NCBI GenBank assembly: GCA_021413905.1 | Contig: JAIOPO010000001.1 | Location: 201,159 to 265,158 of the forward strand | Origin: Candidatus Nomurabacteria bacterium | GTDB taxonomy: Bacteria > Patescibacteriota > Minisyncoccia > Phycocordibacterales > UBA9973 | DNA: 64,000 nt | Reading direction: 5' to 3' | Notes under the pieces: generated by a model | What the model was told of the DNA's origin: nothing | Database searches by the model: none | Seen by the model: the letters and a program-made list of their open reading frames with translations, nothing else | Shown here: positions 1 to 64,000 of the stretch, piece after piece | Layout of the letters: each line of letters begins with the position of its first letter | How positions within the stretch are numbered: the first letter of the stretch is position 1 | Position numbers and translations under genes: made by a program

Positions 1-793
1 CTTTTCCTTGTAAACTGTCCGCTACAAGGCTATAAAGCCCTTTTACAGTGCCTTTTGTCACAAATATATCAAGTTTCAAACCCTCCCAAAAAGCCTTATA
101 AACAGGCAATTTTGCAATACCTATCTCGTCCATAGATATCCCTATAACAAATTTTTGACTTAAGGAATTTTTCTTTGGAAATACTTCCGTATTTTTTAAC
201 TCATTACCACGCATATAATTTATTCCCAATTTTTCAGATGACCCGACAAAGTTTTGAAACGTTTCTATACTAGGTGCTGCCTCTTCCACATCATCTCCGA
301 TAATTATAGACATTATTTTATCTCCGGCCTTAAGCCCTGCCAGTTCGGCGGGAGAAGCAGGCACAACAGACAAGACAACCAAATGCTGATCTTGAATTAT
401 GTAATCTTTTTGTTGAGTGCTTGCAGAAGTCGGAAGTCCAGACATAAAACCAAAAGAAAACAAAACCCAAGCCAAAATAAAATTCATAAATACTCCGGCG
501 AAAAGCACGAGAGCTTGCTGATATGCGGGCTTGTTTACAAAACTTCTTTTTGCATCCGGACCATTTGTATTTTCATCATTAGGATCTTCTCCAAAAATTT
601 TCACAAAGCCACCAAAAGGCAAAGCATTGAAACTATATTTTGTTTCTCCTTTTTTAATACTGAATAATTTTGGAGGAAAACCAAAGCCAAATTCATCCAC
701 TCGTATGCCGAAAAATTTAGCCACAAAAAAATGCCCAGCTTCATGGACTAAAACCAGTACCAATAAAATTATTAAAAATATAAGTATATTCAT
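1..793 (-). CDS. rseP: Site-2 protease RseP (M50 family intramembrane zinc metalloprotease); 3' end lies beyond window start
   Basis: The minus-strand frame is open from the ATG (complement of 791-793) to the window edge, so it is absent from the ORF track. The N-terminus is MNILIFLIILLVLVLVHEAGHFFVAKFFGIRVDEF, with the HExxH motif and hydrophobic context typical of RseP. The overlapping plus-strand ORFs 254-667 and 531-800 are antisense artefacts. Confidence 0.8.
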   Translation of the reverse strand, partial: MNILIFLIILLVLVLVHEAGHFFVAKFFGIRVDEFGFGFPPKLFSIKKGETKYSFNALPFGGFVKIFGEDPNDENTNGPDAKRSFVNKPAYQQALVLFAGVFMNFILAWVLFSFGFMSGLPTSASTQQKDYIIQDQHLVVLSVVPASPAELAGLKAGDKIMSIIIGDDVEEAAPSIETFQNFVGSSEKLGINYMRGNELKNTEVFPKKNSLSQKFVIGISMDEIGIAKLPVYKAFWEGLKLDIFVTKGTVKGLYSLVADSLQGK

Positions 794-796
794 AAA

Positions 797-1348
797 TTAA
801 CCCAAAACTTCTTTTTCTTTTTTTTCAAAAATCGCCTCTAAATTATTATTCACTTCGTCTATGACTTTTTGTAATTCTTCTTTCGCGCGGAATTTTTCAT
901 CTTCTGTCAGAGTGCCTTCTTTTTCCTGATCTTGAATTTCATTCCAAACGCGCTCGCGCTCTTGGCGAACTGTGATTCTGGATTCTTCGAGTTTTTGTTT
1001 TAGAACTTTCACAAGATTTTGCCTCGTCTCTGTCGTAAGCTGTGGAAAAATAACACGAATGCCTGCTTCATCAGTCGCCACAGACAAGCCTAAGTTCGCA
1101 GCCATAATAGCTTTCTCAATGCCTTTTATTTGTGTCTTGTCCCAAGGGGCAATGCGCAAAGTCTTTGGGTCTTCAATAGCCACTGAAGCCACATTTTTAA
1201 TAGCCTGATATTGACCATAAGACTCCACAGAAATACCGTCCAAAACCATCGGCGAAGCACGTCCAGTGTTCAGCTGTGTGTATTCTTTGCTCAAAAATTC
1301 CTCCACCTTTTTTAATTCTGTTTTAAAATTTGAAAAATTGTATGCCAT
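797..1348 (-). CDS. frr: Ribosome recycling factor
   Basis: The 183-aa product has the typical RRF length and sequence (ASPMVLDGISVESYGQ...PWDKTQIKGIEKAIMAANLGL...). The stop is TAA. Confidence 0.9.
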   Translation of the reverse strand: MAYNFSNFKTELKKVEEFLSKEYTQLNTGRASPMVLDGISVESYGQYQAIKNVASVAIEDPKTLRIAPWDKTQIKGIEKAIMAANLGLSVATDEAGIRVIFPQLTTETRQNLVKVLKQKLEESRITVRQERERVWNEIQDQEKEGTLTEDEKFRAKEELQKVIDEVNNNLEAIFEKKEKEVLG

Positions 1349-1377
1349 ATGATTATTATAACACTTACTAATAAAAA

Positions 1378-2094
1378 TTAAAACTTGGGTAAAATTAATG
1401 CCACGGATTCCATCATCATTTTTGCGGAAGAACCCGGCTGGCGCAAAAATTCACGGACTTTGAAAATATGCTCGAAGGAGCTCGCCGAAGAATCCTTTAG
1501 TGAACTGCTAATGACAACCTCCAGCGCATTTAAAAATTTTAAAGCTTTTGCGCGAGTTGAATCTAAAGAAACAACTTCCTCACTTTCTTCTTCATCATCT
1601 TCTTTATCTGGACTTACCAACATTTCTTTCAAGAAATTGATTCGCGCCGTCATAGGCATAGCTATGAATTTCTCTGCTTCTTTTATTTCATTTTTCAAAT
1701 TCAAATCTGAACGAATTAAATAAAATCTTGAGATTAATGTTTTCAAAAGTGAATCAGTGGACGGCACGATAATAAAAAAATGCGTATTCTCTATAGGTTC
1801 TTCAAACATTTTTAACAAAAGATTTTGCGCTTCTATGATAAAACTATTGGCATACACGACAAATATTTTTTTACCTGTGGTAAAACTTTTCTGTCCCCCC
1901 ATATCACGTAAAACCAAAGCGTCTTTTACTTTAAAAGTGTCGACTGATATGGATGTAAAATCCGGATTGTTCGAAGTTTTCACTTCGATACTTTCCACAA
2001 AATCCAAAACTATTTGCATTGTCTCTTCACGAGAACCTTCTATTAAATACGCATGATGTAAATTATTTTTATCAATATTTTCAAAAATATTCAT
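1378..2094 (-). CDS. holB: DNA polymerase III delta-prime (clamp-loader) subunit-like protein
   Basis: An N-terminal HHAYLIEG matches the HAYLF motif of delta-prime. LLKMFEEPIENTHFFIIVPSTDSLLKTLISRFYLI matches the clamp-loader LLKTLEEPP...SRC box. There is no Walker A, as is usual for delta-prime. The product is 238 aa. Confidence 0.5.
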   Translation of the reverse strand: MNIFENIDKNNLHHAYLIEGSREETMQIVLDFVESIEVKTSNNPDFTSISVDTFKVKDALVLRDMGGQKSFTTGKKIFVVYANSFIIEAQNLLLKMFEEPIENTHFFIIVPSTDSLLKTLISRFYLIRSDLNLKNEIKEAEKFIAMPMTARINFLKEMLVSPDKEDDEEESEEVVSLDSTRAKALKFLNALEVVISSSLKDSSASSFEHIFKVREFLRQPGSSAKMMMESVALILPKF

Positions 2095-2103
2095 AGATAT
2101 AAA

Positions 2104-3117
2104 TTATCTTTTACTTAAAATAGTTTTTTTGTATACATCCAAGTGATTCAGTGCTATTCCTGTACCCTTAGCTACACAATACAAAGCATCATCTGCAATA
2201 GTAGCTTTGACTCCAGTTTTCCTATAAACCAAATCAGCCAAATTGCGAAGCAATGAAGAACCGCCAGTCATAATAATGCCGTGGTCTATAATATCCGAAG
2301 CGAGCTCTGGAGGAGTTTCTTGCAAAACAACTTTGATAGCTTTTACAATTTGTTTTAATTCATTATCTATAGCTTTTACAATTTCATTTGTGCCGACTTG
2401 AGCAGAACGAGGAAGACCTTGGATAAAATCACGCCCCTTTATTGTGACACGAAGTTCTTCTTCGAGTGGCACTGCTGCGCCAATTTTTATTTTTACTTCT
2501 TCGGCAGTTTTATCTCCAATTGCCAAATTAAAAGTTTTTTTTATATAATCTGCAATCGCTTGATCTATTTTATTTCCGGCACATTTCACAGAAGTACAAG
2601 CTACGATACCACCGAGAGATATCACAGCAACATCAGTAGTACCTCCACCTATATCTACTATCATATGACCTTTTGATTGATGAATCGGAATACCGGCACC
2701 GATTGCAGCCAAGATAGGTTCTTTTACGACATATGCATTACGAGCTCCAGCACGAATAGCAGCTTCAACGACAGCACGACGTTCGGTAGAAGTTACTCCT
2801 GCTGGCACAGAGACCATAACATCTGGTTTAATTAAATTAAATTTACCCATTGCTTTATTTATAAAATATCTAAGCATTGCTTCTGTGACTCTGTAATCTG
2901 CTATCACACCATCTTTCATTGGTCTGTATGCAATTATAGAATCTGGGGTTTTCCCGATCATGTCTTTCGCCTCAGCTCCTATTGCTAATATTTTATTGTC
3001 TTGTTCAGAAACAGCAACAACGGAAGGTTCATTTAAAACAATGCCTTTTCCAGGTAAAAACACTAAAGTATTTGCTGTTCCCAGATCTATGCCCAATTTT
3101 TTTGAAAATAATCCCAT
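2104..3117 (-). CDS. mreB: Rod shape-determining protein MreB (actin-like ATPase)
   Basis: The sequence is GIDLGTANTLVF...MIVDIGGGTTDVAVISLGG...IIMTGGSSLLRNLADL, with canonical MreB phosphate and adenosine motifs. The product is 337 aa. Confidence 0.92.
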   Translation of the reverse strand: MGLFSKKLGIDLGTANTLVFLPGKGIVLNEPSVVAVSEQDNKILAIGAEAKDMIGKTPDSIIAYRPMKDGVIADYRVTEAMLRYFINKAMGKFNLIKPDVMVSVPAGVTSTERRAVVEAAIRAGARNAYVVKEPILAAIGAGIPIHQSKGHMIVDIGGGTTDVAVISLGGIVACTSVKCAGNKIDQAIADYIKKTFNLAIGDKTAEEVKIKIGAAVPLEEELRVTIKGRDFIQGLPRSAQVGTNEIVKAIDNELKQIVKAIKVVLQETPPELASDIIDHGIIMTGGSSLLRNLADLVYRKTGVKATIADDALYCVAKGTGIALNHLDVYKKTILSKR

Positions 3118-3155
3118 AGGGCTAAATATAGCATAAATATGCTAGAATAAAAAGA

Positions 3156-5087
3156 ATGAAAATAGTCACCGTAATACCACTAGCAAAGGGCGCTTTTAAA
3201 GAAGATTTGACGTATTTTACAGCTCATGAAATACCAAATGGCAATATAGTCAGCATACCAATTCGTAATAAAAACATACTAGGATTAGTGGTATCTTCCG
3301 AGGAAGTTACTGGAGCAAAAGGAGACATTAAAAACATGTCCTTTAATTTAAAAAAAATTACCGAGACAAAAGAGCAATCAGTTTTCAAAAAAGAATTTTT
3401 GGAATCCGCATTTGAAGTCAGCGATTATTTCGCTTGCAGAAAAAATAATCTTATCACGCATTTATTGCCGTCTGCATTTCAAAATGATTATGATAAAATT
3501 TCTAAAATCAACATCACTCCTGACTTATCCTCTGAAATACGAGGAACAGAATTAAAATCAGAAAAATTACTTTTTCAAAATTCTTTTACAGATAGAATTT
3601 CTTTTTATAAAACAATGATTCGTGAATCTTTTGCTCAAAAAAAATCAATATATATAGTTTTGCCTACAGAAAATGATATAAATAATTTTAATATTTTATT
3701 AAGCAAAGGTGTGGAGAATTTTACCTTTTCTATTCATGGAGGATTGAGTGTAAAAAAACAAATAGAATTATTTAAACAAATAACAATGTCTGAGCATCCA
3801 GTACTTGTTTTAGGAACTGCTCCGTATTTATGCATACCAAGAAATGATTTCGAAACAATAATATTGGAACATGAAAATTCAAATACTTATAAAACAATGA
3901 ATAGGCCTAGTTTAGATCTGAGAATTTTTGTCGAATTATTTGCGGTAAAAACAAAAGCTAAATTTATTTTAGCTGATACTGTATTGCGTTTTGAAAGTAT
4001 TGCTCGTAAAAAAGACAATGATATTGAAGAAATTCGCCCTTTATCATTTATAATGAATAATAATAATGCTGAAATTGTAACTATTTTAAGAGAAAAAAAC
4101 ATGAAATTTACAATATTCTCTGAAGATATTTTAAAAGAAATAAAACAAAATATAGACAAAAAACAAAATGTTTTCATATTTGCATTAAGAAAAGGACTTG
4201 CCACAGAGACTATTTGTAGAGATTGTAATCAATCGATAAATTGTGAAAAATGTCATTCCCCTGTAGTGCTTTATTTATCCAAAGATGGTACAAAAAGAAG
4301 ATTTGCTTGCAATAGATGTAATACTGAAAAAAATCCAGAAATGCTTTGTCCTAGATGTGGAAGCTGGAATTTGATACCTCTTGGTATAGGCACAGACACT
4401 GTTTCAGAAGAATTAAAAAATATTTTTCCGGATATAAAAATTTTTAAATTGGATAAAGAATCGATAAAAAATACAAAAGAAGCAGAAGAAATGATTCAGG
4501 ATTTTGAAAATATGCATGGAGCAATATTAATAGGCACAGAAATGGCTTTTTTCTATTTACAAAAACCAGTCACTTTTTCAGTGGTCGCTTCTTTTGATTC
4601 ACTTTGGAGTATACCGAATTTCCGAATGAGTGAGAAAATAATACAAATCATAATTTCTTTAATTCTTTTTACAAAAGACAAATTAATAATACAAACAAAA
4701 AATGAAAATGATTCTTCTATTATTGCTCTTAGAAATGAAAACCTTCATTCATTTGTTAGAGAAGAAATTGAAATTAGAAAAAATCTAGGATATCCGCCAT
4801 TTAAAAAATTTATAAAAGTAACACATTTCGGCCAAAAAGAAGAAGTCGCTCATGTTAAAAAATATCTATTAGAAATTTTCAAAGAATATGAACCGGAAAT
4901 TTTTAGTGGTTTTGTATCAAAATTAAAAGATAAATATGTAACAAATATGCTTATTAAACTTGATCCAAAAAATTGGTCTTTACCTGAACTTCACCCTGAC
5001 TCGAAATTAAATAAAAACCTCCTCACCAAGCTCCTCTCCCTCCCGCCATCATTTTCTGTATCAGTTGACCCAGAAGATTTGTTGTAA
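3156..5087 (+). CDS. priA: Primosomal protein N' (PriA)-like protein with an intact Cys-rich zinc-binding region but degenerate helicase motifs I/II
   Basis: The Cys cluster CRDCNQSINCEKCHSPVVLYL...FACNRCNTEKNPEMLCPRCGSWNLIPLGIGTDTVSEEL..FPDIKI matches the PriA pattern CxxC..CxxC..H..CHxCG..PxxCPxCGS..GxGTE. The downstream ILIGTEMAFFYLQ resembles PriA ILIGTQM. At the Walker A position the sequence is LPTENDINNF instead of GSGKT, and the DEEH box reads LEHENS. Confidence 0.65.
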   Translation: MKIVTVIPLAKGAFKEDLTYFTAHEIPNGNIVSIPIRNKNILGLVVSSEEVTGAKGDIKNMSFNLKKITETKEQSVFKKEFLESAFEVSDYFACRKNNLITHLLPSAFQNDYDKISKINITPDLSSEIRGTELKSEKLLFQNSFTDRISFYKTMIRESFAQKKSIYIVLPTENDINNFNILLSKGVENFTFSIHGGLSVKKQIELFKQITMSEHPVLVLGTAPYLCIPRNDFETIILEHENSNTYKTMNRPSLDLRIFVELFAVKTKAKFILADTVLRFESIARKKDNDIEEIRPLSFIMNNNNAEIVTILREKNMKFTIFSEDILKEIKQNIDKKQNVFIFALRKGLATETICRDCNQSINCEKCHSPVVLYLSKDGTKRRFACNRCNTEKNPEMLCPRCGSWNLIPLGIGTDTVSEELKNIFPDIKIFKLDKESIKNTKEAEEMIQDFENMHGAILIGTEMAFFYLQKPVTFSVVASFDSLWSIPNFRMSEKIIQIIISLILFTKDKLIIQTKNENDSSIIALRNENLHSFVREEIEIRKNLGYPPFKKFIKVTHFGQKEEVAHVKKYLLEIFKEYEPEIFSGFVSKLKDKYVTNMLIKLDPKNWSLPELHPDSKLNKNLLTKLLSLPPSFSVSVDPEDLL

Positions 5088-5088
5088 A

Positions 5089-5766
5089 TTAATTAGAAAC
5101 CAACACAGTAAACTCCCCTTTTTGTTTGACGGGATTTTTTGTGAAATATTCCAAAAGTTCGGCGGGTTTGCCTGTTTTAAATTCTTCAAAAATTTTAGTG
5201 ATTTCGCGAGCAACACAAACTTTTTTGTCTGGGCAGAATTTTGCTAAAGATTCCAAAGTTTTTAAAATGCGATGCGAAGATTCGTAAAAAATCATCGTGC
5301 GTTCTGCATTTGCAATTTCTTTAAATAAAGTCTCTCTGCCTTTTTTGTGTGGAAGAAAACCAAGAAATGTGAATTCGTGCGTGGGCAAGCCTGACGCAGA
5401 AAGTGCAGAAATGATGGCTGATGCACCCGGAATAGGTATGACTTGCACGTCATCATTAAACTTTTCTTTAATCTGAGAAATAAGCAATGCGCCCGGGTCT
5501 GAGATGGTCGGCGTGCCGGCATCAGAAACCAATGCAATATTTTTACCTTCTTCTAGGAGTGCAAAAATCTTGTCTGTCTTTGTTAATTTACTCTGAGCAT
5601 GAAAACTCATTGTAGAATTTTTTATTTCATATTTATTTAAAAGTTTTTGCGTGGTTCTTGTATCTTCACATAAAATTAAATCCACCTCACCTAAAATACG
5701 AATCGCTCGTAAAGTTATATCTTCCATATTACCTATCGGTGTAGCTATAACGTAAAATTTAACCAT
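5089..5766 (-). CDS. rsmI: 16S rRNA (cytidine1402-2'-O)-methyltransferase RsmI
   Basis: The N-terminus is YVIATPIGNMEDITLRAIRILGEVDLILCEDTRTTQKLL. The tetrapyrrole-methylase fold motifs LVSDAGTPTISDPG and FLGFLP are typical of RsmI. The product is 225 aa. Confidence 0.85.
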   Translation of the reverse strand: MVKFYVIATPIGNMEDITLRAIRILGEVDLILCEDTRTTQKLLNKYEIKNSTMSFHAQSKLTKTDKIFALLEEGKNIALVSDAGTPTISDPGALLISQIKEKFNDDVQVIPIPGASAIISALSASGLPTHEFTFLGFLPHKKGRETLFKEIANAERTMIFYESSHRILKTLESLAKFCPDKKVCVAREITKIFEEFKTGKPAELLEYFTKNPVKQKGEFTVLVSN

Positions 5767-5775
5767 TTGAATAAA

Positions 5776-6105
5776 TTAAAGTAAAAATAATTTATGAATA
5801 CCGTAATGATTAAACAATTGAAACATAATAAATAAATACAAAATTGAAAATGCTAAAGAAAAAATAAATAGAACAATATAACTGATATGTGTAGTATTTT
5901 TTAATTTATATAAATTTAAAATAGATATAATTAAAGAAAATAAACAAAAAACAAAAAAAATAAAAGGTAGATAATTAACAAAGACATGTCCTCCATTTTT
6001 AAAAGACATTCCAGCTAGAAAATTAAAAGGAGTAGCTAAAACACAAGCAATCTCTAAAAGTAATAAGACCCAGGGAACGAGTTTTCTATCTTCTTCATTT
6101 TTCAT
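5776..6105 (-). CDS. Hypothetical small integral membrane protein
   Basis: The 109-aa ORF has 3-4 predicted hydrophobic helices. No recognisable family was found. Confidence 0.3.
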   Translation of the reverse strand: MKNEEDRKLVPWVLLLLEIACVLATPFNFLAGMSFKNGGHVFVNYLPFIFFVFCLFSLIISILNLYKLKNTTHISYIVLFIFSLAFSILYLFIMFQLFNHYGIHKLFLL

Positions 6106-6149
6106 AACTTATTGATTATATCATACTATATAATATAAATGTAAATAAA

Positions 6150-6596
6150 TTATTTTCTGTATTTTCGAGTACGCCATTTATCGGCTATTTTTACGCGAGT
6201 GAGTGAGCGTTCGAGTTCTGTGGCAAAATGTTCGAAGTCTACTACTTCTTTATTTTCTGCTTGTTTACGTAATTCTTCAGCTTTTGCTTTTGCTTTATTT
6301 ACTTCTTCTTCAGAAATATCAGTCACAAATTCCACAAAGTCTGCCAAAATGATGACATTGGTAATTTTATTTTCGTCTTCTTTGACTTCCACAAAACCTC
6401 CTACCACAGCCATAGGAATATGTTCACCTTTTACAATACCGACAATATCTCCAGATCTTAATCCTCCAATAAGAGGAATATGTTCTGGTAAAATTGTAAT
6501 TTCTCCTTCAATAGTCGGCACGACAACAGCATCCATCATTTCTTCAAGGATTAGTTTTTCCGGCGTTATTATTTTTAATTTTAATTGTTTTGACAT
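6150..6596 (-). CDS. atpC: F1 ATP synthase epsilon subunit
   Basis: It is the last gene of the atp operon. The N-terminal beta-sandwich sequence is LKIITPEKLILEEMMDAVVVPTIEGEITILPEHIPLIGGL and the C-terminal helical region is rich in A, K and E. Confidence 0.85.
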   Translation of the reverse strand: MSKQLKLKIITPEKLILEEMMDAVVVPTIEGEITILPEHIPLIGGLRSGDIVGIVKGEHIPMAVVGGFVEVKEDENKITNVIILADFVEFVTDISEEEVNKAKAKAEELRKQAENKEVVDFEHFATELERSLTRVKIADKWRTRKYRK

Positions 6597-6667
6597 AAAT
6601 TTATTTACTTAAAAATTTAAAATAGTTCTTGAGAAAAGCCTTGTTAGGAGCGACGGCGACGGACAGA

Positions 6668-6696
6668 GAAAATTTTTAGCAAAAAATTTTCGTGCT
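6668..6696. promoter_or_regulatory. Conserved intergenic hairpin element, copy 1 (between atpD and atpC)
   Basis: GAAAATTTTT-AGCA-AAAAATTTTC is a 10-bp stem with a 4-nt loop (6668-6691), followed by CGTGCT. A near-identical core with compensatory flank changes occurs at 14892-14929. Confidence 0.4.
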
Positions 6697-6721
6697 TTTC
6701 GAGAGAAGCTATTTTTAATTT

Positions 6722-9081
<2,360 letters not shown>

Positions 9082-9086
9082 GAAAT

Positions 9087-10586
9087 TTATTTTACAAATC
9101 CACTTTTATAATCCCCTATCGCTTGTTTTAATTCCGCTTCGCCGTCGTCTTCCCACATTTTCTTTTCACGAACTTGGGAAAGGAATTTCTTTGCATTATT
9201 TTCCGCATATTCTACAAGACCAATTTCAAATGCCTTGATTTTATCAATCGCAACATCATCCATAAAACCTTTGACTAAAGCATAAAGCCCGATGATTTGA
9301 TGTTCGACGACGACAGGAGAATATTGAGGTTGTTTCAATAGTTCGACTGCTCTTTTACCGCGTTCAAGCTGGCGTTTTGTGGCATCATCTAGGTCAGAAC
9401 CGAATTGAGAAAAAGCTTCTAGTTCACGGAATTGCGCAAGATCGAGCTTTAAAGTTCCCGCGACTTTTTTCATACCTTTTATTTGCGCAGACCCTCCCAC
9501 GCGAGAAACAGAAAGCCCGACGTTCACCGCAGGACGCACGCCTTTATAAAATAAATCCGTCTCCAAGAAAATTTGTCCGTCGGTGATGGAAATAACATTC
9601 GTAGGAATATATGCAGATACGTCGCCAGCTTGAGTTTCAATTATGGGCAATGCTGTGATACTTCCTCCTCCATAATCTTTATTTTTTCGGCAAGCGCGTT
9701 CGAGTAAACGAGAATGTAAATAGAAAACGTCTCCAGGATATGCTTCACGACCAGGTGGACGACGAAGCAAAAGAGAAATTTCTCGGTATGCCACAGCGTG
9801 CTTGGAAAGATCATCATAAATAATCAAAACATCTTTGCCTTGATCCATAAAATATTCAGAAATAGCGACTCCGGTATAAGGCGCGATGTATGACATAGAC
9901 GCAGGCTCGGAAGAACCGGCAGATACGATGACAGTGTATTCCATCGCTCCGCCTTCTTTCAAACGAGTTTCCAATTTGCGAAGTTTAGAATCTTTTTGTC
10001 CGATTGAAACATAAACACAAATCATATTTTGGCCTTTTTGGTTTAAGATTGCATCGATAGCGATAGCAGTCTTACCTGTCTGTCTGTCGCCAATAATGAG
10101 CTCACGCTGACCACGACCGATAGGAATAAGCGCGTCAATTGCCTTGATACCTGTCTGTACTGGCTGGTCCACGGATTGACGACTCATCACACCACTTGCC
10201 ACTCGCTCCACAGGGTTTGTCTTTTCAGTTTTTATAGCTCCGCGTCCGTCGATGGCTTGGCCCAAAGCATTTACAACTCTACCCACCATGGCATCACCCA
10301 CGGGGACTTCGAGTATTTTACCGGTATTTTTGACTTCATCGCCTTCGCGAATTTTAGAGAAATCTCCTAAAACAATTGCGCCCACGGAATCTTCTTCGAG
10401 GTTTAAAGCCACGCCCATCACACCACTGGAAAAAGAAAGCATTTCAGAAGCCTTCACATTTGAAAGACCGGAAATCTTTGCAATGCCGTCGAAAACTTCC
10501 ATCACATAGCCGACTTTTTGCGTCTTGATGTCTGCCTTAAATCCTTCTATTTCTTTTCTTAAACTTTCTATTATTTGATTTGCCAT
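9087..10586 (-). CDS. atpA: F1 ATP synthase alpha subunit
   Basis: The P-loop is [20 protein letters not shown]. The product is 499 aa. Confidence 0.95.
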
Positions 10587-10592
10587 ATATTT

Positions 10593-11000
10593 TTATTTAT
10601 TAATTAAATGTTTTTCCAATTGTTTTAAATTATTTCTGTAAGTCATATCCAGCACATCCTCACCGACCTGTATTTTCATTCCACCCAAAAGATTTTTATC
10701 TTCAAAATATTCGCTCTCAATGTGTTTCGATCCGTATCTTTCTTTCATCTCATGCTCTAAACTTTTTTTCTTTTCTTCTGTTAAAACTTTTGCAGTTTTG
10801 ACTTTCATCCGCACTATTCCCTTTTTCCTATCAATTACTTTTTGTAATTCTTTTAAAATTTCTTCGGATTGTGACAGGAGTTTTTTATTTTTCAAAAAAA
10901 TGGCAAAATTCTTGCCGAGCATTTCCAGCTCTTTTACATTCTTGCATTCTGTCATATTTTCTAGAGTTTCCGCCAGATTTTTAATTGAAATTTTTGCCAT
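10593..11000 (-). CDS. atpH: F1 ATP synthase delta (OSCP) subunit, short form
   Basis: It sits at the operon position between atpF and atpA. The product is 135 aa and helical, with a C-terminal LLGGMKIQVGEDVLDMTYRNNL resembling the OSCP C-terminus. Confidence 0.7.
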   Translation of the reverse strand: MAKISIKNLAETLENMTECKNVKELEMLGKNFAIFLKNKKLLSQSEEILKELQKVIDRKKGIVRMKVKTAKVLTEEKKKSLEHEMKERYGSKHIESEYFEDKNLLGGMKIQVGEDVLDMTYRNNLKQLEKHLINK

Positions 11001-11006
11001 ATTTAT

Positions 11007-11456
11007 TTATTTATTCTTTTCTGCCAAAACTTTTTCTGTAGCTTGCAACACAAGTCCAGCTACTTCATTTTTAACTTCACCTAACATTTTAACTCTCTCG
11101 GCTTCTATAATCTTCTTGCCATTTTCTATTGTTTCAATCATTTCTTTTTGAGCTTGCTCAAGTATTTCAGCTTTTTTCTTTTCAGCTTCTTTTTTATTTT
11201 TATCAAAAATTTCATTTGCTTCGATGCGAGCTTTTGCAATAGCTTTTTCATATTCTTCTGTTGTAGCTTTCAATAAATCTGCATTTGTCTTAGCATCATC
11301 AATGCCTTTTTCTATTTTTGTAGATCTTTCTTGCATTAATTTATGCAAAGGTTTGATAGCAAAATAAAACAAAACAGCAAAAACAATACCAAAGTTTAAT
11401 GCTTGGGCAATGACTATTTTCCAATCTATATGAAATGTTGTAATTATTGAATCCAT
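11007..11456 (-). CDS. atpF: Fo ATP synthase subunit b
   Basis: There is one N-terminal TM helix followed by a long charged helix (KIEKGIDDAKTNADLLKATTEEYEKAIAKARIEA...). The product is 149 aa. Confidence 0.8.
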   Translation of the reverse strand: MDSIITTFHIDWKIVIAQALNFGIVFAVLFYFAIKPLHKLMQERSTKIEKGIDDAKTNADLLKATTEEYEKAIAKARIEANEIFDKNKKEAEKKKAEILEQAQKEMIETIENGKKIIEAERVKMLGEVKNEVAGLVLQATEKVLAEKNK

Positions 11457-11535
11457 GTTAAATAAAAATTATTATAAATAATATCCTGAAAGCGATGCCA
11501 ATATTTCTGTAAATACGGCACCGAAATTCAAAATA

Positions 11536-11784
<249 letters not shown>

Positions 11785-11794
11785 TTATTATTAA

Positions 11795-12685
11795 TTATGC
11801 ATGAGCGTGACCGCGCTCATTGCTTTCATCATGTTCTTCATGATCTTGTGAAGCTATACTAAAATATACCAACACCAAGATCGCAAAGATAAAAGCCTGA
11901 ATAAGTCCCACGAAAACTTCCAAGAAAAGAAAAGGGACAGGTAAACCATATGCGAGAATAGCACTCATCGCAAGCAATAAAACTTCTCCAGCAAATACAT
12001 TTCCGAATAGACGAAAAGAAAGCGAAGCGACTTTTGCGAATTCTCCTATTAATTCCAAAATACCAACAAAGAACGTTATCGGCCCGACTATGACTACTGA
12101 TTTATCTTTACGGAATTTCGTAGCGACACTGCCAAGCGCTTTAATATTAACATACTTATTGAAAGTTTTCCAAATACCGATAGATAAAATTCCAAAAATA
12201 TTTGCTCCGATAACTGATATGACAGACATTGCTAAAGTGGTATTTACATCTGCTGTACCACTACGAATAAAAGGTATGAAAGATTTACCATGTTCGCCGA
12301 TTTCAATCAAACCGAAACCACCCAAAGGTAATATACCAAGCCAATTATTTATTAAAACAAAAAAGAATATCGCAAAAGCAAGAGGAAATAATTTCAAAGT
12401 TAATTTTCTACTGCCTGTCACCTGATCACACAAAGAAAAAGCTCCATCTAAAATCATTTCAAAAAAATTCTGAAAACCTTTTGGTCTTTCACAAAGTTTT
12501 CTGTTTAAAATAAAAACAACAGAAACAATAATCAAAACAGCAATCCAGGAAGTAAGCAAAGCATTTGTAATCGGAAAATTACCAATATGTCCTATTGGTT
12601 CAGCATATATAGTTGCTTCATGAGAAATTTCTCCATGATCTGCATTTATTGTATTCTCAATATTTGTATTTTTAGTCTCTTCCAT
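11795..12685 (-). CDS. atpB: Fo ATP synthase subunit a
   Basis: The sequence contains LSFRLFGNVFAGEVLLL with the conserved Arg. The start was chosen at the ATG at 12685 (MEETKNT...) to minimise overlap with the upstream gene; the ORF-track start is 12733. There is an unusual C-terminal tail, SQDHEEHDESNERGHAHA. Confidence 0.8.
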   Translation of the reverse strand: MEETKNTNIENTINADHGEISHEATIYAEPIGHIGNFPITNALLTSWIAVLIIVSVVFILNRKLCERPKGFQNFFEMILDGAFSLCDQVTGSRKLTLKLFPLAFAIFFFVLINNWLGILPLGGFGLIEIGEHGKSFIPFIRSGTADVNTTLAMSVISVIGANIFGILSIGIWKTFNKYVNIKALGSVATKFRKDKSVVIVGPITFFVGILELIGEFAKVASLSFRLFGNVFAGEVLLLAMSAILAYGLPVPFLFLEVFVGLIQAFIFAILVLVYFSIASQDHEEHDESNERGHAHA

Positions 12686-13001
12686 AATATTTATCTTCTT
12701 TTCTTTCGTAATCATCCTTATCGTTATATCCATACTTCTTAATGTTTGTTAGACTTTTTTTTGCATCTTCGGCAATCTCTTTCACATATTTCATTGAAAT
12801 TCTCGCAACAGCAATCATAGACACAACAAAAGAAATGAACATTATTCCTAACATTATCCAAGGAGCAGTATTAAAGCGATTATCCAAATATTTACCCAAA
12901 TAAACAGCAATAATTAATGGTATAGCTATCCAAACTGAAATTCTGGTAAATAAAAATAAAACTGGTCTCCACCATTTTTGACTGTTTTCTTTTTCTTGCA
13001 T
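12672..13001 (-). CDS. AtpZ/AtpI-like small membrane protein preceding the atp operon
   Basis: The 109-aa product has two TM helices. AIPLIIAVYLGKYLDNRFNTAPWIMLGIMFISFVVSM resembles the AtpZ pattern (G..LD.....P.f.l.g...G). Its position immediately upstream of atpB supports the call. Confidence 0.45.
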   Translation of the reverse strand: MQEKENSQKWWRPVLFLFTRISVWIAIPLIIAVYLGKYLDNRFNTAPWIMLGIMFISFVVSMIAVARISMKYVKEIAEDAKKSLTNIKKYGYNDKDDYERKEDKYYGRD

Positions 13002-13189
13002 AATACTATTGCAGTATACAAGAATAAAAAATGTAAATCAACCACAAAAATACATTGAAAAATAAAGCTTTTCCATATGTCAGACATATGGGGGAAAAGT
13101 TTATTTAGAAAAAAACATTAGATAAATTTGAATAATGCAAAGAATCAAAACAAAACCAATCGTAAGATATTCTTTTCTTATATTCATAG

Positions 13190-13261
13190 TGAGTGTGGAT
13201 GGAATCGGACCATCGACCTCTGTCTTATCAGGACAGCGTTCTACCACTGAACTACACACTC
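13190..13261 (-). tRNA. tRNA-Ile (anticodon GAU)
   Basis: The reverse complement is GAGTGTGTAGTTCAGTGGTAGAACGCTGTCCTGATAAGACAGAGGTCGATGGTTCGATTCCATCCACACTCA. The 7-bp acceptor stem is GAGTGTG/CACACTC, the anticodon arm is CTGTC-CTGATAA-GACAG and the T-loop is TTCGATT. CCA is not encoded. Confidence 0.85.
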
Positions 13262-13389
13262 AAATAAATTATTATTTATTAATAAAAATATAACAGAAAA
13301 AAACATTTTAAGCAAACACTTAAACTATTTTCTATTAAAAAACAAAAATCACCCTTTCGAGTGATTTTTGTTTTAAATTTATAGAGAAA

Positions 13390-13734
13390 TTAGTATTCTC
13401 GGCGTCCACCGCGGTTTCCACCACCGTAACCACCATTACCTCCTCCGTATCCGCCTCCTGAACCACCTGTTCTTGGTGGACGAGCTTCCATAGGACGAGC
13501 TTCATTTACTGTAAGCTTACGGCCTTCGAATTCTTGACCATTAAACATAGAGACAGCACTTTGTGCTTCTTCATCTGTTGACATTTCAACGAATCCAAAA
13601 CCTTTTGAGCGACCAGACATTTTGTCCATGATAATCACAGCAGATGTAACATTACCTGCTTGTGCGAAGTGTTCTTTAAGAGCATCTTCTTGTGTACTGT
13701 AAGGTAAACCCCCTACATATAGCTTTGTAGCCAT
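13390..13734 (-). CDS. RRM-domain RNA-binding protein with glycine-rich C-terminal tail
   Basis: The RNP2 motif is LYVGGL and the RNP1 motif is KGFGFVEM. The C-terminus is RPPRTGGSGGGYGGGNGGYGGGNRGGRREY. The start was taken at ATG 13734 (MATKLYVGG) rather than the 13770 start in the ORF track. Confidence 0.8.
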   Translation of the reverse strand: MATKLYVGGLPYSTQEDALKEHFAQAGNVTSAVIIMDKMSGRSKGFGFVEMSTDEEAQSAVSMFNGQEFEGRKLTVNEARPMEARPPRTGGSGGGYGGGNGGYGGGNRGGRREY

Positions 13735-13864
13735 TCTATTATTTCTTCCTTTTTTTACTAAAAAGGACAAAAACTATTTATAATATGTAGATACATTTAC
13801 CTACATTTTAATAATAACATATAAAAATATTTAAAACAATACCATTGTGAATAAATATTAAAAC

Positions 13865-14839
13865 TTAATCTTCATCACTTTCATCCCCTGTTTCACCGGA
13901 GTTTATAGCTTCTATTATTTCATCTATTTCGCCTTCCATTATTTTCGGTAAATTGTGCCAAGATTTTTTAATACGATGATCTGTAACACGATCTTGAGGG
14001 AAATTATATGTGCGAATTTTTTCTGAGCGGTCACCGGTGCCGATTTGGTTTTTTCTATCTCCTGAATATTTCTTTGCTTCTTCCTCTTCTTTTATCTGTT
14101 GCAATTTCGCAGTCAAAATCTGCATCGCTTTTTCACGGTTTCCTAGCTGTGTACGCTCTGAAGTACAACGTACATCTATACCTGTAGGCTTATGAATAAG
14201 ACGCACAGCAGTTTCAACCTTGTTCACATTTTGCCCTCCGGCACCACCAGAACGAGAATACTCCATATCGAGATCAGCAGGATTTATTTCAAATAATACT
14301 TTTTTGCGAATAGGTAAAATAGCCACAGACGCAGTAGATGTATGAACACGGCCGTTCTTCTCTGTACTTGGAATTCTTTGCACACGATGCACTCCTGTCT
14401 CATAACGAAGCATTTCATAGATTCCTTTTCCTTTTATTTCAAAACTTGCTTCTTTGTATCCACCAACGTCACTTTTAGATTCATAGTTTGTTTTCCAATC
14501 AAATTTTTTCCCTTCACAGAAAATCTCATACATATGTGCGAGCCTCCATGCAAAAAGAGAAGCTTCATCTCCTCCTGCACCAGCACGAACTTCGAGTACT
14601 ATTTCATTCACGAATTCTTCTTCTATTTTTTCTTTATCTAAAATATCTTGAATTTGTTTTTCTGTAGACTCTCTTTGTTCTTGGATTGATTTCAATTCTA
14701 CAGAAGCCATCTCATGTAGAGATTCATCACCATCCAACATCTCTCTAACTTCAGTTTCTTCTTTATTTAAACGTTCTAAAACACTCGCCAAATAGCTAGT
14801 CTTGTGATTTTTCTTTAGTTCGTCTAGATCTAGTTCCAT
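13865..14839 (-). CDS. prfA: Peptide chain release factor 1
   Basis: The GGQ motif ([18 protein letters not shown]) is present. The tripeptide anticodon is PST in [17 protein letters not shown], which is the RF1-type PxT motif rather than the RF2 SPF motif. The product is 324 aa and has an acidic C-terminal tail. Confidence 0.8.
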
Positions 14840-14891
14840 AAAAAATAATTGCGAACTATGCTTGTGTGGAGACTTGCGAGCGCGACTGGCG

Positions 14892-14929
14892 CGAGCACGA
14901 GGAATTTTTTAGCAAAAAAAATCCGTGCT
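14892..14929. promoter_or_regulatory. Conserved intergenic hairpin element, copy 2 (between rpmE and prfA)
   Basis: GAGCACG-AGGAATTTTTT-AGC-AAAAAAAATCC-GTGCTC shares the same A/T stem and AGC loop core as copy 1, plus an outer 7-bp GC stem (gagcacg/cgtgctc). It is nested in a longer imperfect inverted repeat, atgcttgtgtggag...ctccacaggagcat (14859-14940). Confidence 0.4.
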
Positions 14930-14954
14930 CCACAGGAGCATGTTCGCAATAATG

Positions 14955-15176
14955 TTACTTCTTAGCTTTTACAGGAGCTGCAGCACGGCGCTTGTTAAAG
15001 CGGTCTACACGTCCAGCAGTATCCATTATCTTTTCGTTTCCAGTGTAAAAAGGATGACATTGACTACAGATTTCAACAGTAATATCTTTCAAAGTTGAGC
15101 CAACTTCAAAAACCGCTCCGCAAGCGCAAGTAGCCTTTGTTTTTATATCATATTTTGGGTGTATATCTTTTTTCAT
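14955..15176 (-). CDS. rpmE: 50S ribosomal protein L31
   Basis: The N-terminus is MKKDIHPKY. The zinc ribbon is the four-Cys arrangement CxC...CxxC (CACG...[10 protein letters not shown]). The product is 73 aa. Confidence 0.9.
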
Positions 15177-15205
15177 AACTTTTTTATCTTATCATATTAT
15201 TAAAT

Positions 15206-15964
15206 TTAAGGCAAATCAGGCACTCTTTTCTCTGAAAAAGGGTTTGGATTATTCACCACTTCTTGCGAAGTTAATTCATAAATATGGTCAGCGGAATTTT
15301 TAAACTTTGCCCAACCACCACGAGCGCCAAGATAACCCGCAGATTTTACGGCACTGCGAACAGTTTCATTTTGCATATAATTCGGATATGCAAGAGTAGT
15401 AACTTTAATGCCGAGTTTATCTTCCAAAGTTTTTTTACTACCTTCTACTTCCTTTTTTAATTTAACAGCATCTAATTTTGTAAGCATTGGATGAGTTTCG
15501 GTATGAGAAGCAATTTCAAAACCTTTTGTCGTTAAGTCTTTCAAATTATCCCAATTCATATATGAACCATTTGTATTTTTTGAAATAATAAAAAAAGTTC
15601 CTGTGAAATGATATTTTTCTAAAATAGGCACTGCATAAGTATATTGTGTTTTCCAACCATCATCAAAAGTCAGTATCACTGCTTTTTCAGGCAATTCTGT
15701 ATTATTTTTTAGACTGTTTATATATGAATAAAAAGTAATTGGATGATAACCATTATCAGATAAATATTTCATTTGTTGTTCAAAAACTTTTTCAGTAACA
15801 CGATAATGTTTTTGCATAGCTGATTCTTTTTTAGAATGCGCAGGTCCAAATGAATGATATACAAGTATCGGAACATTATAAGGTTTTTTTATTTCTTTTG
15901 CAGACGCATTTAAAAAAGAAAAACAAAAAATAAATATTATTAAAAAGTAAAATGTTTTATTCAT
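15206..15964 (-). CDS. Secreted polysaccharide deacetylase (NodB/CE4 family)
   Basis: There is a signal peptide (MNKTFYFLIIFIFCFSFLNASA). ILTFDDGW carries the DD and W of NodB motif 1, and the His motif is HTETHP. The product is 252 aa. Confidence 0.8.
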   Translation of the reverse strand: MNKTFYFLIIFIFCFSFLNASAKEIKKPYNVPILVYHSFGPAHSKKESAMQKHYRVTEKVFEQQMKYLSDNGYHPITFYSYINSLKNNTELPEKAVILTFDDGWKTQYTYAVPILEKYHFTGTFFIISKNTNGSYMNWDNLKDLTTKGFEIASHTETHPMLTKLDAVKLKKEVEGSKKTLEDKLGIKVTTLAYPNYMQNETVRSAVKSAGYLGARGGWAKFKNSADHIYELTSQEVVNNPNPFSEKRVPDLP

Positions 15965-15972
15965 AATTTTAA

Positions 15973-17343
15973 TTATTGTGTTGATAAGAAATCTATGTTT
16001 GTTTGTATATCTGTGGCTTTTTTCATAACACTTACGCCATACGGTGTGGTAACACTAGTACAAGATTTGCCTCCGCCATAATACCTACAAGCTGCTGTCT
16101 TTTCACTGGTATATGTGCCAGCATCAGCACCCAAATCTGCCAAGAAAACAGCGGAAGCCATAAATGCATCACGAGGTTCCCATGGATCTGGATTTGCAAC
16201 ATCTAAATATCTGGCGATTTTACTTTCAAGTCCGCTCCAAGTACTGGCAATGAATTGTGCAGGACCCATCGCTCCACCATAACCATATCCGCCAATAGGA
16301 CATGACACGAGAGTTTTATATGGATCACGCCCCAAGTCTTTTGTAATAGAAATAAATGGTGGTATGTCACGAGTTGGGTGCATAACATTTTTAAATATTT
16401 TTCCACTCTTTGAAGAAGCTCCTTCGCCTGTATCAAAATTGGTTAAATAACAAGAACCTTGATCTGTTCCCAGGTTACTCTCTTGTGTAAGTATAGCTAA
16501 AATAAATGCTGGGCGAACACCTGTCTTTTGTGAAGCTAAATTTGCATAATTCAACGCTGTACCGAAAGGAATTGCTTTTGTATCACGCAATTGGAAAAGA
16601 GCGGCGCGAATCTTGTCTGCTCTAACTTTTTTCTCAGCAGCCAACTTAGCATATTCGGATTCTTTTTGTTTTGAAATAGACAAAAGTTGCTTCTTTTCTG
16701 TTTCAGATTGCGCAACTTTCTTTTGAGCAGTTTCTAATTCTACTTTTGCATTTGTTTCAGCATCTTGTTTTGTTTGTAAATCTTTCTTCTGAACTTCAGT
16801 TTCAACCTTTACTCCAGTGATCAACTCAACTGATTTTTTTATTGCTTTTTTTATTGAAACATACGATTCTAAATCTGAATAAAAACTAGACATATTTTTA
16901 TCCGACAAAACTAAATGTACTAAATTTTCATTATCAAATTCATTTGTGTTGCGTAAAAGTTGAGCCAATGATTCATGTTCTCTGTCTATTTTGTCTGATA
17001 AAGCTACTATCTTTGTAGTTTTTTCTTTAATTGAAACTTTTAATTGAGCGATAACCAAAGCCCGCGCTTTTATTTTTGTTTTTAAAGCATTGATTTGACT
17101 GGTTAAATAATCAACATCGCCTTTTAGTGTACCAGTTTGTTTTTTTTGTTCATCTTGTTTTTTTAACAAGTCAGCAAGCTGTGCTTCTATTTGACTAAGT
17201 TCATTCCTACAAAAATCTTTATCGGATTGATTTGAAGAAGATGTCAAAGTGAGACAGTCAAAATCCGCAGATACTTTTTGTCCGGTAAAATAAAAACTTA
17301 TTAAAAATAATAAAATAAAAACTATGACTTTTTTGGATGTCAT
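15973..17343 (-). CDS. Secreted coiled-coil protein with C-terminal MltB-like lytic transglycosylase domain
   Basis: The start was chosen at ATG 17343 (MTSKKVIVFILLFLISFYFTG, a signal peptide); the longer ORF-track start would overlap rplY. A long Q/K/E-rich coiled coil is followed by ILTQESNLG and MGPAQFIASTW, which match the family-3 lytic transglycosylase ES catalytic motif and the QFMPSTW box. Confidence 0.6.
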   Translation of the reverse strand: MTSKKVIVFILLFLISFYFTGQKVSADFDCLTLTSSSNQSDKDFCRNELSQIEAQLADLLKKQDEQKKQTGTLKGDVDYLTSQINALKTKIKARALVIAQLKVSIKEKTTKIVALSDKIDREHESLAQLLRNTNEFDNENLVHLVLSDKNMSSFYSDLESYVSIKKAIKKSVELITGVKVETEVQKKDLQTKQDAETNAKVELETAQKKVAQSETEKKQLLSISKQKESEYAKLAAEKKVRADKIRAALFQLRDTKAIPFGTALNYANLASQKTGVRPAFILAILTQESNLGTDQGSCYLTNFDTGEGASSKSGKIFKNVMHPTRDIPPFISITKDLGRDPYKTLVSCPIGGYGYGGAMGPAQFIASTWSGLESKIARYLDVANPDPWEPRDAFMASAVFLADLGADAGTYTSEKTAACRYYGGGKSCTSVTTPYGVSVMKKATDIQTNIDFLSTQ

Positions 17344-17374
17344 AGTTTTTATTATAGCACAAATTTTTTTATTT

Positions 17375-18013
17375 TTATTCAGTAGCTGGAGCTTCTTCTT
17401 CTTTCTTACCTTTCTTTTCAACTTCAATTTTTGACAAGTCGATAGGCTCATTTGTAGTTTCTTTTTCTTCTTTTTGTTCAGCGATAGAAGCCACAACTTC
17501 ATTGTTTTTTGTAACCATTGTTACACCAGAAGGCAATGAAATATCAGAAACTAATACTTGACTGTGTAATTCTGCCAATTTTGATATATCAACAACCAAA
17601 TCATGAGGTAAGTCTTTTGGTAAAGCTTCTACTTCAACTTCATGAAGAACTTTTACCAAAGTACCAGAACCTCCTTTCACCGCTGGAGATACACCTTCAA
17701 AAACAAGAGGAATACTGACTTTTATTTTCTTATTTTTATCAACAACCAAGAAATCAACATGTATAGGTTCGTCTGTAATAGGATGAGTCTGAACTTCATG
17801 TATTAAAACATCAACATCACCAGAAGGAGTAGACAAAACAACAGTAGAAGATTCTCCAGCTTTTTGCCAAACTTTCTTAAATTCAACCTTAGAAACAGAA
17901 ATAGAAATAGTATCCTTACCAAGACCATAAAAAACAGCTGGTAATTCTGTACCCTTTCTCATTTCAGCCAAATTCTCGTTGGCGTCTCGATTTTTCGCAA
18001 TTAATTTAAACAT
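17375..18013 (-). CDS. rplY: 50S ribosomal protein L25 / general stress protein Ctc form
   Basis: The product is 212 aa with an L25 N-domain (RKGTELPAVFYG...HPITDEPIHVDFL) and a Ctc-type C-terminal extension. Confidence 0.85.
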   Translation of the reverse strand: MFKLIAKNRDANENLAEMRKGTELPAVFYGLGKDTISISVSKVEFKKVWQKAGESSTVVLSTPSGDVDVLIHEVQTHPITDEPIHVDFLVVDKNKKIKVSIPLVFEGVSPAVKGGSGTLVKVLHEVEVEALPKDLPHDLVVDISKLAELHSQVLVSDISLPSGVTMVTKNNEVVASIAEQKEEKETTNEPIDLSKIEVEKKGKKEEEAPATE

Positions 18014-18048
18014 TTCAATATTATATACAAATTTATAAAAAATGCAAC

Positions 18049-19764
18049 TTATTGAGTTATGTGCTTTTCAACATATTCCTTGGTACCAATCTGACCCTTT
18101 AATAAAGGGACTTTTTTGCCGGGATTAAAGATATATTTTGGATCAAAGATTTCTTTTGTTTGTTTAAATAATTCCAATATTTTAGAATTATACATTTTAT
18201 TCAAAAATGGAGTACGGATAATACCATCATTATGTTCAGCAGTAATAGACCCACCTAAACTAGAAACCAAATCATAAACTTTTTCTGAAACATCCATAAC
18301 AATACTTTTGGTCATTGAGTCTTTTGTATCAAGTAATGTATAAATATGCATATTACCATCTCCAGCGTGACCGCCTACAGCAAAAGTCATTTTGTTTTTA
18401 TATTCACCCAATATTTTATAAAGAGATGGTAAAAATTCTGGTAAATACTCGGGACGAACTATGACATCATCTATAAATGCCTCAGACTTTTGTTTTTTCA
18501 GATGATAACGAATAAGATTAAAAGCTTCATGACGAATAGTCCAATATTTCTTTGCTTCAAATTCGTTCTTTGCCAAATGAACTCCGATTTTTTTTATATT
18601 TTTCAATTCAGTCAAAATATTATTTGTGTTTTTATTAGTTTCTTCTATTGTGTCACCTGTAAACTCTACAAGCATTATGAGTCGAGGGAAACCGTGACGC
18701 AAAGTCATCTTCGTTTCCGGACCAAAACTAAGTACAAGTTTAAAAAAGTTTTTAAATCCAAGTAATTTTATAAAACTATAAATATATTTTAAAACAAGCA
18801 AAAAAGTTTTGTCATCGTATGTTTCAATAGTCTGTGGATCATATTTTAAAATTTTATTAACTAAGTCTGGTAAAATACTAATATCTCGCAGAAAAATCAC
18901 GACTAAATTTGTATAAGGTTTTGGTTTCACTAATCTAAAAGTTATTTCTGTCACTATACCAAGTGTCCCCTGTGAACCAACGAGCAATTTATTTAAATCA
19001 AAATTATTTTCCTTTACTAGATTCCACAAATAATATCCTGCAGAATTTTTGTGTACATTTGGTTTTGCCTTTTTTATTTCTTCTTCATTATTTTTTAAAA
19101 TTTCATAAACTTTTTTAGAATATTCATCTTGTGTTGAAATTTCAGAAATAGGAACAGATTTTATAATTCTCTCTACTCCATCTGCAAAAACAATTTTTGC
19201 TTCTATTACATAGTCTTCAGTCTTTCCATATTGCAAAGTTCTTTCTCCTGCAGAATTATTGCCATACATACCACCCATGGCATTTAAACTTTTAGATGCA
19301 GTATAACAAGGCAAAATAAAACCTTTTTCTAAAGTTATTTTTTCAAAATCTCTGTAAAACATGCCGGGTTGAACGGTTATTAAAGCTTCGCCTATGTGCT
19401 TTTGCGAATGGTCTGGTTGAGACGAAGGCGACCCGAGGACCTGAGTAAAAGTACTAGGCGAAGCGGAAAAATTAATCAACTTATTCATATACTTAGTAAA
19501 ATCCAAAATTATAGATTCACCGATAGCACCTCCTGACATATCTGTGCCGGCACAACGAGGAGTTATAGATAAGTCTGGATATTTTTCTTTATTTTCACTT
19601 ACCCATTTCACTAAATTTTGCACATCTTCTGAATCTTTTGGAAAACAAACTACTTGCGGTCGCACTGTAAAAATACTCGCATCATGAGAATATTTCGAAA
19701 GCACTTCATCGTTATTCTCGATTTCTCCTTTGAAAATTTTTTGTAACTCGGATTTTAAATCCAT
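18049..19764 (-). CDS. FAD-linked oxidase (GlcD / D-lactate dehydrogenase family)
   Basis: The FAD-binding PCMH-type motif is PRCAGTDMSGGAIGESIILDF. The C-terminal FAVGGHAGDGNMHIYTLLD is typical of FAD-linked oxidase C-domains. The product is 571 aa. Confidence 0.75.
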   Translation of the reverse strand: MDLKSELQKIFKGEIENNDEVLSKYSHDASIFTVRPQVVCFPKDSEDVQNLVKWVSENKEKYPDLSITPRCAGTDMSGGAIGESIILDFTKYMNKLINFSASPSTFTQVLGSPSSQPDHSQKHIGEALITVQPGMFYRDFEKITLEKGFILPCYTASKSLNAMGGMYGNNSAGERTLQYGKTEDYVIEAKIVFADGVERIIKSVPISEISTQDEYSKKVYEILKNNEEEIKKAKPNVHKNSAGYYLWNLVKENNFDLNKLLVGSQGTLGIVTEITFRLVKPKPYTNLVVIFLRDISILPDLVNKILKYDPQTIETYDDKTFLLVLKYIYSFIKLLGFKNFFKLVLSFGPETKMTLRHGFPRLIMLVEFTGDTIEETNKNTNNILTELKNIKKIGVHLAKNEFEAKKYWTIRHEAFNLIRYHLKKQKSEAFIDDVIVRPEYLPEFLPSLYKILGEYKNKMTFAVGGHAGDGNMHIYTLLDTKDSMTKSIVMDVSEKVYDLVSSLGGSITAEHNDGIIRTPFLNKMYNSKILELFKQTKEIFDPKYIFNPGKKVPLLKGQIGTKEYVEKHITQ

Positions 19765-20630
19765 TAATTTATTCCATTAAAAAGTTTTAATCTTGCTTCA
19801 ACGACTTTTTCAATAGCATCCACTGCCGGCTGTAAAATCTTTGCCGGAGTTATTTCGGAAGGATTATCTTTCAAGGCCTGCTCGAGGGCTTCTCTGTATG
19901 CCAAACGAATTTCACTATTTATATGCACAATTGAAACACCTGCTTTGATAGCATTTGTAAAATCTTCATTACGAAGCCCTGAACCGCCATGAAGCACTAG
20001 TGGTATACCTGTCGCTTTTTTAATTTCTGCCACGAGCAGAGCATCAATGTGAGGCTTGCCAGTTTTTATAAGTCCATGAATACTGCCCACGGACGGAGCA
20101 AATAGATCAATACCTGTCATTTCCACGAATTTCTTTGCATCTTCGGGCTTGGTTAGAACTCCTGCGCCTTCTGGTATTTCATCGCGAATCACAGAACCAG
20201 AACCGATAAAACCGAGCTCAGCTTCTACTAAAATATCTCGTCCTGTATTTTTTGAAATTTCACGAGCATAATCCACACATTGTTTTGTTACTTTTGCATT
20301 TTCTTCAAAAGATAATTTTGCATTATCTATTATCACCATATCGAAACCCTCATCAATGCAAGCTTTCACAGATTCAAAACTCGCATGATGATCTGCATTT
20401 AAAAATATCGGATAACTATCCTTTTCACGCAAAGTTTTTACGAGCGTTGCTACTTCTTCAAGTCCGGCAAATTTTTCTTCTCCTTCTGATACACCAATAA
20501 TTACCGGTAAATTTAATTTCTTCGCCGCATTATAAATACCATGCAAAGCTTCTAAATTTGAAATATTAAAATGCCCAATCGCAACGTGCTTTTCCTCTGC
20601 TTCTTTTATACACTCTCGTAAAGTTTTCAT
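19764..20630 (-). CDS. fba: Class II fructose/tagatose-bisphosphate aldolase
   Basis: The sequence is HFNISNLEALHGIYNAAKKLNLPVIIGVSEGE...LVLHGGSG. The product is 288 aa. The stop overlaps the start of the downstream gene (TAATG). Confidence 0.85.
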   Translation of the reverse strand: MKTLRECIKEAEEKHVAIGHFNISNLEALHGIYNAAKKLNLPVIIGVSEGEEKFAGLEEVATLVKTLREKDSYPIFLNADHHASFESVKACIDEGFDMVIIDNAKLSFEENAKVTKQCVDYAREISKNTGRDILVEAELGFIGSGSVIRDEIPEGAGVLTKPEDAKKFVEMTGIDLFAPSVGSIHGLIKTGKPHIDALLVAEIKKATGIPLVLHGGSGLRNEDFTNAIKAGVSIVHINSEIRLAYREALEQALKDNPSEITPAKILQPAVDAIEKVVEARLKLFNGIN

Positions 20631-20637
20631 GATTAAA

Positions 20638-22113
20638 TTATAACATCTCTTTCAAAAGTTTTATAACTACCTGAGGATTTGCAGAACCTTTTGATTCTTT
20701 AATTATTTTACCAACCAAAGACATAATCGCATTTTCTTTACCTCCTTTATAAATAGCTACGACTTCAGGATTTTCATCAATCACTTTTTGAACAATTATT
20801 TTCAATTCACCCTCATCATTCTTTTGTAATAAATCTTTTTCGGTGGCGATTTTTAGCGGGCTCTCGTCGTTTAAAACAATCATTGCCAAAATATCTTTCG
20901 CGGCACGAGAAGAAATTTTATTTTCAAAAACTAAATTAATAAGTTCAGCAAAATTATTTTCACTTGGAAGTTTAGCATTTGGGTTAGATTTTTTTATACC
21001 TAGATAATCTGAAGTTATATAGTTTGATGCGGTTTTTATTTTCTCTTTATCGCTCAAAATTTTTGCCACACATTCAAACCATTTACCCAATTCCAGATCA
21101 TTTATATAAACTTCAATATCCTCATCTTTTATTCCGTAATCATTTTTATATCTTGCGCGTTTTTGAATAGGGGTTTCCGGCAATTCTTTTTTAATTTTTT
21201 CCAAATCAAAAGATTCATGGAGTTTCATTTTTGGTAAATCCGGATCCGGAAAATATCTGTAGTCTTGGCTACTTTCTTTTTTTCTCTGAGAAATAGTTTT
21301 TTGTTTATTTTCATCCCAACCGCGAGTCTCTTTTACTATTTCACCTTCCTTGCCTTCTTCAAAAAGTTCTATCATTCTATCCACTTCATATTTTATAGCC
21401 TTCTCAACGCTCTTAAATGAATTCAAATTTTTCACTTCCACATACGCAGTCCATTTTTTATCTTTATCTGGAGATACGGAAACATTCGCCTCTACACGCA
21501 TCTCGCCTTTTTCCATATTCGCTTCCGAAGCTCCCAAATACCAAAGCAACAACTGATATTCTTTTGCAAAATTACTCGCAGTTTTTGACGCATCTTCAGG
21601 ATTCTCAAATGTATGCGCTTCTGTCACGAGCTCCATCAACGGCACTCCCGCGCGATTGAAATCTACAAGGGAATATCCGCCCCCGATGTCGGACATATGG
21701 GAACCATTTGTCCGAGCATCGGGAGCATTATGATGCTTCGAAGTCCCCGTATCTTCTTCCAAATGTATCCTAGTTATATCCATATCCGCCAACTTTCCGC
21801 CGGAAACTATTGGATATTTATATTGTGAAATTTGATAGCCTTTTGGTATGTCCGGATAAAAATAATTCTTTCTATCGAATTCTGAAAAGTCCGCAATATT
21901 TGCATCGAGCGCCAACCCGACTTTGATAACATTCTCAATAGCCTTTTTATTCGCCACAGGCAAAGTCCCCGGATGCGCCATACAAACCGGACAAATATTC
22001 ACATTTGGCATATCCACATCAGGGTCATTCTTGCAAGAGCAAAACATCTTTGTCTTTGTGCTCAATTCTGCATGAATTTCCAGTCCTATTGTCGTGTAAT
22101 ACTTTTTTGACAT
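20638..22113 (-). CDS. gatB: Asp-tRNA(Asn)/Glu-tRNA(Gln) amidotransferase subunit B
   Basis: The N-terminus is YTTIGLEIHAELSTKTKMFCSC...CPVCMAHPGTLP. The product is 491 aa with a C-terminal YqeY-like domain. Confidence 0.9.
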   Translation of the reverse strand: MSKKYYTTIGLEIHAELSTKTKMFCSCKNDPDVDMPNVNICPVCMAHPGTLPVANKKAIENVIKVGLALDANIADFSEFDRKNYFYPDIPKGYQISQYKYPIVSGGKLADMDITRIHLEEDTGTSKHHNAPDARTNGSHMSDIGGGYSLVDFNRAGVPLMELVTEAHTFENPEDASKTASNFAKEYQLLLWYLGASEANMEKGEMRVEANVSVSPDKDKKWTAYVEVKNLNSFKSVEKAIKYEVDRMIELFEEGKEGEIVKETRGWDENKQKTISQRKKESSQDYRYFPDPDLPKMKLHESFDLEKIKKELPETPIQKRARYKNDYGIKDEDIEVYINDLELGKWFECVAKILSDKEKIKTASNYITSDYLGIKKSNPNAKLPSENNFAELINLVFENKISSRAAKDILAMIVLNDESPLKIATEKDLLQKNDEGELKIIVQKVIDENPEVVAIYKGGKENAIMSLVGKIIKESKGSANPQVVIKLLKEML

Positions 22114-22134
22114 AATTTTAATTATACTATATTT

Positions 22135-23148
22135 TTATTTCTTCTTAAAAATCTTTGTCAGCTCTTTTGTAAAATCTTTTACAGACTTGTCGTCGTAGAG
22201 TGATAGTGTATAAACATTTTTATTTTTAAGTTTTGTGATAAATTCTTTTTTAATTTTATCTACAACTTTTATTTTTTTATTTGTGTCGTCTATTACATCT
22301 GTCTTTGTCAGAATAATTATTTCTTCTTTTGAAGTTAGACCGTCAGTGCCGAGTTTTAAATTCTTGTCGTATTTTTCCAACTCTTTGCGAACTTCTTTGT
22401 AAGTCTTCATCGGATTTTCATTTTCAAGAGACACGAGATGTGCAAGCATTTTCGTGCGTTTAATATGTCGCAAGAATTTTACACCAAGACCTTTACCTTC
22501 AGATGCGCCTTCGATAATACCCGGAATGTCCGCAATAATGTATCCATAAAAATCTCCAAGATTCGGATCAAGAGTCGTGAAAGCATAATCCCCGACTTTT
22601 GCATTTGCATTAGTCAAAGCATTCAAGAGCGATGATTTGCCCGCATTAGGAAGTCCTACGAGGCCCATATCAGCAAAAAGCTCTAACTCAATATGAAAGT
22701 CTCCAGTCTCTCCATCTTGCCCTTCATTGCGTTCTTCCGGAGTGGTATTTGTAGAACTTTTAAAATGCTCATTACCATATCCACCGTATCCGCCCTTAAG
22801 CAACATTATTTTTTCTCCTTCTTCGAGCAGACTCCATTTTTCATCGGTTGCGAGATTTGTAACAATAGAACCAAGTGGCAATTCCAAAAAAAAGTCTTCA
22901 CCATTTTTTCCGGTCAAACTTTTCTTGCCTCCATCTTCTCCGCGACCCGCTTCAAAATGTTTCTTTGCTTTATATTTTGCAAGAATATGCACATCACGCA
23001 CAGCCAAAACATAAAAATTTCCACCTCGTCCGCCGTCTCCACCAGCAGGTCCGCCTTTCGGTACGAATTTTTCTTGTCTCCAACGCACTACGCCGTCTCC
23101 ACCTCTTCCTGCTTTTGCTTGTATTTTTATTTCATCAATAAATGCCAT
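22135..23148 (-). CDS. obg: GTPase Obg/CgtA
   Basis: An Obg fold with a Gly-rich N-terminus (AGRGGDGVVRWRQEKFVPKGGPAGGDGGRGG) is followed by a G domain (GLVGLPNAGKSSLLNALT). The product is 337 aa. Confidence 0.9.
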   Translation of the reverse strand: MAFIDEIKIQAKAGRGGDGVVRWRQEKFVPKGGPAGGDGGRGGNFYVLAVRDVHILAKYKAKKHFEAGRGEDGGKKSLTGKNGEDFFLELPLGSIVTNLATDEKWSLLEEGEKIMLLKGGYGGYGNEHFKSSTNTTPEERNEGQDGETGDFHIELELFADMGLVGLPNAGKSSLLNALTNANAKVGDYAFTTLDPNLGDFYGYIIADIPGIIEGASEGKGLGVKFLRHIKRTKMLAHLVSLENENPMKTYKEVRKELEKYDKNLKLGTDGLTSKEEIIILTKTDVIDDTNKKIKVVDKIKKEFITKLKNKNVYTLSLYDDKSVKDFTKELTKIFKKK

Positions 23149-23159
23149 AAATTAATTCT

Positions 23160-24074
23160 TTAATTATTATTTTGTAATGCTAATTCTGCTAATTTTATCG
23201 CTCCTTCTTTTGATTTTGCTACAGCCAAAAATAAACCATTATGACAAAATATTGCATCATCCACTCCTGTAATTTCTGCTAAATCTTCTCTTTTGCCAGC
23301 CCATTCTTTTGGTAAATTTTTACGATTTTCAAAAGAAAATTTATCTTTACGAACACATTCTACTCTCCATAAATCGGCTTTTACAGAGATTACATACAAA
23401 GGTTCAATATACTTCTGCATAACTTCACCCCAAGGATAATGTCCGTCTAAAATTATCAATCTTTTGTCTACAGCCTGATCATAAGATTTTTCCACAAAAT
23501 CTTCAGCTACGATTACATCTTTCATTCTTTTTATTTCTCTCAAAAGAATTTTTTTTACAAAAGGTAAAAGTTCAAAAAATGGAATATCATAATCTTCTGT
23601 TTCTTGCCAAGTAGGACGAAAACTAAAAAGAATATCTTGTATTGTAAATGGTGTTATTTCTCCTTTTGTTTCATAAAGATTTATGCCGTTGTCATTTGCA
23701 TCAATAGCTTCAACAATTTTTTTTTCTAATCTTTCTGAAATTTCTTTTGATTCACAAATCTCTTCTCCAAACTTTTTCCAAACTAAACCAAAAGCAGCAT
23801 AAGGTATACCGTCCGCGTGAGTGCCGGCTCCACCAGTTTGATGATGGTCAAATCTATTTTTTTCAGGATCATAAATACCTCCAACATCAAAAACATAATC
23901 TGCTGAATTAATAATATCAATATCTCTGGTGCGAACTATCTCAAAATTTTCTCCTTTTTTTTCTAACAAAATAGATAAAACAGCAGAAGCAAAAAGATCA
24001 TCCGCGTGAAATGTACCATTATGAGTGACTATTTTTTTATTCAACATTTTCTCCATGTTCGTGAAATTCTTCAA
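23160..24074 (-). CDS. MYG1/UPF0160 family metal-dependent hydrolase
   Basis: The sequence is HNGTFHADDLFA...DHHQ with a conserved His/Asp metal-binding pattern. The product is 304 aa. Confidence 0.65.
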   Translation of the reverse strand: MKNFTNMEKMLNKKIVTHNGTFHADDLFASAVLSILLEKKGENFEIVRTRDIDIINSADYVFDVGGIYDPEKNRFDHHQTGGAGTHADGIPYAAFGLVWKKFGEEICESKEISERLEKKIVEAIDANDNGINLYETKGEITPFTIQDILFSFRPTWQETEDYDIPFFELLPFVKKILLREIKRMKDVIVAEDFVEKSYDQAVDKRLIILDGHYPWGEVMQKYIEPLYVISVKADLWRVECVRKDKFSFENRKNLPKEWAGKREDLAEITGVDDAIFCHNGLFLAVAKSKEGAIKLAELALQNNN

Positions 24075-24648
24075 AAATTTTATAAAGCCAAGCAGCTAAT
24101 TTATTCAATACAAAAAAGCTAATAACTAATAATAATAGCGTGGAAATGAATCTCCAGACCTCATGACTCACATGTAATGCAGTATAACTGAAAAAGTATC
24201 CTAAAGAAAGAAGACCTGGCAACCAAATCAAAGTGGACAATAATTCCGGTTTTAGAAAAGTCTTTAATTTTATTTTAGAATAACCACAAAAAAGGACAGT
24301 ATAAAAATTCAAATATATGAATTTTGAAATAAAAATAGACCAAAAAGGTTTTTCTTTGAAATGCGGAAGAAGTGTATTAACTTTCCTTTCAATATATTTT
24401 GCAAATTTGGTATGATTGAATTTTTTATGAACATATTGACCTATATAATATGAACAAAAAGTTTTTGACAAAGCGATAAAAAGTAAAAATGAAATCATGA
24501 AAGGAATATTGACAGCGCCCAAATGCATCAAAATACCGCTCGAAATCAAAACTATCTCTCCTTCAAAAATCATACCTAAAAGAATAAGTAGATACGCAAT
24601 TGTTTCATGATGCTCGACCAAAAGGGTTAGGAATTTAACAGTATGCAT
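24037..24648 (-). CDS. DedA/VTT-family-like integral membrane protein
   Basis: Multi-pass membrane protein. LLILLGMIFEGEIVLISSG resembles the DedA re-entrant motif. The start was taken at ATG 24648, because the upstream ORF-track start is a TTG. Confidence 0.4.
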   Translation of the reverse strand: MHTVKFLTLLVEHHETIAYLLILLGMIFEGEIVLISSGILMHLGAVNIPFMISFLLFIALSKTFCSYYIGQYVHKKFNHTKFAKYIERKVNTLLPHFKEKPFWSIFISKFIYLNFYTVLFCGYSKIKLKTFLKPELLSTLIWLPGLLSLGYFFSYTALHVSHEVWRFISTLLLLVISFFVLNKLAAWLYKIFEEFHEHGENVE

Positions 24649-24649
24649 G

Positions 24650-24991
24650 CTAATCAATAATTAGAAATTTTGATAAAATCCAATTTAAAACAGATACGAT
24701 CAAGGCTCCATAAAATGCCGACATAAAATCTGCAACATAAAAACCAGAAATGATATGACCTAAAAAATAAAAAATCAAACCATTTATAACTAAAGAAAAT
24801 AAACCTAATGTCAAAATATTTATCGGCAAAGTTATTATTTTTATAATTGGTTTTACTGTGTAATTTATCAACGTCAAAACAGCCCCTATGATAATAGCAG
24901 TATAAAAATAAGCCAAATTAATATCCGGTAAAAAATAAGCTGTTAAAAAAACTGCTAAAGATATCGCCAACCAATGTAAAATAATTTTCAT
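24650..24991 (-). CDS. YvlD/DUF360 (phage-holin-4_2-like) small membrane protein
   Basis: The product is 113 aa with 4 TM helices. ITLPINILTLGLFSLVINGLIF matches the family hallmark LTLPLTILTLGLFLLVINALM. Confidence 0.6.
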   Translation of the reverse strand: MKIILHWLAISLAVFLTAYFLPDINLAYFYTAIIIGAVLTLINYTVKPIIKIITLPINILTLGLFSLVINGLIFYFLGHIISGFYVADFMSAFYGALIVSVLNWILSKFLIID

Positions 24992-24997
24992 ATATTT

Positions 24998-25450
24998 TTA
25001 ATTAAATAAAGCATCTACAACTTCTTTGACCACCATGCCGTCAGCCTTACCTTTCAAATCTTTCATAATTGCAGACATCAGCATTCCTTTTTTTGTCGCA
25101 TCAGTAATGGACATTTCTTCTTTTTTAGCTTGAGCGATTTTTTCCACCTCACTCTTGTCCATCATTTTAGGCAAAAATACTTCGAGAATTGCGAGTTGAG
25201 CTTCTTCTTCTTTTACCAAATCTTCGCGACCGCCTTTTTTGAATTGTTCTATAGAGTCTTTTCTTTGTTTTGCAAGACGCGTAATAACAGCAAGCGCTTC
25301 TTCGTCTGTAAGCATGTCTTGAGGCTTGCGACCTTTTGCAACCAATTCATTTGTAAAAGCTGAAGCAATACCTCGCATGGTTTCCAAACGCACGGAATCT
25401 TTTGCCATCATTGCCTCTTTTATATTATTTTTTATTTGTTCTTGTAACAT
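24998..25450 (-). CDS. yqeY: GatB/YqeY domain protein
   Basis: The 150-aa product has a YqeY-like helical domain (MLQEQIKNNIKEAMMAKDSVRLETMRGIASAF...). Confidence 0.8.
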   Translation of the reverse strand: MLQEQIKNNIKEAMMAKDSVRLETMRGIASAFTNELVAKGRKPQDMLTDEEALAVITRLAKQRKDSIEQFKKGGREDLVKEEEAQLAILEVFLPKMMDKSEVEKIAQAKKEEMSITDATKKGMLMSAIMKDLKGKADGMVVKEVVDALFN

Positions 25451-25488
25451 AAGATAGATTATATCAAAAACTATGATAAAATGTAAGC

Positions 25489-26205
25489 ATGTCTAAAATA
25501 ATATTTTTTGATACTGAAACCACCGGCAACACTGCTGAAGATTTTATTTGCCAAATTGCTTATAAAAGTGCAGAAGAACAATTTTCTGCAATGTATAAAC
25601 CACCAAAGAGAATACCTCCCGAGGCTTCTGCTGTGCATCATATTTCAAATAAAATGGTAGAAGACAAAGTTTCATTTTCTGAAAGTCCGGACTATAAAAA
25701 AATAAAAGAACTTTTTGAAAATGAGCATCATGTGCCTGTCGCACACAATGCTGTTTTTGACCTGACAATGCTCGCAAGAGAAAATATAAATCCAAATAAA
25801 TTTATCTGCACTTTGCGTGTAGCAAGAGCTCTCGACCCAGAAGGAAAAATTGAAAAATATAATCTGCAATATTTACGTTATTTGCTCGGTATTGAAATAG
25901 AAGCTCAAGCGCATGATGCCTTGGGTGATGTATTGGTATTGGAAAAACTTTTTGAAAGATTAAAACATAAACTAATCGAACAAAATAACGTCAGCGAAGA
26001 TGAAGCAATATCTGAAATGATAGAGATATCCTCACATCCTAGTATCTTGCGCACATTTCCTTTTGGAAAATATGTAGGAAAAAATGTCGAAGAAGTTGCA
26101 AAAATTGACCGCGGATATATCGAATGGCTCCTTGCTCAAAAAAAGCAAAGTGAAGGTATGGAAGAAGATTGGATTTACACATTAGAACATTTTTTAAATA
26201 AATAA
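25489..26205 (+). CDS. DEDDh 3'-5' exonuclease (DnaQ/epsilon-like) with C-terminal extension
   Basis: Exo I is IIFFDTETTG, Exo II is HNAVFDLTML and Exo III is AHDALGDV. The product is 238 aa. Confidence 0.75.
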   Translation: MSKIIFFDTETTGNTAEDFICQIAYKSAEEQFSAMYKPPKRIPPEASAVHHISNKMVEDKVSFSESPDYKKIKELFENEHHVPVAHNAVFDLTMLARENINPNKFICTLRVARALDPEGKIEKYNLQYLRYLLGIEIEAQAHDALGDVLVLEKLFERLKHKLIEQNNVSEDEAISEMIEISSHPSILRTFPFGKYVGKNVEEVAKIDRGYIEWLLAQKKQSEGMEEDWIYTLEHFLNK

Positions 26206-26245
26206 AACTTAAATAATATGAAGGTTTTAAATTAAAACAATATTC

Positions 26246-26274
26246 TTGACAAAATACATAAAAATGTATATAAT
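26246..26274 (+). promoter_or_regulatory. Consensus sigma70-type promoter upstream of ABC transporter gene
   Basis: TTGACA (26246-26251), a 17-nt spacer and TATAAT (26269-26274) lie 26 nt upstream of the ATG at 26300. The spacer contains the inverted repeat atacat-aaaa-atgtat. Confidence 0.55.
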
Positions 26275-26299
26275 TTGAAAGTACTAAAGTTCTTAAAAA

Positions 26300-28078
26300 A
26301 TGAAAACTGTTTCTTTGATTCAAAGGATATTCTCCTTTGCTAAGCCTTTTCGTAAGGCTATTTTGCTAACCTTCTTGTCTGTTTTTATCTTTTCTATTTT
26401 AAATGCTCTTGCTGATTTTTTTATCAGTAAGATAGTAGATTTTATTCAACAAAACAAAGCTGAAACATTGCAAATTTTCTTGTTTCTTTTTTTAGCTGGA
26501 CTTTTTGTTCTTATCAGAATAATTCTTTCAGTTTACCAAGAAAGAAGAGAGGTAAACGAAATTGATCTAGGAATAACAAATCATAATACCTTTCATTCAG
26601 TTGAAAAATTTTTTAGTTTTTCAACTGGACAACATTTAAATGAACACTCTGGTGTTAAACAAAATATTGTAAACAAAGGAATTGGTTCAATTCAAAATCA
26701 AATAAATAGAGTGATTTATGAATTGTTTCCAAATTTTGCACAATTTTTTGTTTCAATTATTGTTATTTGTTATGCTGATTGGAGAATTGTAATAATTTTA
26801 CTTTTAGCAACTTTATTATATTTCTTAAGGATGAATAGTCTTGCAAAAGATTTATTACCAGGATTCAAAGAATTCCGTGATAAAACTAATTCAAGTTCTA
26901 GATTAACTTCTGAATTATATAGAATGGTTGGTTTAATAAAGTTTGAAACCCAAGAAGCAAAATCTCTTGAATTACTAAAACAATCTCAAGATGAAAATCA
27001 AAAAGCTTATGAAAAAGCTTGGAAACCTGGAATCTCTGGTTTTAGAGACTTACGTTTAATTGGTAATGGTACTCGATTTCTAGTTATTCTAATTCTAGTA
27101 ATAATTTTCTTTTATCAAAAAGGGACAACTACTGGAAATTTCTTTTTAGTTTTTATCTATTCAAAATCTTTTTCAGATAGCCTTTGGCAAATGGCATCTT
27201 GGTATAGAGGTTTTTTAATGGATAAAATGAATATAGAGAAATTTTTAGAATTACTTGAAATAAAACCAGAAATAACTAACGTGGAAAACCCGATCAAACC
27301 AGACAAATTTGAAGGTAAGATAGAATTTAAAAATGTATCTTTCCATTATCTTTGTCGCAAATCAGAACACGACGTTGAGGGATTAGAGATTTCAGATGAG
27401 CCCGTCTTGCATAATGTTTCTTTTATCATAGAAGCAGGACAAAAAGTCGGCATTGTAGGTGGGTCTGGATCTGGTAAATCAACATTAATCAATTTGATTC
27501 GCAGAGCTTTTGATCCAACGCATGGTCAAATTTTAGTTGATGGAAATGATTTACGATTACTAGATCTTCAGATTTATCTGAAAAATATCGGTTGTGTTGA
27601 TCAAGAAGTACAAATGTTTGATCGTTCGATTCGTGATAACATTCTTTTTGGTTCATCAAACGATATCTCTGAAGATAACATGAATGAATTATTGAAAATC
27701 GCCAGAATTGATGATTTTTTCGGAAAGTTAGAGCATGGACTGGATACTATCGTCGGTGAAAGAGGTGCAAAAATATCTGGTGGCGAACGCCAAAGATTAG
27801 GAATTGCTAGAGCTTTAGCAAAAAAACCAAGCATTTTAATTTTTGACGAAGCAACATCAGCATTAGATTCAACTTCTGAAAAATTAGTACAAGAATCAAT
27901 TGACGAAGCCAGTAAAGGCAAGACAGCTGTTGTTATAGCTCACCGCTTATCGACAATCAAAAATTGCGACAAGATTCTAGTTTTCCGAGAAGGCGTTTTA
28001 CTTGCTGAAGGAAGTCATGAATTTCTTTTAGAAAACTCTGAATACTATTCAGAGTTGGTAAAACATCAAACATTGTGA
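26300..28078 (+). CDS. ABC transporter, fused permease/ATPase (MsbA-like exporter)
   Basis: A six-TM N-terminal domain is followed by Walker A (GGSGSGKST), the ABC signature (LSGGERQR) and Walker B (ILIFDEATSALD). The product is 592 aa. Confidence 0.85.
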   Translation: MKTVSLIQRIFSFAKPFRKAILLTFLSVFIFSILNALADFFISKIVDFIQQNKAETLQIFLFLFLAGLFVLIRIILSVYQERREVNEIDLGITNHNTFHSVEKFFSFSTGQHLNEHSGVKQNIVNKGIGSIQNQINRVIYELFPNFAQFFVSIIVICYADWRIVIILLLATLLYFLRMNSLAKDLLPGFKEFRDKTNSSSRLTSELYRMVGLIKFETQEAKSLELLKQSQDENQKAYEKAWKPGISGFRDLRLIGNGTRFLVILILVIIFFYQKGTTTGNFFLVFIYSKSFSDSLWQMASWYRGFLMDKMNIEKFLELLEIKPEITNVENPIKPDKFEGKIEFKNVSFHYLCRKSEHDVEGLEISDEPVLHNVSFIIEAGQKVGIVGGSGSGKSTLINLIRRAFDPTHGQILVDGNDLRLLDLQIYLKNIGCVDQEVQMFDRSIRDNILFGSSNDISEDNMNELLKIARIDDFFGKLEHGLDTIVGERGAKISGGERQRLGIARALAKKPSILIFDEATSALDSTSEKLVQESIDEASKGKTAVVIAHRLSTIKNCDKILVFREGVLLAEGSHEFLLENSEYYSELVKHQTL

Positions 28079-28084
28079 AATTAC

Positions 28085-28112
28085 ACAAGCCCCTAATCCG
28101 GGGCTTGTTTTT
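28085..28112 (+). terminator. Rho-independent terminator after ABC transporter gene
   Basis: CAAGCCCC-taatcc-GGGGCTTG is an 8-bp GC-rich stem followed by TTTTT, and it lies 7 nt after the stop codon. Confidence 0.6.
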
Positions 28113-28143
28113 ATTTCAAAACTAAAAATGCTAAAATAAGTAT

Positions 28144-29202
28144 ATGCAAAATATTATTTGGATAATTTTAGGAGTTTTGGGAGGGGGCGTTATAGCTTAC
28201 TTTATTTTTAAACAGAAGGATGACAAAAGAGATAGTATAAATCAAGATATTGGACTAAATTTAATATTACAACAATTAAATGAACTCTCTCGTACTGTCG
28301 ACCATAAATTAGGTGAAAGCCACAAGCAAGTCAACGAAAGTTTACGTTTTCATTCAACGGAATCAAATAAAATAATTCGTGAAATAACTGAAGAGCTAGT
28401 ACGTGTCACTGAAGGACAAAAACAAGTCGTGGGCTTCGCAGACCAATTGCAAGATTTGCAAAATATTTTAAAAAATCCAAAACAACGCGGAATCCTCGGT
28501 GAATATTATTTAGAAACAGTTTTAAAAAATGTCTTACCTCCAGGAAGTTACCAAATGCAGTATCCTTTTACTGATAATACTATCGTAGACGCAGTGGTAT
28601 TCGTAAAAGATAAAATAATTCCAATAGATTCTAAATTCTCTCTCGAGAATTACAATCGAATGGCAGAAGCCGTAGATCCTGGAGATAAAAAAAGACTCGA
28701 AACTATCTTCGTAAATGATTTAAAAAATAGAATTGTGGAAACTTCAAAATACGTGCAACCAAATCAAGGCACGACTGATTTTGCATTTATGTTTATCCCG
28801 CATGAAGCTATTTATTACGATTTACTAACAAATAAAATCGGTGGATTGAAAGATGAAGAAAATGAAAATCTGATACAACGCGCAGCAGGAAAATATAAAG
28901 TCATAATCACCTCACCTACTTCATTTCTCGCATACCTGCAAACAGTTTTGCAAGGCTTAAAAGCTTTACAAATAGAAGAATCTGCAAAAGAAATAATCAA
29001 AAAAGTAAGCGATTTGGGTAAACATTTAAAATCATATGAAGAATATCATGGTAAACTCGGTAATGCTTTGAATACTGTCGTAAATCATTACATATCTTCA
29101 AACAAAGAACTAAAAAAAATAGACAAAGACGTAATGCGTATCACTGGCACATCCCCAGAACTTTCCACTCCGGAAATAGAAAAAATAAATTTAGAAGAAT
29201 AA
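28144..29202 (+). CDS. rmuC: DNA recombination protein RmuC
   Basis: There is an N-terminal TM helix, a coiled coil, and the conserved FAFMFIPHEAIY motif of RmuC. The product is 352 aa. Confidence 0.8.
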   Translation: MQNIIWIILGVLGGGVIAYFIFKQKDDKRDSINQDIGLNLILQQLNELSRTVDHKLGESHKQVNESLRFHSTESNKIIREITEELVRVTEGQKQVVGFADQLQDLQNILKNPKQRGILGEYYLETVLKNVLPPGSYQMQYPFTDNTIVDAVVFVKDKIIPIDSKFSLENYNRMAEAVDPGDKKRLETIFVNDLKNRIVETSKYVQPNQGTTDFAFMFIPHEAIYYDLLTNKIGGLKDEENENLIQRAAGKYKVIITSPTSFLAYLQTVLQGLKALQIEESAKEIIKKVSDLGKHLKSYEEYHGKLGNALNTVVNHYISSNKELKKIDKDVMRITGTSPELSTPEIEKINLEE

Positions 29203-29208
29203 AATATT

Positions 29209-29237
29209 TTGACTTAAGTCAATTTATTATATATTAT
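29209..29237 (+). promoter_or_regulatory. Putative tRNA-Glu promoter overlapping a 14-bp perfect palindrome
   Basis: TTGACT (29209-29214), a 17-nt spacer and TATTAT (29232-29237) lie about 25 nt upstream of the tRNA 5' end. The palindrome TTGACTTAAGTCAA is at 29209-29222. Confidence 0.4.
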
Positions 29238-29261
29238 GGAGATGGTAATTGCTTAATTTTT

Positions 29262-29333
29262 GGCTCTATCGTCTAACGGTTAGGACGGGTCCTTCTCAAG
29301 GATCAAATCAGAGTTCGATTCTCTGTAGAGTCA
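29262..29333 (+). tRNA. tRNA-Glu (anticodon CUC)
   Basis: The sequence is GGCTCTATCGTCTAACGGTTAGGACGGGTCCTTCTCAAGGATCAAATCAGAGTTCGATTCTCTGTAGAGTCA. The acceptor stem is GGCTCTA/TAGAGTC, the D-arm is Glu-like (TCGTCTAACGGTTAGGAC), the anticodon loop is TTCTCAA and the T-arm is CAGAG-TTCGATT-CTCTG. CCA is not encoded. Confidence 0.85.
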
Positions 29334-30079
29334 CATTTCGAAACTGCCTCGGCAGAAAGCGCAAAATCTTGGCGCGCCGAAGGCGCGCTGTATGGAGAGA
29401 GCAGGAATTCTGCATTGCGGGCGCGGGCGAATTCGGTGGGCGGGCAAAATGAGACAGAGACGGACTTGTCCCGCAATTGCGAGTTCGTTCCAATTTTTTT
29501 GAAATAGTCACGAATTTCAAAAAAATTATCGCTAGATTGCAATTGCGTGGCTTTTTTCATATCCAAAATCCATTCCCGCAAGGGTTCGACCCAATTCTTT
29601 TTCTCTGCTCGGGCGGAGTCCATTTTTTGAGCGAGAGAGACTTTTTGTTTCAAAAGCTCATTTTTCTTCAAAATATAATTTTCTTTCGGTATATCGCCGT
29701 CTAAATACAAACTCACTAACTCATCGAGCTTTTGTTCTGTCTCTCGCTCATTTTCCTTAATCCGCCCGAGCATACTTCCCGACGAGGATTTTTCACTTTT
29801 GTCCCATTCCTCAACTTTTCGTAACATAAAATCTGTCCACTCGTCGAGAAGTGCGATTTGTTGAAGCCGTTCTTTTAATTGCAAGACGACTACATCTTCT
29901 CGCAAATATTTTTGGTCACAATTTCCTTTCTTTTTCGTACAGCGATAATAGCGATATCGAACGCCCATTTTTCCTGTCGTCCATTGAGCAGTTATCATAC
30001 TGTCACATTCTCCACAACGAAAAAGTCCAGTGAAAGGAAAATTGTGACTTTTCTTTGATTTGCGAGGATGAATACGCAA
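29303..30079 (-). pseudogene. Truncated large serine recombinase (zinc-ribbon and coiled-coil C-terminal half only); remnant of an integrated element next to tRNA-Glu
   Basis: The frame starts directly with the recombinase zinc-ribbon motif FPFTGLFRCGECDSMITAQ...YRYYRCTKKKGNC. The catalytic resolvase domain is absent and murJ lies immediately upstream. The 3' end reads through the unusually GC-rich patch 29340-29470 into the tRNA gene. Confidence 0.65.
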
Positions 30080-30093
30080 AAATTTATGTCAAA

Positions 30094-31773
30094 CTATAAT
30101 TCTTCTTGAGAAGGGGCTATTATTTTTGCTTTCCAAAATTTACTTTTTAGAGTTTTAAATAATTCTTGCAACTCTTCATTTTTAAGCAAAAGAAGCACTA
30201 TAATACCAGCCATAATACCTAAAATTCCAGAAATAAAACCTTGCAAAAATACTCCCCAGAAAGTTATTGTACCTAAAATAGGAGATAAAAAATTTAAAGA
30301 AATATAAGAAATTAAACCTATAAAAAACGAAGATCCTAAACTCTGGAAAAAAGTTTTTGATATAAAAGGTTCTTTACCTAAAAAATCTTTCTTAACAAAA
30401 ATCAAATGCAAAATAAAATTAAATATTGTTCCGACAGAATAAGCTAAAGGTAGCATAAGGACCTCTGTTCCAGGAATATCATTCACTTTCAATATTGATT
30501 CTATGAAATATCTAAAATAAGCAAAATTTTCAAATAAATTAATAAATAAATAAGAAAAAATAATTATTAAAATTGAACAAATTAAATTAACAATCAAGGG
30601 GCGTTTCGTATCACCTCTTGCATAATAAGATCTTGATAAAAGAGCTATCATTCCTTGAGCCAATACTGATACAGAAAATATGGCGAGAGAAGCCGCCACT
30701 AAACGAGTATTTTCCCATGAAAAAGATCCTGAACCTAAAATCACACGCACTATTTGAGCACGTAAAACTATAAATAAAAATGTGACAGGTAAAGACCAAA
30801 AAATAATCTGTCTAGAAGCAGAACGTAAATGATTTTTAAATTCTTCATTTTTTCCAGCAGAAAATGAACGTGCCAAGGTCGGAAATGTTGCCACAGCATA
30901 CGAAACACCTATTATATTCAAAGGTACTGATTGTAAATTTAAAGAAAAATTAAAAATAGAAATGGAGCCACCTTTTAAAAATGAAGCCAAAGATACTATA
31001 ACAATCAAAGCTATATTATTAAAAGAAAGACCTAATGTACGAGGTAAAGAAACTAAAATAGCTTGTTTAATATCTTTAAAATTAATATGAAAAGAAAATT
31101 TTGGCGCAAAACCACAACCACTAGAAGCTATAGCTTGAATTACAAAATGCATAAATGCTCCTATTGCCACACCATAAGCTAAACCATAAATACCAAAAAT
31201 CGGATAAAAGAAAATAACACCGATAATAATTCCAAAATTATAAAAAATTGGACTCAGGGAATACAAAAAGAATTTTCTAAAAAGCTGAGTAACAGTGCCG
31301 AATAAATTGGATAAACCCAAAAGAATCGGTGATATCAACATTACTCTAGATAAAATCACAACTTTATTTTGTAATATAATAGGAAAACCTGGAGCCACAA
31401 AATGCGCCAAATAAGGCATCAATAAAAATGCCAATCCTGAAACAAAAATCATTACAAAAAAGAAAACCGTAAAAATATCATTCAAAAATTTACGAGCCTT
31501 TTCTGTAACTTGCTCTCCGTTCATTCTACTAGCTATAAAAGGTACCAACACAGTAATAGAAGCCAATGAAGCAATAGATATAAATATTAAATCAGGAATA
31601 CGAAATGCAGCATAATACGCGTCTAGTTCCGGAGTCGGACCTATAAAATGTGCAATAGAACGATCTCGTAACAATCCTAAAATTTGTGAAAGAAAAGTAA
31701 AAATTCCTAAAAGTAAAGCGGCTTGGTTTACACTTCTGAATTCTTTATTAAAAAATTTTAAAATTTTTTCCAT
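30094..31773 (-). CDS. murJ: Lipid II flippase MurJ/MviN
   Basis: The 559-aa product is a polytopic membrane protein. LGLLRDRSIAHFIGPTPELDAYYAAFRIPDLIF matches the conserved MurJ N-terminal region. Confidence 0.85.
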   Translation of the reverse strand: MEKILKFFNKEFRSVNQAALLLGIFTFLSQILGLLRDRSIAHFIGPTPELDAYYAAFRIPDLIFISIASLASITVLVPFIASRMNGEQVTEKARKFLNDIFTVFFFVMIFVSGLAFLLMPYLAHFVAPGFPIILQNKVVILSRVMLISPILLGLSNLFGTVTQLFRKFFLYSLSPIFYNFGIIIGVIFFYPIFGIYGLAYGVAIGAFMHFVIQAIASSGCGFAPKFSFHINFKDIKQAILVSLPRTLGLSFNNIALIVIVSLASFLKGGSISIFNFSLNLQSVPLNIIGVSYAVATFPTLARSFSAGKNEEFKNHLRSASRQIIFWSLPVTFLFIVLRAQIVRVILGSGSFSWENTRLVAASLAIFSVSVLAQGMIALLSRSYYARGDTKRPLIVNLICSILIIIFSYLFINLFENFAYFRYFIESILKVNDIPGTEVLMLPLAYSVGTIFNFILHLIFVKKDFLGKEPFISKTFFQSLGSSFFIGLISYISLNFLSPILGTITFWGVFLQGFISGILGIMAGIIVLLLLKNEELQELFKTLKSKFWKAKIIAPSQEEL

Positions 31774-31821
31774 TTATATTTATGGATTTTATTATACTAT
31801 TACATAATATATAAAGCAAAA

Positions 31822-34638
31822 TTAAACTATTATATTCAAAAGTTTATTTTTTACATAAACTACCCTTTTTATTTCTTTGCCTTCTAGATGTTTCAAAATT
31901 GCTTCATTCTTTAAAGCTTTTTGTTTTATTTCTTCTTCTGTTTCTTCTATATTTATCAAAATTTCTGCACGCACTTTGCTATTTACCTGCAAAGCAATAG
32001 TTATTTCATCATCTTTCGTCAAAGCTTCGTCGTATTTCGGCCATAGGGAAAGATGTATGCTTTCTTTTTCGCCAAGATCCGCCCAAAGTTCTTCTGTTGT
32101 ATGTGGGGCAAAAGGAGCCAATAATTGCAAAAGAGTTTTATAAATTTCTTCTGAGATTTTTTCTTGTTTATCTAAACCATTTAAAAGAATCATCATTTTT
32201 GAAATACAAGTATTGTATTTATGTTCTTTGATATCTTGGTCTATGCCTTTGATTGTTTTGTGTAATAAATTACTTTGTTCTGTAAAATTTTTATCAATTT
32301 TTTCTTGCAATTTCCAAACTCGCTCCAAAAATCTACGCACACCGACGACGCCATTTGGATCCCAAGGATAGTTTACCGTCACTCCATACGGACCCATAAA
32401 TGCCAAATACAAACGCACTGTGTCTGCGCCAAGTCTTTCCACTATTTCATCAGGGTCTATCACATTGCCTTTTGATTTGGACATTTTATTTCCATCCGGA
32501 CCTAAAATAAGTCCCCTGTTGCGACGCATTGTGTAAGCCTCAGAATCTTTTACCAAACCTAAATCAAACAAAGCCTTTACCCAAAAACGAGAATAAAGTA
32601 AATGCATCGTAGTGTGCTCCGCCCCGCCCATATATAAATCCACCGGCATCCAAGAATTTATTTTTTCTTTATCTGCAAATTCTGTATCATTATTATTGTC
32701 CAAGTATCTGTAAAAATACCAAGAAGAATCTACAAATGTATCCATCGTTTCCACTTCCGGTTTCCATCCTTTTCCAAATATTTTTTCTGTTCTTTCTAGG
32801 AGTTCCTTGCTTCGTGCCAATGGTGCTGTGCCATCGGGCTTATAATCCACATCAGTCGGCAAAAGCCAAGGCAAGTGTTCGTCCGGCACCGGATGCGCCT
32901 TGCCTTCAATATCGTAAACTATCGGTATCGGCACACCCCAATATCTCTGCCGAGAAATCCCCCAGTCGCGTAGTCTATAAGTATTCACCAATTTCCCACC
33001 GACAAATTCTGTGATTTTTTTACGAGCTTCTTCGGAAGCTAAGCCATTAAATTTGGAAGAATTTATAAGTTCTCCATTTCCATCATAAAATAAATCTTTA
33101 CTTGCTAAGTATTTTTCTAAAATTTTTGCCTGACATAAATTATCTACTTTTTTAAAATTTTTAATGGCTTCATGAATATCCACCCAAATTAATTTTGCTT
33201 CTTTTGTATTTTCTTTAATTTGAGTAATATCAATATTCACCACATAAGCATGATGAAGCATTGTTCTAAAACATTTCCTTCTTTCAGAATACCAACTTGA
33301 TCTTAAGGTTTGAATCTTTTTAAATTTAGTGATATCTATATTTAAACCGACTTCTTCTCTGACTTCTCTTATTAAAGCATCTTCTGGTGTTTCACCTTCT
33401 TCGATACCACCTCCAACTAAAACATAATTTCCTCCAAACTTTGTCTGGTTTTCATTAGTTTCATCACATAAAACTTTTCCATTATTTTCAATAATAGCAC
33501 ATACCCTATTCCTTTCTATTGCATCTTTATTTCTATCTCCGACTATTTCTGCAATAACTTCTTTTATTGGCAAATTATATTTCTTTGCAAATTCAAAATC
33601 CCTTTCATCGTGGGCTGGCACTGCCATCACTGCTCCTGTGCCATAGCCTGCTAAAACATAATCCGCAATCCATACCGGCACTTCTTCATTATTCGCCGGG
33701 TTAATAGCTTTTATGCCTTTTAATTCAACTCCTGTTTTTTCTTTGGACTGCTGTCGGTCAAGTTCAGATTTCTTTTTTGTATCAGAAATATATTTTTCTA
33801 CTTCATTCCAATTTTCAATTTTATCTTTTAATTTTGAAATCAATTCATGTTCCGGCGCAAGTACTACATAAGTCACGCCAAACAAAGTATCCGCGCGAGT
33901 GGTAAATACTTTTATCTTTTCTTCAACATTTTTTATTCCAAATTCAATCTCACTCCCTTCACTCCTTCCTATCCAATTCTTCTGTGCGGATTTTATTTCG
34001 TGAGGCCAATCAAGCGTATCAAGATCGTCAATCAATCTGTCCGCATATTTTGAAATACGAAGCATCCATTGCTCTTGATCTCTTTGTTCCACTTCCGCTC
34101 CACAACGCTCGCATTTACCATCCACTACTTGCTCATTGGCAAGTATAGTCATATCTTTTGGACACCAATTTACTTTTGTAACATCGCGATATGCCAAATC
34201 ATTTTTCAAAAATTGATTAAACATCCATTGCGTCCATTTGTAATATTTCGGATCACAAGTCACCACCTCTCTGTCCCAATCAAAAGACGCGCCCATAGAA
34301 CGGAGCTGCAAGCGCATTTTATCCATATGTTCATAAGTCCAAATTTTTGGATCTGCGCCGAGTTTTATAGCTGCATTTTCTGCAGGCAAACCAAAAGCAT
34401 CAAAGCCCATCGGATACAAAACATTATACCCGCTCATTCTTTTATATCGCGCAAAAATATCCGGCACAGAAAAAGCATACCAGTGTCCCACGTGCAGATT
34501 GCCCGAAGGATAAGTGAATTCCACAAGTTGATAAAAATTTTCTTTACCTTTTACTGTATCATCTACCTTGTAAAGTTTATTCTTCTCCCATTCCTCCTGC
34601 CATTTTTTTTCAATTATTTTATGATCGTAATTTTTCAT
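31822..34638 (-). CDS. leuS: Leucyl-tRNA synthetase with an inserted Nudix-hydrolase-like domain
   Basis: The HIGH-type motif is HVGHWY, the CP1 editing domain is present (TTRADTLFGVTYVVLAPEH), and KMSKS and LRDWGISRQRYWG are present. An extra segment of about 150 aa (nt 33075-33550) carries a perfect Nudix box, GGGIEEGETPEDALIREVREEVGL. The product is 938 aa. Confidence 0.93.
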   Translation of the reverse strand: MKNYDHKIIEKKWQEEWEKNKLYKVDDTVKGKENFYQLVEFTYPSGNLHVGHWYAFSVPDIFARYKRMSGYNVLYPMGFDAFGLPAENAAIKLGADPKIWTYEHMDKMRLQLRSMGASFDWDREVVTCDPKYYKWTQWMFNQFLKNDLAYRDVTKVNWCPKDMTILANEQVVDGKCERCGAEVEQRDQEQWMLRISKYADRLIDDLDTLDWPHEIKSAQKNWIGRSEGSEIEFGIKNVEEKIKVFTTRADTLFGVTYVVLAPEHELISKLKDKIENWNEVEKYISDTKKKSELDRQQSKEKTGVELKGIKAINPANNEEVPVWIADYVLAGYGTGAVMAVPAHDERDFEFAKKYNLPIKEVIAEIVGDRNKDAIERNRVCAIIENNGKVLCDETNENQTKFGGNYVLVGGGIEEGETPEDALIREVREEVGLNIDITKFKKIQTLRSSWYSERRKCFRTMLHHAYVVNIDITQIKENTKEAKLIWVDIHEAIKNFKKVDNLCQAKILEKYLASKDLFYDGNGELINSSKFNGLASEEARKKITEFVGGKLVNTYRLRDWGISRQRYWGVPIPIVYDIEGKAHPVPDEHLPWLLPTDVDYKPDGTAPLARSKELLERTEKIFGKGWKPEVETMDTFVDSSWYFYRYLDNNNDTEFADKEKINSWMPVDLYMGGAEHTTMHLLYSRFWVKALFDLGLVKDSEAYTMRRNRGLILGPDGNKMSKSKGNVIDPDEIVERLGADTVRLYLAFMGPYGVTVNYPWDPNGVVGVRRFLERVWKLQEKIDKNFTEQSNLLHKTIKGIDQDIKEHKYNTCISKMMILLNGLDKQEKISEEIYKTLLQLLAPFAPHTTEELWADLGEKESIHLSLWPKYDEALTKDDEITIALQVNSKVRAEILINIEETEEEIKQKALKNEAILKHLEGKEIKRVVYVKNKLLNIIV

Positions 34639-34641
34639 TTT

Positions 34642-35661
34642 TTATAACGCTTTCGGATAAGGTGGATACATATCTTTATCTATTGTTCTTTCAAAACAAG
34701 TTCTACCAGCTTGATGATCCCAAGAATTATTTACACCATTTGTTCCCGGATATGGATAAGTTTCTACATTTGTTGTAGTTATATCACGCACAGCCACAGG
34801 CATCACTCCTCCACTGTAACTCTGATTCTCTTGCCAACCTTTTGGCATAGGTAAAGAAAAGTTTGCACAAATTTCAAAAGTTAATTTTTCTTTTGGAATA
34901 TATTCATACACTTTTCCTTTTTCAAATTCAGGATCTACTGGTAAAGAATACCCAGACAAAGGATTTGCAAGATCAGTTATCTTTGCAGGTAATTTTTGTT
35001 TTTGTTGATAAAAGTTAGTAACTTGAGATTGAATACTTTGCAAATCTTGCATACGTTTATCATCAAGACGCAAATCTCTTTGTTGCATAGGGCTACCTAT
35101 AACCATAAAACTCCACACAATGAGAGCAAGCACTATGAACATACTAAAATAAGTCGCTATTTTTTTAAATACATTGACCCATTTTGTCTGCCACACTTCA
35201 GGCAAGAAATAAAACAAAACCATTTTTGCTGCTCCAGCAACAAATAAAATTTTAAAAATAAAACGAATAGTGATTTCTCCAGAAACAAAATATCTTACTA
35301 AAACTATCAAATCAGTTAATACAATAATACCAGAAAGAAAAATAATTATATAAGTGAGCCATTTATGCGCAGTAACATCATAACCTTGCAAACCTTTATT
35401 TTGAATTTTTTTCCACAAATAAACCAACACTAAAAGTGCAGGGAAAACAATTATAAGTGTAGCCAAAGCTGTGCGGGCATTATCAAATTGATAAGAATTA
35501 TAACCATATTGATAAACAGCATTCAATACATCCGGGAATTTTTTATCTAAAATTTCAAAAGCTAGATTTAAAAAAGAAACGACAGATGCAATCAAAGAAG
35601 CCAAAACACCTAATGATAAAAAGAAATAACCGGCACTCAATTTATTTTTTATATTTTCCAT
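34642..35661 (-). CDS. Hypothetical integral membrane protein
   Basis: The 339-aa product has multiple TM helices in the N-terminal two thirds and a polar C-terminal domain. No confident family assignment was made. Confidence 0.3.
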   Translation of the reverse strand: MENIKNKLSAGYFFLSLGVLASLIASVVSFLNLAFEILDKKFPDVLNAVYQYGYNSYQFDNARTALATLIIVFPALLVLVYLWKKIQNKGLQGYDVTAHKWLTYIIIFLSGIIVLTDLIVLVRYFVSGEITIRFIFKILFVAGAAKMVLFYFLPEVWQTKWVNVFKKIATYFSMFIVLALIVWSFMVIGSPMQQRDLRLDDKRMQDLQSIQSQVTNFYQQKQKLPAKITDLANPLSGYSLPVDPEFEKGKVYEYIPKEKLTFEICANFSLPMPKGWQENQSYSGGVMPVAVRDITTTNVETYPYPGTNGVNNSWDHQAGRTCFERTIDKDMYPPYPKAL

Positions 35662-35726
35662 ATTGACTTATTATATCAAAAATATGCTATAATGAAAAGT
35701 ATATTTTATAAGTTTTCATATACACT

Positions 35727-36242
35727 ATGAGTCCCAAAAATCGTCAAAAAAGAATAGAAAGTGCTTCAGACAAATTAATTCGTTGGATTGGTTCACCTTC
35801 TTCGTTGGTATTACATACTGTATTTTTTATAGTTATGCTTTCTTTGGCTGTTTCTGGTGTTAATTTTGACCAAGTAATGCTCGTATTAACTACAATAGTT
35901 TCTTTGGAAGCCATTTATTTATCTATCTTTATTCAAATGACAGTAAATAGACAAGGTAAAGAGCTTGAAGAAGTCGCTGAAGATTTGGAAGAAGTATCAG
36001 AAGATATCGAAGAAATTCAAGAAGACGTGGAAGAAATTCAAAAAGATGTGGATGAGATTCAAACCGATGTCGATGAAATCCAAGAAAATGTGGATGAAAT
36101 TCAAGAAGACGTGGAAGAAATAGAAGAAGCTAGCGCGGAAGAACAAAAAGAAGAAGCTCAACAAAAAGAAATTTTTGCTAAAATTGAAAATAGTTTGCGT
36201 GACCTGATGCAAGAAATATCAGATCTAAAAGCTAAAAAATAA
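35727..36242 (+). CDS. DUF1003-like membrane protein with tandem acidic heptad repeats
   Basis: Two TM helices with LVLTTIVSLEAIYLSIFIQMTVNRQ resemble the DUF1003 core. The C-terminus is (E/D)V(E/D)EIQ(E/K/T/N)D repeated about 8 times. Confidence 0.5.
   Translation: MSPKNRQKRIESASDKLIRWIGSPSSLVLHTVFFIVMLSLAVSGVNFDQVMLVLTTIVSLEAIYLSIFIQMTVNRQGKELEEVAEDLEEVSEDIEEIQEDVEEIQKDVDEIQTDVDEIQENVDEIQEDVEEIEEASAEEQKEEAQQKEIFAKIENSLRDLMQEISDLKAKK
35960..36130 (+). repeat. 21-bp in-frame tandem repeat (about 8 copies) inside the DUF1003-like gene
   Basis: The nucleotide repeats are gaagaaattcaagaagacgtg, gaagaaattcaaaaagatgtg, gatgagattcaaaccgatgtc and so on. They encode EEIQEDV, EEIQKDV, DEIQTDV and similar heptads. 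Confidence 0.7.
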
Positions 36243-37136
36243 TTATTTTATTTCCCAAATAGCTGTATTTGAAAGAGGAATATTTCTGTCTTTTGATTTT
36301 TCTTTCAAGCATAATTCACCACAAGAAACTTCCCCTTTCATTTCAATCATAGCATTTTCTAATGCATAACCAAGAGATAATGCTGATGCATCTATTGAAT
36401 AAGAATTTAAAATTACAAATAAAGGATTATCGGACAAAACTCTTTTTACATTATTTAAAAGTTTAGGTAAATTTTCTTCTATTTTCCATGTCTCACCTTT
36501 TGGTCCCCTGCCAAATTTGGGTGGATCCATAATAACTGCATCGTATTTATTTCCACGTTTTATTTCACGTTCTAAGAATTTCATTACATCTTCTAAAATT
36601 ATTTTCATTGGCATATTACTCATTCCAGCCAAATTTTGATTATCTTTTGCCCAAGAGAGAGAGCTTTTTGAAGCATCAACATGCGTAATATCCGCCCCTG
36701 CACGCAAAGCGAATAAACTAGCAACTCCAGTATAGCCAAATAAATTCAAAAATTTAACTGGCTTTTTTGCTCCACGAATCTTTTCTTCAATAAAATCCCA
36801 ATGACTAGCCTGCTCTGGAAAAAATCCTAAATGTCTAAAAGGTGTAGGCATTGCCCAAAATTTTAAGCCATTGTAAGACATTTCAAATTTTTCATTTATT
36901 TTTTTATCCATCCGCCAACCAGCTTTTGATCCACCTTTTGAACTGTAAAATTTACCATCATTTTTATCCCAATCTTTTACAGATAAAGTTTTACCCCAAA
37001 CAGCATCTTCATAAGGACGTACAAAAATACGAGACCCAAATCTCTCGATTTTTTCCCTTTCTCCAGTATCAAGCATTTCATAGTCAGATGATGCTGACCA
37101 ATTTTTTGCTGTAAAAATTTTAATTTCTTTTATCAT
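36243..37136 (-). CDS. Class I SAM-dependent RNA methyltransferase (RlmI/YccW-like)
   Basis: The Rossmann motif is LNLFGYTGVASLFA and the catalytic motif IV is DPPKF. The product is 297 aa. Confidence 0.7.
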   Translation of the reverse strand: MIKEIKIFTAKNWSASSDYEMLDTGEREKIERFGSRIFVRPYEDAVWGKTLSVKDWDKNDGKFYSSKGGSKAGWRMDKKINEKFEMSYNGLKFWAMPTPFRHLGFFPEQASHWDFIEEKIRGAKKPVKFLNLFGYTGVASLFALRAGADITHVDASKSSLSWAKDNQNLAGMSNMPMKIILEDVMKFLEREIKRGNKYDAVIMDPPKFGRGPKGETWKIEENLPKLLNNVKRVLSDNPLFVILNSYSIDASALSLGYALENAMIEMKGEVSCGELCLKEKSKDRNIPLSNTAIWEIK

Positions 37137-37137
37137 A

Positions 37138-37701
37138 TTATTTATTCAGTATACCACGTAAAACTTTTATTTCTCCATTTTTTTGTATTTCAATCAAATT
37201 AGAAGGATTCGCATTCCATTTTCCTCCGGATAAGAAAAAATCAACTTCATTCATAAAATATTCTTTTGCTTGTTTCATATTTTGCGCTTGCATCAAACCT
37301 TGAGGATTCACAGAAGTCGCCACCACAGGGCCTGTCTTTTTTAATATATTTAAAATAAATTTGTTATCGGGCAAACGAAAAGCCAAATTATCCGCATCAC
37401 GATTTAAATATTTAAATTTTTGAGATGATTTTTTATTTGTATGTTTTAAAATTACAGAAGTTTTTTTGGGCCATTTTTCCTCAAAAAAAGAATCTATCTT
37501 ATGTATTCCGAAATTTTCTAAATCTTTAATACTTGAAATTAAAATTATAAAAGGTTTATGGCTGTCTCTTTTTTTAATTTTATAAATTCTCTCTACTGCT
37601 TTTCTAGAATATGCACTGCCTACTATGCCGTAAATTGTATCAGTAGGCATTATTCCAATACCATCATTTTTCAATATTTTAATAATATTTTTATCTTGCA
37701 T
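37138..37701 (-). CDS. tsaC: L-threonylcarbamoyladenylate synthase TsaC/YrdC
   Basis: MPTDTIYGI and the YrdC fold are present. The product is 187 aa. Confidence 0.8.
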   Translation of the reverse strand: MQDKNIIKILKNDGIGIMPTDTIYGIVGSAYSRKAVERIYKIKKRDSHKPFIILISSIKDLENFGIHKIDSFFEEKWPKKTSVILKHTNKKSSQKFKYLNRDADNLAFRLPDNKFILNILKKTGPVVATSVNPQGLMQAQNMKQAKEYFMNEVDFFLSGGKWNANPSNLIEIQKNGEIKVLRGILNK

Positions 37702-37709
37702 TATTTATA

Positions 37710-38123
37710 TTATTTATATAAATGGTTATCGGATCCACATTTACAACCTTTTGGTTTTATAAATTCTTTAAAAAAATCTTTACCATAATCATAACCCAGT
37801 TCTTCGCCTTTTTTAATATCTTTTTTTGTAAAAATAAAAATTCTTTCTTTTTTAATTTCAACTTCGCAATTCGGACGACAATTATGATTAATATATCTGG
37901 CTATATTTTTTCTATCCTTTCCATCGATAGTCAAACTATCTCTAATCTCAAAAAGATACATACCTCCCACATTATCAGCTTCTTCTCTATTCAGTCTTTT
38001 CCCGACATATTCAATTACAAAATCTCCCTTTTTAAAATCCTGATCAGCAAAAAGTCCAAATCCTGCTTTTGTTTTTCTAATTTTAACTTTCGCTTTTTTT
38101 AATTTTTCTGTATCAAATTTCAT
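37710..38123 (-). CDS. SET-domain protein (putative protein-lysine methyltransferase)
   Basis: The core is GFGLFADQDFKKGDFVIEYVGKRL. INHNCRPNCEV matches NHSCxPN, and ELGYDYG is the SET-C tyrosine motif. A Cys-rich post-SET sequence is present (KGCKCGSDNH). The product is 137 aa. Confidence 0.75.
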   Translation of the reverse strand: MKFDTEKLKKAKVKIRKTKAGFGLFADQDFKKGDFVIEYVGKRLNREEADNVGGMYLFEIRDSLTIDGKDRKNIARYINHNCRPNCEVEIKKERIFIFTKKDIKKGEELGYDYGKDFFKEFIKPKGCKCGSDNHLYK

Positions 38124-38128
38124 TTAAT

Positions 38129-39130
38129 TTAAATTTTAAATTCTATAACATCACCATCTTTCACTATATATTCCTTGCCTTCAGTGCGGACTTTGCCTTT
38201 GGAACGGGCTTCTGAGTATGACCCTGCTTCAAGTAAATCTTTCCAAAACACCACTTCGGCACGAATAAATTTATCTTTGAAATCCGTATGGATTGCAGTG
38301 CCTGCTATCGGAGCAGTCGAACCTTTTTGTATTGTCCACGCACGAGTCTCTTCGACACCAGTCGTAAAATAAGTCTCAAGCCCTAAAAGGTCATAACTCG
38401 CACGTATCATTTCATCAAAACCTTTTTCAAATACAGCATCGATAACAACATGTTTCCCTGGAATATTTTGTGCTACTTTTTCTATTACATTCTCAGCGAC
38501 TTCCGACGCATTGAGTGCGTAAAGTATCGGCTTCATAGAAAGCAAATGCATACTTTTTATTATCTCACTTTCTTTTTCATCTAAAATTGTTTCATTTGCC
38601 AAATGCGAATCAGATAAAACTTTTTCCACTTTTTTCAAGACTACTTCTTCCGCAATAGCGAGCTTGTCTCCCCTTTTTACATCTTTTTGCAAATTGGCAA
38701 TTCTTTTTGTGACAGTTTCCAAATCAGCCAAAATGAGTTCTAGATTTATCACAGAAATATCTTGCAATGGGTCCACCTTGTTTGCCACATGAATAATATC
38801 TTTATCTTCAAACACACGCACGACTTCCAAAATAGCATCAACCTCGCGAATATTTGAAAGAAACTTGTTACCCAATCCTTCACCCTTTGATGCCCCTGCT
38901 ACAAGCCCCGCTATGTCCACGAATTCTATAACAGCTGGAATAGTCCTGTTTGTTTTAGAAAAATCAGCGAGTTTATAAAGCCTATCATCCGGCACAGGCA
39001 CAATACCTACTGACGGATCAATAGTACAAAAAGGATAATTTTCCGCCGGCACTCCCTTTTTCGTCAACGCATTAAAAAGCGTGGATTTACCGACATTTGG
39101 CAGACCTACAATTCCGATACTTAATGACAT
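38129..39130 (-). CDS. ychF: Ribosome-binding ATPase YchF
   Basis: The start was taken at ATG 39130 (MSLSIGIVGLPNVGKSTLFNALT). The G1 motif, TGS domain and C-terminal KDGDVIEFKI are present. The ORF-track start at 39202 adds an unlikely 24-aa extension. Confidence 0.9.
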   Translation of the reverse strand: MSLSIGIVGLPNVGKSTLFNALTKKGVPAENYPFCTIDPSVGIVPVPDDRLYKLADFSKTNRTIPAVIEFVDIAGLVAGASKGEGLGNKFLSNIREVDAILEVVRVFEDKDIIHVANKVDPLQDISVINLELILADLETVTKRIANLQKDVKRGDKLAIAEEVVLKKVEKVLSDSHLANETILDEKESEIIKSMHLLSMKPILYALNASEVAENVIEKVAQNIPGKHVVIDAVFEKGFDEMIRASYDLLGLETYFTTGVEETRAWTIQKGSTAPIAGTAIHTDFKDKFIRAEVVFWKDLLEAGSYSEARSKGKVRTEGKEYIVKDGDVIEFKI

Positions 39131-39210
39131 TGTTAAAATATAGCAGAAATAAAGTTTTTTGTCATTCAGTAATTTTTTTATTTCTAGAAAACTATATGAC
39201 AAAAAAATAA

Positions 39211-39460
39211 TTAATTATTTGCCATAAGCCATGCATTTAATATTTTACGAGTGTAAGGACCCAAAACACCAGTTCCTTTTTTTAGACCCTGAGGAATAAG
39301 AATTTCTTTTGCATGAGCTTCTTGGAATTTTATTAATTGTTGTTTTGTTTTTTTACCAAAGAAATTATTTTCTTTACCTTTAGAACCAACCCCATTAAGA
39401 GCAATAGTGAAACCGTTATTATTCAAGAAAATTTGAAGTAATTTTACGTCGTTATTTGTA
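39211..39460 (-). other. C-terminal peptidoglycan-binding (PG_binding_1-like) domain of the giant protein
   Basis: DVKLLQIFLNNNGFTIALNGVGSKGKENNFFGKKTKQQLIKFQEAHAKEILIPQGLKKGTGVLGPYTRKIL fits the PG_binding_1 pattern (V..LQ..L...G.....DG.FG..T..A...FQ.....DG..GP.T...L). A poly-Gly linker precedes it at 39605-39650. Confidence 0.6.
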
Positions 39461-42400
39461 TTTGATTGTTTTAGATTCTTTTTAAATTGAAAACCATCTG
39501 GCAAACCTGTTTTTATGATTTTAAAATCACTTGAAATATTATTTATTTTCTCTTCAAGATTTTTAACATCTTTTTGTGTAGTATCTTGAGTTGATGAATA
39601 TCCTCCATATCCTCCGCCTCCACCGCCGCCACCAGAAGCAACCAAACAAGCACTAGTTGAAAATACTCTATCTGTATCTGAAACACCTGTACCAGAGCTA
39701 TTTATAGCATATGCTTTAAAATGATAAGTTGTACCACAAGACAGATTTGAAATAACTGTTGAAAATGAACCTTCGTCATACGAACCAATATTCTGTAAAA
39801 TTGTATTACCATAATTAGTCGTAGAGCCCCAATAAAAACCTCTAACAGAAGCTAATTCTCCTCCGGTAGACACTATGGTACCATTCAAAGTCCCCTGACT
39901 TCGAGAGACAGAAGAAGCAGAAGATGTTGTAACTATTGGATTCTCAACAGAATCATTTGAATCTGAAACAGAAACATTTACAAAATCAGTATTGAGAGAA
40001 TGGTGTATTCCTGGTGTAGCGACAGATTCATCTGTACCCCAATTTATTTCACGAGTATTGTATTCAGCTTGATACGCATTATGCTCTGTATCTGTTGGGT
40101 AGTGTTCCAAATTTTCATGATATGGATAATTTGTCATTTCATTAAATGGTAATGGGAAAATTGTATCTCCTAATGCATTATGGAATGATTTATGATAATC
40201 CCATGTGTCATAAATGAAATCACGTTCTGTTCCATTTGCTTGCACAGGAACTTCGTAACGAAGAGAAATTTCATCACCTTGTGTTGTTATAACAAATTTA
40301 TTATCAACATTCGCAAGTAAATCTTTTACATCACCATATTTTGTAGCCATACCGGTAAGAGTATTTCCTTTTCCTTTCTTTGAAATCAAATCAGCATAAT
40401 CTGGTATTTCCAAATCGCCCATATGTGCATCATTTGCATTCAAAGGAATCATATTTGAAATTCCACGAAAATGTAAATTTGCATAATAAGGTGATAAAAC
40501 TGATTTTGAAATCTCTTCATCGGGACTTGTGTCTACAGCAATCCAATCTATATCAGTTTGAATTTGACGATTTGTCATAACAAAACGAATTTCATTATCT
40601 TTTATTGTAAGACCTGAAAGATCAATAACTTTTGTATCAACACCATAACTATTACTTAAAATTCTATTTGTAACTGATTGACCTGAACGTTTACCGATAG
40701 ATGGATTCATATTCTCAGGAACGTTTACAAAAACCCCAGAGCTATTTTTATATTGAAGCGCATCAGATTGTTTATTTCCTTGGAACAATCCTTCTTTGCC
40801 TTTTTTAACAACAATTTTCAAATTAGCAGGAGTTACGGTATCATTAGAAAGTTTCATTGTTAAATATGAACTAGTGTCTTCTTTTCTTGTATGATAATAA
40901 TTATTATCATCATAAGCAATTAAACTTTTTACATCCTTACCATTTTGATCTTTTATCCAAATTGGAGCTTGTGCATTTTTTGCAATAGTATGTATTTGTT
41001 TATTTTGACGAGCATCAGGGAAAATATTTACATTTGAACTATGGTCAATAACCTCAAGGTTAGCTTGATCATAATAATTTACTTCATTTAATTCAAATGT
41101 AGTTTTTATATCATAGTATGTTCCATTATTATTTGTCGTAGGTGCCATATAACCACTTGGAATTTTTACAAAAGATTCAGGATTTGGATAAGTTGGTGCT
41201 TTGTAAAAAGGTGTAGATTTCCATTGTTCTCTGTCTAGGCCTTGTCCCATTGTTCCAGAACTTGAAGCATCAATAATAAATTTATATTCTTCACCATTCC
41301 ATGTAAATATAAAAGGACAAGAGGAAGAAATACCATAAAGAATTGTTTGTTCTGGACTTGTTTTACAAACACCCTCTGCATCACAAGAACGTACACGATA
41401 ATAATAAGCATTTCCAGTTACATTTAACCAATTTTCTCCACCATCATTAGATGTCCACAAAGCTCCACTGCCAACAGACATTATAAGTTTTGAACCATTA
41501 TAATTTGATGCAGCACCAATACCGAAACATTGATTAGGTCCTTTTCTAGACCAAGACCATATACCACTTTGTGAATTATAAATTCCAACTCCGATTTGAC
41601 CGCAATTTTCACCAAGAATAATTTTACTACCATCTGGACTCATATTTACTGAATACCAATAAGGAGTTCCTAAATCTTGATTCTCTGTCCAATCCCAAGT
41701 TTCACCAGATTTAACTGTATAGATATATCCACCCTCTTTTGCAACTACAAATTTACTACCATTTTCATTTGTTGATATGTATGAATCTCCCCACGACATA
41801 TTATTTGGATAACCAGTAGAAATTTGAGAAAGATCTGTCCAAGTCCAACCACCATCATTAACTCCAGACCAAACACTTCCATTAGCATTATTTTCTACAT
41901 CATAAGAACTCACAGCGAATATTTTATCACCTGTATAATCCATAGCGATAGATCTCCAATTTTGTAAACCTGTACTTGTATTTTCTGTCCAAATCCATGT
42001 AAGACCAGAATCATTTGATTGAGCTGTATAAATATAACTATAATCATCTATTATTGCACTTATACTATATCCATCTGCACTAGAAACAACCTTGAGCCAA
42101 TCTTGTGTTCCTGGATAATCAGTAGAAACACTTGAAAGATTTGTCCATACCCAAGTAGCACCTCCGTTATTAGTCACACCACGATAAATATTTCCACTAT
42201 CTACAGTCGCAAATATTATTGTTCCATTTGAATTAGATGAAACAGAACGCCAATTTTTTACACCAAGAGATGCTGATATATTATTCCATGTAAGTCCAGA
42301 ATTATTTGATGCCCAAATATCTCCACCATTTACAACTCCAAATAATCTTTGACCATCATAAGACGAAGCAACTTCTCTCCAAGATTTCTCTGTTGTATCT

Positions 42401-45400
42401 ATCAAAGAAGGAGATGTTTCGTGGCTTGTTACCAAATTATCATCTGTTGTATGGCTTGCATAAGAATCCCAACCATCGTTTAAGTGTGAGATTGTGTCAT
42501 ATGCAAGTTCTGTTGTAGATTCATTATTTGTTATCCAAGATATTGGAAGTGTTTGTGTATTAGTAAGAGATAATTCCAAATCAGTACTTACACTATTTTC
42601 TGCTTTTACCCAAATCCAAACATTATCATTGTTGTCATAATAATCAGAACCGGTTTTACTTCCAGAAATATCACAATCCTCTGCACAATGTTCTGTAGAA
42701 ATTTGTTCCCATTCTGAAGTATTAAAATTCCAAATTGAAACAATAACATTTTTTTCATCCGGCACAGCACCATGTCCTTTCCAATTTATTGTAAAAGTTG
42801 GAGTATTTATTTCATTTAAGTTTTGATGAATTTTAAATATTTGAGAATCATAGCCACTATCTGATTGTGAGATATCAGTAACAAGATATCTCTGATCTTC
42901 AGTAAGAGTTTTTAAATAACCATTATAAGAAACCAAAGTTCCTGGATTACTAGGCGATACAGCTCCATGAGTTTCATCGCTTTCATAATATTCATAAGAA
43001 ATAACTGGTAAGAATTTTACAATTGTTTTATTCTGAAGTGAATTATCATGGTATGCAACATATGGAATATTATTTGAATCAAGGGCCAATGAAAAATGTT
43101 CAATTGAACCAGTAGAAAATCCAGCATTACCAACATAAATCCAAGATTCACCATTCCATTTCATAACAGTAGCAGCACAAGCATTAGAACAATCTTCAAA
43201 TCCAACATATATTACATTATTACTATCTACTAAGATTTTATTGTAAGATACTCCACCTGTGCCAGAAAATTCTGGATCTCCGACATTTACCCAAGTATCA
43301 TTATCTAATGTCATTACACTTATTGAACAATTTTGATTACAATCACTATATGTAACGTAAGGAATATTATTACTATCTAGTACCATCGAAACATGCCAAG
43401 CATAATTAGAAGTAAAATAAGGATTTCCTAATGTAGACCAATCACCATTTACAAGTTTTTTTACAGTAGCACTGTAACTATGAGAACTATCGCTGTATAT
43501 GATATATGGAATATTATTTGAATCTGTAGCAATTTGATTTCTATATATTTGTCCATCAGTAAAACCAGCATTTCCTATTATATTCCAATTATTACCATCA
43601 AAAGACATTACTGTTCCTTTATAACCATAATTACTATCTTCAAAAGCAACAAAAGGTGTGCCATTTGCAGAAATTGCGGAACTTAATTCATAAGCATAAC
43701 CTGTATTAAATCTAGGATCTCCTACATTTTCCCAAGTATCATTTACAAATCTTTTAACAGTTATTTTATATTCATTATTAACTTCTACATAAAAAACATA
43801 AGGAATATCTTGATACATTTGCATTGATAAATAATCAACTTGAGTTCCAGAAAAATTTGGTTCACCGACTAATTCCCAATCAGAACCATTATTTTTTTTG
43901 ACACTAACACCATAACCATTTGAAGAATCTACATATGCAACATAAGCAACATTTTGACTGTTAAGTTTTAATGATTGATTATATTCATAATTGTTAAAAT
44001 TATCTTGATCTCCCACATCTTGCCATTTTGCATTTGTAGCAATAAATGTTCTATCTTCTCCAAAAGTAGTACCATCATTATTCACAATAAATGCACGATA
44101 ATGATATGTTTGATTAGCAGAAAGACTATAAATAGTTTTTGAAAAAATACTTTCACTATATGGACCACTTGATTCACTCCAAGATTCACCATAAGAATCT
44201 GTAAGTCCCCATTCAAAACCTCTTTCTGAAATTTCTAAATTACCTGCTTCCACTATTTGAGCATTCAAGTTTACAGAATTATCACTTGTATTTGAAGGAA
44301 CAAGAGTTTCAACTATTGGTATATTTGATTGCCAAACAAAAAACGGATAACCTTGATTCTTCATTGAAGAAATATCCCAAATATCATTATTATTTTCATC
44401 ATCAACTGGATTGTTTATAAAATCCCAAACATTACTAATTCCAGAACTTTCTATATTAGTAAATGTATCGACATTTTTCATTTCAGCGTCAGTTTTACTT
44501 GTACCATCATTGCCATTTATCTGATTTGAAGTATTTAAATCCCAAAAAGAATTTGTAACAGTATTATTAATATTAGTTTGAAGTCCAATCAAACCACCAT
44601 AATCTTCAACACCAATTACTAAACCGATTGAATAAGCATTATTAAGATTTACATTGGATTCCAACTGACCAATAAGTCCACCAACATTTGTATTTCCACT
44701 CACATTACCTTTTGAATAAACATTAGATATTGTTGCATTGTAAGTACTTCCAACAAAACCTCCAACATTATAAGAAAGTTGATTTGACCCATCACCATTA
44801 CCATCCACATCTCCTGTTGAATAAGATTGTTCAATACTTGCATCTTGAACATGTCCAGCAAAACCTCCGATGTTAGAACCATCAACTATATTTACATTTC
44901 CAGTTGCATAAGAATTTGAAATATCACCTGAATCTATTTCACCTACAAGTCCTCCGGCATATCCACTATTTGCACCCATAGTTACATCTCCAGTTGCATA
45001 AGAATTTGAAATATCACCGGAATTAACACCGACCAAACCTCCGGCATGTGAACTATTTGTATTTGAAACAGAAACATCTCCTGTTGCATGAGAATTTGAA
45101 ATATCACCGGAATTAACACCGACCAAACCTCCGGCATTGCTAGAAATAGCTGAAACATTTGCACTAGAATCAGAAGCATCAACATAATAAGAATAAAGAA
45201 AACCTACAAGTCCTCCGACATTTGAATCACCGGAAACATTTCCAGAAGAATGAACATCTAATATTTGACCATAATTAGCACCTACAACCATACCAACAAC
45301 ATTTTGACCAACAACTGATCCATTTACAGTAAGATGTTGTATTTTTGAACCATTACCAACAACAGAAAACAAACCTGCATTGCTTTCAGAAGGAGCATTT

Positions 45401-48400
45401 ATATCTACAGTTATAGTATGACCATTTCCATCAAAATTCCCAGAAAATTCTCTATTAATTCCAATCACAACACCATTACCAAGAGAAGTACAATCTAAAT
45501 CATTCATCAAAATATATGAACTATTAGTACTATTGTTCATTGATGTAAATTCTGAACATGATGAAATTTGATATGGATCACTTTCATTACCACTACCATT
45601 AAAGATAGAAGCTGATTCAGAAATAAAAGGATAACCATCGTTTGTAAAACCATCAATATCCCAAAGAGTATCGAAATTCCAACCAGCATCAGTGAAAGTT
45701 GATTCTGTTTTCATTGTTGAAGTATCTTCTCCTGTACCACCAGCACTAGTAGATTGATTTGAATTTTCATTATCCCAAAAAGAATTATAAATATTTCCTG
45801 TTTCACTATTATATCCAACTAGACCTCCTGTGTTTTCTGTATTATTACCTGTCACTAAACCTTTAGAATAAACTTTATTTATTAAAGATAAATTGGAAAT
45901 TGAACCAGTAAAACCTCCAACGTAATCATCTCCATTTACAGAACCCAATGAAAAAGAATTATCAACGACTGAATAACCATCAAGATTTCCAACGAAACCT
46001 CCAACATAGGAACCTGTAGTTGTTACATCTCCAGTTGCATAAGACATTGTAATATTTGAACCAGAATACATAGCTCCAACAAAACCCCCAACGTAATTTG
46101 GATTATATGTATTGTATTCATTTGTTTCTTGATTTCCAGTTACATTACCAGTAGCATAGTCATTCATCAAATTTGAATAATTAACAACTCCAGCAAAACC
46201 TCCAGCAGCATCTCCGGTTGAATTCACATTTTCAGTTGAATATGAATCTGATATATTGGAGCCATAAAGATATCCAACAAAACCTCCAGCAGCGTAACCT
46301 GTTTTCATTAATAAATACTCTGAACGATTTGAAGTCACTGTTCCACCTGATGCATAAGTATTTGTAATTTCTCCATTATTGGCAGATCCAACAACACCTC
46401 CAATAGAAGCTCCACCATCCACATCAGCTGATGAAGATGAATTACTTATTGAAGCACTATCTAACTCTCCGACAAGTCCTCCGATAATATCTCCACTTCC
46501 ATGCACAACTCCATTATTATTTATAATATGATTAATACTTGCACCTTCTTCCATCATACCGACAAGTCCTCCTCCATGATAATCCAAATATGTTCTTATC
46601 ATATTGTTTGTTAAGTTAACGTCTGTAATAGTACCACCATACATATAACCAACAAGTCCTCCTGTATTCTGAGCTCCAACTATATTTGAATTTTCAATGT
46701 TTACATCATGAATATTTGCATTTTGTGTTTTACCAAAAACACCATTGTTATCTGAATCTTTTCTAAAAATCCACAAATTATTTATTGTATATCCATCACC
46801 ATCAAAAGTACCCAAAAATGGAGTACTATCATTACCTACTGGCTCAAAACCATAGTAACCATTATTTTCGACAATAATATCTGTATGCGTTACTTCAGAA
46901 TATGAATCAGGAATCAATTCTCCATCAACAATTCCATCTACCCATTCACTAGCATTAGCATTCCAAGATAAAGTATCAGAACAATCTATATTATCAACAA
47001 GTATATAATGTGCACTTAAATCATTATTCATTAGCTGTAACTGAGGACAACTACTTATTTGATATGGATCACCTTCACTTCCATCACCACCATCGAAGTC
47101 TGAGGCTTTAGTGAAAGATCTTTCTTCTGTAGAAGATTTTACACCAGAAGTATTCACAGCATATCCTGTAAATGAATGAGAACCATTCGAAAAATCTTCA
47201 TTCGTATAATCATACTGATTAATATGAGCATTATAAAGTGAAGCTATTTCATTACTATTTAATGCACGAGAAAATAATAAAGTATCGTCCATTTTTCCAT
47301 TTATATAAACACCATCAGTCCTTCTACCAATATTTATTGTTTGTCCAATATTTCTAGACGCTCCTCCACTAGCAGCAATTTCACCATTTACATAAAGAGT
47401 TTCTGTACCATTATTTTCGACTGCCACAAGATGTGTCCAAGCACCAATATCAGCGGGTGCAAAAGTAGCATATTCATCAAATTGCCATTGACCGCCACCA
47501 CCAATTTGTATTAAATGACCATTTTCATCAGAAAAAATAGATTGACCAGCATAACGATTATTTAAATAAACCCATGAGGAAAAAGTAAAATCTCCGGTTA
47601 TTGTACTTGGTAAAGTTGTACTAATATAACTATTACCATTAAAATTAGCCGCTTTACCAAATTTTCCTGTTGAATATGTTTCAGTACCATGCCAAATACC
47701 ATTAGAAGAAGATGTGTCATCATTTGCATTATTTTCAAATCTCCAAAAAGCAACTAGGGAATTATCGATATCTGTAAATGCATAATGATTTGCACCAATA
47801 CTAGAACTATCCATATTTATTTCTGCAACTGAACTAGATTGAGAACTATTATTTTCTGGAGTTGGATTTACAAAAGAAATACCACTGATTGTATTTCCAT
47901 GAAGTAAAGGATAAGAAGTTGAAGTATCCCAAATATTAGTATCATTAAAATCCCAGCTAGCGAGCGGTTCATTTGTATTATTGTTTTTAAAATAATTTGT
48001 ATCTGGGTTTCCAATAGTATTAACAGCAGAACAACCACTAATATCAGAACCCTGAGAACAACCAGATTGTTCTGTTCTTATTTGATCGTAAAAATTATTT
48101 ATAAGTGCACCATTAACATATTCACCAATAAGACCTCCTGACAAAGAAGAAAAATTAGAAACACGACCAACAGCAAAAGAATCTGTAATCTCTCCATTTA
48201 AATATCCAGTCAAACCTCCTCCATGGGTTGATCCATTTCCAAAAACAGAACCAGTTGCATAAGAACTTGAAATAATATAAAAGTTAATTCCTGTTAGACC
48301 ACCAACATATTGACCACCTGAGACAGAACCAGTTGCATAAGAATCAGAAATAGTTCCATGGTTTTCACCAATAAGACCTCCTGAAGCTACAGCTCCCACC

Positions 48401-51400
48401 ACAGTAACATTTGAAAATGATTTATCAATTGTTGTTAAACCATCATTAACTCCAACAAGTCCTCCTGTATAAGTACCTTCTGAAGTAACCCTACCTGTCG
48501 TATACACATTTCTTATTGTTCCTTCATTATAACCAACAAGACCTCCTGTATAAGATGAAGCATTTGTAATATTTTCATTTTCCACCCCAAGATTTTCAAT
48601 TACAGCAGATGAATTTGTTTCACCGAACAAACCGACACCTAAACTAGAATTTATATTTATAAATAAATTTATTATTTTATAACCTGCTCCATTGAAATTA
48701 CCATTAAATAAATAATCATCATTTCCAAGTGGCTCGAACCCTTGCCCAGAATTCCAGTTTATAGTATCTGAACAATCTATGTTTTGTGTAAGTATATATG
48801 ATGCATTTAAATCATTGTTAACATTTTGAAGTCCTGTGCAAGAATTTATTTGATAAGGATTCTCGGGAGAACCATCACCTTGAGTATAATAAACATTCGG
48901 ATCATCAGAAGAAAGATTAGCAAGTGTAGGATAATAATTTTCAGTAAAAACCCAATTAGTATTATTAAAACTATTTAAAGGTGCATTTGAATTATCATTT
49001 TTAAAATAATTTTCATTAGGAGTTTCTATTGTATTTACAGGATTACAATCAGAATTACTAGATCCATTTTGTCCACCAGGAGTATTATCTCCAATACATT
49101 GATTCACACCAGTATTTATCTGATCATAAGAGTTATTGATTATTTCATTTAAACCTAAATTAGAATTTTCTTGTCCGACAATACCTCCAATATATGTATC
49201 ATTAACTCCTGGTGTATTTGTTATTTCATTTCCATTCCAAAAAGTAACAGAACCCACTGAAAAGTTCCCTTCTATATGAGACGCATTTAAAGCTTGACCA
49301 ATAAAAGAAGAAATATGAGAATTAAAACTAGATGATATACCCACGATAGTACTCGAAGAATAACTATTAAAAACATTAGAATTAGCAACTACTCCAATAA
49401 GGCCACCACAAACATCATTACAAGACACAGTACCAGTAGAATAACTATCATAAACTTCACTATCAATAACATCACCCATAAGCCCTCCGACATATGCACC
49501 GATAGAATAAATATCACCTGTTGCATATGTTCTATATATAGATGAATTTTCACTCTGACCGACAAGTCCTCCTGTATTATTAGAATAAGACAAAGAACTT
49601 ATATTTGTATTAGAATAAGAATCTTCTATTATTGCATAAGTTGCCCAGCCTACAAGTCCTCCGACAGCATAACCAACATTAGCACCAGAAAGAATTGAAA
49701 TATCACCTTCAGAATAACTACCGTCAGAGATAGTTGTATCCTCATCTTCATATCCAACTAAACCTCCAACAGACCAAACTGAATCAGCTACAGAAATATT
49801 TCCATGATAATTATCATTTGATAATGAAGAAGAAACGGTATAACCTGCAATACCACCTATCAGCGGATTCCATCCATCATTTGCTGTACTAGTAATATTT
49901 ACATAAGAAGAGCTATCTTGAATAGCACTATTATTAATCTCTGAAACAATTCCACCTACATTATATGGACTCAAAATATCACCTGTTACAGTTAGATTTT
50001 CTATCAGAGCATTTTGATTTAAAGATACAAAAAGTCCAACATCATGATAAGTTCCATCTGTATTATCAATATCAATATTAATACTATAACCATTTCCATC
50101 AAAATGTCCGGTAAAAGGAATAATATTCCCAACCATAATTTGAGTTCCATCATCTGCACAATCTAAATCTGCATCCAATAAAAAGCTTGAATCAAGCAAA
50201 GCAAAATTATTTATTTCTTTAAATTGAGAACAAGATGTCACAACATAAGGATCTATATCTGTACCAGAACCTGTTCCTGAAAAAAGATTACCTTGTCTAA
50301 GTGTTGGATAACCAGAAATATTTGTTGACCATGCTGAAGAAAAATCCCATTTATCAAGAGGTGAATTTACAGAATTATTAGAATAATATGTTTGAATATC
50401 ATTAACAGAAACACAAGAAGGAGCCCAATCACCGAATATACCAACACAATAATTATGACCACTGGCAACCTGATCATAATAATCTAAACCAGTGAGATAA
50501 TCATCTCCTGAGCCAGCAAAGCCTCCGACATAATCAGTATTTAATCCTTGGTCAACATTACCAGATGAAAATGAATTTAAAATATCAAGACTTGCATAAT
50601 ATCCCACAAAACCTCCAGTAAAAAAACCTTCACTTGAAACATTTCCAGTTGCATAAGAATTTTTTATAACTCCATCGTACTCATTATATCCCACAAAACC
50701 TCCAGTAAAATTATCGCCTCCAATTTCAGAAACATTTCCAGTTGCATAAGAATTCATAATTTGACCCACATTTTGTCCAACAAAACCTCCGACATTACTA
50801 CTTCCAGTTACATTTGCACCAGAATAAGAATTTACAATAAAATTAGAATAATCATTATTACTTCCAACAACACCTCCGACTACATCTACACCATGGACGT
50901 TTCCATTTACATATACATTATAAATTTTTCCAAGATAATTTTCTCCAGCAAGTCCTCCTGTAAAATCAGCTCCAGTAATGTCTACATTTTCTAATCCTAC
51001 ATTTTTAATAATAGCTCCTTGTTGTACATAAGAGAAAAGTCCAATATTATTACTACTTGAATTATTGATATACAAATCATTTATTGTATATCCATCACCA
51101 TCAAAAATACCAGAAAATTGATCAATCGGTGTAAAACCATATCCTATATTATACAATGGTCCACCTTCATGCGTATCAGAATTACAATCTATATTGTCAG
51201 TTAAAATATAATTTGCACTTTGATTTTGATTTATATTTTGTAATTGTATACAAGAAGAAATTTGATACGGATCTTCTACTGTTCCAGAACCACCATCAAA
51301 TAAAGCAATATCATCACCTGAAACATTAATTAAAGTTGGAAATGAACCAGCAACAAAAGACCACACATCTACATCGAAAAAATTTAAAGGAAAATTTGCA

Positions 51401-54400
51401 TTATTACCAACAAAATAATAAGGATTATCATTTACATTTACTCCGTTACAATCATCATTGGGACCTTGATTAGAACAATAGACTTCTGGTGTTGAATCAT
51501 TATAAAAAGTATTAATTGTATTTAATGTTCCAACATAATCACCTACTATATTACCAATATACCCCGCACCAAAATTTGAAAATTGAACAGAAGCAAAAGA
51601 ATTTTGAATATTTATAATTCCTGTTCCTGGGCCAAACCCTTCCCCTTCATAACCGATCAAACCTCCAGCAGTTCCAGAACTAGAAAAACCAGTACCATTT
51701 AAATTTACTTTTGAATAAGAGTTAACAACACTTATTTCTGGATAATTATACCCAACAAGACCTCCGACAATAGCCCAACCTGAAATATTTGTATTTACAT
51801 ATGAATCTATAATCGTAAAAGGAGTATCGTTCGTATTAGAAAAACCAACCAAGCCTCCTGCAAAAAATCCATCAAACATATTTTGAGCAAGACCTGTAGA
51901 ATTAACACTTGAATTTTCTCCACCAAAAAAGTTTTCTCTGAAATCTATATCTACATGAGAACCAGTTGTGTCTAAAAAACCAATAAGTCCACCAGTATTT
52001 GAATTACCAGAGATGACACCATTTGAATAATTATACTTAAATTGATTTGTTAAATCGTAAGAACTATTGTCAAAAAGATAATAATACCCGACAAGACCTC
52101 CAACAGAATTAGAAGTACCTGTCACAGATCCTGCTGTGTAAGAATTATTATTAAATTGAAAATCTAAATTATTATTTCCAAAAATTTCAGCATCAATTTC
52201 TCCTGCAATACCTCCGATATACGAATCACCACTTATATCTCCGGTTACATTATTATTTAATATATAAAAATTAGTAGTATCATTATTGCTATTATTGTTA
52301 ACATAAGAATACCCTATCAAACCTCCAGTATACTGAGAACCTCCTAGAATATCATCATTTGATTCATTGTCATGAATAGTAGTAACTATTACACCAGAAC
52401 CACTATCATCATAAACATCAATCTCACCTAAAAGTCCACCGACAGAAAAAGCACCATTAGAACCATCGATTAATCCATTTTCTATGGTATTAGAAAAAAT
52501 CTCTATATTGATATTACCATTTCCTGTTGAATATCCTTCAACAAAACCTATCAAACCTCCAAGATAATAACTTGAACTAGAAAGTGTAACATCTCCAGTA
52601 ATTGTATTGCCATGAACATCTAAATTTCCAGCATCATAAACATCTGAATAACCAATCAATCCTCCAACTTGAGAACCATCAGCATTTACATCTCCTGAAA
52701 CATTTGAATTTAAAATATTTGATTCAATATCTGTGCTTAAATATCCGACAACGCCTCCAGTACAGTAACTACCATTTACTATTCCAGAAAAAGTCACATC
52801 ACTTATAGTGACATTTGATGCATAACCTGCAACACCTCCAATATTACTATTTCCATTAATTGTTCCGTTAAATTCACCGCCACTGATAGTAGTTCCATAT
52901 GCTACACCCACAAGTCCACCGATATTATTTCCAGAACCAGCTGAAACATCAACAGAAGAATATACATCTGTAATTGTCGCGCCATTAGCAATAGCAGCAA
53001 GAGCACCAATTGTCGAACCATTTATACTTTGAACATTTCCAGCAAGATGTAAATCTTGAATATTAGCAGTATCACTGAGTTCAGAAAAAAGACCGATATT
53101 TGGATCACCCTCACCGTCAAGATTTATAGTAATAGTATAACCATTTCCATCAAGACTTCCTGAAAAAACACCCGAATTTATCATCATTGAATTTCCTTCT
53201 CCTGCACAAGAAAGATTGCCGTCCAAAACAAAACTTTCATCTAAAAGATTATTTATATTTTCAAAATCACTACAACTAGAAATATGAATAACAGGACGAT
53301 CATTTACGGGACCTTCATCATTTAACACATTGTGTAATGTTGGATATTCATTACTAGCAGAATCCCAAATTGGTTCTGAACTAAAATCCCAATGTCCTAA
53401 AAAGGGAAAAACAGATGAAGTGTTTTTAAAATAATCCATTTCAGATCCAATAGAGTTTTTATTTTCACAAGTAGCCAAATCCCCCAAATAAGGATCTCCA
53501 GAATTCGTATTTCCACAAGCCGACTGTGTACTTCTTAAGGTATCCCAAAAAACATTAGAAAGCATAGAGCCAACACTGTCTGATGTTTGATTAATACCAA
53601 ATATTGCTCCATGATAACTACCAGAATTCACACTAGCAACACTAAAACTATTTTGTATAACTGCCCCTGATTGAATAACACCAACAAGACCTCCTGTATT
53701 CGTTTGTTCAGAAAATACTGTCCCTCTTGAATAACTATTTACAACACTAGATAAAGAAACAGTACCGGCAATTCCTCCGACGTTACCAAAATTAGAAATA
53801 ATATTTCCTATATTGTATGAATTTGTAATCTGAGAATTATTTCCCAAACTACCGACAATTCCTCCGACATGACTATCTCCAGTTATATTTGCCTTATTAA
53901 TAACCTGATCAATAATAGAATTATTGGAAAAACCGGTTAAACCTCCAAGACCGGATCCTATATTTTGAACAGAACCAGATATGCTCAATTTAGAAACTGT
54001 AGCATTATGTAAAAAAGAAAACAGACCGGCATTGTCTCCTTCATAGTTTATAGACACATCAATATTATGACCATTTCCATCAAAATTTCCCTGGAAACCA
54101 CCATACATCGATCCTGGATCTATGATTATATTATTATGTTCTCCTGCACATTCCAAATCTCTCATCAAAATAAAATAACTAGAAAGATGAGAATTAATAT
54201 GTTCAAACTGAGCACAAGAATTTATTTGATAAGGATTCCCGGAACTTCCATCACCATCTAAAAATTCAGCATTTGGATCATAATGAAAATTAAAATCTTC
54301 TGTTAGATTACTTCTGACGATAGTTACATATTGATCAGATAAATCATCTAAAAGTGTCCAAGTATTACCATCCATACTACCGTACAATTTCCAACTTATA

Positions 54401-55740
54401 GGATCTCTTCCTATTTCATCGTTTCCTGTTTTAAAACGATAACCATTAAATAAAATTGAATGACCAACACCAGTATCTATGACTACAGTAGAATTCCCCA
54501 ATTGAGGATCTCCTCCGTCATTATCAAAATTTTGATCCAACCATTTACTAGAAGAATCTACTCCGTCAATAATTTTCATTGCTCCTTCTGAATCATTTGG
54601 ATTATTACTACCACCTGGATTAGTAGCTGTAGTTCCTTCTGGCCAAACTGCGACTTCACCATTATACAAAGGAATAAATTCTTTCACTTGAACACAACAA
54701 ACAGCATCTCTTCTTTTTGTAATTTCCCATTTTACATAACGATAATTCGCATTAGTATTAGCTTTACTATATGTAAAATTTACGCTTGTTTCAGTTTGAT
54801 TAGTATTACCATCAATACCTTTTACATATAATGTATGTTCACCTGTTGATGGTTCTGGAATATCATTACCGCAAGAAATGCTAGAATATTCATCTGTATC
54901 AAATTTATAACTGCAAGTAACAGCTGTATCCCAAGAAATAGAAGGATTCCATACTGAAATAGTATCGGAAATCGGTGAATTTATCACAACACTCGGGGCT
55001 AAAGCAACCAATAAAGCCTGACTTTCCAAAGCTTGACTATTTGTACTCAAAGCACGATCATTCAAAATAGTATTAGCACTTGAATATCCAGAAGCAGAGA
55101 CAGTCACAAATGCATCATTATCATCCTCGCTCAAACCAATAGGACAAAGATAATCTCCTGGTGTTGATGATTCCACACAAACAGCCGGGCCAGCATTGAT
55201 ACTAGCACCAGATATTGGATTACTTGTATCAGAATCAGTTACTGTAATTTTATGAGAAAAAAGAAGGGCGTCCGAATTTGTAAAATTCGCAGTATGTGTT
55301 GAACTTGAAGTCCAAGTATCTAATGTGTCTGGATTATCAAAATTAACCAAAAAAAGATTATCCATTTCATGTGTGACATATCCATCGAGACTTACTCTCA
55401 CATCAACATAAGTCCCACTAATACAAGAAGCAGAAGCAGACAAGTAACTTGAAAAAGAAAAAGAGTTAATACTAATATTACCACTAGAAATAACACCGAT
55501 ATTCTGCCAAGTTCCACTATTACAACGAACATCCACTGAAGCATTATCTAAACTTGTGTTATCAAACTCTCTTTGTACAGTGACATACAAACCACCAACA
55601 GGAACAGCGTTGGCTATTTTTATACCGAGTATTGGAATAATAGGTGAAATAGGTGCGACAATAAAACTAAAAATAAACAAACTAAACAAAAAAGTTTTTG
55701 ATATCTTTTTTAATAACTTAAAAAAATGATGTGGTGACAT
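39211..55740 (-). CDS. Giant (5509 aa) multidomain cell-surface protein with N-terminal signal anchor and C-terminal peptidoglycan-binding domain
   Basis: A single uninterrupted ORF of 16,530 nt. The N-terminus is MSPHHFFKLLKKISKTFLFSLFIFSFIVAPI. Domains in order are a discoidin-like domain, seven GLUG-repeat modules (each opening with DPYQISSC.QL.NIN...Y.L..DIDC...GF.PIG...F.G.FDG.GY.I.NL), a LamG domain, Fn3-like domains, a 7-blade propeller, an Asp-box/BNR propeller, a Gly run (GGGGGGGGYGGY) and a PG_binding_1-like C-terminus. Confidence 0.9.
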   Translation of the reverse strand: MSPHHFFKLLKKISKTFLFSLFIFSFIVAPISPIIPILGIKIANAVPVGGLYVTVQREFDNTSLDNASVDVRCNSGTWQNIGVISSGNISINSFSFSSYLSASASCISGTYVDVRVSLDGYVTHEMDNLFLVNFDNPDTLDTWTSSSTHTANFTNSDALLFSHKITVTDSDTSNPISGASINAGPAVCVESSTPGDYLCPIGLSEDDNDAFVTVSASGYSSANTILNDRALSTNSQALESQALLVALAPSVVINSPISDTISVWNPSISWDTAVTCSYKFDTDEYSSISCGNDIPEPSTGEHTLYVKGIDGNTNQTETSVNFTYSKANTNANYRYVKWEITKRRDAVCCVQVKEFIPLYNGEVAVWPEGTTATNPGGSNNPNDSEGAMKIIDGVDSSSKWLDQNFDNDGGDPQLGNSTVVIDTGVGHSILFNGYRFKTGNDEIGRDPISWKLYGSMDGNTWTLLDDLSDQYVTIVRSNLTEDFNFHYDPNAEFLDGDGSSGNPYQINSCAQFEHINSHLSSYFILMRDLECAGEHNNIIIDPGSMYGGFQGNFDGNGHNIDVSINYEGDNAGLFSFLHNATVSKLSISGSVQNIGSGLGGLTGFSNNSIIDQVINKANITGDSHVGGIVGSLGNNSQITNSYNIGNIISNFGNVGGIAGTVSLSSVVNSYSRGTVFSEQTNTGGLVGVIQSGAVIQNSFSVASVNSGSYHGAIFGINQTSDSVGSMLSNVFWDTLRSTQSACGNTNSGDPYLGDLATCENKNSIGSEMDYFKNTSSVFPFLGHWDFSSEPIWDSASNEYPTLHNVLNDEGPVNDRPVIHISSCSDFENINNLLDESFVLDGNLSCAGEGNSMMINSGVFSGSLDGNGYTITINLDGEGDPNIGLFSELSDTANIQDLHLAGNVQSINGSTIGALAAIANGATITDVYSSVDVSAGSGNNIGGLVGVAYGTTISGGEFNGTINGNSNIGGVAGYASNVTISDVTFSGIVNGSYCTGGVVGYLSTDIESNILNSNVSGDVNADGSQVGGLIGYSDVYDAGNLDVHGNTITGDVTLSSSSYYLGGLIGFVEGYSTGNGNINIEIFSNTIENGLIDGSNGAFSVGGLLGEIDVYDDSGSGVIVTTIHDNESNDDILGGSQYTGGLIGYSYVNNNSNNDTTNFYILNNNVTGDISGDSYIGGIAGEIDAEIFGNNNLDFQFNNNSYTAGSVTGTSNSVGGLVGYYYLFDNSSYDLTNQFKYNYSNGVISGNSNTGGLIGFLDTTGSHVDIDFRENFFGGENSSVNSTGLAQNMFDGFFAGGLVGFSNTNDTPFTIIDSYVNTNISGWAIVGGLVGYNYPEISVVNSYSKVNLNGTGFSSSGTAGGLIGYEGEGFGPGTGIINIQNSFASVQFSNFGAGYIGNIVGDYVGTLNTINTFYNDSTPEVYCSNQGPNDDCNGVNVNDNPYYFVGNNANFPLNFFDVDVWSFVAGSFPTLINVSGDDIALFDGGSGTVEDPYQISSCIQLQNINQNQSANYILTDNIDCNSDTHEGGPLYNIGYGFTPIDQFSGIFDGDGYTINDLYINNSSSNNIGLFSYVQQGAIIKNVGLENVDITGADFTGGLAGENYLGKIYNVYVNGNVHGVDVVGGVVGSNNDYSNFIVNSYSGANVTGSSNVGGFVGQNVGQIMNSYATGNVSEIGGDNFTGGFVGYNEYDGVIKNSYATGNVSSEGFFTGGFVGYYASLDILNSFSSGNVDQGLNTDYVGGFAGSGDDYLTGLDYYDQVASGHNYCVGIFGDWAPSCVSVNDIQTYYSNNSVNSPLDKWDFSSAWSTNISGYPTLRQGNLFSGTGSGTDIDPYVVTSCSQFKEINNFALLDSSFLLDADLDCADDGTQIMVGNIIPFTGHFDGNGYSINIDIDNTDGTYHDVGLFVSLNQNALIENLTVTGDILSPYNVGGIVSEINNSAIQDSSSYVNITSTANDGWNPLIGGIAGYTVSSSLSNDNYHGNISVADSVWSVGGLVGYEDEDTTISDGSYSEGDISILSGANVGYAVGGLVGWATYAIIEDSYSNTNISSLSYSNNTGGLVGQSENSSIYRTYATGDIYSIGAYVGGLMGDVIDSEVYDSYSTGTVSCNDVCGGLIGVVANSNVFNSYSSSTIVGISSSFNSHISSFIGQALNASHIEGNFSVGSVTFWNGNEITNTPGVNDTYIGGIVGQENSNLGLNEIINNSYDQINTGVNQCIGDNTPGGQNGSSNSDCNPVNTIETPNENYFKNDNSNAPLNSFNNTNWVFTENYYPTLANLSSDDPNVYYTQGDGSPENPYQINSCTGLQNVNNDLNASYILTQNIDCSDTINWNSGQGFEPLGNDDYLFNGNFNGAGYKIINLFININSSLGVGLFGETNSSAVIENLGVENENITNASSYTGGLVGYNEGTIRNVYTTGRVTSEGTYTGGLVGVNDGLTTIDKSFSNVTVVGAVASGGLIGENHGTISDSYATGSVSGGQYVGGLTGINFYIISSSYATGSVFGNGSTHGGGLTGYLNGEITDSFAVGRVSNFSSLSGGLIGEYVNGALINNFYDQIRTEQSGCSQGSDISGCSAVNTIGNPDTNYFKNNNTNEPLASWDFNDTNIWDTSTSYPLLHGNTISGISFVNPTPENNSSQSSSVAEINMDSSSIGANHYAFTDIDNSLVAFWRFENNANDDTSSSNGIWHGTETYSTGKFGKAANFNGNSYISTTLPSTITGDFTFSSWVYLNNRYAGQSIFSDENGHLIQIGGGGQWQFDEYATFAPADIGAWTHLVAVENNGTETLYVNGEIAASGGASRNIGQTINIGRRTDGVYINGKMDDTLLFSRALNSNEIASLYNAHINQYDYTNEDFSNGSHSFTGYAVNTSGVKSSTEERSFTKASDFDGGDGSEGDPYQISSCPQLQLMNNDLSAHYILVDNIDCSDTLSWNANASEWVDGIVDGELIPDSYSEVTHTDIIVENNGYYGFEPVGNDSTPFLGTFDGDGYTINNLWIFRKDSDNNGVFGKTQNANIHDVNIENSNIVGAQNTGGLVGYMYGGTITDVNLTNNMIRTYLDYHGGGLVGMMEEGASINHIINNNGVVHGSGDIIGGLVGELDSASISNSSSSADVDGGASIGGVVGSANNGEITNTYASGGTVTSNRSEYLLMKTGYAAGGFVGYLYGSNISDSYSTENVNSTGDAAGGFAGVVNYSNLMNDYATGNVTGNQETNEYNTYNPNYVGGFVGAMYSGSNITMSYATGDVTTTGSYVGGFVGNLDGYSVVDNSFSLGSVNGDDYVGGFTGSISNLSLINKVYSKGLVTGNNTENTGGLVGYNSETGNIYNSFWDNENSNQSTSAGGTGEDTSTMKTESTFTDAGWNFDTLWDIDGFTNDGYPFISESASIFNGSGNESDPYQISSCSEFTSMNNSTNSSYILMNDLDCTSLGNGVVIGINREFSGNFDGNGHTITVDINAPSESNAGLFSVVGNGSKIQHLTVNGSVVGQNVVGMVVGANYGQILDVHSSGNVSGDSNVGGLVGFLYSYYVDASDSSANVSAISSNAGGLVGVNSGDISNSHATGDVSVSNTNSSHAGGLVGVNSGDISNSYATGDVTMGANSGYAGGLVGEIDSGDISNSYATGNVNIVDGSNIGGFAGHVQDASIEQSYSTGDVDGNGDGSNQLSYNVGGFVGSTYNATISNVYSKGNVSGNTNVGGLIGQLESNVNLNNAYSIGLVIGVEDYGGLIGLQTNINNTVTNSFWDLNTSNQINGNDGTSKTDAEMKNVDTFTNIESSGISNVWDFINNPVDDENNNDIWDISSMKNQGYPFFVWQSNIPIVETLVPSNTSDNSVNLNAQIVEAGNLEISERGFEWGLTDSYGESWSESSGPYSESIFSKTIYSLSANQTYHYRAFIVNNDGTTFGEDRTFIATNAKWQDVGDQDNFNNYEYNQSLKLNSQNVAYVAYVDSSNGYGVSVKKNNGSDWELVGEPNFSGTQVDYLSMQMYQDIPYVFYVEVNNEYKITVKRFVNDTWENVGDPRFNTGYAYELSSAISANGTPFVAFEDSNYGYKGTVMSFDGNNWNIIGNAGFTDGQIYRNQIATDSNNIPYIIYSDSSHSYSATVKKLVNGDWSTLGNPYFTSNYAWHVSMVLDSNNIPYVTYSDCNQNCSISVMTLDNDTWVNVGDPEFSGTGGVSYNKILVDSNNVIYVGFEDCSNACAATVMKWNGESWIYVGNAGFSTGSIEHFSLALDSNNIPYVAYHDNSLQNKTIVKFLPVISYEYYESDETHGAVSPSNPGTLVSYNGYLKTLTEDQRYLVTDISQSDSGYDSQIFKIHQNLNEINTPTFTINWKGHGAVPDEKNVIVSIWNFNTSEWEQISTEHCAEDCDISGSKTGSDYYDNNDNVWIWVKAENSVSTDLELSLTNTQTLPISWITNNESTTELAYDTISHLNDGWDSYASHTTDDNLVTSHETSPSLIDTTEKSWREVASSYDGQRLFGVVNGGDIWASNNSGLTWNNISASLGVKNWRSVSSNSNGTIIFATVDSGNIYRGVTNNGGATWVWTNLSSVSTDYPGTQDWLKVVSSADGYSISAIIDDYSYIYTAQSNDSGLTWIWTENTSTGLQNWRSIAMDYTGDKIFAVSSYDVENNANGSVWSGVNDGGWTWTDLSQISTGYPNNMSWGDSYISTNENGSKFVVAKEGGYIYTVKSGETWDWTENQDLGTPYWYSVNMSPDGSKIILGENCGQIGVGIYNSQSGIWSWSRKGPNQCFGIGAASNYNGSKLIMSVGSGALWTSNDGGENWLNVTGNAYYYRVRSCDAEGVCKTSPEQTILYGISSSCPFIFTWNGEEYKFIIDASSSGTMGQGLDREQWKSTPFYKAPTYPNPESFVKIPSGYMAPTTNNNGTYYDIKTTFELNEVNYYDQANLEVIDHSSNVNIFPDARQNKQIHTIAKNAQAPIWIKDQNGKDVKSLIAYDDNNYYHTRKEDTSSYLTMKLSNDTVTPANLKIVVKKGKEGLFQGNKQSDALQYKNSSGVFVNVPENMNPSIGKRSGQSVTNRILSNSYGVDTKVIDLSGLTIKDNEIRFVMTNRQIQTDIDWIAVDTSPDEEISKSVLSPYYANLHFRGISNMIPLNANDAHMGDLEIPDYADLISKKGKGNTLTGMATKYGDVKDLLANVDNKFVITTQGDEISLRYEVPVQANGTERDFIYDTWDYHKSFHNALGDTIFPLPFNEMTNYPYHENLEHYPTDTEHNAYQAEYNTREINWGTDESVATPGIHHSLNTDFVNVSVSDSNDSVENPIVTTSSASSVSRSQGTLNGTIVSTGGELASVRGFYWGSTTNYGNTILQNIGSYDEGSFSTVISNLSCGTTYHFKAYAINSSGTGVSDTDRVFSTSACLVASGGGGGGGGYGGYSSTQDTTQKDVKNLEEKINNISSDFKIIKTGLPDGFQFKKNLKQSNTNNDVKLLQIFLNNNGFTIALNGVGSKGKENNFFGKKTKQQLIKFQEAHAKEILIPQGLKKGTGVLGPYTRKILNAWLMANN
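41420..42400 (-). other. BNR/Asp-box beta-propeller domain of the giant protein
   Basis: Five Asp-box motifs are present: SNNSGLTW, TNNGGATW, SNDSGLTW, VNDGGWTW and SNDGGENW (S.D.G.TW). Confidence 0.65.
42960..44030 (-). other. Seven-blade beta-propeller-like repeat domain of the giant protein
   Basis: There are seven repeats of about 48 aa, W..VG...FS.G......LA.DSNN.PYVAY.D......TVMK, running from WQDVGDQDNF to NKTIVKFL. Confidence 0.5.
44960..45150 (-). repeat. Near-perfect 90-bp in-frame tandem duplication inside the giant gene
   Basis: agaatttgaaatatcaccggaattaacaccgaccaaacctccggcat recurs at 45001 and 45091. It encodes two consecutive copies of HAGGLVGVNSGDISNS(H/Y)ATGDV, with a third diverged copy adjacent. 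Confidence 0.75.
47240..47770 (-). other. LamG/concanavalin-A-like lectin domain of the giant protein
   Basis: The segment runs from LVAFWRFENNANDDTSSSNGIWHGT...GDFTFSSWVYLN to LYVNGE and ends DDTLLFSRALNSNEIASLYN, a classic Laminin-G_3 pattern. Confidence 0.7.
54300..54750 (-). other. Discoidin (F5/8 type C)-like carbohydrate-binding domain of the giant protein
   Basis: The segment runs from NYRYVKWEITKRRDAVCCVQVKEFIP to ISWKLYGSMDGNTWTLLDD, a galactose-binding-like fold pattern. Confidence 0.5.
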
Positions 55741-55751
55741 ATAAGATAAAA

Positions 55752-56270
55752 TTATTTTTTAGTTTTTATCTTTTTAAGAGAACCATTTTTTTTACTATTA
55801 AAAAAATTGTTTGCATTTTTCATTTCAATAATATTTTTAACTTTTGATACAATATATGCATTATTGTTTTCTTTGGAAAATACAGTGACATTGTCTCCTA
55901 CCTTAAAATCTGAAATTGAAGGATTTTGGATACCCTTAACTAAAAACTCTGTTTTGTCATTTAATGAGAAAGTACTAACTAGTAGATCTTTATTCTTTAT
56001 ATTTTTTTTATTATTTGTATTTTTCTTATTTTCTTTTTTATTTTTATTAATTTTTGAAATATGAGATTCCGTGACAGTGATAGTACCATTGTCTATACTG
56101 GAAATAACTCCTCTGAAAATATTACTTTTAGGTATTGTAGTTGAAATATTTTTTATTTTGGATAAATTTTTAGAAACTGGAGCATTATCAACTGCAAAAA
56201 CATTACCAACAAAGAGACTAAAGAAAAAAACTGACAACAGACTTACGATATAAATATATTTTTTGTACAT
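55752..56270 (-). CDS. Secreted Lys/Asn-rich small protein encoded immediately upstream of the giant gene
   Basis: The start was taken at ATG 56270 (MYKKYIYIVSLLSVFFFSLFVGNVFA, a signal peptide). There is a low-complexity K/N stretch (NKNKKENKKNTNNKKNIKNK). It is on the same strand and ends 11 nt before the giant ORF start. Confidence 0.4.
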   Translation of the reverse strand: MYKKYIYIVSLLSVFFFSLFVGNVFAVDNAPVSKNLSKIKNISTTIPKSNIFRGVISSIDNGTITVTESHISKINKNKKENKKNTNNKKNIKNKDLLVSTFSLNDKTEFLVKGIQNPSISDFKVGDNVTVFSKENNNAYIVSKVKNIIEMKNANNFFNSKKNGSLKKIKTKK

Positions 56271-56361
56271 TTTTTGAAAAATTAAAATAATAAAAGAATA
56301 ATGTAGATTAATTATATCAAAACAAAATATTAAACACAAACAAAAAGAGTTTTTTTGACAA

Positions 56362-56928
56362 TTACCCTAAAACTTCATTTATTATTTCTTTCAGTCCCTT
56401 TTTTTCTTTTGAGGAGAAAGGCAAGAGTTTGTGTTCGCCGACTGTTTTTTTAATTTCTTTGATGCTGTTGTGATATTGTGATTGATTCAATTTGTCTATT
56501 TTAGACAACGCAATTACGAAGTCTTTATGCTGATTCACCAGCTCTTGATACATTGCGATGTCTTTATCCGTCATCCCCACAGAAGCATCCACGATAAACA
56601 CCACTTTCTTTTGGTCAAAATTTGTATTAAATAAATATGAATCTATCAAATCATAAATCTTTTCTTTGCCTCGTCCGGAAGCTTGCGCGTATCCATAGCC
56701 CGGCAAATCCACGAAATATAGATTGCTATTTACAAGGAAAATATTTATCTCTTGCGTGCTCCCTGGCAAAGAACTGGTGCGAGATACCGTGCTATGCGTC
56801 AAAGCATTTATGAGGCTGGACTTGCCCACATTGGAGCGCCCAATAAAAGCCACTTGTGGCACGCCGTCCGTCAATATTGCGTCATCCTCCACAATCCCCT
56901 TTAAAAATTTTACAGAATTTATCTTCAT
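56362..56928 (-). CDS. engB: Ribosome biogenesis GTPase EngB/YsxC/YihA
   Basis: The G1 motif is AFIGRSNVGKSSLINALT and the product (188 aa) has a typical EngB layout. Confidence 0.85.
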   Translation of the reverse strand: MKINSVKFLKGIVEDDAILTDGVPQVAFIGRSNVGKSSLINALTHSTVSRTSSLPGSTQEINIFLVNSNLYFVDLPGYGYAQASGRGKEKIYDLIDSYLFNTNFDQKKVVFIVDASVGMTDKDIAMYQELVNQHKDFVIALSKIDKLNQSQYHNSIKEIKKTVGEHKLLPFSSKEKKGLKEIINEVLG

Positions 56929-56964
56929 AATTTTATATTAGCAAATTAAAATTTTTTAAGCGAC

Positions 56965-57513
56965 TTAATACAATTGTATAGCTTTTCTTTTTTGCTTGTG
57001 GTCAGAGATTTGTTGTGCTACGAGTGCCCAAAACCTTGCTGAATGATTCATCTCTTTTAAATGGCACAGCTCGTGCACGATGATATAGTCTGCGAGTTCC
57101 GCGGGCAAGAAAACTATTTTATAATTAAAATTCAAATTGCCTTTCCCTGAACAGCTTCCCCATCGGGATTTTTGATTTCGTATGTAAACTTTCTTAAAAT
57201 TAAATTTGTAAAAATTATTAAAATGCTCCAGTCGCCCGCTCGCAAGCTCGCGGGCTCTCTCCTTATTCTCACTAAAATCCTTTATCGAACAATGCGCCAA
57301 GATTTTCTGCGGTTTAGCTTTCTGCTCCGCTATTTTACTCTGCACCCAATCCCATTTCTCCCGCATTATTTTCTCCACACTACCCAAACTCACCCGCGCA
57401 CCTTTCGAGACATATACCGCCCCATCCGCCCCCACACTTATCAAAACCTTCCTCCCCCGCACCGTATTTCGCACCCGATAATTAAGTCCGTTTAGATGTT
57501 TGATGGTTGGCAT
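56965..57513 (-). CDS. YgjP-like (DUF45/M48-type) zinc metallopeptidase, last gene of the hsd operon
   Basis: The sequence is WGSCSGKGNLNFNYKIVFLP...IIVHELCHLKEMNHSARFW, with the HExxH motif of YgjP/WLM-like proteins. The product is 182 aa. Confidence 0.75.
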   Translation of the reverse strand: MPTIKHLNGLNYRVRNTVRGRKVLISVGADGAVYVSKGARVSLGSVEKIMREKWDWVQSKIAEQKAKPQKILAHCSIKDFSENKERARELASGRLEHFNNFYKFNFKKVYIRNQKSRWGSCSGKGNLNFNYKIVFLPAELADYIIVHELCHLKEMNHSARFWALVAQQISDHKQKRKAIQLY

Positions 57514-57521
57514 GACTTTAT

Positions 57522-58706
57522 CTACACCAATTCCCCATTAAAAGCTTCACGGAGATATGATTTTTCTAATTTTTTAAAATCTTCAAGTTGTGATTTTTGT
57601 AATTCTACCATTTGACGAATTTTTTCTGAAAGTGTATCCAATCGTTCAACAATTTTCTTCTGTTCTGAGAATGGTGGAATTATGAGTTTTATGTCATCTA
57701 GCATGTATTTAGTTATTTGATTTATCATTGGACCCCCACCAGCACTAAACTGATCAAAAAATAACTTAGACTTAAAGAAATAATAAAGGTAAGCATTATT
57801 TTCACTTCTAATAATTGTCATGAACGTACCGAATGTCATTTTCTCAGTAAGATTTTTAATCATTGCAGTTTTCCCAATTAGTCTTTTACTTCCATTTCTA
57901 CTACACATTAAAATATCTCCGTCTTTCACAAAGAGTTCTTCTTTTATTTTCTTTTCAACTCTAACCAAACTAGATAAATCAATTAAGTCCTTTTGCACAT
58001 TGGAGGATCTTAAAACTATAGTTCCTTTTGAACCAACATCACTAGGAGAGTAAGTTAAACCTATAGAATATTTTGCAATATCTTTTAAAAATACTTCCTC
58101 CCAGCCTTTTTCTTTACCCTCTTCAAAAATTTCACGGAGGGTTTGGGAGAGGATTTTTTCTGTTTCAGCGATTGATTGTTCGCGCAAACTTTTCACCTCC
58201 CGAATCTTTGCAAATTTCTCATCCAAAATCTCCACAATTTTCTTTTGAATTTCAAGTGGTGGAAGTGGGATTTCAATTTCTTTTAATCGTGAACCTGAAA
58301 CCTCTAAAAATGTTGAGCCACTACCTAAAGAATTTAATAACTCTGTATTTGAAAATAAAAAATAATATAAATATTTATTAAATATCTCTGAACCACAAAT
58401 AAAACTACGGCAACCCTGATTTGTTGCCATTGGTACTGTATTTATAACGACATAACCAATCGGTGCGCGAGATGATAATATAACGGACCCAATAGGTAAT
58501 TTTTGAGCTGAAGAATTTTTGAGTCCTGATTCAGAAATTTTTCGTTCAGTTTCAGAAATCTGAAAACTATCAAGTCGTCCAAGATCTTTTGGTGTTACCC
58601 AACACAAATCACCACCCCAATATTTTGAAATACCAGTTTTTGGAGTACCTCCGCCAACGATTTCACAAATCTCACTTAGTTTTTTTATTTGCCAGTTAGT
58701 TTTCAT
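57522..58706 (-). CDS. hsdS: Type I restriction-modification specificity subunit HsdS
   Basis: There are two target-recognition domains with conserved central and C-terminal coiled repeats. The N-terminus is WQIKKLSEICEIVGGGTPKTGISKYWGGDLCWVTPKDL. The product is 394 aa. Confidence 0.85.
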   Translation of the reverse strand: MKTNWQIKKLSEICEIVGGGTPKTGISKYWGGDLCWVTPKDLGRLDSFQISETERKISESGLKNSSAQKLPIGSVILSSRAPIGYVVINTVPMATNQGCRSFICGSEIFNKYLYYFLFSNTELLNSLGSGSTFLEVSGSRLKEIEIPLPPLEIQKKIVEILDEKFAKIREVKSLREQSIAETEKILSQTLREIFEEGKEKGWEEVFLKDIAKYSIGLTYSPSDVGSKGTIVLRSSNVQKDLIDLSSLVRVEKKIKEELFVKDGDILMCSRNGSKRLIGKTAMIKNLTEKMTFGTFMTIIRSENNAYLYYFFKSKLFFDQFSAGGGPMINQITKYMLDDIKLIIPPFSEQKKIVERLDTLSEKIRQMVELQKSQLEDFKKLEKSYLREAFNGELV

Positions 58707-59677
58707 ATTTTTGTGTAATGTTTATCCATTTCCTTATATACTTCTGAAGAGAAAAAGGCTCTTTTAATACCACTCTTTTTTACAGGATCTAAATAACTGA
58801 ATTTACAAAATACATCTTTGCTTTTTATTTCCTCAATAATTTTATTAAATACACTATTTTGCTTAAAATCACTATATCTATTTTTTAAAGAAGAAACTAA
58901 ATCTTTTTTATTAATTGTATATTTAGTTTTAAATAGACTTTCTTCACTAATAAAAACTGATGCTCCTTTTTTTCCAACCCTGACTGTATTTATTCCAGAT
59001 GACCCTTTTTCAAACTTTGTAACTAAATTTAATGAAAAATTATGTGGGGAGTTTTCAGTATAAGGATTTTTTCTCTCTTTTAATTTAAAATATTTTAGTA
59101 GATTTTTCTCTTGAACTGTTTGTTTGTTCACAGAAAAACTTTCAATTTCGTATGGATGAAAAAAAGAGATTGGCATTAGATAAAAATTATATTTGCTCAT
59201 ATCGTAACTAAACCAATCAGAAGTAAATTCTAGGTAACTTTTTAAAGAAGCTGTGCATATTTCTTGTATTTTTTTTGATAAATATTTATCACTATTATAG
59301 AAATGTATACTATTATCTCTAATTTCAATTATTGCTTCTAAATTATCTTTTACTACTTTTGGTAACTTTAAAAGTTCTATTAGTTTAAATATCTCCAAAG
59401 TATACGGGTTACCGCTCCTATTTTCCTTTGGATAAAACCTTTTAACTGGATCACCTTTCTTCGTCTTTGTTTTGGACTGAACTTGAATACTTGAAACTTT
59501 ATTTTTGTTGTCTTTTAAAACTTTTGCTTTAAGTAATAGTTCCCAAGCATTAACTAGTAATATAGAAAATATTTCTTCTCTATACGCAAAATCTGGCTTA
59601 TTATAAATCTCTATTGCTGAAATAATAGAAGCAACTGATTTGTCAAGTAATTTACTTTGTAAATTTTGTTTTGCCAT
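58703..59677 (-). CDS. HEPN-motif protein embedded in the type I RM operon (candidate RNase/abortive-infection effector)
   Basis: An Rx4HxY motif (IEIRDNSIHFY, Arg120/His125, nt 59302-59328) follows the N-terminal helical region SAIEIYNKPDFAYREEIFSILLVNAWELLLKA. Its start overlaps the hsdS gene's 5' end by 4 nt (ATGA) and its stop is 2 nt from the TIR gene start. The family assignment (DUF3644/DUF4145-like) is from memory, not searched. Confidence 0.5.
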   Translation of the reverse strand: MAKQNLQSKLLDKSVASIISAIEIYNKPDFAYREEIFSILLVNAWELLLKAKVLKDNKNKVSSIQVQSKTKTKKGDPVKRFYPKENRSGNPYTLEIFKLIELLKLPKVVKDNLEAIIEIRDNSIHFYNSDKYLSKKIQEICTASLKSYLEFTSDWFSYDMSKYNFYLMPISFFHPYEIESFSVNKQTVQEKNLLKYFKLKERKNPYTENSPHNFSLNLVTKFEKGSSGINTVRVGKKGASVFISEESLFKTKYTINKKDLVSSLKNRYSDFKQNSVFNKIIEEIKSKDVFCKFSYLDPVKKSGIKRAFFSSEVYKEMDKHYTKI

Positions 59678-59679
59678 GA

Positions 59680-60753
59680 TTATCTTTTAGATTCTAAAAT
59701 TGTTTTTAATTCTAAAATTATCTCATTTATATTATCAGATTTTTTTGCAATTCGATCTGCAAAAGTAAGACTATATTGAGAAATATCCTCACGAGTAATA
59801 TTATGCCAAATTGGTAAAATAACATTCTTACCATTTTTCTCTTTAGAAAAAAGTCCATTTAATTCGTATTCAGTCCATTTTTTCTTTGAAAGAAATGCTT
59901 TCGAAAAAATAACGATTCCGTAGCGGGAATTCTTAAGACCATTATCAATGGTAGGTCTTAAATCATCTCCCCAACCAACAACAAAAGAATCGTACCAAAC
60001 AGAAAAACCTGCATCTTTTAAAGATTGAGCTAAAATATTTACAAAATCTTTATCTTCACTTGCGTGACAAATAAAGACATCAAACTCAGTTAACTTTTTT
60101 TCAGTAAGATTAGAAGACTTTTCAATTACTTGAGAGTTGTTTTTAAATTCTTCTTTTTTAGGAATTCCTAACTGTTTAAAAAAATCTTCATCTTTTGATA
60201 TTTCAATATTTGTTTTTTGTTCTGCCTCCGAGATAGCTTTATCTATATTACTATTATATTGTTCAATTTGCCGATTTAAATACTCAGATTGACTTAATAA
60301 AAATTTGATAACTTTTTCTTTCTCTTGAGTAATAGGGCCCGTTTCATCGGAAAATTTTATCACCTCAAAAACAATATCATTATCAATGATATCAATCTCT
60401 TCAGTTTGAAGAATTCTTGGAGAGGGCGCGCACTTCAAAAGACTCTTATCACCTGAGAATGGTAAATGAAATCTTATAACATCTTTTTTGTAATGTTCTC
60501 CTCGCTCAACCCAGTATGATTGAGGAAAATATTCAGCTGGAATTTCAGCGGATTCAATTGTAAGAGTTATTTGTTCTGGATAGAAAGTTAAGGGTAAGAT
60601 TTTATATTTATCTGAAAGTTTAGAAATATCAGCGCTATTTCCACTTTTTATGATTAAACCAACTTCATCTTGTATTTTTTTTATCTGAGCAGCTAATGTC
60701 GATGAAAAATCATATTCATTAAATGCTCTAAATCCTTGAGTAGTAATTAACAT
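59680..60753 (-). CDS. TIR-domain protein (N-terminal uncharacterised domain plus C-terminal TIR) embedded in the type I RM operon
   Basis: The C-terminal roughly 135 aa (nt 59680-60090) are EFDVFICHASEDKDFV...GFSVWYD...RYGIVIFSKAFLSKKKWTEYELNGL...ILPIWHNITRED. These match the bacterial TIR hallmarks (the DVFISH box, a conserved Glu, and the W.K.EL motif). The N-terminal 220 aa have no recognisable family. Confidence 0.75.
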   Translation of the reverse strand: MLITTQGFRAFNEYDFSSTLAAQIKKIQDEVGLIIKSGNSADISKLSDKYKILPLTFYPEQITLTIESAEIPAEYFPQSYWVERGEHYKKDVIRFHLPFSGDKSLLKCAPSPRILQTEEIDIIDNDIVFEVIKFSDETGPITQEKEKVIKFLLSQSEYLNRQIEQYNSNIDKAISEAEQKTNIEISKDEDFFKQLGIPKKEEFKNNSQVIEKSSNLTEKKLTEFDVFICHASEDKDFVNILAQSLKDAGFSVWYDSFVVGWGDDLRPTIDNGLKNSRYGIVIFSKAFLSKKKWTEYELNGLFSKEKNGKNVILPIWHNITREDISQYSLTFADRIAKKSDNINEIILELKTILESKR

Positions 60754-60759
60754 AATTTA

Positions 60760-60933
60760 TATATTCTTTAAAATCTTTTTAATCTCCTCTTCCTTCCCTA
60801 AAATCCTCTCGACCTTATTTTTTATCTTCGGTTTCTTTAAATCAACCTGAAAAATCTGTCCGGATTTTTCAGGTTTTGTTTTTCTGTATTCAAGAAAAGA
60901 TATTTTATAGAACGGATTTATAATTTTTGCCAT
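60760..60933 (-). pseudogene. Remnant of an HsdM C-terminus (57-codon ORF) downstream of rhuM
   Basis: It encodes ...KVERILGKEEEIKKILKNI*, matching the true HsdM C-terminus LVERILGKEEEIKRIISNL. It contains a 36-bp repeat identical at 35 of 36 positions to the hsdM 3' end. Confidence 0.5.
60779..60814. repeat. 36-bp direct repeat, copy A (matches the hsdM 3' end)
   Basis: ttaatctcctcttccttccctaaaatcctctcgacc differs at one position from copy B at 62018-62052. Together the two copies bracket rhuM. Confidence 0.8.
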
Positions 60934-60944
60934 AAATAATTTAA

Positions 60945-61967
60945 TTATTCCTCTTTATTTTTATCTAAAATCTTTTTGACTTCTTTTTCAAAATCAGACT
61001 CTATTTTTTGATATTTATTAAATTCTTTATATTCATCTAGGGCTTTTTCTTTTGCTTGTTCTGCAGAAATACGTCCTTTGCCGTCTAGAATCTTGTACTC
61101 ATTGAAAGTTAAAAACTTATTTACACTCTCTGCAAATTCAGCCATAGTAAATGTTTCCTTTCGTTCAATAATACCTTCAATGTAATCAAAAAAACTGCTC
61201 ACGCTACGCTCGAGACTTTTGATTTGATCTTCTTGTAAATAATTTTTTGCAATTGTGACATCGGATTGCAATATCCTGCCGGGAGAATTTTTCCAAGTTG
61301 TAAGGTTCATATTTGGCTGAGTTGCATCAGCTTTTGTATAAATAATTTCTGCCGCAGTTTGCCCTGTAATAGCATAATGGAATTTATTTTGCACCATTGC
61401 ATAAAAATCTTTTGCTTGTTGTGTGTCCTTTTCATAATCAATGCTACATTCAGCAAAAATATCTGTTATCTGAAGCCAAATGCGTCGCTCGCTGGCACGA
61501 ATAGAACGTACACGCTCCAAAAGTTCACGAAAATAATCGACACCAAAGAATTTTTTACCGTTCTTTAAACGTTCATCGTCTAAAGCAAAACCTTTAATAA
61601 TAAAATCACGCAATATTTGAGTTGCCCAAATACGAAAATCTGTTGCTCTTTTTGAGTTAACACGATACCCAACAGCAATAACTACGTCAAGATTATAATG
61701 CATCGTATCATACTCTTTACCATCAGTAGCAGTTATTCGGAAATTCCTAATAACTGAATCTTCTTTTAATTCAAGGGTTTCAAAGATATTTTTTAAATGT
61801 TCATTTATAGTTGGTATTGACACATCAAAAAGCTCTGCCATTATTTTTTGAGTAAGCCATACCATTTCATCTTCAACGCGGACTTCTACTTGCGGTTTCC
61901 CGGATTCTGCGGTGAAAATCAAAAATTGAGTAGTTGCATTTTTTTGTTTTAACTTGTTATCTTTCAT
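60945..61967 (-). CDS. rhuM: RhuM-family protein (virulence-associated RhuM/Fic-DOC-like), inserted between hsdM and downstream genes
   Basis: NATTQFLIFTAESGKPQVEVRVEDEMVWLTQKIMAELFDVSIPTINEHLKNIF is a typical RhuM N-terminus. The product is 340 aa. This family is a frequent passenger between hsdM and hsdS. Confidence 0.7.
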   Translation of the reverse strand: MKDNKLKQKNATTQFLIFTAESGKPQVEVRVEDEMVWLTQKIMAELFDVSIPTINEHLKNIFETLELKEDSVIRNFRITATDGKEYDTMHYNLDVVIAVGYRVNSKRATDFRIWATQILRDFIIKGFALDDERLKNGKKFFGVDYFRELLERVRSIRASERRIWLQITDIFAECSIDYEKDTQQAKDFYAMVQNKFHYAITGQTAAEIIYTKADATQPNMNLTTWKNSPGRILQSDVTIAKNYLQEDQIKSLERSVSSFFDYIEGIIERKETFTMAEFAESVNKFLTFNEYKILDGKGRISAEQAKEKALDEYKEFNKYQKIESDFEKEVKKILDKNKEE

Positions 61968-61971
61968 ATAA

Positions 61972-63414
61972 TCATTTTAGCATTAAAATCTTATATTTTA
62001 AATTACTAATAATTCTCTTAATCTCCTCTTCCTTTCCTAAAATCCTCTCGACCAATTCTTTCGACCCGAATTCTTCTTCTACCTCAGCACCCTTTGGATT
62101 CTTGAAATCCAAATTAAAATTCTTTGCACGAATATCCGCGATTGAAACCTTCCATGCATTATCACTCGCTTTTTTATTTTTAAACCATTTTATTACTGGT
62201 TCAAACTCCGCATCGGTGATACCTCTATTCTTCGTATATTGTTTCAACCCCGCAGGCAATGGCATCTGATAATACCAAACTTCTTTTGTTGGTTGGCCTT
62301 TTGTAAAAAATACAAGATTCGTATTTACCCCAGCATACGGCTGAAAAACACCTGCTGGCAAGCGGACAATGGTATGTACATTACATTCCTCAAGAAGCTT
62401 TTCTTTAATACGAGATTTTACACCTTCGCCAAAAAGAGAACCATCAGGTAAAACTATTCCACATTTTCCACCAGGCTTCAAAAGACTCATAAATAATACA
62501 AGGAAAAGATCTGCAGTTTCTTTTGTGCGAAAATCCGCAGGAAAATTTGCCTCTGTGCCGTCTTTGACACTTCCACCGAAAGGAGGATTGGCAATAATAA
62601 TATCTACACGATCTTTTGGACCATAATCACGAAGTGGAGTAGAAAGCATATCACCACGACGAATTTGCTGAGGAATTTCTACGCCGTGCAAAATCATATT
62701 GGTAATAGCAAGCAAATGCGGAAGCGGTTTTAATTCTACTCCACGAATTTGTTGTTGAACTTTAGTTTCATCTTTTTTTGTTTTTACTTCTCCACTACTT
62801 CTGACATACTCAAGTGCACTAATAAGGAATCCTCCAGTACCACATGCAGGGTCAAGAATACTTTCACCTAATTTTGGATCAAGAGTACTGACAATAAAAT
62901 TCGTAAGTGGTCTCGGTGTATAGTACTCACCAGCATTACCTGCATTTTGAAGTCCTTTCAATAAATGTTCATAAATTTCGTTGAAATGATGACGATCGTC
63001 TTTACTATTGAAATCTATTTCATTTATTTTATTTACCACTTGACGAATGAGAGTACCAGACTTCATGTAGTTGTAAGTATCTTCAAAAACTTCTTTAACA
63101 ATAAGACCTCTAGGATCATCATTTTCATTGAATTTCAAACTCTTGAGTTGTTTAAATAGCTTATTGTTTATAAAATCAAGCATTTCGTCACCAGTAATCC
63201 CCTCGGCATTACTAGCCCAATTACGCCAGCGAAGAACTTCAGGAATCGGAGAATGATACTTGAGATCAAGAAGTTCATACTCTTTTTCTTTATCATCAAA
63301 AATCTTCAAAAATAAAAGCCACACGAGCTGTGAAAGTCGCTGTGCGTCGCCGTCTACCCCAGCGTCTTTACGCATGATATCTTGAATATTTTTTATGATT
63401 GATTGAATGGCCAT
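61972..63414 (-). CDS. hsdM: Type I restriction-modification DNA methyltransferase subunit HsdM (N6-adenine)
   Basis: The HsdM N-domain is QRLSQLVWLLFLKIFDD, the AdoMet motif I is LDPACGTGGFL and the catalytic motif IV is IIANPPFGG. The product is 480 aa. Confidence 0.92.
   Translation of the reverse strand: MAIQSIIKNIQDIMRKDAGVDGDAQRLSQLVWLLFLKIFDDKEKEYELLDLKYHSPIPEVLRWRNWASNAEGITGDEMLDFINNKLFKQLKSLKFNENDDPRGLIVKEVFEDTYNYMKSGTLIRQVVNKINEIDFNSKDDRHHFNEIYEHLLKGLQNAGNAGEYYTPRPLTNFIVSTLDPKLGESILDPACGTGGFLISALEYVRSSGEVKTKKDETKVQQQIRGVELKPLPHLLAITNMILHGVEIPQQIRRGDMLSTPLRDYGPKDRVDIIIANPPFGGSVKDGTEANFPADFRTKETADLFLVLFMSLLKPGGKCGIVLPDGSLFGEGVKSRIKEKLLEECNVHTIVRLPAGVFQPYAGVNTNLVFFTKGQPTKEVWYYQMPLPAGLKQYTKNRGITDAEFEPVIKWFKNKKASDNAWKVSIADIRAKNFNLDFKNPKGAEVEEEFGSKELVERILGKEEEIKRIISNLKYKILMLK
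62018..62052. repeat. 36-bp direct repeat, copy B (native hsdM 3' end)
   Basis: ttaatctcctcttcctttcctaaaatcctctcgacc lies in the last codons of hsdM. Confidence 0.8.
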
Positions 63415-63418
63415 AAAT

Positions 63419-64000
63419 TTATACGTACAAAGCTAACTGTATTTGATTAATAATTTCTAAATAATTTTCTCGTCCACCAAAAATGTCATTCACAATTTGT
63501 ATTGGGGTTCCAAAATTTGTAAATGGAGAAACTTGCAAGTCACCAATGTCGTCAATAGCTGTGATACCAGTATCTGCATATTTTTCTAAAAGCGCATCAA
63601 TAACTTCACGTGCCTTGCCTTCATATTTTGCAAAATAATTATTTTTCTTTACATTATTTGCACGTTCTGTTCGAGTTAACGGTTTCTTTCCGTAAGCAAC
63701 ATGACAAATTAAATCAAAAGGATCTAATTCTTTCCCTATTTCTTTTGCTAACTCTTCAAAAAATACACCTCTACTTTTTAACTCTTCAATAATAGCTTCC
63801 TTTTTATCACTCTGTTTCCATGCTTGTAGAAATGAATCGAGTGACGCATACTCACTCAAAATATTTTTCTTAGAATAGTCTTTTAAGGATTCCGTAATGA
63901 GCTTACCGTCTTCACCGATATATTGAACTCGCTCGTTAATAACTTTTATATCCACACCATTTATATATAGTTTTGTTCTAGGTTCGCCAATAGTAATAGG
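63419..64000 (-). CDS. hsdR: Type I restriction enzyme HsdR, C-terminal part only (N-terminus beyond window end)
   Basis: The frame is open to nt 64000. ...[42 protein letters not shown] matches the conserved EcoEI-R C-terminal domain. The stop is 4 nt before the hsdM start. Confidence 0.7.
   Translation of the reverse strand, partial: [193 protein letters not shown]

Follow-up and report, generated by a model that had tools for sequence, protein, structure and literature searches.

A TIR-domain gene with a widespread N-terminal module in a type I restriction operon of Candidatus Nomurabacteria, a candidate single-chain defence protein

Results

This study analyzed a 64,000-nt stretch of DNA from a Candidatus Nomurabacteria bacterium (hereafter the window). 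Near one end of the window, an intact ORF with an ATG start encodes a 357-aa protein that is identical to the NCBI entry "TIR domain-containing protein" from Candidatus Nomurabacteria bacterium (Table 1). The ORF lies exactly where the original prediction, made from the sequence of this stretch, had positioned it. Its placement within an hsd operon was also correct: hsdR, hsdM, and hsdS were found around the TIR gene, in the order hsdR (C-terminus)-hsdM-RhuM-TIR-DUF3644-hsdS-YgjP-like peptidase. A gap of 2 nt separates the TIR stop codon from the start of the DUF3644 gene, which in turn has 4 nt in common with hsdS.

Table 1. Genes and protein features at the TIR locus, with positions in the window
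Feature	Coordinates	Strand	Evidence
hsdR, C-terminal part (EcoEI_R_C); gene continues beyond the window end	63419..64000	-	Domain search
hsdM, 480 aa, type I restriction-modification (RM) methyltransferase	61972..63414	-	Domain search
RhuM-family cargo gene	60945..61967	-	Domain search and PADLOC PDC-S05
Remnant 3' end of a second hsdM allele; 58-codon ORF ending in KVERILGKEEEIKKILKNI and a stop codon	60757..60933	-	Nucleotide comparison
Complete TIR ORF: N-domain, long helix, linker, and TIR	59680..60753	-	ORF and NCBI identity
N-domain alpha/beta core, aa 1-137	60343..60753	-	AF2 model
Single long helix, aa 138-195	60169..60342	-	Homologue alignment and AF2 model
Junction motif and linker, aa 196-222	60088..60168	-	Alignment and inference
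TIR domain, aa 223-357, AbTIR/BtTIR/PdTIR/TcpB type	59683..60087	-	Pfam, PADLOC, and PDB comparison
Alpha-C active-site motif, W293-T-E-Y-E297	59863..59877	-	PDB alignment and homologue alignment
DUF3644 (HEPN-type) cargo gene	58703..59677	-	Domain search and PADLOC PDC-S19
hsdS, 394 aa, two target-recognition domains	57522..58706	-	Domain search

The C-terminal domain had been read as a bacterial TIR domain, and the database scores confirmed this assignment far beyond chance. Both Pfam TIR_2 (68.5 bits, cut-off 28; E = 9.7e-19) and Pfam TIR (40.9 bits, cut-off 21.3; E = 2.5e-10) matched the domain, and a phmmer comparison with the PDB returned BtTIR (7uxr), AbTIR (8g83 and 7uwg), PdTIR (3h16), and TcpB (4lqc) with E values of 5e-38 to 2e-27. 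The quoted motifs were located at residues 224 (FDVFICHASEDK), 253 (WYD), 293 (WTEYELNGL), and 313 (LPIWH). The domain exhibited 55-60% identity to AbTIR and BtTIR, solved NADases whose products are mainly 2'cADPR, and 60% identity to short AbTIR-like proteins.

The catalytic Glu, which the original prediction had singled out for checking, was found in the alignment: E297 (codon 59863-59865, verified) aligned with the catalytic E208 of AbTIR, and an objection based on a missing Glu therefore does not apply. W293 aligned with W204 of AbTIR, the residue of ADPR cyclization, and both E297 and W293 were invariant in the 44 full-length homologues aligned. Residues K291, T294, Y296, G262, L265, R266, D270, and W316 correspond to AbTIR positions at which the NAD+ mimic 3AD is bound or mutations have been tested. 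The AbTIR BB-loop residues G174, S176, and R178 are required for head-to-tail assembly; G174 and R178 are kept in the window protein as G262 and R266, and S176 is replaced by Asp (D264). The S176A variant of AbTIR has little or no activity, and the Asp is a counterpoint to the explanation proposed in the Discussion; the GWGDDLR loop of the window protein, with its Asp, likewise occurs in a short AbTIR-like relative (P0103). Judged by its sequence, the TIR domain is of the NADase type with the key catalytic residues intact, and activity is predicted; the most likely product is 2'cADPR, although its exact identity is not certain from sequence.

The N-terminal 220 aa had been described as one unassigned domain. 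This description held insofar as the region yielded no significant match in Pfam or NCBIfam and none in PHROG; however, it is not a single domain, and it does match a catalogued candidate family. The AF2 model (pLDDT 88) comprised an alpha/beta core and a long helix, and the homologue alignment added a low-complexity, length-variable, and poorly conserved linker that extends to approximately residue 222. The core, which is acidic (pI 4.9), contains helices at residues 16-37 and 40-50 and strands at residues 63-72, 87-100, 119-123, and 126-133; its conserved residues are F11, Q23, I71, F76, Y88, K90, P98, G101, L105, L106, P110, R113, F129, I132, and F134. Within the long helix, N167 is invariant and Q155 is conserved, and the helix ends at a conserved LGxPxK junction motif (195-200) that is common to nuclease-bearing relatives. 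By analogy with full-length AbTir, a dimer formed by a coiled coil whose activity is suppressed at first, the helix probably serves in dimerization or signal transmission.

The N-terminal half matched the PADLOC model PDC-S54 (residues 9-206 against model positions 6-209 of 410, E = 7.8e-28), and the other half, with helix and TIR domain, matched PDC-S66 (residues 158-354, E = 4.3e-60). Searches for a characterized or ThsB-like N-domain, the other objection foreseen in the original prediction, returned neither, leaving PDC-S54 as the sole catalogued relative; no structural relative was found in the PDB or BFVD, and no recognizable ligand- or protein-binding relative was found by sequence and fold searches. 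The sole Pfam match in the N-terminal part, a subthreshold RasGAP_C match on the long helix (residues 146-226, 23 bits against a cut-off of 26), was dismissed as an effect of coiled-coil composition.

When the N-domain by itself was the query, a word-index search recovered two fragments only, and an exhaustive HMM search was used in its place. The profile of residues 1-200 matched 2,828 clusters (50% identity) at E <= 1e-3, of which 1,261 remained at E <= 1e-10; the matches came from both Bacteria and Archaea. All 68 sampled relatives matched the PDC-S54 model; after the N-domain, 53 of them carried a PD-(D/E)xK nuclease, 11 a TIR domain, two a SEFIR domain, and one a class III cyclase. The window protein and a nuclease-bearing member shared 30% identity over residues 7-200 (BLASTP, E = 8e-31), and the alignment halted in both proteins at the shared LGxPxK junction. 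The nuclease, SEFIR, and cyclase forms occur in free-living bacteria and haloarchaea. The N-module is thus autonomous, conserved, and widespread, and it fronts at least four output domains. Its occurrence before several different outputs argues for a sensor or regulator that drives interchangeable toxic effectors, which backs the earlier suggestion that the N-terminal half may be a sensor.

The window protein combines the features of two PADLOC candidates, PDC-S54 and PDC-S66, both of which were proposed through "guilt-by-embedding" (Payne et al., bioRxiv 10.1101/2024.01.29.577857); a text search of the literature found no paper naming PDC-S54. Similar to the AbTir/BtTir/PdTIR/TcpB group (PDC-S66; 7uxu, 8g83, 7uxr, 3h16, and 4lqc), it keeps the catalytic Glu, the cyclization Trp, the diphosphate-binding Lys, the BB-loop Gly, Leu, and Arg, and the adenine-contacting Trp, and a helical segment precedes its TIR domain. 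In contrast to that group, whose members measure approximately 250-280 aa and have nothing but a coiled coil before the TIR domain, it adds an alpha/beta core of approximately 137 aa and a 58-residue helix homologous to PDC-S54, and it lacks the BB-loop Ser. With PDC-S54, it shares the homologous N-terminal region of approximately 200 aa, the LGxPxK end point, the single-gene organization, and the defence-island or embedded contexts. PDC-S54 proper has approximately 410 aa and carries a C-terminal PD-(D/E)xK nuclease of approximately 208 aa, whereas the window protein has a TIR domain at that place.

The genomic contexts were compared in the window and in 11 loci obtained by exact-protein look-ups, together with four plasmid records, a collection that is not a systematic survey. 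In these 12 contexts, the gene directly follows hsdM or its remnant in four, lies beside GmrSD or DndB-type genes in four, and has no restriction neighbour in four. The window gene and the three closest relatives that could be placed on a genome, P0002 (73% identity), P0012 (59%), and P0014 (56%), all lie 3-8 nt downstream of hsdM or a remnant and between hsdM and hsdS. Homologues as close as these are located behind GmrSD type IV enzymes or adjoin DndB, and the neighbouring systems are of several kinds: type I, GmrSD type IV with an EcoRI-like methylase, and a methyltransferase with DndB/EVE. All eight contexts with at least 55% identity immediately adjoin restriction or modification genes, an adjacency tighter than purely random cargo would predict. 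The four homologues without a restriction neighbour are all more distant. A tblastn search of plasmids with the window N-domain gave no match, and the search was therefore conducted with a nuclease-class member; three of the four nuclease-bearing proteins examined on plasmids have no restriction gene within 7 kb.

The downstream gene also varies, being DUF3644 in the window, hsdS in locus L012, and genes for unrelated proteins of 223, 171, and 227 aa elsewhere, and no conserved partner gene was found in the contexts examined. The DUF3644/HEPN gene was considered as a dedicated partner because of its 2-nt spacing and was dismissed because it is missing from every other locus examined. The patchy distribution and variable location of the gene are typical of accessory defence genes. 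The original prediction had proposed an NADase effector coupled to restriction, but only four of the 12 genes follow hsdM. Because the embedding is recurrent without being obligate, involves varied systems, and is accompanied by a changing downstream gene, dedicated coupling is not supported. The link with restriction is real but not obligate, and the contexts agree more closely with the known embedding of cargo genes within operons for defence (Payne et al., bioRxiv 10.1101/2024.01.29.577857) than with a coupling of function dedicated to restriction.

The nucleotide comparison further revealed that 3 nt separate the end of the hsdM remnant from the TIR ATG and that 36 of 38 nt are identical to the 3' end of the resident hsdM. 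The matching hsdM-TIR junction is intact in locus L016. The remnant is a record of recombination and marks an ancestral hsdM-TIR junction.

Discussion

We propose, with a probability of roughly 0.6, that the protein is a complete abortive-infection defence in a single chain, whose gene travels as cargo of restriction operons and which acts independently of Hsd. The N-module would keep the protein inactive, probably as a dimer, and would perceive an infection cue; in response, the AbTIR-type TIR domains would cluster head-to-tail and form composite active sites. The clustered domains are predicted to cleave NAD+ into nicotinamide and a cyclic ADPR isomer, and the loss of NAD+ would stop the infected cell. 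Restriction operons would have acquired the gene many times by insertion or recombination, chiefly at the type I hsdM/hsdS junction, where it could be co-transcribed and co-transferred with the operon with no need of the Hsd proteins.

The intact catalytic residues of the TIR domain, the autonomous and widespread N-module, the lack of a conserved partner gene in the contexts examined, and the defence-type yet variable gene contexts support this explanation, and single-chain TIR proteins and the AbTir dimer offer precedents. SpbK of Bacillus subtilis ICEBs1 remains inactive until its N-domains bind an assembly of phage protein, the YonE portal, which clusters the TIR domains; the products are ADPR and N1-cADPR, and the outcome is abortive infection (PMC12847820). 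Activation through N-terminal domains that cluster TIRs also applies to other single-chain TIR proteins, and of 32 E. coli candidate TIR systems put to the test, 12 gave phage defence, several of the new ones being single proteins. The window protein resembles SpbK in outline, with a non-TIR N-domain followed by a predicted TIR NADase, but the N-domains exhibit no detectable homology; the PADLOC spbK model matched weakly at residues 147-249 (E = 2.6e-4), covering the helix and the start of the TIR domain and leaving the N-core uncovered.

The position of the gene admits a different explanation, in which the protein is held inactive by, or monitors, the restriction machinery and its NADase fires once an anti-restriction factor from a phage has put that machinery out of action, thereby providing back-up immunity. 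PrrC, a toxic effector nested in the type I RM operon EcoprrI (hsdMSR), sets the precedent, and the 3-8 nt spacing after hsdM in the window and its three closest placeable relatives, together with the restriction or modification genes at all eight of the closer homologues, is in keeping with it. Nevertheless, the adjacent restriction systems differ in kind, which makes docking of a single N-domain on every one of them unlikely, and the more distant N-domain-TIR homologues and most of the plasmid nuclease-bearing proteins lack restriction neighbours. PrrC is regulated by the RM complex, has unrelated domains, and is almost exclusively embedded, whereas the present family is embedded in 4 of 12 contexts; PrrC is also an exception among embedded systems, most of which are found mostly solo (Payne et al., bioRxiv 10.1101/2024.01.29.577857). 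The acidic N-core moreover disfavours binding to acidic DNA-mimic anti-restriction proteins. We consider a PrrC-like role unlikely. Its general form, in which the N-domain would be a new immune-sensor fold of Bacteria and Archaea that watches restriction integrity or anti-restriction factors and answers failure with suicide through TIR, nuclease, SEFIR, or cyclase outputs, would make the family a modular "guard of restriction" rather than cargo, and we regard it as more doubtful still.

The TIR domain could alternatively act as in Thoeris and generate a cADPR-isomer messenger for a separate effector, such as the adjacent DUF3644/HEPN or RhuM protein. The conserved cyclization Trp, the mainly 2'cADPR product of the closest solved relatives, the HEPN-type gene in the same operon, and the match of PADLOC ThsB-type models to the TIR region are compatible with this role, and a TIR domain and the use of NAD+ (predicted for the window protein) would be shared with ThsB. 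The architecture and context nevertheless differ from those of ThsB, and neither the operon nor the 11 homologous loci contain ThsA (SIR2-SLOG, TM-macro, or an equivalent); the operon also has no other nucleotide-receptor domain. DUF3644 (PDC-S19) and RhuM (PDC-S05) are missing from all other loci examined and constitute independent single-gene candidate families. Sister proteins bear a nuclease in place of the TIR domain, which implies that the C-terminal slot holds an end effector. The N-domain matched no CBASS or Pycsar receptor (SAVED, STING, or cNMP-binding) in Pfam or PADLOC, no cyclase gene lies nearby, and the PADLOC SAVED_TIR model matched the TIR part only. Messenger signalling of this type is therefore very improbable, and the analogy with Thoeris, CBASS, and Pycsar drawn in the original prediction does not extend to membership, because no ThsA, cyclase, SAVED, or STING partner is present.

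Many Patescibacteria, the group that includes the Nomurabacteria, live as episymbionts. A role outside defence, either as a TcpB/AbTIR-style effector aimed at the host cell or as a housekeeping enzyme of NAD-RNA decapping or NAD turnover, would accord with the first description of this TIR clade as virulence factors (TcpB, PdTIR, and AbTIR) and with the NAD-RNA decapping reported for AbTIR-type domains (PMC10937652), but it is the least probable reading, given that inspection of the sequence and contexts by eye revealed no signal peptide or secretion-associated neighbour, that the contexts are of the defence or mobile-element type, that in free-living bacteria and haloarchaea the N-domain is also joined to nuclease, SEFIR, and cyclase outputs, and that the distribution is patchy and the location variable.

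Under the abortive-infection explanation, the protein is most likely a new variant among single-chain TIR defences. If the model is true, the sensor module common to approximately 2,800 bacterial and archaeal sequence clusters is undescribed, lacks a Pfam entry as well as any structural relative in the PDB or BFVD, and can drive four different outputs. Because NAD+ loss can be read out easily, the TIR version would then offer a practical route to the cue that the N-module senses. To our knowledge, phage defence in Patescibacteria (CPR) has been little studied and few concrete single-gene immune candidates exist there, of which the window gene is one. Both halves of the protein are already catalogued as PADLOC candidates, and the practical value lies in a testable candidate rather than a new principle. 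The remnant and the recurring hsdM-TIR junction further show how cargo is shuffled between type I RM operons through recombination in the conserved 3' ends of hsdM.

A predicted catalytic TIR domain at the C-terminus

We read the TIR protein of the window as a single-chain sensor-effector, with a probability of roughly 0.6. Its gene is an intact ORF in a patescibacterial (CPR) genome of 33% GC, and the identical NCBI protein is named 'toll/interleukin-1 receptor domain-containing protein [Candidatus Nomurabacteria bacterium]'. All TIR motifs quoted in the original prediction were found in the protein. The C-terminal third matched Pfam TIR_2 (E 9.7e-19; 68.5 bits against a cut-off of 28) and Pfam TIR (E 2.5e-10), and a PDB sequence search placed BtTIR (7uxr, E 4.7e-38) and AbTIR (8g83/7uwg, E 1e-37) at the top, with PdTIR (3h16) and TcpB (4lqc/4lzp) among the other best matches. 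These matches put the proposed C-terminal TIR domain far from chance.

In an alignment of 44 full-length homologues (A1; 32-73% identity), D225, F227, A231, E233, D234, W253, D255, L265, G272, G279, S284, K291, W293, E297, L301, and P314 were invariant. Residues were mapped onto AbTir after Manik et al. (bioRxiv 10.1101/2022.05.07.491051). The catalytic glutamate, on which the original prediction had been staked, is E297, corresponding to AbTir E208; the E208A mutant has no activity. W293 lines up with W204, a residue required for cyclisation (2'cADPR yield, 93% in wild-type AbTir and 24% in W204A), K291 to the diphosphate-binding K202, and W316 to W227, an adenine contact. T294, Y296, G262, L265, R266, and D270 correspond to T205, Y207, G174, L177, R178, and D182; AbTir Y207A and R178A are inactive. 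The sole departure is D264 in place of S176, and AbTir S176A shows little or no activity (bioRxiv 10.1101/2022.05.07.491051). Because the same GWGDDLR loop occurs in P0103, a short AbTIR-like homologue 60% identical across the TIR (BLASTP), D264 would seem to characterise a subclade and not to reflect decay. These residues suggest an active, cyclising NADase.

A widespread N-terminal module with exchangeable outputs

The N-terminal 220 residues had been taken as a single domain; the AF2 model and alignment instead show an alpha/beta core, a long helix, and a variable stretch. The model, run on an N-domain alignment of 30 sequences (A2), was confident (pLDDT 88.3, pTM 0.77), and residues 196-222 varied in length and were poorly conserved in A1. 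The core is acidic (pI 4.9) and thus no obvious nucleic-acid binder. The region had been described as unlike any recognised domain, and nothing characterised was found: it had no Pfam or NCBIfam match, no PHROG family matched upstream of residue 165, PDB sequences gave no match to the N-domain profile (best E 0.017, helix only), and Foldseek against BFVD viral models returned nothing (best E 0.04, TM <0.25).

The region is nevertheless no orphan. Residues 9-206 matched the N-half of PDC-S54 (410 positions, E 7.8e-28) and residues 158-354 matched PDC-S66 (E 4.3e-60), both PADLOC models of candidate systems from Payne et al. (bioRxiv 10.1101/2024.01.29.577857). Judged from its length and the P0103 BLASTP result, PDC-S66 looks like an AbTIR-like coiled-coil-plus-TIR family. 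Searched exhaustively with the N-domain profile (HMMER), 1.84 billion cluster representatives gave 2,828 matches at E<=1e-3, of which 1,261 reached E<=1e-10 and 161 reached E<=1e-30. We sampled 67 matches of at least 290 aa together with the window protein, and PDC-S54 matched all 68. The C-terminal part was a common ~208-aa PD-(D/E)xK nuclease module in 53, TIR in 11 (window protein counted), SEFIR/TIR_2 in two (P0194, P0256), a class III nucleotide cyclase in one (P0219; Guanylate_cyc, E 3e-11), and something else in one. The unusual cyclase and SEFIR fusions could show if rearrangement of a dimer is how the module signals. P0256 carries ~200 additional C-terminal residues.

The window protein and nuclease-bearing P0140 share 30% identity across residues 7-200 (E 8e-31, BLASTP), and the common part stops at LG(I/V)PxK in both. 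The PDC-S54-type N-half and this shared junction argue, on sequence, for a mosaic of a putative PDC-S54 sensor half and an AbTIR-type TIR. NucS, NucC, Can2, HamA, and Shedu came next in the nuclease comparison. Plasmids of Thauera, Nostoc, Streptomyces, Paludisphaera, Rhizobium, Spiroplasma, Deinococcus, and Corynebacterium and of the haloarchaea Haloplanus and Halobaculum carry the nuclease-bearing form, in every case annotated 'hypothetical protein', and two phage or viral-metagenome records contain it as well. Four plasmid contexts contained toxin-antitoxin pairs, IS elements, and NACHT and PIN proteins, with hsdS and a restriction endonuclease nearby in one of the four.

Genomic contexts and the link to restriction

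The operon runs hsdR (C-terminus)-hsdM-RhuM-TIR-DUF3644-hsdS-YgjP-like peptidase, with junctions of 2-8 nt or overlaps except for a 191-bp gap ahead of the TIR gene. DUF3644 is a HEPN domain (Payne et al., bioRxiv 10.1101/2024.01.29.577857). Since the DUF3644 and RhuM genes lie beside the TIR gene within the hsdM-hsdS interval, the operon holds three independent candidate defence genes.

Features of the window, the N-terminal module, and homologous loci
Feature	Position	Strand	Remarks
TIR gene	59680..60753	-	ATG start, 357 aa
RhuM family gene	60945-61967	-	PADLOC PDC-S05, E 6.5e-148
DUF3644/HEPN-type gene	58703-59677	-	PADLOC PDC-S19, E 1.6e-105
hsdM-remnant ORF	60757-60933	-	58 codons, RhuM-TIR gap
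Perfect hairpin	60844-60875		14-bp stem, within hsdM remnant
YgjP-like metallopeptidase gene	56362-57513	-	starts 8 nt after hsdS
Giant ORF	39211-55740	-	5,509 aa
N-domain helices	aa 16-37, 40-50		AF2 model
N-domain four-stranded sheet	aa 63-72, 87-100, 119-123, 126-133		AF2 model
N-domain short helix	aa 103-107		AF2 model
Single 58-residue helix	aa 138-195		AF2 model
P0012 locus			hsdR-hsdM-TIR-hsdS
P0014 locus (L018)			hsdM-TIR-223 aa-hsdS-...-Fic-hsdR
Fic-domain gene	L018 5900-6772		between hsdS and hsdR
T5orf172/MUG113 gene	L018 9126-9731		3' of hsdR
EcoRI-like methylase - GmrSD/HNH - N-dom-TIR cassette	L001 5816-9113; L002 506-2716; L014 435-2625; L013 3820-8071		GmrSD-to-TIR spacing 8 nt

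Across 12 distinct N-domain-TIR loci, window included, the gene immediately followed an hsdM or hsdM remnant and preceded hsdS in four (window, P0002, P0012, P0014), lay behind or close to a GmrSD/HNH type IV enzyme whose partner is an EcoRI-like methylase in three (P0015, P0007, P0013), and stood beside a methyltransferase and a DndB/EVE protein in one (P0004); the remaining four (P0039, P0036, P0049, P0057) had no restriction neighbour. All eight restriction-adjacent proteins share at least 55% identity with the window protein, the other four at most 48%. The gene downstream differed at every locus examined. Of the coupling to restriction originally proposed, what holds is a real and recurrent hsdM/hsdS embedding, but it is not obligate, involves several restriction types, and has no conserved partner. 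The pattern agrees with what Payne et al. (bioRxiv 10.1101/2024.01.29.577857) describe as a general phenomenon. The GmrSD cassette recurs in several groundwater Patescibacteria contigs and is a second preferred docking site of the TIR gene besides hsdM. At L018, the Fic-domain and T5orf172/MUG113 genes are also embedded cargo.

The tight association of close relatives with restriction genes would suit a PrrC-like guard of restriction, but the varied restriction types and solo copies make this unlikely. A Thoeris-like generator signalling to DUF3644 or RhuM is very improbable, as neither recurs at the other loci examined and the operon has no receptor domain. Genomic context and domain partners disfavour a host-directed TIR effector or NAD-RNA decapping enzyme, leaving such a non-defence role the least credible.

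Proposed mechanism

In relatives, a PD-(D/E)xK nuclease, SEFIR, or cyclase fills the same slot, which supports a reading of the C-terminal module as the terminal output and of the N-module as the common input. Dimerisation is probably through the long helix, by analogy with full-length AbTir, a coiled-coil dimer whose activity is suppressed at first (bioRxiv 10.1101/2022.05.07.491051). The core may sense an infection cue, or a cue may release the core; TIR domains would then join head-to-tail as in AbTir/SpbK filaments, forming composite active sites that cleave NAD+, probably to 2'cADPR and nicotinamide, with cell arrest as the last step.

The protein would work in the manner of SpbK and further TIR defences made of a single protein, its TIR being of the AbTIR clade and its N-half of PDC-S54, and it does not fully qualify as a member of any of these families. 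A literature search by the name PDC-S54 found no paper, and a TIR domain is mentioned in none of the type I RM papers that a term search listed. With both halves already catalogued as candidates, specialists should not be surprised; as an experimental lead it is sound, offering a widespread, structurally unplaced candidate sensor module whose NADase output would be easy to follow, in a CPR genome.

A recombination scar and the island boundary

The last ~30 residues of the ORF in the RhuM-TIR gap copy the HsdM C-terminus (ending KVERILGKEEEIKKILKNI before the stop, versus LVERILGKEEEIKRIISNL in the resident protein), with 36/38 nt identical to the resident hsdM 3' end, and it stops 3 nt ahead of the TIR ATG. 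It is the leftover 3' end of a second hsdM allele. P0002, the closest homologue (73% identity), has an intact junction, its hsdM (ending GSKELVERILGKEGEIKELLINL) stopping 4 nt before the TIR gene. The TIR block therefore once lay directly 3' of an hsdM, and the hsdM-RhuM segment recombined in upstream later. The remnant is a scar of cargo blocks being swapped among type I RM operons via the conserved hsdM 3' end. The TIR and DUF3644 genes are more AT-rich (GC 0.289 and 0.252) than hsdM (0.365) and hsdS (0.322). The hairpin within the remnant (AACCTGAAAAATCT-GTCC-GGATTTTTCAGGTT) scored as a terminator for the plus strand only, opposite to the operon.

GC is 0.43 in the YgjP-like gene and 0.39 in the next gene, an EngB GTPase; their GC3 (0.47 and 0.44) clearly exceeds that of the RM/cargo block (0.16-0.27), and this step thus marks the boundary between core genome and acquired island. 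The giant ORF, repeat-rich and Asn/Ser/Gly-rich with an N-terminal hydrophobic segment, probably encodes a surface protein.
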